A DNA stretch of 26,089 nucleotides, from contig JADFJI010000001.1 of NCBI GenBank assembly GCA_022566235.1, forward strand, positions 1 through 26,089, written 5' to 3'. This document shows positions 1-26,089 of this stretch, in pieces; position 1 is the first letter of the stretch; each line of letters starts with the position of its first letter. The stretch comes from Chloroflexota bacterium (lineage in GTDB: Bacteria; Chloroflexota; Dehalococcoidia; Plut-88900). The notes beneath the pieces were generated by a model. It did not search any database and was not told where the DNA came from. It was given only the letters and a program-made list of their open reading frames with translations. The translations under genes and the position numbers were made by a program.

Positions 1-136
1 ACCGGGAGGGTAGAGGGGCGGACCAGCGAGGGTTATTAAGACAACGAAGTGGCTAAAGGCAGTAACCGAAGCAGTTGATAAGCTGATCTCCGACCATCGG
101 AATAACGCCGTAACACGGATAGGGCAAGCCAGATTA

Positions 137-778
137 GTGGCCACTGCCGTCCATCTCCGCCAAGACCTCAGCAAGAATGAAAAAGGCAAAATATTGCGTC
201 GTTGGGAAAACGTGACCTTCCGCATATATGGCATGTTTGACAAGGATGCTCGAACGGCTGTAGGCGAATACGTTAGGCTCGCCTGGCGAATTGTTAATAA
301 GAATATCTCTGTCAGTAAGATTCTGGAGGAACTATCCGAAATAGGAGCTGAGTTCCCTATTGATGGGGCCGTAAAGAATATGCGCAAACGTAATTGCTAT
401 TCAGACTGGCAACAACAGCTTCGTTATTTTCTCTTTAGGTATGAGGAGCATTTAGCTGGAGAGGCCGGACAGGGCTTCAATAACGAACAGTGGAACCGTA
501 TTTGGGAGGCTAGCGCTGCTGATTCCATCGAACACATCCTCCCACAGAGTTCGGAATCTAAGTGTGTCCATTGGCTCGGCAATTTACTTATGCTACCGCC
601 GAAACTGAACTCTAAGTTAGGTGCAAAGCCTCCCAAAGCAAAGGCAGGCGAGTATGCGAAGACGGGTCTCCTAGCGGCCCAGGAGGTGGTGGATAGACTC
701 CCTAGGTGGCGACGGCGTGCAATCGAGGACCGCGAGACTAAGTTGCTACAATGGGCTTTACAGGAGTGGGCTGACTAG
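137..778 (+). CDS. C-terminal part of a GmrSD-family (DUF262-DUF1524) restriction/HNH nuclease; 5'-truncated
   Basis: HNH-type motifs SIEHILPQS and WLGNLLMLPPKLNSKLG typical of DUF1524. The frame is open from 14, with an in-frame TAG at 11-13 and no DUF262 domain. Sampled lines are about 42-48% GC versus about 60% in neighbouring genes. Confidence 0.8.
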   Translation: MATAVHLRQDLSKNEKGKILRRWENVTFRIYGMFDKDARTAVGEYVRLAWRIVNKNISVSKILEELSEIGAEFPIDGAVKNMRKRNCYSDWQQQLRYFLFRYEEHLAGEAGQGFNNEQWNRIWEASAADSIEHILPQSSESKCVHWLGNLLMLPPKLNSKLGAKPPKAKAGEYAKTGLLAAQEVVDRLPRWRRRAIEDRETKLLQWALQEWAD

Positions 779-980
779 GTATACCGATCGAGACCATCAA
801 GGAATTGTAAGCTCGGTAGCTGGCCCGTGGTACAGGGAGCAAGGGGATTGGTTTGGAATAGAGCTTCTTCCGTCTGTGTTGCAGATATTGCTCGCCTCAC
901 GGCACCTTAACCCGTCCAATAACGACCTTTGACCCAAAAGCATTGCGGGTATTGGCCACCCCGACCTGCGACTAGCTCCA

Positions 981-1035
981 TTCGACAAGTCCCGATACTC
1001 GGGACAAGCTCCCTTCGACTAGCTCAGTACAGGCT
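981..1035. repeat. Nested REP-like repeats: a TTCGACAAGCTC core interrupted by a 17-bp palindrome (989-1005), followed by a second unit CCCTTCGACTAGCTCAG
   Basis: The 17-mer is identical to 8190-8206. TTCGACTAGCTCA (1014-1026) is the exact reverse complement of 14555-14567. Confidence 0.85.
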
Positions 1036-1116
1036 AGTTCAATATGAGCGGGTTATTTTCACACACAACCCAACCTAGGCATCACTAGAAGGAGCGGCCT
1101 TCAAGGAGAATTTAAC

Positions 1117-2415
1117 ATGAGGCTGGAGCTTGCCGAGTTCGCCGTAAAGGATATTGTCTTCTCGGATTCGACCCATCTGTCCGACGGAGTTCTGTACGTA
1201 TCCCGGGAAGAGGTCCGCGATATCGTATTGCAGGACAGCCACTTCTCCAGCGTCGAGATGGACGTGGCCCGACCTGGGGATGAGACCCGAATCATCAACA
1301 TCCTGGACGTAATCGAGCCGAGGCGTAAGGTGTCGGGCCCCGGCACGGTGTTCCCGGGGGTGATCGGGCCTCCTACCACGGTAGGGGAGGGCAAGGACCA
1401 CACCCTGAAGGGCATGGCCCTAATCACCACAGGCCCCCCGGCCCCGGGTGAGGCCATCCACTGGCGAGATGGAATAATAGATATGTGGGGCGTAGGGGCC
1501 CGGTACACCCCCTTCTCCTCCACAGTAAACCTGGTGCTCCAGTTGAAGGGCAGGGAGGACTTCTCACCCGAAGAGCGGGAGCGGCTGGAGAGGATCGATG
1601 TTATAGACGGCTCTGCCTATGCCCAGGATTACAACAGGGCGGCCCGGGCCGCGGGCTTCCGGGTGGCGGAACACCTGGCCTCGGCCACCGGGGAGTCGGT
1701 GCCGGCCAGGGTCAAAACCTTCCACCTGGAGCCGCCCTCGACTTCCCTGCCCAGAGTCGCCTACATATGCCAGCTACATCGGGACCGGTGGCTGTACGGG
1801 GAAAAGATGGGCTGGCAACCCACCTTCCTTCACCCTAACGAGATGATGGACGGGGCCGTATTCAGCAGCTTCATGGGTCCGGCCAGTTCCCGGGACTGCT
1901 CTTATGTCTACCAAAACAATCCCATAGTGGCGGACCTCTACCAGCGTCACGGCAAGGAGATCGACTTCATAGGGGTGCTGGTCTGGTACTACGGCCCAAT
2001 GAGTTTGATGGAGAAGGAGCGTATCGGAGGATTCGCCACCAAACTACTCAGGATGCTGGATGTGGATGGGGCAGTGATGACCTGGATCGGGGACGGCCAA
2101 TCGGGTATAGACGTGATGATGATGTGCCAGAAGTTTGAGCAGGCGGGAATAAAGACCACCATGCTGAGCCCCGAGATGGCTAAGACCCCCGACGACCCGG
2201 GCTTCGTTCACTATGTTCCCGAGGCCGATGCCATCGTCAGCACCGGCAATTTCGAGGCGCCGGTGACATTAGAAAAACCCCAGACCGTGCTGGGCGGGAC
2301 TACTCTTTCAGTTCCCCACGTAGACGCATCGGGGCCCCTCTCCCTATCGGTAAGGTACATGTACGACTCGGTGAGCCCTCTGGGATACTCCAACCTGGCC
2401 GGCGTCATCTACTGA
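1117..2415 (+). CDS. Glycine/sarcosine/betaine reductase component B subunit-like protein (GrdE/GrdG/GrdI family), copy 1
   Basis: N-terminus MRLELAEFAVKDIVF, plus ARPGDETRIINILDVIEPRRKVSG, HPNEMMDGA and YVYQNNP, match the GrdE family layout. AAGGAG RBS upstream. Confidence 0.88.
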   Translation: MRLELAEFAVKDIVFSDSTHLSDGVLYVSREEVRDIVLQDSHFSSVEMDVARPGDETRIINILDVIEPRRKVSGPGTVFPGVIGPPTTVGEGKDHTLKGMALITTGPPAPGEAIHWRDGIIDMWGVGARYTPFSSTVNLVLQLKGREDFSPEERERLERIDVIDGSAYAQDYNRAARAAGFRVAEHLASATGESVPARVKTFHLEPPSTSLPRVAYICQLHRDRWLYGEKMGWQPTFLHPNEMMDGAVFSSFMGPASSRDCSYVYQNNPIVADLYQRHGKEIDFIGVLVWYYGPMSLMEKERIGGFATKLLRMLDVDGAVMTWIGDGQSGIDVMMMCQKFEQAGIKTTMLSPEMAKTPDDPGFVHYVPEADAIVSTGNFEAPVTLEKPQTVLGGTTLSVPHVDASGPLSLSVRYMYDSVSPLGYSNLAGVIY

Positions 2416-2450
2416 GCCGAATTCGCGGTAATGGCAGAGAGAAACATCCA

Positions 2451-3746
2451 GTGAAGCTGGAGATGGCAACCTTCCGAGTCCGTGACGTGGTCTTCTCCGA
2501 TGCCACCAGCCTGTCCCACGGGGTCCTCCATGTCGATAGGTCAAAAGTAGTCGAGCTGGTCACCGAGGGTCATCGATTCGCCGGAGCGGGGGTGCACCTG
2601 GTACGGCCTGGAGAGTCGGCCCGCCTTATCAACGTGCTGGATGCGGTGGAACCTCGATACAAGGTCTCCGGCCCGGGGGCCGTATTTCCGGGGGTCCTGG
2701 GACCACCCGTGACCGTCGGCCAGGGCCGGACCAACCGGCTGGCCAATCTCGTCGTCATGGTCACCAGCGAGCCCGTGCCCGATGAGCCCGTCTACTGGCG
2801 AGACGCCGTCCTGGATATGTCAGGCCCCGGCGCCGACTATAACCTCTTCTCGAACCATCTGATCCTGGTAATAGAGCTGAAGCCCTGCCTTGCCGATAGC
2901 AGGCCCGAGGCCAGGGGCCAGGTTACGACCAATCATGCCTGGGGCCCTCCCCACGTCCAGGAGCACAACATAAGCGCCCGGGCGGCGGGATTCCGGGTGG
3001 CGGAATACCTGGCCGAGTCTACCAGCAAGTTGACCCCCGATGAGGTCTCGACATACGAACTGGGACCGGCGGATGACAGTCTACCAAAGGTAGCCTGTTC
3101 ATCCCAGCTCATACTCCACCGTCTGTATGGCCAGGCCCTGGGCTGGCAGCCCACCTTCCTTCACCCCAACGAGCTAATGGACGGCTGCCTGTACAATCCT
3201 TATAACTCGCCCGCGTGCGGCAGGGAATCCACCTATTTCTTTCAAAACCATCCGGTCACTCAGCTGCTATACGGCAGGCACAACCGGGAGGTCAATTTCT
3301 TCGGGATGCTACTCCTTCGGTCCCAGGTCATATCATTGGAGGACAAGGAGCGGACCACCAGATACGCCGCCAAGCTTCTTCAAATGATGGGCATCGAGGG
3401 GCTGGTACTCACGTGGGCCGGGTCGGGGAACCCGGGTATGGATACCATGATGCTGGCCCGCAGGTGCGAACAGGTGGGGATCAAGACCACCGTCATCAAC
3501 TCGGAGATGTCCCTCACCCAGGACGACTCCGGGATAATCTATTTTCCATCCGAGGTAGACGCCGTGGTTTGTGCGGGAAACTACATGGAGTCCATCGCCC
3601 TTCCACCGGTGAAAAGGCTTTTAGGGGGAAGGAAGATAAACGATCCGGAGATGGAGGCCTCGGGCCCCTTATCATTGCCCCTGCGCTACCTGTATGGCGC
3701 CACCAACCTCACTGGGGCCAACCGGCTCTCCAGCATCTCATACTGA
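2451..3746 (+). CDS. Glycine/sarcosine/betaine reductase component B subunit-like protein, copy 2
   Basis: GTG start. Collinear paralog of 1117..2415, sharing ARAAGFRVAE and GWQPTFLHPNE blocks and the same C-terminal end point. Confidence 0.88.
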   Translation: MKLEMATFRVRDVVFSDATSLSHGVLHVDRSKVVELVTEGHRFAGAGVHLVRPGESARLINVLDAVEPRYKVSGPGAVFPGVLGPPVTVGQGRTNRLANLVVMVTSEPVPDEPVYWRDAVLDMSGPGADYNLFSNHLILVIELKPCLADSRPEARGQVTTNHAWGPPHVQEHNISARAAGFRVAEYLAESTSKLTPDEVSTYELGPADDSLPKVACSSQLILHRLYGQALGWQPTFLHPNELMDGCLYNPYNSPACGRESTYFFQNHPVTQLLYGRHNREVNFFGMLLLRSQVISLEDKERTTRYAAKLLQMMGIEGLVLTWAGSGNPGMDTMMLARRCEQVGIKTTVINSEMSLTQDDSGIIYFPSEVDAVVCAGNYMESIALPPVKRLLGGRKINDPEMEASGPLSLPLRYLYGATNLTGANRLSSISY

Positions 3747-3890
3747 TGCGGCAAGGCAGGGGGCCCCACTCCTGAGGCGTCGTAGTTTGAAGGCCGGTTT
3801 CGGATAGATTACCCTTTTTCAAGGCTGTATTCTAATAGCAGTGCTATAGGGCTTCTTTCCCAAGAACTGGTAATACAGAAAGCAAAATAG

Positions 3891-5009
3891 ATGACGACAC
3901 TTATCGATAGATCCACAACGCCCAGTGTTTCCGAGGAGAGCCGCTACTGGCAGGCGGTTCTGACCCGAGACCGCAGCTTCGATGGCTTTTTCGTCTACGG
4001 GGTCTCGTCTACCATGATCTACTGCCGCCCCATCTGTCCCAGTCGCCGTCCCCAGCGGGCCAAAGCTGCTTTTTTCTCGGGGCCCGAGGCCGCCGAGCTG
4101 GAGGGGTACCGGCCCTGCCGCCGCTGCCGACCCGACCAGGGAAGCCCTGATCAGCCACAGATAGAGATGGTGCTCAAAGCCTGCCGGTACATCCAACATT
4201 TGCAGGAGGAGACCCCCAGGCTTGCCCAACTCGCGGTGCAGATGAATGTTAGTCCCGGCCACCTGCAGCGGGTCTTTAAGCGCCTGATAGGGGTTACACC
4301 GCGCCAATACGCCGATGCCTGCCGCCGCGATCGGTTCAGGGTGCGGCTGAAAGAAGGAGGGAACGTAACCGCTGCGCTCTACGAAGCCGGTTATGGGTCA
4401 AGCAGCCGTCTCTATGAGCACTCGTCGGCCCATCTGGGCATGACCCCCGCCTCTTATGGGCGCGGAGGGCGAGGGGCAAGGATCGCCTACACCCTGGTGG
4501 ACTCGCCGATGGGACGCCTCCTCGTTGCGGCTACGAATCGAGGTGTATGTGCCGTTAAATTAGGCGACCGGGACTCGGAGCTCGAGGCCGACCTGAGGGC
4601 TGAATACCCCGCCGCAGAGCTTTATAGCGACCCGGCAAACCTCAAGGAGTGGGTCGAGACCCTGCTGGGCTACCTGCGTGGCGAGCTGCCCGACCTGGGC
4701 CTTCCCCTGGACATTAGAGCCACCGCCTTTCAGCGGTTGGTCTGGGAGCATCTCAGGTCAATCCCCTACGGGCAGACACGCACCTATCAGGAAGTGGCGG
4801 AAGCCCTGGGCCGGCCCAAGGCCAATAGGGCCGTTGCGAGGGCCTGCGCTACCAACCCTGTCTCGCTTGTGGTGCCATGTCATCGTGTGGTGCGCAAGGA
4901 CGGGGGCCTGGGCGGATACCGGTGGGGGTTGAATCGCAAGGAGCTTCTGCTGGCCAAAGAGCAAGCCCTGGCCTCCCCACCCCAAGCGCGCGCCAAAGTG
5001 ATGAAGTAG
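3891..5009 (+). CDS. ada: Bifunctional Ada regulator / O6-methylguanine-DNA methyltransferase
   Basis: Zn-binding YCRPICPSRRP and GYRPCRRCRP, an AraC-type HTH region, and a C-terminal PCHRV active site. Confidence 0.96.
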   Translation: MTTLIDRSTTPSVSEESRYWQAVLTRDRSFDGFFVYGVSSTMIYCRPICPSRRPQRAKAAFFSGPEAAELEGYRPCRRCRPDQGSPDQPQIEMVLKACRYIQHLQEETPRLAQLAVQMNVSPGHLQRVFKRLIGVTPRQYADACRRDRFRVRLKEGGNVTAALYEAGYGSSSRLYEHSSAHLGMTPASYGRGGRGARIAYTLVDSPMGRLLVAATNRGVCAVKLGDRDSELEADLRAEYPAAELYSDPANLKEWVETLLGYLRGELPDLGLPLDIRATAFQRLVWEHLRSIPYGQTRTYQEVAEALGRPKANRAVARACATNPVSLVVPCHRVVRKDGGLGGYRWGLNRKELLLAKEQALASPPQARAKVMK

Positions 5010-5053
5010 ATGAGCAGGAGGTGGGTTCCGGCCCCTGCTCCCGAGACCCGGGA

Positions 5054-5443
5054 CTAAGCGGGGTTTGGCACCAAACAGAACTCGTTGCCATCGAGATCGG
5101 CGACCACCACCCACCGCAGACCAGATTCCTCCACAACCGCCAGCTTTCGGCCGCCCAGGGCCTCAACTCGCTTGAGGGCCACGTCTACATCCGTCACGTC
5201 GATATCCAGGTGGACTCGAGTCTTGCTCGTCTTCTTCTCCGGGACCTTCTGCAGGTATATGATCGGACCGCCCTTTTGTTTTTCATAGAAGATGTACGGG
5301 CCGTCTCTCTCAGCCTCTTTCAGGCCCAGGACAGCCGACCAGAACCGGTCCGAGCGGTCTAGGTCTTCGACATCGATGCCGATCAGGGCAAGGGCTCCTA
5401 TCGGCCCTTCATTAGGACTATCGCTATTTTTTGTGGAACTCAA
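5054..5443 (-). CDS. VOC/glyoxalase family protein
   Basis: IGIDVEDLDRSDRFWSAVLG, RVHLDIDV and DLDGNEFCL motifs. TTG start with GGGGAG RBS. Confidence 0.88.
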   Translation of the reverse strand: MSSTKNSDSPNEGPIGALALIGIDVEDLDRSDRFWSAVLGLKEAERDGPYIFYEKQKGGPIIYLQKVPEKKTSKTRVHLDIDVTDVDVALKRVEALGGRKLAVVEESGLRWVVVADLDGNEFCLVPNPA

Positions 5444-5610
5444 AGATTGGTCTCCCCTCTGTCATACAGACACCAATTGATTCCCTGCCGATTGTCGATT
5501 TTCGCCTAGGCAAGGGTGATTCAGCCAAAGGCCCTGATGCCCGGGTCACGATTTACGCCTTGAGAGGTCGTCTGCTGAACGATCTGTTTCAGCACCAATG
5601 ACCCAAGCCA

Positions 5611-6456
5611 CTATTCAGCCGGCTCTTCGGGTATTTCAGGCGGCTTCAAATACGTTCTCAGCACACCCAGTGAGTAGCCGACTCCAAAGGTCATGCCGCC
5701 TCCGACAATGAGACCCCTGACCCCGGCTAGCACCGACATCGGGGTTACTCCTGCCTGCTGCAGCACAACTGTTAGGGCCAAACCGGTCATGGCTCCTATG
5801 AAGGTGCTGAATATAGTCCGTTTCCATGCGGGCATGGGTAGGAACCTTCCCAACCCTCTAGGCCGTCTGCGTCTCAGCTGAACCTTTAGCTTTAGCTTGG
5901 CATTCATCCCGTTGGACGCAAGTGCTGAACTGGCAAGCGCTCCCGCTCCAGCTACCGCTGCGGTCGCCGTAGAGGCGGTAGCGATCACGCCGCCAAAGCC
6001 CCCGACCCGTAAATCGAATTCCACCGTGCATATCTCGATACCATCATCGATCAACGTGCCTTCTACTTTATAGAGGCCCCGAATATTCGAAGGGAGTTCA
6101 TCGTCCAAGTCAATCTCGACAGGGGCCGAGCCGGGCGTTGGGTCTATATCACGAGTAATCTCGCCGAGATCGAAGCCGAACCCTACTACCGTAAGCCTTA
6201 CCTCTCGCCGCTGAGGGGGTGGATTCGGGTCTTCGACGCTTATGCGAATAAAACCGTCAGGTTCTACTCGCAGCGTGTTGTCATCGAGTATTGGGAGGAT
6301 GAAGGGTGACGGCTCACCGCCCTCTATACGGATGGAAGCTCCATTACATTCATCCGTTTGGGCTGCTGCCTCGCCGGCGGTGAAGTGTGATAAGGCGAAA
6401 GCAGCGAGGAAGAATAAAGCCAGGGATAAAAACAGGGCAAGATTCAAGCGAGGCAT
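5611..6456 (-). CDS. Hypothetical exported/membrane protein
   Basis: 281-aa ORF with an N-terminal hydrophobic signal ending AAAQ, a soluble domain, an Ala/Gly-rich hydrophobic stretch, a Lys/Arg-rich loop and two C-terminal TM-like segments. Confidence 0.75.
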   Translation of the reverse strand: MPRLNLALFLSLALFFLAAFALSHFTAGEAAAQTDECNGASIRIEGGEPSPFILPILDDNTLRVEPDGFIRISVEDPNPPPQRREVRLTVVGFGFDLGEITRDIDPTPGSAPVEIDLDDELPSNIRGLYKVEGTLIDDGIEICTVEFDLRVGGFGGVIATASTATAAVAGAGALASSALASNGMNAKLKLKVQLRRRRPRGLGRFLPMPAWKRTIFSTFIGAMTGLALTVVLQQAGVTPMSVLAGVRGLIVGGGMTFGVGYSLGVLRTYLKPPEIPEEPAE

Positions 6457-6477
6457 ACACCCTCCTTCAGAATGATG

Positions 6478-7908
6478 CTAGCACATGGGCCGGGCGAGAA
6501 CACCCGAGTCGATCTTACGAGGCAACAGCTTGCCATCGCCCAGCTTCCCCAGGAGCCTGCCATTCTCCACCACCACCTCGCCTCGAAGGATGGTCATGAC
6601 GGGCCAGCCCTGGACCTCCCATCCCTCCCAGGGGCTGTAATCGCTTCCGTGGAAATCGGACAGCTCCAAACGCTTCTTGATGCCGGGGTCTATCAGGGCT
6701 AGATCGGCGTCGCTGCCGGGGGCTATGGCCCCCTTTCTGGGATACAGGCCCAGAATCCTGGCAGCGTTGGTGGAGGTGATCGCGACGAACCGTTCCAGGG
6801 ACATTCCCAGCTTCACCACGCCCTCGGTGTAGGCGATGCCCATGCGGGCCTCGACACCCTCGCTGCCCCCGGTGGTATCCCCTATGGTCTCGCCCCTCAT
6901 CTTGTTAGCCTTCGAGGTGAACAGCTCGTCGGTGGCTAGGGTGGAAAGGGCGCCCCCCAACAGGCCGTTCCACAGGGCCTTGCGGTCTTCCTCCGACTTC
7001 AGGGAAGGGTAGGTGTGGTAGATAGCACCCTCGGGCTTCTCATAGTCCTCGTGGGTGAAGGAGGCGTAGTGATGGAGGGTCTCGCCATAGATGGGCAGGC
7101 CCTTGCCTCGGGCCTCGGAGATAGCCTCGACCCCCTCACGGGCGCTCACGTGGACCAGATACAGGGCGCTCCCCATCCACTCGGCCAGGCGGATGACCCG
7201 TCTGAAGGAGATGTCCTCCGACATGTTGTTGTGGACGTGGTGCATGTACTTTCGCTGGACTCGCCCCTCATGCTTCAGCTTCTTATACATGAACATGACG
7301 ATGTCTTCGTCCTCGGCATGGACGGCCATGATGCCGTTGTTGGCGGCCACATGCCCCATCATCTCGGCCAGGTGACCGATGTCCGTCATCTGTCGAGGGC
7401 GATCGGGCGTGGTGTTGGTCGTCCATACCTTAAAGCTGGGGTATCCCGCCTCTATGACCTCCTTGATCTGCTCCATGACCCCGAAGGGTAGGTCTCCCTT
7501 GGTGGAGTAGAGGGCGCAGTGGTAGGAGTAATCGGCATAGCTGTTGCCCTTGAAAATCTTCTCCTTGCCTTCCAGGGTCTGGAACAGGTCCTCTCCAGGC
7601 TCCCAGTAAGCGAAGTCTACAAGGGTGGTGGTGCCCCCGAAGAGGCAAGCGCGGCTTACCTCCTCGGGTCCCCCGGTATACAGCTTCTCCTCGGCGGCGG
7701 TGGGAATCATCCATGAGCAGTGGGTGTGGGGCTCGACTCCCCCGGGCACGACTATCTTGCCGGCCGCGTCTATGACCCGGGCCACATCCTGGGTCAGGAT
7801 GCCGGGCTGGGCAACGGCCACGATCTGCTCCCCCTTCACCGCGATGTCCCACTCCCCGACGCCCCACGGGGCCACAACTCGTCCCCCTCTAACGATCAGG
7901 TCCAGCAT
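6478..7908 (-). CDS. Dihydropyrimidinase/hydantoinase-like cyclic amidohydrolase
   Basis: MLDLIVRGGRVV start (ATG 7908, GGAAGGA RBS), PGGVEPHTH, SFK (carbamylated Lys position), HAED, HVS, ATD and GAIAPGSDADL motifs. Confidence 0.9.
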   Translation of the reverse strand: MLDLIVRGGRVVAPWGVGEWDIAVKGEQIVAVAQPGILTQDVARVIDAAGKIVVPGGVEPHTHCSWMIPTAAEEKLYTGGPEEVSRACLFGGTTTLVDFAYWEPGEDLFQTLEGKEKIFKGNSYADYSYHCALYSTKGDLPFGVMEQIKEVIEAGYPSFKVWTTNTTPDRPRQMTDIGHLAEMMGHVAANNGIMAVHAEDEDIVMFMYKKLKHEGRVQRKYMHHVHNNMSEDISFRRVIRLAEWMGSALYLVHVSAREGVEAISEARGKGLPIYGETLHHYASFTHEDYEKPEGAIYHTYPSLKSEEDRKALWNGLLGGALSTLATDELFTSKANKMRGETIGDTTGGSEGVEARMGIAYTEGVVKLGMSLERFVAITSTNAARILGLYPRKGAIAPGSDADLALIDPGIKKRLELSDFHGSDYSPWEGWEVQGWPVMTILRGEVVVENGRLLGKLGDGKLLPRKIDSGVLARPMC

Positions 7909-7984
7909 GGCAAGTCCTTCCTGCACTCTCGCAGTCTTAGGTCAGGTCGTCTCCCTATAGGCTTTACCAGAGGTGGTGTAGAAA

Positions 7985-8053
7985 CCCTCACCCCCTCTGT
8001 CCCCCTCTCCCCCTTCGGCAAGCTCAGGGCATGCTTGGGAGGGAGAGGGGGAG
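7985..8053. repeat. REP-like hairpin TCCCCCTCTCCC/GGGAGAGGGGGA with a CCTTCGGCAAGCTCAGGG unit inside its loop
   Basis: Perfect 12-bp stem, 8000-8011 with 8041-8052. The inner TTCGGCAAGCTCA (8014-8026) matches the repeat core at 1014 and 14512. Confidence 0.85.
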
Positions 8054-8065
8054 AAAATAAATATG

Positions 8066-8219
8066 GTCCCGACTAGTCGGGACATACCCGCCACCATCCC
8101 GACTCATCGGGATGGAATCCCCCCGAATGGGAGTGGGGGACACCTTTCAATAGATTCAGGACAAGCCCCCAAACCCCCGGTCCCGACTCGTCCCGATACT
8201 CGGGACTCGGCGTCGGGAC
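8066..8219. repeat. Cluster of TCCCGA-N-TCGGGA short palindromes
   Basis: GTCCCGACTAGTCGGGAC (8066-8083), CCATCCCGACTCATCGGGATGG (8094-8115), and a nested pair at 8180-8219 containing the 17-mer at 8190-8206. Confidence 0.9.
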
Positions 8220-8388
8220 ACTTCCCTTTTCAAGAAGCTTCTTTAACGGCCTGCAAATTTGGTTCCAGGGACTGCTATCAACCATAAGTCCTCCGACCTC
8301 GGCCTCCGTTCATTCAGATAACGGACCCCTCCGGATCGAGGCCTTTTGGCACTCTTCCATGCGGGCAACGTTGTCCGAGCTACGGCAG

Positions 8389-9681
8389 CTATCCGAGATT
8401 GTCAGGATAGTCCATGCCGATGTGCCCGGCATCCTCCAGCCGCCTATACTCCTGTTCGGTAGTCCCCAGAAGCTCCTTATAGGCCCACTCGTTGTGCTCT
8501 CCCAGCATGGGAGATGGAAAACGGATGCGGTTGGGGGTCTCGGCCATCTTCCACATCATGCCGGGATACAGGTGTGTGCCGGTGGCCGGCTGGGTAAGCT
8601 CCTCGAAATAGCCCCGAGAGCGCATCTGTGGGTCCGCGAAGAGCTCCCCCTGGTCGTAAACCGGGGCCGCTGGAACCCCATTTGCCTGCAACAGGTGCAT
8701 GAGCTGGATGTGGTCCCGATCCGTGGTCCACTCCGCCAGGTGGCTGTCTATCTCGTCCTGGAGTCGGTATCTGCCCAGCACCGTGGCCAGGGCCGGGTCC
8801 CGGGCCCATTCCGGATCGCCCATGACCTGGCGCAGGCTTTCCCACTCCTCGTCGGTCCCTATCGATATGACCAGCCAGTTGTCCCGACCCTTGCAAGGAT
8901 AGCATCCCTGGGGCGCACGGGACGGATGGCCGTTGCCCAGGGGCCCCTGGACCCGTCGATTCATGACGTAGTCCATTATCGCTTCTCCGACATAGGAGAC
9001 CGTCGCCTCCGCTGTCGGGACCTCTATCAGCTGGCCCTCTCCGGTATTTCTTCGGTGATACAAGGCCGCGACGATAGCGAACGCAGCGGTGACTCCCCCG
9101 ATGGCATCGCTCAGGTAGGTAGTACCCTTGGTATAAGGGGGCGCGTCCCTGTACCCCCGAATCCAGGTATGGCCCGCCACCGATTCCATGTGGGACCCGA
9201 AGGCCCGGTAGTTGGCGTATGGGCCGCTGAGGCCGAAGGCCGGCACCCGGGCCAGTATGACGTCGGGCCTGACCTCCTTTAGCATCCCGTAAGTCACCCC
9301 CAGCTTGTCGTAGGTCTGCGGCACGTTGTTCTCGATCACCACGTCAGAAATACTGACCAGCCGGAGAAACGTTTCCATGCAGTCGGGGTTGGGAAGGTTA
9401 GAGGTCATACTCAGCTTGTTCCTGCCATGGAGTTGGAAGAGGACGTTGCGATTCCAGTGGCGGTCTCCCGGATCGCCGCCAGGGTAATCGTTGGTGTAGT
9501 CGGTAATGCCTCTCTTGATAGGACGAACGCCTGGAGCCCGGGTCATGGGCTGGAAGACCTGCAGGGGTTCGACGCGAATGACCTCGGCCCCCCAATCGGC
9601 CAGAAGCTGGGCGCAGAAGGGGCCCACCCAAACCAGGGTCTGATCCACGACTCGCACGCCCTCCAGAGGTAAATTTCCCAT
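8389..9681 (-). CDS. Class III (CaiB/BaiF) CoA-transferase, Asp-bearing subunit (pair 1)
   Basis: VWVGPFCAQLLADWGAEVIRVE, HGRNKLS, DVVIEN, and the catalytic-position Asp192 in LSDAIGG. The start overlaps the upstream stop (TAATG). Confidence 0.93.
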   Translation of the reverse strand: MGNLPLEGVRVVDQTLVWVGPFCAQLLADWGAEVIRVEPLQVFQPMTRAPGVRPIKRGITDYTNDYPGGDPGDRHWNRNVLFQLHGRNKLSMTSNLPNPDCMETFLRLVSISDVVIENNVPQTYDKLGVTYGMLKEVRPDVILARVPAFGLSGPYANYRAFGSHMESVAGHTWIRGYRDAPPYTKGTTYLSDAIGGVTAAFAIVAALYHRRNTGEGQLIEVPTAEATVSYVGEAIMDYVMNRRVQGPLGNGHPSRAPQGCYPCKGRDNWLVISIGTDEEWESLRQVMGDPEWARDPALATVLGRYRLQDEIDSHLAEWTTDRDHIQLMHLLQANGVPAAPVYDQGELFADPQMRSRGYFEELTQPATGTHLYPGMMWKMAETPNRIRFPSPMLGEHNEWAYKELLGTTEQEYRRLEDAGHIGMDYPDNLG

Positions 9682-10904
9682 TAGATTACGTCCATCTGAC
9701 GCAGGCGGCTCAGGTCACTGGGGCTGTATCCCAGCAGACCGCAATAGATATCCGTGTTGTGCTGGCCCAGGGTGGGCGCGGGCCTTCTTACTCGCCACGG
9801 GGTGGCACCCATCAGGATCTGACGCCCCGGGTATTCCAGAAGGCCTGAATCCCCACTCTCCACCTTGGTCCAGAGACCCCTTATCCGGAAGTGAGGGTCT
9901 TCCAGTACGCCCGACGAGTCGTATAGGGGCGCGGTCAGGACCCTGTGCTCCTGAGTCTTGGCCCATATCTCCCGCTGGGTGCGCTGACTCAGCCAGTCCA
10001 GGAGCCTCCTTTCCAGGGCCTCTACCTTGACCCGATCTTCTGATGTCTCGGAGACGACGGCCAAGGGTCCCCGCAACGGCTCAGCGCCATCCATCATCGC
10101 TATCAGCCTGGGCATCCGCTCCCTGGCCCGAACGTCGATGTAGCCGTCCTTGCATGGGTAGATGGTGCCCAGATACGATCCCTGGGTCTCGAGGCGGGAG
10201 AAGCGGTTGCCGGTGTACTGATGATTCACCAGCATAGCCGTCTGCCGGTCAACGGAGCCGGCCTGAGTCTCCATGATGGATATGTCGATATGGTCGCCAC
10301 GGGCGTCTCGCTGATTTCTATACACCGCCATGAGGGTGGCAACGGCCGCCATCTGGCCGGCTAGGAAGAGGCCGACATTAGCACCCAGCTTCACCGGCTC
10401 GCGTCCCGAGGTGCCGGTGAAGAGCATCGGCCCACCTATGGCATATTCGATTATCTCGGTGGCCTTGTAGTCCCGATACGGTCCCGTCTGGCCGAAGTTG
10501 GAGATGGAGGTCATGACCAGGCCCGGCTTTAGCCGGGTCAATCGGGAGTACGTAAGGCCCAGCCGGTCCATCACCCCGGGCCGGAAATTTTCCACAACCA
10601 CATCGGCCCACTTTACCAGCTCTCCGAAGATCCTAGCCCCTGCGGCAGCCTTGAGGTTGAGGGTGATTCCAACCTTGTTATGGTTCAGATGCAGGAAAGC
10701 GCCGCTCTTCTCTGCATGGGGGTGGTCCCGGAGAAAGGGCCCCATCCTCCGCCCCGGGTCTCCCTGGCCGGGCCTCTCAACCTTGATCACCTCGGCCCCG
10801 TAGTCGGCCAGCAGCCTGGTGCAGAAGGGCCCGGCCACGTAGTGGGTAAGGTCCAATACTTTTACACGGCCCAGGGCCTGTGAGTTAGCGAGATTAGTAT
10901 TCAT
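9681..10904 (-). CDS. Class III (CaiB/BaiF) CoA-transferase, subunit lacking the catalytic Asp (pair 1)
   Basis: VLDLTHYVAGPFCTRLLADYGAEVIKVE, ADVVVENFRPG and SISNFGQTGPY motifs. Start set at ATG 10904 rather than 10982. Leu occupies the Asp position (NVGLFLAG). Confidence 0.92.
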   Translation of the reverse strand: MNTNLANSQALGRVKVLDLTHYVAGPFCTRLLADYGAEVIKVERPGQGDPGRRMGPFLRDHPHAEKSGAFLHLNHNKVGITLNLKAAAGARIFGELVKWADVVVENFRPGVMDRLGLTYSRLTRLKPGLVMTSISNFGQTGPYRDYKATEIIEYAIGGPMLFTGTSGREPVKLGANVGLFLAGQMAAVATLMAVYRNQRDARGDHIDISIMETQAGSVDRQTAMLVNHQYTGNRFSRLETQGSYLGTIYPCKDGYIDVRARERMPRLIAMMDGAEPLRGPLAVVSETSEDRVKVEALERRLLDWLSQRTQREIWAKTQEHRVLTAPLYDSSGVLEDPHFRIRGLWTKVESGDSGLLEYPGRQILMGATPWRVRRPAPTLGQHNTDIYCGLLGYSPSDLSRLRQMDVI

Positions 10905-11001
10905 CCGTAAGCTTGGCCTGGCGGTTCCAGCTGAACTGGGACCACAGGAGTTAAATATAGCCCCCACGTGTATCTCAGGCAAGAGCCTTGGAGGAGGAGA
11001 A

Positions 11002-11030
11002 TTGACTTTCCCAGCCTCCAGGATTAAGGT
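11002..11030 (+). promoter_or_regulatory. Putative sigma70-type promoter for the LLM gene
   Basis: TTGACT-N17-TAAGGT, 45 nt upstream of ATG 11076. Confidence 0.55.
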
Positions 11031-11075
11031 CGCGTCTGCTCTGGTTCAAGTCTACGGGGGGTAAGTAGGTTTTGC

Positions 11076-12008
11076 ATGGCCGATATTAAGATCGGGTTCC
11101 ACTACAGCAGGCTATACGACCTGGTCCCTATTCCCGAGTTTGCCAGGCTCGCTGAGGAGATGGGTCTGGACTCCGTCTGGCTGCCCGAGGGCCTGGTAAA
11201 CGAGGTCCCTGCCCTGGACATCCTGATGGGCATGAGCGGATTCGTACATCACACCCGGAATATCACCGTAGGGGCAAGCGTTGTGCTGCTTCCTTTGAGA
11301 AATCCAGTCGTACTAGCAAAGGAGGTGTCGACCCTGGACCTGCTCTCGGGCGGAAGAGTGGTGCTGGGGATCGGGGTAGGAGGCCCTCCCGACTCCAACC
11401 CGGCCTCTTTCCAGGCCTGCGGAGTGAGCATGAGGGAGCGGGGCGCCCGCACCGACGAGGCCCTGGAGATCATGACCAAGCTGTGGACCGGGGCCCCGGT
11501 TAGCCACCAGGGCAGGTTCTACAGCTTCCAGGACATCGTGATGGAGCCCCGCCCAGCCCAACGGCCCCATCCACCTATATGGGCCGGAGGCGCCTCTGAT
11601 GGGATGCTTCGGAGAGCGGCCCACTGGTGCGATGGGTTTGTGCCGGTAGGCGTGAATCCTGAGGAGTATGGCGCGCTTTGGGACCGGATACAGCGGTACG
11701 GAGAGGCGTACCAGAGAGACACCACCGGCATGACCAAGGCGGTCCACCTGTTCTACCGCATCGGCGATAGCCGGGAGGAGGCCCGACGGACCGGCGAGGA
11801 GGTGCTGAACAGGCGCAGGGGGTTCGCTTTGACCCTGGCCGACGATGACAGATATGCCTTCGGCACGGCCGGGGACTGCATGCGAACGGTCGAGAGGTTC
11901 GTGGATGCGGGGATCACCCATTTCATATTCAACGCCCTGGTCCCCGATGCCGAGGTCATGGGACAGGTGGAGCGGCTAGTGGAGGAGATAGTCCCCTACT
12001 TTAAGTAG
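11076..12008 (+). CDS. Luciferase-like monooxygenase (LLM) family oxidoreductase, probably F420-dependent
   Basis: AEEMGLDSVWLPE, LPLRNPVVLAKEVSTLDLLSGGRVVLGIGVG, RGARTDEALE and PPIWAGG motifs. F420 dependence is inferred. Confidence 0.9.
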   Translation: MADIKIGFHYSRLYDLVPIPEFARLAEEMGLDSVWLPEGLVNEVPALDILMGMSGFVHHTRNITVGASVVLLPLRNPVVLAKEVSTLDLLSGGRVVLGIGVGGPPDSNPASFQACGVSMRERGARTDEALEIMTKLWTGAPVSHQGRFYSFQDIVMEPRPAQRPHPPIWAGGASDGMLRRAAHWCDGFVPVGVNPEEYGALWDRIQRYGEAYQRDTTGMTKAVHLFYRIGDSREEARRTGEEVLNRRRGFALTLADDDRYAFGTAGDCMRTVERFVDAGITHFIFNALVPDAEVMGQVERLVEEIVPYFK

Positions 12009-12107
12009 CAATTCCCTGTGCTGGTTGCCGCGGGCGCCATAAAGATTGAGCCAGGGTTGATAAGGAACTGAATGGGGCCGTCTCAAAACAACATCCCAGA
12101 CAACGGG

Positions 12108-12380
12108 TTATCCGGTGGCTATGGCGTCCCAGAGGACCCAGCCCTCTTTGCCGTCGCCGTAGCGTATGTGGGCCCTCTGGGATAAAGAGCCGTATACATC
12201 CTTCTGCTCTTCAAATACGGTGACGTCGATGGTGTCCTGGATCTCGTCCAACACCTTGGAGCCCTCCACGGCGCTCATGGGCTCGCTCCAGACTCGAACT
12301 GTGCCGTTCCACTTCTTCAGGGTCTCTTTGCTCACCTTGGCCTGATAAGGCTCAACTTCCTCAATCTTGTTCATCGCCAT
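12108..12380 (-). CDS. Small hypothetical protein, possibly SH3-like beta-barrel
   Basis: 90 aa with a GAGGAGG RBS inside the dnaJ 3' end and a 20-nt overlap with dnaJ. The C-terminus RAHIRYGDGKEGWVLWDAI resembles bacterial SH3b endings. Confidence 0.7.
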   Translation of the reverse strand: MAMNKIEEVEPYQAKVSKETLKKWNGTVRVWSEPMSAVEGSKVLDEIQDTIDVTVFEEQKDVYGSLSQRAHIRYGDGKEGWVLWDAIATG

Positions 12381-13455
12381 CGTGTTCCGATCGCCTCCTC
12401 AGTTTCTGAAACCTCTCTAGCAACTCCTTCTCGCTTCGACTGAGGCCCGTGGGGGTGACCACCTTGACCACAACGTACTGGTCCCCCGTTCCATACCCGT
12501 CAGAGCGGGGCAACCCGCCTCCAGGTATCTTAACTACAGTCCCAGGTTGAGTGCCCTCAGGCACATCGATGTCGACATCACCGTTCAGGCTCGGGACCTG
12601 GACCCTACCTCCCAGGGCCAGGGTTGTGATGTCTATTTCCTGCCTGAGAAATATGTCGTCCCCCTGACGTTCGAAGACGGGGTGTTGCAGGACGTTGACC
12701 ACAATATACAGGTCCCCGGGCAGGCTCTCACCTCCCTCGCCCTCACCTGTCATTTTGATTGCGTATCCGGTGTCGGCACCGGCAGGAATGTCGACCTTGA
12801 TCTCTACCGTCTCCCGGATTCTCCCAATCCCATCGCAAGTCTTACACGGGCCCGTGATGATGGCCCCCGTACCCCCACAGGTGGCACAGGTGGTGATCTG
12901 CCTGACCACCCCGAAGTCCACTATCTCCTGCCTCACCGACTGTCCAGTCCCCCGGCACGTACTACACTCGATGCGGCCTCCGACCTCGGCCCCTGTGCCA
13001 CTGCATCCCGGGCACCTGGACGTCCTGGATATCTGGGCTGTCTTCTGGACGCCCCGGGCCACCTCCTCCAGGGTTACCTCCAGGTCGTACCTGAGGTCGG
13101 ACCCTCTTCGAGACCTGCTACGCCGACCGGCCGAAGCTCCGAAGACTCCGCCGAACAGGTCACCCAGGCCAAATTCCCGAAAGAGCATCGAGAAGTCGAC
13201 GCTCCTGAAGATGTCCTCCTGGGTGTAACCTTCCAGGCCCGAATGGCCGTAGCTATCATAGAGGCTGCGGTTCTTTTCGTCGCTCAGTACCGCGTAGGCC
13301 TCGTTCACCTGCTTCATCTTTTCGGCGGCCTCTGAGTTCCCCGGATTCCTATCGGGGTGGTACTTCATAGCCATGGTACGGTAGGCCGTCTTTATGGCCT
13401 GGGCATCCGCACCCTGGTTAGTCCCCAGGACTTCGTAGTAGTCCTGTTTGGGCAT
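12361..13455 (-). CDS. dnaJ: Class A DnaJ/Hsp40 co-chaperone
   Basis: J-domain with HPD, a G/F region with DIF, four CxxCxGxG repeats, and the C-terminal GDLY and PEGTQPG motifs. Confidence 0.96.
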   Translation of the reverse strand: MPKQDYYEVLGTNQGADAQAIKTAYRTMAMKYHPDRNPGNSEAAEKMKQVNEAYAVLSDEKNRSLYDSYGHSGLEGYTQEDIFRSVDFSMLFREFGLGDLFGGVFGASAGRRSRSRRGSDLRYDLEVTLEEVARGVQKTAQISRTSRCPGCSGTGAEVGGRIECSTCRGTGQSVRQEIVDFGVVRQITTCATCGGTGAIITGPCKTCDGIGRIRETVEIKVDIPAGADTGYAIKMTGEGEGGESLPGDLYIVVNVLQHPVFERQGDDIFLRQEIDITTLALGGRVQVPSLNGDVDIDVPEGTQPGTVVKIPGGGLPRSDGYGTGDQYVVVKVVTPTGLSRSEKELLERFQKLRRRSEHDGDEQD

Positions 13456-13460
13456 GCAGC

Positions 13461-13619
13461 TCAGCCTCCGATGTACTTCCAGCTAACCCCATCCCAGGAA
13501 TAGATGGCGGTACCGCAACTGCGGCACAGGATAGTGGTAGTCTCGCTCTCCCTCTGCTTGCTGCTTCTGACCAGCTTCTTACACCTGGTGCAGTAGATCT
13601 TTTTGGACAGTAAGTCCAT
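13461..13619 (-). CDS. Small zinc-ribbon protein (52 aa)
   Basis: CTRC and CRSC pairs. ATG 13619 has a GAGGA RBS. Its 3' end carries the GGAGG RBS of dnaJ. Confidence 0.75.
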   Translation of the reverse strand: MDLLSKKIYCTRCKKLVRSSKQRESETTTILCRSCGTAIYSWDGVSWKYIGG

Positions 13620-13870
13620 CGACAATCCTCTGTTCCTTCTCTCCAGCTCTGGCCCGTGCCCTCCGACTGGCAAAATCCCCAGAATAACCCGACTTCGAGC
13701 TAATCGAAGGTCGGCGGCCTCAACGCTGGCTAAAAACTTTTCCTATATGAACTCCGGCTCTATTAGCGCCAATCTAATAACCAAATTGAAATGTGCCTGC
13801 CTGTCCAGGGTTTTGTTCACCGCAATTCAAGGACAGTTGTCTATATCCAGGTAGAATACCAGCGCGCCCA

Positions 13871-14077
13871 TTAGCTGTTGGCCGGCGGATGCTGTCTGAA
13901 GGGAGGCTTCGATGGAGCCCTGACATAGTAGTCTACTTTAGAAGCTGAAGCCGACACCAGTTTCTGGCCCTTGGCCCCACAGGAAGGACACGAAGCGGGG
14001 GCGTCCGACTGGCTCATCGGGCGCATGAGCTCGAACTCCTTTCGACAGCTGGCACAGTAATACTCATATATCGCCAA
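13871..14077 (-). CDS. FmdB-family zinc-ribbon protein
   Basis: MAIYEYYCASCRKEFE...CPSCG...KLVS signature. TTG start with GGAGG RBS. Confidence 0.9.
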   Translation of the reverse strand: MAIYEYYCASCRKEFELMRPMSQSDAPASCPSCGAKGQKLVSASASKVDYYVRAPSKPPFRQHPPANS

Positions 14078-14130
14078 GGAGACCTCCGGCGACGACCCTT
14101 TCCCCTGGTTGGGTCGGCCTTACTTTTTCG

Positions 14131-14364
14131 TTATTGCTCCGACCTCCATCCGGTCTTCTCGTATACCTCATCAAGCTCCTTGCGCCTCTGCTCCACCACA
14201 TCCTGCACCTTCGCCTCGATATCGTCAGTTATTATCAGAAGGGCTATCTGGTTCTTGTGATGCCACACCTGTAGATTCCCGAAAGTCTCCTGTACCCAGT
14301 AGCCTTCCTTGACCTGGTCCTCTTTGAGGTATTGAGTGGGGGATATATCTTCGGTGTACGCCAA
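14131..14364 (-). CDS. Small hypothetical protein (77 aa)
   Basis: GGAGG lies 7 nt before TTG 14364, a better spacing than for GTG 14370. Protein-like composition with a charged C-terminal helix. Confidence 0.65.
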   Translation of the reverse strand: MAYTEDISPTQYLKEDQVKEGYWVQETFGNLQVWHHKNQIALLIITDDIEAKVQDVVEQRRKELDEVYEKTGWRSEQ

Positions 14365-14422
14365 ATTCACACCTCCAGAAAACTGTATGGTTCCGCTTAT
14401 CTGTATACGGTTTAGCGGAGAT

Positions 14423-14450
14423 AGTATACGTTGTCTGAACCTAATGTTAA
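14423..14450 (-). promoter_or_regulatory. Possible promoter of the small-ORF/dnaJ cluster
   Basis: TTAACA-N16-TATACT on the minus strand in an AT-rich stretch. Confidence 0.35.
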
Positions 14451-14499
14451 AGCTAGTGTTTAGTCATGTTGTTAACAAAACAAAATGCTGTACAAAGTT

Positions 14500-14576
14500 C
14501 CCCGCTCGTCCTTCGACAGGCTCAGGATGAGCGGGGATTCCAATCCGCTCGTGGTGAGCTAGTCGAACCATGGCGG
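14500..14576. repeat. Inverted pair of REP-like hairpins with TTCGAC(A/T)(A/G)GCTCA loops
   Basis: CCCCGCTCGTCCTTCGACAGGCTCAGGATGAGCGGGG (14500-14536) and an oppositely oriented unit (14545-14576). Confidence 0.88.
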
Positions 14577-14664
14577 CTTAGGTGGGGTTGATAACTATTG
14601 CTGCGACTGAGCACTAGACCCAGAGGCCTACGTAACGACAGATAAAACCACCCTGACACAACCG

Positions 14665-15972
14665 CTACGGTATGCTGGGGTGGTAATCCATGCCTATGTG
14701 GCCTGAGTCCTCAAGCTTGCGGTATTCTGCATCAGACACGCCCAGCACCTCTTTATAGACGTACTCATTATGCTCGCCCAGGAGGGGAGGAGGGGTCCGG
14801 ATGGCGTTTGGGGTCCTGGAGAACTTGGCGATGATGGATGGAAACTCATACGTACCCGTCTCTGAGTGGGAGACAGCCTGGAAGAACCGCCTCTCTCTGA
14901 GATGGGGGTCGCGGTAGACCTCCGCCTGGTCCAGGACAGCGGCCGCGGGCACGCCCTCCTTCTGGAGGGTCTCCATCACCACCCTCTTGTCCAGGGTCTC
15001 CGTCCACCGGCTTATGAGCTGGTCCAGCTCGTCCTGGTTATCGAAACGGCGGAGGGTATCAGCGAACCTCGAATCCCGGGTCCAGGGAGGATCGCCCATG
15101 GCCCGGCAAAGTCCGGCCCACTGCTCCTCGGTAGCGATGCCCATGACGGCCCACTGGTCATCTCCCTTGCAAGGATAGCAACCGTGAGGGGCCATGGACC
15201 GGTGCCGGTTTCCGAGCGTCGTCTGGACTCGACTGTTCAACAGGTAGTCCATGGTGACGTCGCCGACGTAGGAAGCGTAGTTCTCAACCTGGGCAAGCTC
15301 GATGAGCTGTCCCTGGCCCGTGCGCCGTCGATACCTGAGGGCCATCATTATCGCCAGGGCGCCGTTCACCCCGCCGGCGGCATCGCTGAAGAAAACGTCC
15401 TCCTGGAACTCCAGGCCAAGGTCCGGGTAACCTCGTATCTGGGTGTGGCCCGAGATACCATCTATATGGCTGCCGAGGCACCTGAACCTCCTGTAGGGCC
15501 CCTCCAACCCGAACCCCGGCATTCGGATCATGATCAGGGCCGGGTTGACTTTCCTGAGGATTTCGTAAGATAGGCCGAGTTTTTCTCCAGTGGTGGGGAC
15601 GTTGTTTTCTATGAGCACGTCGGATACGCCGACGAGCCTGTGAAAAATGGCAGCCCCTTCAGGCCTGGAGATGTTAAGGGTCATGCTCTTCTTATTTCGA
15701 GCGTGGACGTTAAAAGAGGGGCTCCTATTCCAGGGCCTGGCTCCGGGGTCCCAATCGGGAAAGGCGACCCCCCAGGTCTTGCGGGCCATGACCTCCTTCT
15801 TCGGGGGTCTGGCACGATGTCCTCGGGACAGGGGCTGAAAGGCATCGATGGGCTCGACCCGTACCACCTCCGCGCCCCAGTCGGCCAGCAGCTGGGTGGC
15901 GTATGGCCCGGCCCACACCACCGTGATGTCGATTACCCTTATTCCGTCGAGGGGGAGCTTGTTGCCGGTCAA
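14665..15972 (-). CDS. Class III CoA-transferase, Asp-bearing subunit (pair 2)
   Basis: VVWAGPYATQLLADWGAEVVRVE, HARNKKS, and Asp197 in FSDAAGG. TTG start with AAGGA RBS. Confidence 0.93.
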   Translation of the reverse strand: MTGNKLPLDGIRVIDITVVWAGPYATQLLADWGAEVVRVEPIDAFQPLSRGHRARPPKKEVMARKTWGVAFPDWDPGARPWNRSPSFNVHARNKKSMTLNISRPEGAAIFHRLVGVSDVLIENNVPTTGEKLGLSYEILRKVNPALIMIRMPGFGLEGPYRRFRCLGSHIDGISGHTQIRGYPDLGLEFQEDVFFSDAAGGVNGALAIMMALRYRRRTGQGQLIELAQVENYASYVGDVTMDYLLNSRVQTTLGNRHRSMAPHGCYPCKGDDQWAVMGIATEEQWAGLCRAMGDPPWTRDSRFADTLRRFDNQDELDQLISRWTETLDKRVVMETLQKEGVPAAAVLDQAEVYRDPHLRERRFFQAVSHSETGTYEFPSIIAKFSRTPNAIRTPPPLLGEHNEYVYKEVLGVSDAEYRKLEDSGHIGMDYHPSIP

Positions 15973-15997
15973 ACCGTTTTCCTTACAGCACGAATGA

Positions 15998-17206
15998 TTA
16001 GATAACCGCCAGTTCCTTCAGTTTAACCAGGTCCCCTCTGCTATAACCCAGCAGGCCAGAGTATACCTCCCGATTATGCTCCCCCAGGGTCGGAGCGGGA
16101 CGCCTGAGGGACCAGGGAGAGGAATACAGGTTGAAAGGTCGTCCCGGTATGGTGGATCTGCCGGTGTAGGGTCTCTCCACCCGGGACCAGAATCCCCTGG
16201 CAGAGAAGTTGGGGTCAGTGACCAGCTGGGCCGAGGTGTACACGGGACCTGACATGATTCGCGCCTCTTGAGCAGAAGCCCAGGCCTCGATAACGGTGTG
16301 CTCCAGAAGCCAGGGAGCCAGCAGATCATCGAAGGCCAGGGAGCTCTCGGGAGTGCTGCGGGCCTCGGGGCTGGAGAAGAGCGGGTGCGATTTAAGGTCT
16401 GACCGGCCTATCATATCCAGGCATTTGTGGAGAATCGCATCCTCGGGATACATGTTCAAATAGCCATCCTGACACAGGTGGACTGAGGCCCCGCCCCTAT
16501 CGAGTTGGAATCCTCTGTGGACGACGTCGCCGGTGTATTGATAAGCCAAAAGCATGGCCGTGCCGCGGTCGATGCTCCCCGTCTGCACCTGATGGATGGA
16601 GATGTCTACGTGCTGGCCAGAGCCACGGGTCTCCCTGCCACGAAGGGCTATCATGGTGTGCAGCGCACCCTGGATACCCGCTTGATACTGGATGACGCTA
16701 GCCCCCATCTTAATCGGCTCCCTATCGGCCCGGCCCGTGGAGAACATCAACCCCGACAGAGCGTAATAGACCGCTTCCGTGGCCTCGAAGTCTCTATAAG
16801 GGCCCGTCTGGCCGAAGTTGGATATGGAGGTCATAACGAGCCCTGGATTGATCGCGCTCAGGGTTTCGTAGCCCAGGCCCAGGCCCGGCAGGACGGAAGG
16901 CCGGAAGTTCTCCACCACGACATCGGCCCACCCGACCAGCTCTTTGAAGATGCAGACCCCCGCCCCGGTCTTGAGGTTGAGGGTCACGCCCCGCTTGTTG
17001 TTGTTGAGGTAGAGGAACAGACCGCTTTTCTCGGGATGAGGGGAATCGTTCGGGAAGGGAGGTAGGTGGCGGGCCGGGTCGCCGATGCCCGGTCGTTCCA
17101 CCTTGATGATATCGGCCCCGAAATCGGCGAGGGCTTTGGTGCAAACAGGCCCGGCCACGTAGTGAGTGAGGTCTAATATCCTGAGGTCTTGGAGGGCCTG
17201 GTCCAT
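15998..17206 (-). CDS. Class III CoA-transferase, subunit lacking the catalytic Asp (pair 2)
   Basis: ILDLTHYVAGPVCTKALADFGADIIKVE and ADVVVENFRP motifs. Gln occupies the Asp position (SVIQYQAG). Confidence 0.92.
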   Translation of the reverse strand: MDQALQDLRILDLTHYVAGPVCTKALADFGADIIKVERPGIGDPARHLPPFPNDSPHPEKSGLFLYLNNNKRGVTLNLKTGAGVCIFKELVGWADVVVENFRPSVLPGLGLGYETLSAINPGLVMTSISNFGQTGPYRDFEATEAVYYALSGLMFSTGRADREPIKMGASVIQYQAGIQGALHTMIALRGRETRGSGQHVDISIHQVQTGSIDRGTAMLLAYQYTGDVVHRGFQLDRGGASVHLCQDGYLNMYPEDAILHKCLDMIGRSDLKSHPLFSSPEARSTPESSLAFDDLLAPWLLEHTVIEAWASAQEARIMSGPVYTSAQLVTDPNFSARGFWSRVERPYTGRSTIPGRPFNLYSSPWSLRRPAPTLGEHNREVYSGLLGYSRGDLVKLKELAVI

Positions 17207-17246
17207 CTAACCGACACTTCTCCGGCAGGTGAATAGTCTAGGGCAA

Positions 17247-17255
17247 ATTCTACCA
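17247..17255 (-). promoter_or_regulatory. Possible extended -10 promoter element for CoA-transferase pair 2
   Basis: TGG-TAGAAT on the minus strand about 40 nt upstream of ATG 17206; no good -35. Confidence 0.3.
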
Positions 17256-17321
17256 CTGGGTACAAGGGGCAAAGGATGTGGAGTGCCCGGTGTTCCGATG
17301 CAGGGTGATGAAGCGTGAAAG

Positions 17322-18725
17322 CTAAGCCTGACCGGCTGCCGTAGGCAGGTGAGACGCCTCCCAAGCGCCGATGCCGCCCACGAGGTCGGATATCTCCATG
17401 AAACCTTTCCGTTCCAACACGCTGGCGGCGATGGAAGAACGATAGCCACTGGCGCAGTGCACGACCACCCTTCTGTCTCTCGGCACCTCGGCGGTACGCT
17501 CTGAAAGATGGTTCAAAGGGATGTGGAGGCTCCCCGCGATAGCTTTCTGCTGTCGCTCACCAGGGGTCCTAACGTCGAGGACTACGGGGGGCTGAGGTGA
17601 GTCAAGCTGCTCGGCCAGAGTAGCGGCAGTGACCCGATCCGTTCTGCGAACGAGTTCGGTTCTAGGTTCCAATACCTGCATGCCGCCTTCCAGAAAGCCC
17701 ACGACGTGATCGTAGCCAATGCGGCCCAGCCGCAAGGAGGCCTCATGCTCCCTTCCAGGTTCGGCGATTAACACGATAGGCACATCTCTTCTGAGGACCG
17801 TGCCGCACCAGGTGGCAAACTGGCCGCTCAGTGGGACGTTGATGGAACCGGCTAAGTGGGCGCCGGCAAAGTCTGCAGGTTCTCGTACGTCCAACACCTG
17901 GGCCCCGCTCCCGGCCCTCTGGAGTGTCTCATCCAGGGAGAGTGGCGTTTCAACCTGCTCCAGGGTTTTATCAAGGGTTGGCCTCTCCTGCCTATTGAGC
18001 ATTGCATCGTATGAAAAGTATCTCGGGACTTCAGGCTGGTCCGCCGTCACCATCGCGGTGAACTCCCCTTTGCTCATCGGCTGCAAAGCGTAGTTGTACT
18101 GCCGTTGAATCCCGATGGTGGAGACGGTATCGGTGCTCAGGTTCTTTCCACACATGGACCCGGCCCCGTGGCCCGGGTAGACCAGGGTCTCATCGGGCAG
18201 AGGGAGGAGTTTCTGGTGCAGGGAGTCATATAGCAATCCGGCCAGTTCAGAGGCTGTGATACCCAGTGAGGCCATCAGGTCTGGGCGGCCGACGTCGCCG
18301 ATGAACAGGGTGTCTCCGGTAAGGACGGCGTGGGGAACGTCCCGGTCCTTCTCCAGGTCGTAGACCAGGATGGATATGCCCTCGGGGGTGTGGCCCGGGG
18401 TCTCCAGGACCCTCAACAGGACATCGCCGAACTCCAGCACGGATCCATCACCCATGGGCGTGAAGTCGTATTCGGCCTCAGCCCGTGCCCCCAGATGTAT
18501 AGCAGCCCCTGCCCTATCGCGAAGCTCCAGGTGGCCGGCCACGAAGTCGGCGTGAAAGTGGGTTAGAAAGACATGGCGGACCTCGAGTCCCGACTCCCGG
18601 GCGTCCTCTATGTACTGGCCCACGTCCCGTTGAGGGTCGACTACAACAGCGGTCCCGCTACCCTCGTCCCCTATCAGGTACGAGGCATGGGCAAGACAGC
18701 CCAGGTAATACTGTTTAAGGATCAA
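17322..18725 (-). CDS. MBL-fold persulfide dioxygenase-like hydrolase fused to two rhodanese domains
   Basis: THFHADFVAG, TPGHTPE and GDTLFIGDVGRPDL motifs. The first rhodanese domain lacks Cys (LIAEPG); the second has HCASGYRS. Confidence 0.92.
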   Translation of the reverse strand: MILKQYYLGCLAHASYLIGDEGSGTAVVVDPQRDVGQYIEDARESGLEVRHVFLTHFHADFVAGHLELRDRAGAAIHLGARAEAEYDFTPMGDGSVLEFGDVLLRVLETPGHTPEGISILVYDLEKDRDVPHAVLTGDTLFIGDVGRPDLMASLGITASELAGLLYDSLHQKLLPLPDETLVYPGHGAGSMCGKNLSTDTVSTIGIQRQYNYALQPMSKGEFTAMVTADQPEVPRYFSYDAMLNRQERPTLDKTLEQVETPLSLDETLQRAGSGAQVLDVREPADFAGAHLAGSINVPLSGQFATWCGTVLRRDVPIVLIAEPGREHEASLRLGRIGYDHVVGFLEGGMQVLEPRTELVRRTDRVTAATLAEQLDSPQPPVVLDVRTPGERQQKAIAGSLHIPLNHLSERTAEVPRDRRVVVHCASGYRSSIAASVLERKGFMEISDLVGGIGAWEASHLPTAAGQA

Positions 18726-18770
18726 ATCTCTTCCCTCTTTGTGCCTAACCAGGGCTTTTGACTATGGGGC

Positions 18771-19280
18771 TCAGGACCCCGGCTCGTCGGGGATGTACTC
18801 CCCCTTGACCTCTACCGTGAGCCAGTTCTCGAAGCAGACCCCGGAAGACAGACTGGTCACCCCGATGGTGGCCCGGCCCCCCAGGCCTTTTTCCCGACCC
18901 AGCACCTCGACGAAGAGGTCGGTAGCGCCGCTGGAGACCTTGTTGACCTCGGTAAACTCGGGGGTGCAGACCACGAAGTTCAGGGAGCGGACGATGCACA
19001 CTATGTTGTCCAAATTACCAATTGCCTGTTTTATGCCGGCCAGGCAGTGGATGCCGGTGAGACGGGCCGCCTCGTACCCCTGCTCGATGGTCACGTCCCT
19101 GCCCAGAATCCCGGTGAATACGGGCCCGCCGTCCTTCCAGGGGATGTGGCCGCTTAAGAACAGCACGTTCCCCACCCGGTGATACGCCTTCATCGATCCG
19201 TAATTGGTGCCGGGATACCCGGTCTTGCTGTAATCGGGCAGGGTTATGCCCAACTCTTTAAGTTTCTCTTCAATACTCAT
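18771..19280 (-). CDS. RidA/YjgF-family (Rid) protein
   Basis: MSIEEKLKELGITLP start (ATG 19280, GGAGG RBS), LFLSGHIP, GATDLFVEVLG, and the conserved Arg in GRATIGV. Confidence 0.9.
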   Translation of the reverse strand: MSIEEKLKELGITLPDYSKTGYPGTNYGSMKAYHRVGNVLFLSGHIPWKDGGPVFTGILGRDVTIEQGYEAARLTGIHCLAGIKQAIGNLDNIVCIVRSLNFVVCTPEFTEVNKVSSGATDLFVEVLGREKGLGGRATIGVTSLSSGVCFENWLTVEVKGEYIPDEPGS

Positions 19281-19313
19281 AGCTAGGGCCTCCAGACTCA
19301 CGGATTGGGGTGA

Positions 19314-19538
19314 TCAACTTTTTAACAGTTTAAGAAATTCTGACCTGGACAATCCAGCGTTTCGGATTAAGGACCTAAGCAGTCCACGTCCCAATCGACG
19401 ATGCCTCGGGATCGATAACTGTTCCCTATGGGGGTGCACCAAGATCATGTGACTTCCCCTAGTATGGTTCCAAACGTATCCGATCTTGACCATGGCCTTA
19501 ACAAACTCGTCTCCCGACATTACCGGGAGACGAGCCAT
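19314..19538 (-). CDS. hicA: HicA-family toxin (mRNA interferase)
   Basis: 74 aa, basic, with TRGSHMIL (catalytic His) and SIPRHRRLGRGLLRSLIRNAGLS. The start overlaps the hicB stop (TAATG). Confidence 0.92.
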   Translation of the reverse strand: MARLPVMSGDEFVKAMVKIGYVWNHTRGSHMILVHPHREQLSIPRHRRLGRGLLRSLIRNAGLSRSEFLKLLKS

Positions 19539-20038
19539 TACACCGTCACCTTGACCTCTTCCATTACCGCCTGGGGAAGCGGTTCTCCACGCTTCCGTAA
19601 ACTTTCGGTGTAAGCCTGTATCGCCTCTGTGATATTGGCGAGGGCCTCTTCCTTCGTTCTACCCTGAGAATGACAACCAGGGAGAGCCGGACAACTAGCG
19701 GTCAAAAATCCGTCCTCGTCGGGTACTAGGGCCACAAGGAAGCTCCGGGTTTGCTTCACGGCCTCTTTATCAAGAAGGATGTCAATGTCCTCTGTCTCGG
19801 GGTGATAAAGGTCAAACCTGAGCTTACTGAGTATGTGGTAGGCGTGCCGGGCAGTAAACGCGATATAAGGTAGGCCAGTCACGTGGTGGATCGGCTGCTT
19901 AATTGGATATCTGCGCCCGGCGACTTCTACATAGTACTTATTACGCCCGTCGCTCGGTTTTGCCTCTATCCCTTTCATCGCTTCGATTATGTCACCGAGT
20001 CTTATTTCGAAATCCTTACCAGCAATTTGGAATCTCAA
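19538..20038 (-). CDS. hicB: HicB-family antitoxin with an extra ~95-aa N-terminal domain
   Basis: The C-terminal half has the HicB core (DEDGFLTASCPALPGCHSQGRTKEEALANITEAI). The N-terminal part is unrelated to HicB. TTG start. Confidence 0.85.
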   Translation of the reverse strand: MRFQIAGKDFEIRLGDIIEAMKGIEAKPSDGRNKYYVEVAGRRYPIKQPIHHVTGLPYIAFTARHAYHILSKLRFDLYHPETEDIDILLDKEAVKQTRSFLVALVPDEDGFLTASCPALPGCHSQGRTKEEALANITEAIQAYTESLRKRGEPLPQAVMEEVKVTV

Positions 20039-20053
20039 AGTGTTAGCCTCTAG

Positions 20054-20101
20054 TTATTGTTGTTGTTATCAATAATATCTTGGCATGAGAGGTGTCGTCA
20101 A
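20054..20101 (-). promoter_or_regulatory. Putative hicBA promoter with overlapping inverted repeat
   Basis: TTGACG-N18-TATTAT on the minus strand (20101-20072). The TTATTG-N10-CAATAA palindrome at 20054-20075 overlaps the -10. Confidence 0.5.
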
Positions 20102-20224
20102 CACGTTTGAAGGATACACGCCATTAACCGGGCAGAGGGGATACCAATCGTAATGAAATGGAGATTGGTACCGACACCAACAAGCAATCGCGACGCCAGC
20201 CTGAGTTTCGCGTTAAGTAAGCGG

Positions 20225-21391
20225 CTACTCGTAGACCTTGATCAGGTCGTAGGTGGTGGAGCGCTGGGCGGGAATGCGGCCCATGTCCTTGACCAGCCGC
20301 TGGAACTCCTCGGGAGCCATGTACTGGCCGTAGGGGGCGCCGGCAGAGCGGGATATCTTCTCGTTCATCAGGGTGCCGCCGAAGTCGTTGGCCCCGGCGT
20401 TGAGGCACAACTGGGCGAACTTGGGCCCCAGCTTCACCCATGACACCTGGATGTTCTTGATCCAGTTGTTGAGCATGATCCGGGCCACGGCGTGCATCCG
20501 CAGGTCCTCCATGCCCGTGGGCCCGGGCCGGACGCCCCCGTCCAGGTAAAGGGGCGAGTCCCAGTGGACGAATCCCAGGGGGACGAACTCGGTTATACCG
20601 CCCGTCTCCTTCTGGATGTCCCTGATGATGGCGATGTGCCTGGCCCAATGGATGGGGGCATCTATATGGCCGTACATTATGGTGGAGGTGGTGCGCAGGC
20701 CCACGGAGTGGGCGGTCTTTATGATCTCGACCCACTGCTCGGCGCTCAGCTTGTTCTTGGTCAGCTTCTGGCGAATCTCCGTGTCCAGAATTTCAGCGGC
20801 GGTTCCGGGGACAGTACCGAGGCCCACCTCCTTCAGCATCAGGAGGAAGTCCCGGGTGCTGAGGCCCGTTTTCTTGGTGCCGTACTGGATCTCGAAGGGT
20901 GAGAAGGCATGGATGTGGATATCGGGCACCCGCTCCTTGACAGCGATGATGATGTCCCGGTACTCATAGCCCGTCATCTTGGGGTGCAGCCCGCCCTGCA
21001 TGCAGATCTCGGTGGCTCCGGATTCCCAGGCCTCCTCTGCGCGCCGTGCCACCTCATCGATGGTCAGGGTCTCGGCTTCCTCGTCGCCGAAGTGCTTGGC
21101 GAAGGCGCAAAAACGGCATCCTGTGTAGCAGATGTTGGTGAAGTTGATGTTTCGTACGGTAACGAAAGTAACGATATCGCCAACCGCCTGCTTCCGCAGC
21201 TCATTGGCCGTTATGCAGAGGGCGTGGAGCTCCAGGTCGGCGGCTCCGAAGAGGGTGACGGCGTCCTCCACCCCTATCTCCTCGCCGTTCATGGCCCTAT
21301 CGAGTATATGAGATGTGTTCAGGTCTATGACCCCCAGAATACGGTCGAGAGATGTCCCGACCACCCCAGGGGAATCGATCTCGGTTACCAT
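20225..21391 (-). CDS. cofH: FO synthase subunit CofH (radical SAM)
   Basis: RNINFTNICYTGCRFCAF (CxxxCxxC), GTAAEILD, TSTIMYGHID, NIQVSWVKLG and GANDFGGTLMNE motifs. The start at 21391 overlaps the cofG stop. An MqnC-like identity is disfavoured by adjacency to cofG. Confidence 0.9.
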   Translation of the reverse strand: MVTEIDSPGVVGTSLDRILGVIDLNTSHILDRAMNGEEIGVEDAVTLFGAADLELHALCITANELRKQAVGDIVTFVTVRNINFTNICYTGCRFCAFAKHFGDEEAETLTIDEVARRAEEAWESGATEICMQGGLHPKMTGYEYRDIIIAVKERVPDIHIHAFSPFEIQYGTKKTGLSTRDFLLMLKEVGLGTVPGTAAEILDTEIRQKLTKNKLSAEQWVEIIKTAHSVGLRTTSTIMYGHIDAPIHWARHIAIIRDIQKETGGITEFVPLGFVHWDSPLYLDGGVRPGPTGMEDLRMHAVARIMLNNWIKNIQVSWVKLGPKFAQLCLNAGANDFGGTLMNEKISRSAGAPYGQYMAPEEFQRLVKDMGRIPAQRSTTYDLIKVYE

Positions 21392-22584
21392 CGCGTCTCC
21401 TCTTCCCTCACGTAGCCGTCCTGGTCCGTCCAATCCAGCATTGTGTCCCTCATAGAGGGGTTCACGTACCCGGGTTTTTCCACTATGTATTCGGGATAGA
21501 TGGCCAGCCTCTCCCTGAAGGTAAAGCCCGCCTCCTCTGTCCTCTCCTTCAGCTCTACTATCTTGGGCCAGGCCTTCTCGGGATTGATGAAATCCTTGGT
21601 GACCGGCGACACTCCGCCCCAGTCGTTGATGCCCGCGGTCAGGTAGAACTGGTAAGCATCTGGAGTGAGGTTGGGCGGGGCCTGGATGTTCATCTGGCCA
21701 CCCAGCACCAGGCGGGCCACGGCGATGGTGACCACCATGTCCAGGGCCGTCGGCTCTTTGAAGCCCCGCATACGGGTGTCGTGCTTGGCACGGAAGTTCT
21801 GGATTATCACCTCTTGAATGTGGCCGTATTCTTCATGGAGCTCTTTAATGGCGAAGAGGGAGTCGACCCTCTCCTCTGGGGTCTCGCCGATACCGATGAG
21901 GATGCCCGTGGTAAAGGGTATCTTCATCTCACCGGCATAGCTCATGGTTGCAATCCGGAGCTCCGGGGCTTTGCCTGTGCAGCCGTAGTGGGCCTGGCCT
22001 CTCTCCAGAAGCCGTGGGCTGATGTTCTCCAGCATCAACCCCATGCTGACGGTCACCTCCTTGAGCTGGGCCACCTCCTCTCGCTCCAGGACCCCCGAGT
22101 TGGAATGGGGCAGCAGTCCCGTCTCCCGGTAAACCAGGCGGCACATATCGATAAGGTAGGCGGTCATGGAAGGATAGCCCAGCTGCTCCAGATGCTTCCT
22201 GGCGAGAGGATGTACCTCTTCAGGTTTCTCACCCAGGCTGAATAGGGCTTCTTTACACCCGGCCTTCCGACCCGCCTCTGCGACGGCCAGCACCTCCTCG
22301 GGAGTCATGGTCCTGGCCTCCGGGTGCTTGGGCGCTTTGACGAAGGTGCAGTAGCCGCACTTGTCCCGACAGAGATTGGTCAGGGGTATGAATACCTTCC
22401 TGGAGTAGGAAACCATGCGGCCCTTGTGCCTCAGCCGAATGCGGCTTGCACAGTCCATGAGGGCCGGGATCAGGGTGCCATCGAACCTAACGAGTCTGTA
22501 GGCCTCATCTCTGGTGATGGACTCGCCGTTCGCCGCCCTCTCCAGGGTATCTTCTTCGAAGCTCCTGGTGGCAATATTTACCAC
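21385..22584 (-). CDS. cofG: FO synthase subunit CofG (radical SAM)
   Basis: SYSRKVFIPLTNLCRDKCGYCTF, IPFTTGILIGIGET, HIQEVIIQNF, IQAPPNL and GINDWGGVSPVTKDFINPE motifs. Confidence 0.94.
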   Translation of the reverse strand: MVNIATRSFEEDTLERAANGESITRDEAYRLVRFDGTLIPALMDCASRIRLRHKGRMVSYSRKVFIPLTNLCRDKCGYCTFVKAPKHPEARTMTPEEVLAVAEAGRKAGCKEALFSLGEKPEEVHPLARKHLEQLGYPSMTAYLIDMCRLVYRETGLLPHSNSGVLEREEVAQLKEVTVSMGLMLENISPRLLERGQAHYGCTGKAPELRIATMSYAGEMKIPFTTGILIGIGETPEERVDSLFAIKELHEEYGHIQEVIIQNFRAKHDTRMRGFKEPTALDMVVTIAVARLVLGGQMNIQAPPNLTPDAYQFYLTAGINDWGGVSPVTKDFINPEKAWPKIVELKERTEEAGFTFRERLAIYPEYIVEKPGYVNPSMRDTMLDWTDQDGYVREEETRW

Positions 22585-22888
22585 GCGAGTTCCTCAAATA
22601 GCGCTGCTACATCTGTGAGGACAAGGGAGGGATGGCCGGGATAAGGGAGCCCCGTCCAACGGGAAAGGTAGTCTAGCTCTACCAAAGCAGAATGTCAATG
22701 ACGAATTGCCTTTGACGGCGCCCGCTCCACCAGCCAATCTTACTCCGGTCTCCTGGTATCCAGATACCGGTCCCGGGGTGAAATTTGGTGACTGAGGGCA
22801 GAAACTTTGCAACAGGGCCAGCGTTAAACATCAATGGAGGATCAAAGGAGGATCAAATTACGGGACTCAGTCAACTGTCCCACACCCA

Positions 22889-22917
22889 TTGAATGGGGTA
22901 TGCTAACTTAGTATCAT
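22889..22917 (+). promoter_or_regulatory. Putative sigma70-type promoter for oppA
   Basis: TTGAAT-N17-TATCAT, about 40-50 nt upstream of the start. Confidence 0.6.
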
Positions 22918-22957
22918 AGAACGTCCCGCCTCTTAATATCGTCATAGCGGTCAACGG

Positions 22958-24787
22958 ATGGAGATGAGGATGGCACTGCTTAAAAGCAAGAGACTATTCA
23001 TAGGCCTGGCCCTGATAGGGGTCTTAGTGGCAGCAGCGTGCGGCGGTGGAGGCGATACCTCATCACAACCGAGCACTGCGCCCACGGCAACGCCGGGCTT
23101 CGCACCACTGCCCACCCCCACCTCGATACCCTCCGAAAGCGGTGCGCTGGCGTCCACGCCCCTAGCCGCAACCGCCGGTAGTGACCCTCTTGCCGGCGGG
23201 GAGTTCACCAGGCTCTTTGGCGACCCACCGACCCTGGACCCGGCCCTCACCAGCGATACCACCTCGGCGGCCCTGGTGGTAGAGATCTACAGCGGCCTGG
23301 TGAGCATAGACACAGACCTGAACATAATCCCCGATATAGCCGAAAGTTGGGACGTAACCAACGACGGTCGGACTTACACCTTCTACCTGAGAAAGGACGT
23401 CAAATTTCACGACGGCAAGCCCGTCACCGCGCACGACTTCAAATACAGCATGGAACGGACCCTGAACCCGGCTACCGAGTCCACGGTGGCCGATCTCTAC
23501 CTGAACGACATCGTCGGGGCCAAGGCCATGCTGAACGGGACGGCAAGCAGTGTGAACGGCATCCGTGTGCTGGATGACTATACCTTGGAGATTACCATCG
23601 ACGCCGCTAAACCTTACTTTCTGGCCAAGCTGACCTACCCTACGGCCTTTGTCGTAGATAAGGAAAACGTAGAATCGGGCGCCGACTGGACCTCCAGGCC
23701 CAATGGCACGGGGCCATTCAAAATGGTGAAGTGGGAGATAGGAGAGAGTATCAGGTTTGAGCGTAACGAGCTTTTCTACAATGGCCCGCCTCACCTGGAT
23801 GCGGTGAACTTCATCCTCAGCGGTGGGGTGGGCATGACCATGTATGAAAACAACGAGATAGATTTCACGGGGGTCGGCCTGGCCGACATAGACAGGGTAC
23901 TAGACCCCACGGAAGAGCTAAACAGGGACCTGAACATCTCCCCGCCCGACTATAGCATCAGCTACATAGGGTTGAACACCCAGATGGCGCCCTTCGACGA
24001 CATCAAGGTGAGACAGGCGCTAAACCTGGCAATCAACAAGGAGCTTATCGCCGACGCGGTCCTCTCCAACCTGGTAACACCTGCCTACGGCATCCTGCCC
24101 CCGGGCTTCCCGGGCTTCAACCAGAATCTGGAGGGCCTGCACTACGATCCTGAGAAGGCGATGCGGCTCATGGCAGAGTCCAGCTACGGGCAGGGCGACC
24201 CCGAGATCACGGAACTGTTGCTGCAAGCCGACATGACCAGTGACCCCGATCAGCGCGTCCTTCTTTTGAGCCAGGCCTCCGCTAAGGCGGCAGCCAACCT
24301 GCCCACCATAATACTTTCGGTGCCGGGCGGTGGCGGCGCCGTGGGGCTGGATACAGAAGTAGTCCTGGAGATGTGGCGGAGGTTCCTGGGAGTGGACGTG
24401 GAGATACAGCAGTCCGAGTTCGCCACATTCTTGAACGACCTGGACCGGAGGAGATACCAGATGTTCACCCTGGGATGGGTGGCGGACTATCCAGATCCCC
24501 AGGACTTTCTGGACATACTGTTCCACAGTGAAAGCTCTAACAACCATACCGGCTATACCAACCCTGAGGTAGACCGGCTTCTTGAGCAGGCCAGGACGGA
24601 AGCGGACGTGGAAACCCGTATAGCCCTGTATCAACAGGCCGAACAGATAATAGTAAACGAGTCGCCGTGGATCCCCAAATGGTATGAGGGGGACAGGTAC
24701 GTTCTGATAAAGTCCCACGTCAAGAACTACATCTTGACTCCTCTCATTGTTCCAAAGCTCAAGAACATCTATTTAGAGCCGCAGTAG
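22958..24787 (+). CDS. ABC transporter substrate-binding lipoprotein, family 5 (OppA/DppA-like)
   Basis: Lipobox VAAAC, Pro/Thr linker, PDIAESWDV, YTFYLRKDVKFHDG, GTGPFKM and WVADYPDP motifs. The true start may be ATG 22970 (GGAG RBS). Confidence 0.95.
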   Translation: MEMRMALLKSKRLFIGLALIGVLVAAACGGGGDTSSQPSTAPTATPGFAPLPTPTSIPSESGALASTPLAATAGSDPLAGGEFTRLFGDPPTLDPALTSDTTSAALVVEIYSGLVSIDTDLNIIPDIAESWDVTNDGRTYTFYLRKDVKFHDGKPVTAHDFKYSMERTLNPATESTVADLYLNDIVGAKAMLNGTASSVNGIRVLDDYTLEITIDAAKPYFLAKLTYPTAFVVDKENVESGADWTSRPNGTGPFKMVKWEIGESIRFERNELFYNGPPHLDAVNFILSGGVGMTMYENNEIDFTGVGLADIDRVLDPTEELNRDLNISPPDYSISYIGLNTQMAPFDDIKVRQALNLAINKELIADAVLSNLVTPAYGILPPGFPGFNQNLEGLHYDPEKAMRLMAESSYGQGDPEITELLLQADMTSDPDQRVLLLSQASAKAAANLPTIILSVPGGGGAVGLDTEVVLEMWRRFLGVDVEIQQSEFATFLNDLDRRRYQMFTLGWVADYPDPQDFLDILFHSESSNNHTGYTNPEVDRLLEQARTEADVETRIALYQQAEQIIVNESPWIPKWYEGDRYVLIKSHVKNYILTPLIVPKLKNIYLEPQ

Positions 24788-25076
24788 GCGGAACGGCTTG
24801 AAGAGTGGGGCCGGCCCAAGGGCTCCACCCTTTCTCGGCTCGCATAGATAGACGGGATGAGTATGGGGAAGGCGTCGGTGGTGTCCTACGCCAACTCCAT
24901 CATCGGGTTGCCGACGGCCCCTACGCCTTTGAATGTCTATCATGAGACCACGGGCCCTCCGAGAATCCGCAGCGGCTGACCTGTAAAGCGCCGTGCGGGT
25001 GCCCTTTCAATATACTTACGCCTGAAACTAGTCCTATACTGGGCGTCAGGTAAGGTTTGAAGTAGGGGACTGGGGA

Positions 25077-25445
25077 ATGCGCACTTATATTCTACGCCGT
25101 CTGACGTGGATGCCCGTCGTACTGTTTGCCGTCTCCTTCATAACCTTCGCCCTGGGGACCTATGGACCGGGAGACCCGGTCTCGGTACTGGTGGGCCAGC
25201 ACCGGGACCCCGCTGTGATAGAGCGGATCCGTGAGCAGCGGGGCCTGGATGATCCGTTCTTCGTGCAGTACGGGCGATATGTCTGGAACGCCTTTCATGG
25301 TGATTTTGGGGAGAGCTTTACCTTTAGGGGCCAATCGGTGGGTAGCCTGATTACCGGGAAGATCTGGGTTTCGGCCCAGCTAGGCATCGCCGCAACTATC
25401 GTCTCAATTCTGGGAGGCATTCCCCTGGGCCTGATAGCCGCGCTG
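25077..25445 (+). CDS. N-terminal part of an OppB/DppB-like ABC permease; truncated at a junction
   Basis: MRTYILRRL, PGDPV, GLDDPFFVQYGRYV, GDFGESF and GIPLGLIAAL motifs. The family resemblance stops abruptly afterwards. Confidence 0.88.
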
Positions 25446-25660
25446 CTCTATACCAATGCCCTCGCCCACCTGTACACCGACCCTGGCTTTGCCCGCGACG
25501 ACTATCGCGGCATTGTGCAATTCATCCGCGCTAACGAACGAAGTGGAGAGTCCGCTGCAATAGTGTTGAACGCGCCCAACCAATGGGAGGTGTTTACTTA
25601 TTACTACCCCGATGGCCCCAACGTCTACCCCGTCGCCCGCAGCCGCCCGCTCGACGTGCC
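25443..25660 (+). other. Fragment of an unrelated membrane protein, resembling the C-terminal region of Chloroflexota GT39/PMT-like glycosyltransferases
   Basis: LYTDPGFARDDYRGIVQFI...AIVLNAPNQWEVFTYYY. The family assignment is from recollection; it is clearly not OppB. Confidence 0.5.
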
Positions 25661-25835
25661 CGCCCAGGAATTGAACGTCATCGAGAATCAGCACATCCCA
25701 TTGGCTGTACGCTTCTCGAAATGCCTCGGTCATGCGCTGTTGCAAGGACGTAGCCACGTGGTCCGCGAATCGGCTCGCAGAGGTATAGCCCACGCGGATG
25801 TCCGGCGCGTTCTCCGCGAGGTGGTTGCCGATGGC
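25660..25835 (-). other. dnaA: Internal fragment of DnaA AAA+ domain
   Basis: AIGNHLAENAPDIRVGYTSASRF...AFREAYSQWDVLILDDVQFLGG corresponds to the DnaA segment between Walker A and Walker B (DDxQFL). Confidence 0.85.
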
Positions 25836-26087
25836 GTCGTCGAAAGAGCGGGCGACGTCGTCGGCCGATTGCAGGTTGTTCTTGGCGCGACTGATGCGGT
25901 TGGCCACTTTATTCGGTGAGAAGTGCACCGCATCGATGTTCAAATCGTGCAGCACCTCGCGCAACAGTTGGCGCTGGTCGGTCGTATCGAAGATGCTGAA
26001 GTTGGCTTGCAGACCGACGATCTCCGCCCGCCGCCTGAGCAGCCGGGAACAGAACCGGTGAAACGTGCTGACCCAGACGCTGCCGCG
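25835..26087 (-). other. Internal fragment of a UvrD/PcrA SF1 helicase
   Basis: The minus frame from 26087 reads VWVSTFHRFCSRLLRR...NFSIFDTTDQRQLL...ISRAKN. Confidence 0.9.
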
Positions 26088-26089
26088 GG

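What the first reader, a model, noticed from the sequence alone, without database searches (positions are those of the whole stretch)
987..1007. 17-bp hairpin behaving like an ultra-small insertion element with 2-bp target duplications
GTCCCGATACTCGGGAC (7-bp arms, 3-nt loop) occurs identically at 989-1005 and 8190-8206. The first copy is flanked by AA...AA and the second by TC...TC, so the 2-bp direct repeat differs per site, as a target-site duplication would. Deleting the element plus one AA restores TTCGACAAGCTC, the core of the REP-like family seen elsewhere in the window. Deleting it plus one TC restores GTCCCGACTCGGCGTCGGGAC, a clean member of its own palindrome family. This points to a mobile unit far smaller than ordinary MITEs that targets other hairpins. 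No mobilising enzyme is encoded here. Only two copies support this, so the mechanism is inference.
Basis: partly seen in the sequence, partly recalled or inferred. Interest (0 to 1): 0.72.

Follow-up and report, generated by a model that had tools for sequence, protein, structure and literature searches.

The report
17-base mobile hairpin nested in hairpins
A 17-base DNA palindrome, present in at least 110 identical copies in this uncultured marine-sediment Chloroflexota genome, behaves like one of the smallest mobile DNA elements reported in bacteria: it lands in the loops of other hairpin repeats and duplicates two bases, and no enzyme that moves it has been identified.

Summary
GTCCCGATACTCGGGAC is the most frequent 17-mer of the 2.39-Mb MAG. 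There are 110 exact copies and about 95 copies with 1-2 mismatches. None was found in 40 GTDB relatives.

The flanking dinucleotides match in 61 of 104 copies (shuffle expectation 26). The same 17-mer in other genomes has matching flanks in 2 of 51 cases. Removing the element plus exactly 2 nt restores a 16-mer found elsewhere in the genome for 42 of 105 copies. Removing 0, 1, 3, 4 or 6 nt does so for 0-2 copies. None of the other frequent palindromes in this genome shows this signature.

The target is GAC-NN-GTC at the loop centre of other REP-like hairpins. A roughly 93%-identical relative carries the element plus a TT duplication exactly where the window has an empty hairpin (8066-8083), a clean 19-bp difference.

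I found no Y1/RAYT, rve, DDE or TnpB gene. The only small GIY-YIG gene is an Ssn-like nuclease flanked by SRM-like modules whose core hairpin resembles the 17-mer. This is a lead, not a demonstrated link. The mechanism is unresolved.

I class it as a new variant of the rarely described "very small mobile repeats". Earlier reports of this scan noted similar 20-base palindromes on other DNA.

The parts
989..1005 (+). Copy 1 of the 17-bp palindrome (7-bp arms, loop TAC)
   Evidence: Exact match. Intergenic, between a GmrSD_C gene fragment (137-778) and a glycine-reductase B gene (1117-2415). Shared with 99.5%-identical strains L067-L069. The 93% relative L065 carries it with one substitution.
987..988 (.). 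Left copy of the AA duplication at site 1
   Evidence: Read directly. The right copy is at 1006-1007.
1006..1007 (.). Right copy of the AA duplication at site 1
   Evidence: Read directly. The doubled form without the element (TTCGACAAAAGCTC) occurs 0 times in the genome.
981..1011 (+). Host unit of site 1: TTCGAC-AA-GCTC interrupted by the element
   Evidence: The restored TTCGACAAGCTC occurs 34 times in the genome and 0 times elsewhere in the window.
8190..8206 (+). Copy 2 of the 17-bp palindrome
   Evidence: Exact match. Intergenic, between an amidohydrolase gene (6478-7926, -) and a CoA-transferase gene (8389-9681, -). In relative L065 this stretch is replaced by a different repeat module.
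8180..8219 (+). Host hairpin of site 2: GTCCCGAC-TCGGC-GTCGGGAC, carrying the element and the TC duplication (8188-8189 and 8207-8208)
   Evidence: The restored 21-mer occurs 7 times in the genome and its 17-nt core 11 times. The nested fold is -14.9 kcal/mol as single-stranded DNA.
8066..8083 (+). Empty target hairpin GTCCCGAC-TA-GTCGGGAC. The orthologous site in a related lineage is filled.
   Evidence: Alignment A2 and the BLAST indel list: L065/REL has GTCCCGAC-TT-[17-mer]-TT-GTCGGGAT here. This is a clean 19-bp difference, one of only 7 indels of 8 bp or more in about 36 kb of aligned orthologous DNA.

Best explanation
GTCCCGATACTCGGGAC is a lineage-specific, non-coding, very small mobile DNA unit. 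New copies are placed at the centre of a short symmetric target, GAC-NN-GTC, which is normally the loop of another REP-like hairpin. The two central bases end up on both sides of the insert, so each event adds 19 bp (17 + 2). Shown: the unit boundaries, the 2-nt duplication, the target consensus, many independent contexts, mutational decay of old copies, and one clean filled/empty orthologous pair. Inferred: a protein acting in trans makes cuts staggered by 2 nt in the target (on double-stranded DNA or on an extruded hairpin), and repair fills the gaps. The protein is not identified. It is either missing from this 80%-complete MAG or belongs to an unrecognised type. The one small Ssn-like GIY-YIG single-strand nuclease of the genome is the only candidate with any circumstantial tie.
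For: It is the most frequent 17-mer of the genome, and copy number drops as soon as the word is extended by one base on either side (110 -> 83 or 65). There are 110 exact, 60 one-mismatch and 35 two-mismatch copies, and the changes are not compensatory. Flanking dinucleotides are equal in 61/104 copies against 26 +/- 3.8 after shuffling. They are equal in 2/51 occurrences of the same 17-mer in other genomes. Removing the element plus 2 nt restores an existing 16-mer for 42/105 copies (411 empty sites), against 0-2 copies for 0, 1, 3, 4 or 6 nt. Of the 39 frequent palindromic words tested, only the 17-mer (in its two orientations, and as its 15-nt core at a 4-nt shift) shows this signature. Doubled empty sites do not exist in the genome. 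There are 58 distinct flank contexts, 33 of them with a matching pair, using 8 different dinucleotides. One host family holds both TT/TT and CT/CT members, which points to independent events. Target consensus: C at -3 and G at +3 in 58/62 copies each. A relative at about 92.6% nucleotide identity has a clean 19-bp filled site where the window is empty, and three other sites are shared, with mutated copies in the relative. None of 40 GTDB relatives has the 17-mer. 93/110 copies lie outside crude ORFs in a genome that is 82% coding.
Against: No transposase with matching ends was found: no Y1_Tnp, rve, DDE_3, DDE_Tnp_1, TnpB or RT. There is only a broken IS110-like gene and two large serine recombinases at contig ends. 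41% of exact copies lack matching flanks, more than point mutation alone predicts. The target flanks (GAC..GTC) mirror the element's own ends (GTC..GAC), which a homology-guided process would explain better than a classical transposase. With the loop read as TAC, the duplicated bases are mostly pyrimidines (28 contexts against 5), which a symmetric double-strand mechanism does not predict. Some host families are 75-85% occupied, so part of the copy number may come from spread of composites or from conversion. The direction (gain or loss) of the one clean polymorphism is unknown, and its TT/TT flanks do not match the window's TA.
Confidence: 0.7

Rival explanations
1. Templated copy-choice or short-patch gene conversion, with no dedicated enzyme. 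During replication or repair of a hairpin loop, the nascent strand switches at the GAC/GTC microhomology to an already filled hairpin elsewhere. It copies the 19 bp and switches back. The 17-mer then spreads among hairpins that share arm sequences.
For: Target flanks and element ends are mutually homologous. Each insertion creates 6-8-bp direct repeats such as GACTTGTC on both sides of an 11-13-bp core (read). Hybrid flanks such as TT|TC-GGCGTC are what a switch at GAC alone would give. The loop orientation is tied to the flanking dinucleotide (TT 33: AA 6; TC 16: GA 0). Particular host families are heavily occupied. The filled site in the relative has TT/TT while the empty allele has TA.
Against: Matching duplications of 8 different dinucleotides occur, including singleton non-hairpin contexts (CA, GG, AG, CT, CC). 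There no filled donor with that dinucleotide is available, so the duplication must have been made at the target. CT/CT and TT/TT members occur in the same host family. No other abundant hairpin of this genome with equally homologous arms shows such nesting.
Confidence: 0.17
2. Site-specific recombination with a 2-nt crossover core, as in serine recombinases or IS110-type enzymes. The element's joined ends (GGGAC-NN-GTCCC) and the target (GAC-NN-GTC) would be equivalent sites. The flanking dinucleotide would be the shared crossover core, not a repair-made duplication.
For: The target is symmetric around a 2-nt centre. The joined element ends would recreate the target consensus. Orientation is tied to the asymmetric dinucleotide. 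Two large serine recombinases and a broken IS110-like gene are present.
Against: A 19-bp double-stranded circle is physically implausible (general knowledge). Known serine-integrase sites are about 40-50 bp, and IS110 donors need a bridge RNA carried by the element (general knowledge of these families). A shared core would have to match between donor and target, yet 8 different dinucleotides are seen. None of these genes is flanked by intact copies; there is only a 3-mismatch relic 43 bp after the C191 gene.
Confidence: 0.06
3. The 17-mer does not insert on its own. The nested hairpins are fixed composite repeats (BIME-like mosaics) that spread as whole units, or the 17-mer is a selected binding or structural motif.
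For: Several filled copies share 20-40 bp of flanks with each other. The genome is rich in modular mosaic repeats.
Against: The same 17-mer sits in 58 distinct contexts and at least 5 unrelated host families, each of which also has empty members. There is a clean 19-bp orthologous indel between lineages in otherwise conserved unique sequence. Mutations break the stem without compensation. There is no orientation bias relative to genes, and the copies lie in all kinds of intergenic context.
Confidence: 0.05

Closest known systems
Small dispersed repeats SDR4-6 of Nostoc punctiforme and relatives (Elhai et al. [quoted passage not shown] The paper is not held in the library. Its existence and gist come from citations in PMC3116915, PMC2884548 and PMC5861425; the details come from my own knowledge.
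   Same: Both are high-copy dispersed repeats far below MITE size. Both are found nested in other repeats and palindromes (SDR5 in HIP1, per PMC5861425). Both are inferred to be mobile, and neither has a known enzyme.
   Different: SDRs are 21-27 nt and were reported only from Nostocaceae (PMC5861425). This unit is 17 bp, in a Chloroflexota MAG. It has a quantified 2-bp duplication and a defined symmetric target, GAC-NN-GTC.
GC clusters of yeast mitochondrial DNA, e.g. GC42 (PMC4478555), and ultra-short invasive elements of Podospora mtDNA (Koll et al. 1996; not held)
   Same: These are short GC-rich palindromes with a putative 2-nt target duplication (AG). They show filled/empty homologous positions, merging and nesting of units, and an unknown mobilising activity.
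   Different: They are organellar, 30-60 nt long, and sit in AT-rich genomes with intron-encoded endonucleases or reverse transcriptases as suspects. Here the element is in a bacterial chromosome, is 17 bp, the duplicated dinucleotide varies, and no reverse transcriptase was found.
REP/REPIN elements with RAYT (Y1 HUH) transposases, and BIME mosaics (PMC3116915)
   Same: These are abundant extragenic palindromes with a master sequence and a cloud of mutated copies, clustered in mosaics.
   Different: No Y1_Tnp gene was found. REPINs are doublets of about 100 bp, and HUH single-strand transposition leaves no target duplication (general knowledge of IS200/IS605).
Ssn nucleases and their SRM/NTS hairpin repeats (Chenal et al. 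2025, PMC11893778)
   Same: The genome has one 94-residue single-domain GIY-YIG gene flanked on both sides by inverted hairpin modules that carry GTCATTC...GAATC. The same layout is seen in 11 relatives, as described for SRM-ssnA-SRM. The core hairpin of several modules (GTCCCGA-TACAA-TCGGGAC) is the 17-mer plus 2 loop bases.
   Different: The 17-mer lacks the oriented SRM flanks that Ssn needs for binding and cutting. Ssn is a hydrolytic nuclease with no known joining activity. Ssn-like genes occur in 20/41 relatives, but the 17-mer occurs only in this genome.
Bacterial MITEs with 2-bp duplications, e.g. Correia/NEMIS (TA) and IS630-derived MITEs (my own knowledge)
   Same: They have terminal inverted repeats plus a 2-bp direct duplication, and are non-autonomous.
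   Different: MITEs are 50-500 bp, have a fixed TA target and a recognisable parent IS. Here the element is 17 bp, the dinucleotide varies, and no DDE_3 or other parent was found.

Membership tests
MITE (miniature inverted-repeat transposable element) | Terminal inverted repeats | tested here: met
   7-bp perfect arms GTCCCGA/TCGGGAC; DNA hairpin -6.4 kcal/mol.
MITE (miniature inverted-repeat transposable element) | Target-site duplication of fixed length | tested here: met
   The duplication is 2 bp. 61/104 copies match, and the remove-plus-2 test is specific.
MITE (miniature inverted-repeat transposable element) | Derived from, and mobilised by, an autonomous IS with the same ends | tested here: not met
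   No rve, DDE_3, DDE_Tnp_1, Y1_Tnp or TnpB gene was found. The only transposase-like gene is a broken IS110-like one without these ends. Caveat: the MAG is 80% complete and IS copies often fail to assemble.
MITE (miniature inverted-repeat transposable element) | Size of roughly 50-500 bp | tested here: not met
   The element is 17 bp.
REP/REPIN-RAYT system | A RAYT (Y1 HUH transposase, PF01797) gene flanked by the repeats | tested here: not met
   0 matches in G000, while the control genomes gave matches.
REP/REPIN-RAYT system | Insertion without target duplication (single-strand HUH chemistry) | tested here: not met
   A 2-bp duplication is present.
Small dispersed repeats (Elhai 2008) | Dispersed repeats of 21-27 nt, nested in other repeats, with filled/empty orthologous sites | tested here: inconclusive
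   Nesting and one filled/empty pair are shown here. The length (17 nt) and the host phylum fall outside the description. The paper could not be read, so its exact criteria were not checked.
Ssn-related motif (SRM) of Ssn GIY-YIG nucleases | Hairpin with conserved oriented flanks (GTC upstream, C just after the palindrome) | tested here: not met
   The 17-mer's flanks are the variable target dinucleotide and host arms. About 40 separate modules of the form TGTCATTCTGAG-hairpin-CGAAGAATCTA do carry such flanks. These modules do not fit the published degenerate SRM pattern letter for letter (read by eye).
Ssn-related motif (SRM) of Ssn GIY-YIG nucleases | Repeats flank the ssnA gene on both sides | tested here: met
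   This holds for the modules, not for the 17-mer itself. The layout is seen at C21:7267-7548 and in homolog loci L079-L089. Membership of the protein in cd10448 was not tested, because no CDD search is available. Pfam GIY-YIG matched at E = 7e-15.

The most novel reading that the evidence does not exclude
The 17-mer is the bare core hairpin of this lineage's Ssn-related motif and has become independently mobile. A small single-strand-specific GIY-YIG nuclease (Ssn-like), or an unknown partner, would cut extruded hairpin loops at C-NN-G, and host repair would paste in a 17-nt hairpin. That would be a nuclease-driven way of moving DNA with no transposase. It would explain how hairpin repeats of the REP/SRM kind multiply, and it would define the smallest known mobile DNA unit in bacteria.
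Probability: 0.12. Interest if true: 0.88.

Novelty: new variant of a known kind. Interest (0 to 1): 0.68.

Why it matters
How short extragenic palindromes multiply in bacterial genomes has been open for about forty years. Only the REP-RAYT pair has a proposed mechanism. This element has unusually clean genetics for that question: a fixed 17-bp unit, a measurable 2-bp duplication, a defined symmetric target in hairpin loops, and turnover between lineages that are about 7% diverged. If the mover can be found, it would set a new lower size limit for mobile DNA. It could also yield a protein that recognises and cuts or joins at small DNA hairpins. There is a practical point too. Copies are enriched 2.3-fold at contig ends, so such elements fragment metagenome assemblies.

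Tried and rejected
1. Population variants from public runs: Logan contigs of four marine-sediment runs were laid on window 1-20000. The contigs break at the repeats (for example they start at 1013 and end at 8027), so no filled/empty alleles could be read. This is uninformative, not negative.

These were useful only as a control for flank matching. Two multi-hit MAGs (Calditrichota, Saprospiraceae) carry the 17-mer inside larger repeats with identical flanks and no duplication.

3. Viral contigs: two single hits, not followed up.

4. Protein-guided scan of JGI metagenome contigs: it found only relatives at 67% identity, too distant for site comparison.

6. Strand bias: the 17-mer's orientation does not follow the local GC-skew sign (31/76, p = 0.14) or the majority gene strand (34/76). 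The proxies are weak on short contigs. There is also no bias relative to flanking gene direction.

7. RNA reading: no Rfam family reaches its gathering score in the window. There is no orientation bias, so I rejected a terminator or sRNA reading.

8. Chance or assembly artefact: rejected, because copies have 58 different contexts and are present in independent assemblies (L065, L067-L069, L101).

9. Elhai 2008 and Koll 1996 could not be read.

10. Site C3:4549 against lineage L102: the whole repeat block differs, so no clean comparison was possible.

Full report
**Observation.** The 17-mer GTCCCGATACTCGGGAC (7-bp arms, loop TAC) is at 989-1005 and 8190-8206 on the + strand. Chance expectation in the window is 0.01 matches.
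- Both sites are intergenic. The first lies between a GmrSD_C gene fragment and a glycine-reductase B gene. The second lies between an amidohydrolase gene and a CoA-transferase gene.
- No transposase or nuclease gene lies in the window, and no Rfam family matches.
TTCGACAAGCTC has no exact copy elsewhere in the window. It has 34 copies in the genome.

**Genome-wide census.** The window is contig C168 of a 2.39-Mb MAG with 402 contigs, 59% GC and 80% completeness. It comes from marine sediment. Sources name the close homologues' organisms Chloroflexota or Dehalococcoidia.
- The 17-mer is the most frequent 17-mer of the genome, with 110 exact copies (60 +, 50 -).
- Copy number drops as soon as the word is extended by one base (83 or 65), so the unit boundaries are sharp.
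- There are 60 further copies with one mismatch and 35 with two. The changes break the stem without compensation, so this looks like decay and not selection for structure.
- None of 40 GTDB relatives, including 11 genomes of the same family, has a single copy.
- 93 of 110 copies lie outside crude ORFs in a genome that is 82% coding. There is no orientation bias relative to neighbouring genes.
- 25 of 110 copies lie within 300 nt of a contig end, against 10% expected. The element breaks assemblies, so 110 is a lower bound.

**Is the 2-bp duplication real?** Five tests and controls say yes.
1. Flanking dinucleotides are equal in 61 of 104 copies, against 26 +/- 3.8 after shuffling. Neighbouring offsets give 0-5 matches.
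2. Removing the element plus t bases of the right flank and asking whether the joined 8+8-mer exists elsewhere in the genome gives 42 of 105 copies (411 empty sites) for t = 2. It gives 0, 0, 1, 2 and 0 copies for t = 0, 1, 3, 4 and 6. The 14 copies at t = 5 coincide with another hairpin family.
3. Internal control: of the 39 most frequent palindromic words of this genome, only the 17-mer shows this signature (in both orientations, and as its 15-nt core at t = 4). The other families, including a 24-bp palindrome with 52 copies and the host hairpins themselves, do not.
4. External control: the same 17-mer in 51 loci of other genomes has equal flanks in 2 cases, about the 1/16 expected by chance.
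5. Doubled sites without the element (CCCGACTTTTGTCGGG, CCCGACTCTCGGCGTC, TTCGACAAAAGCTC) occur 0 times.

After collapsing copies into 58 distinct flank contexts, 33 contexts have a matching pair. They use 8 different dinucleotides: TT 17, TC 8, AA 3, CT 2, CA 2, CC 1, GG 1, AG 1. The match rate falls with the age of the copy: 60%, 62%, 41% and 24% for 0, 1, 2 and 3 mismatches.

**Target.** In the copies with a duplication, the base before it is C and the base after it is G in 58 of 62 cases each. The wider consensus is GAC-NN-G(T/G/C)C. In practice this is the loop centre of other hairpin repeats:
- CCCGAC-TT-GTCGGG (32 empty sites);
- CCCGAC-TC-GGCGTC (11 empty sites);
- GAGC-TT-GTCGAA, which is TTCGAC-AA-GCTC on the other strand (15 for the 14-mer, 34 for the 12-mer);
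- several singleton contexts.

One copy has landed at the junction of an older, mutated copy, giving old copy-GG-new copy-GG on C69. The nested product folds as a two-storey DNA hairpin (-15 kcal/mol against -6.4 for either hairpin alone).

**Independent events or spread of composites?** Some filled copies share 20-40 bp of flanks. Two such host families are 6/8 and 6/7 occupied, so hot spots, conversion or spread of composites must contribute. But one of these families holds TT/TT members and a CT/CT member. Two parallel mutations are unlikely, and a duplication made at a CT variant of the target explains it directly (seven empty CCCGAC-CT-GTCGGG sites exist).

**Orthologous evidence.** I recovered contigs of related lineages through clusters of proteins at 90% identity or more.

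Against one relative (ENA ERZ1643211, about 92.6% nucleotide identity) I aligned about 50 kb in total:
- The first ~36 kb, from the contig orthologous to the window, holds only 7 indels of 8 bp or more. One is a clean 19-bp difference. The relative has GTCCCGAC-TT-[17-mer]-TT-GTCGGGAT where the window has the empty hairpin GTCCCGAC-TA-GTCGGGAC at 8066-8083.
- The copy at window 989 is shared; the relative's copy has one substitution.
- Two copies on C398 are shared. The relative's versions have two substitutions in one case and a mutated flank in the other.
- The copy at C91:3411 faces a plain hairpin in the relative, but the difference is 9 bp. It fits an insertion followed by a 10-bp slippage deletion between the two TCGGGAC arms.
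- At window 8190 the relative carries a different repeat module.

A second lineage (GCA_022572865.1) has an entirely different module where C3:4549 sits. Strains at 99.5% identity share the site-1 copy.

So there has been turnover since these lineages split. Only one case is clean, its direction (gain or loss) is unknown, and the TT/TT flanks against the TA of the empty allele need one extra step under any model.

**Search for a mover.** In the 80%-complete MAG I found:
- no Y1_Tnp/RAYT, rve, DDE_3, DDE_Tnp_1, TnpB or reverse transcriptase;
- one broken IS110-like gene (C350), not flanked by the element;
- two large serine recombinases cut by contig ends, one with a 3-mismatch relic 43 bp downstream;
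- besides UvrC, one small GIY-YIG gene (C21:7267-7548, - strand).

Reading Chenal et al. 2025 (PMC11893778) showed the following:
- The gene has the described SRM-ssnA-SRM layout. It is bracketed by inverted modules of the form TGTCATTCTGAG-hairpin-CGAAGAATCTA.
- The 11 relatives' homolog loci examined show the same kind of module on one or both sides of the gene.
- The genome holds about 40 such modules.
- The module at the 3' end of the gene carries a nested 17-mer. Several modules have the core hairpin GTCCCGA-TACAA-TCGGGAC, which is the 17-mer with two extra loop bases.

This is suggestive but weak. Ssn-like genes occur in 20 of 41 relatives that lack the 17-mer. The 17-mer lacks the oriented flanks that Ssn needs. 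Ssn is known only as a hydrolytic single-strand nuclease.

**Mechanism.** The shown facts are: a 19-bp increment made of a constant 17-mer and a copy of the local dinucleotide, a symmetric target, many independent contexts, and decay.

My preferred reading (0.7 for a mobile unit with a true target duplication) is a trans-acting protein that makes cuts staggered by 2 nt at C-NN-G, followed by repair.

Three observations do not fit a classical symmetric transposase and keep the rivals alive:
- The target flanks mirror the element's ends.
- With the loop read as TAC, the duplicated bases are pyrimidine-rich (28 contexts against 5; TT 33: AA 6 and TC 16: GA 0 by copies).
- 41% of intact copies have unequal flanks, including TT|TC hybrids.

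These points fit a strand-specific or homology-guided process: copy-choice between hairpins (0.17) or exchange at a 2-nt core (0.06). Proxies for replication-strand bias gave nothing.

**Comparison and novelty.**
- The nearest described things are the 21-27-nt small dispersed repeats of Nostocaceae. They are cited as possibly mobile, as inserting in HIP1, and as not found outside that family.
- The palindromic GC clusters of yeast mitochondria have a putative 2-nt duplication and an unknown mover.
- It is not a REPIN/RAYT system, not a PATE, not a classical MITE, and not itself an SRM (see the membership tests).
- Earlier reports of this scan describe 20-24-base mobile palindromes beside tiny GIY-YIG genes in other phyla. 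These are unchecked AI notes. I tested only the GIY-YIG/SRM layout, and only in this genome and its relatives.
- I rate this a new variant of a known but barely studied kind. It is 17 bp, has a quantified 2-bp duplication and a defined hairpin-loop target, and sits in a new phylum.

Noticed in passing
G000 contig C21:7150-7620 (locus L071:1380-1770); homolog loci L079-L089: The single small (94-residue) GIY-YIG gene of the genome is bracketed by inverted hairpin modules of the form TGTCATTCTGAG-hairpin-CGAAGAATCTA. This is the SRM-ssnA-SRM layout of the Ssn single-strand nuclease family (PMC11893778). The 11 relatives' homolog loci show the same kind of module beside the gene. About 40 solitary modules with variable, apparently covarying inner stems are scattered over G000.
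   Followed up: partly
Relative genome G019 (same class), many contigs: G019 holds 21 matches to the Ssn-like GIY-YIG protein. Many have internal stops or are cut by contig ends, which suggests this small nuclease gene is itself proliferating or mobile in some lineages.
   Followed up: no
Genome-wide, e.g. C350:3385-3410: A 24-bp perfect palindrome, CCCCCTTCCTGGCCAGGAAGGGGG, occurs 52 times (74 for its 17-nt core). It shows no insertion signature at any offset. It is a second abundant hairpin family of unknown role.
   Followed up: partly
Window 1-1116 against L065:9812-10001 and L067:1338-3353: In this lineage a GmrSD (type IV restriction-like) gene, edged by REP-like repeats, sits between two glycine-reductase B genes. 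Those genes are adjacent in the 93% relative. This is a gene-sized insertion bounded by the repeat mosaic.
   Followed up: partly
Window 8180-8358 against L065:19090-19250; C3:4400-4560 against L102:2925-3010: Whole repeat modules in orthologous intergenic spacers are swapped for unrelated modules between lineages that are only 6-8% diverged, while the unique flanks stay aligned. Turnover of the hairpin mosaic is very fast.
   Followed up: partly
G000 C69:2355-2390: A tandem pair: a mutated copy (GTCCCGATGCTCGGAAC), then GG, then a perfect 17-mer, then GG. A new copy seems to have landed at the junction of an old one, since each junction recreates the GAC-NN-G target.
   Followed up: partly
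G000 C350:1-1150: A broken IS110-family transposase gene (pieces of 130 and 77 residues) lies at a contig start. It is the only transposase-like gene detected with the families searched.
   Followed up: partly
G000 C191:1-1540 and C323:2500-3342: Two large serine recombinase genes (Resolvase + Recombinase + zinc ribbon domains) are both truncated by contig ends. The C191 gene is followed 43 bp later by a decayed, 3-mismatch 17-mer inside a host hairpin.
   Followed up: partly
Window 5023-5070: Contigs of two other sediment runs skip 46 bases here, with 13 other letters in their place in run X5. A third run has a 9-base insertion at 5023. This is a small variable segment just downstream of the Ada-like methyltransferase gene.
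   Followed up: no
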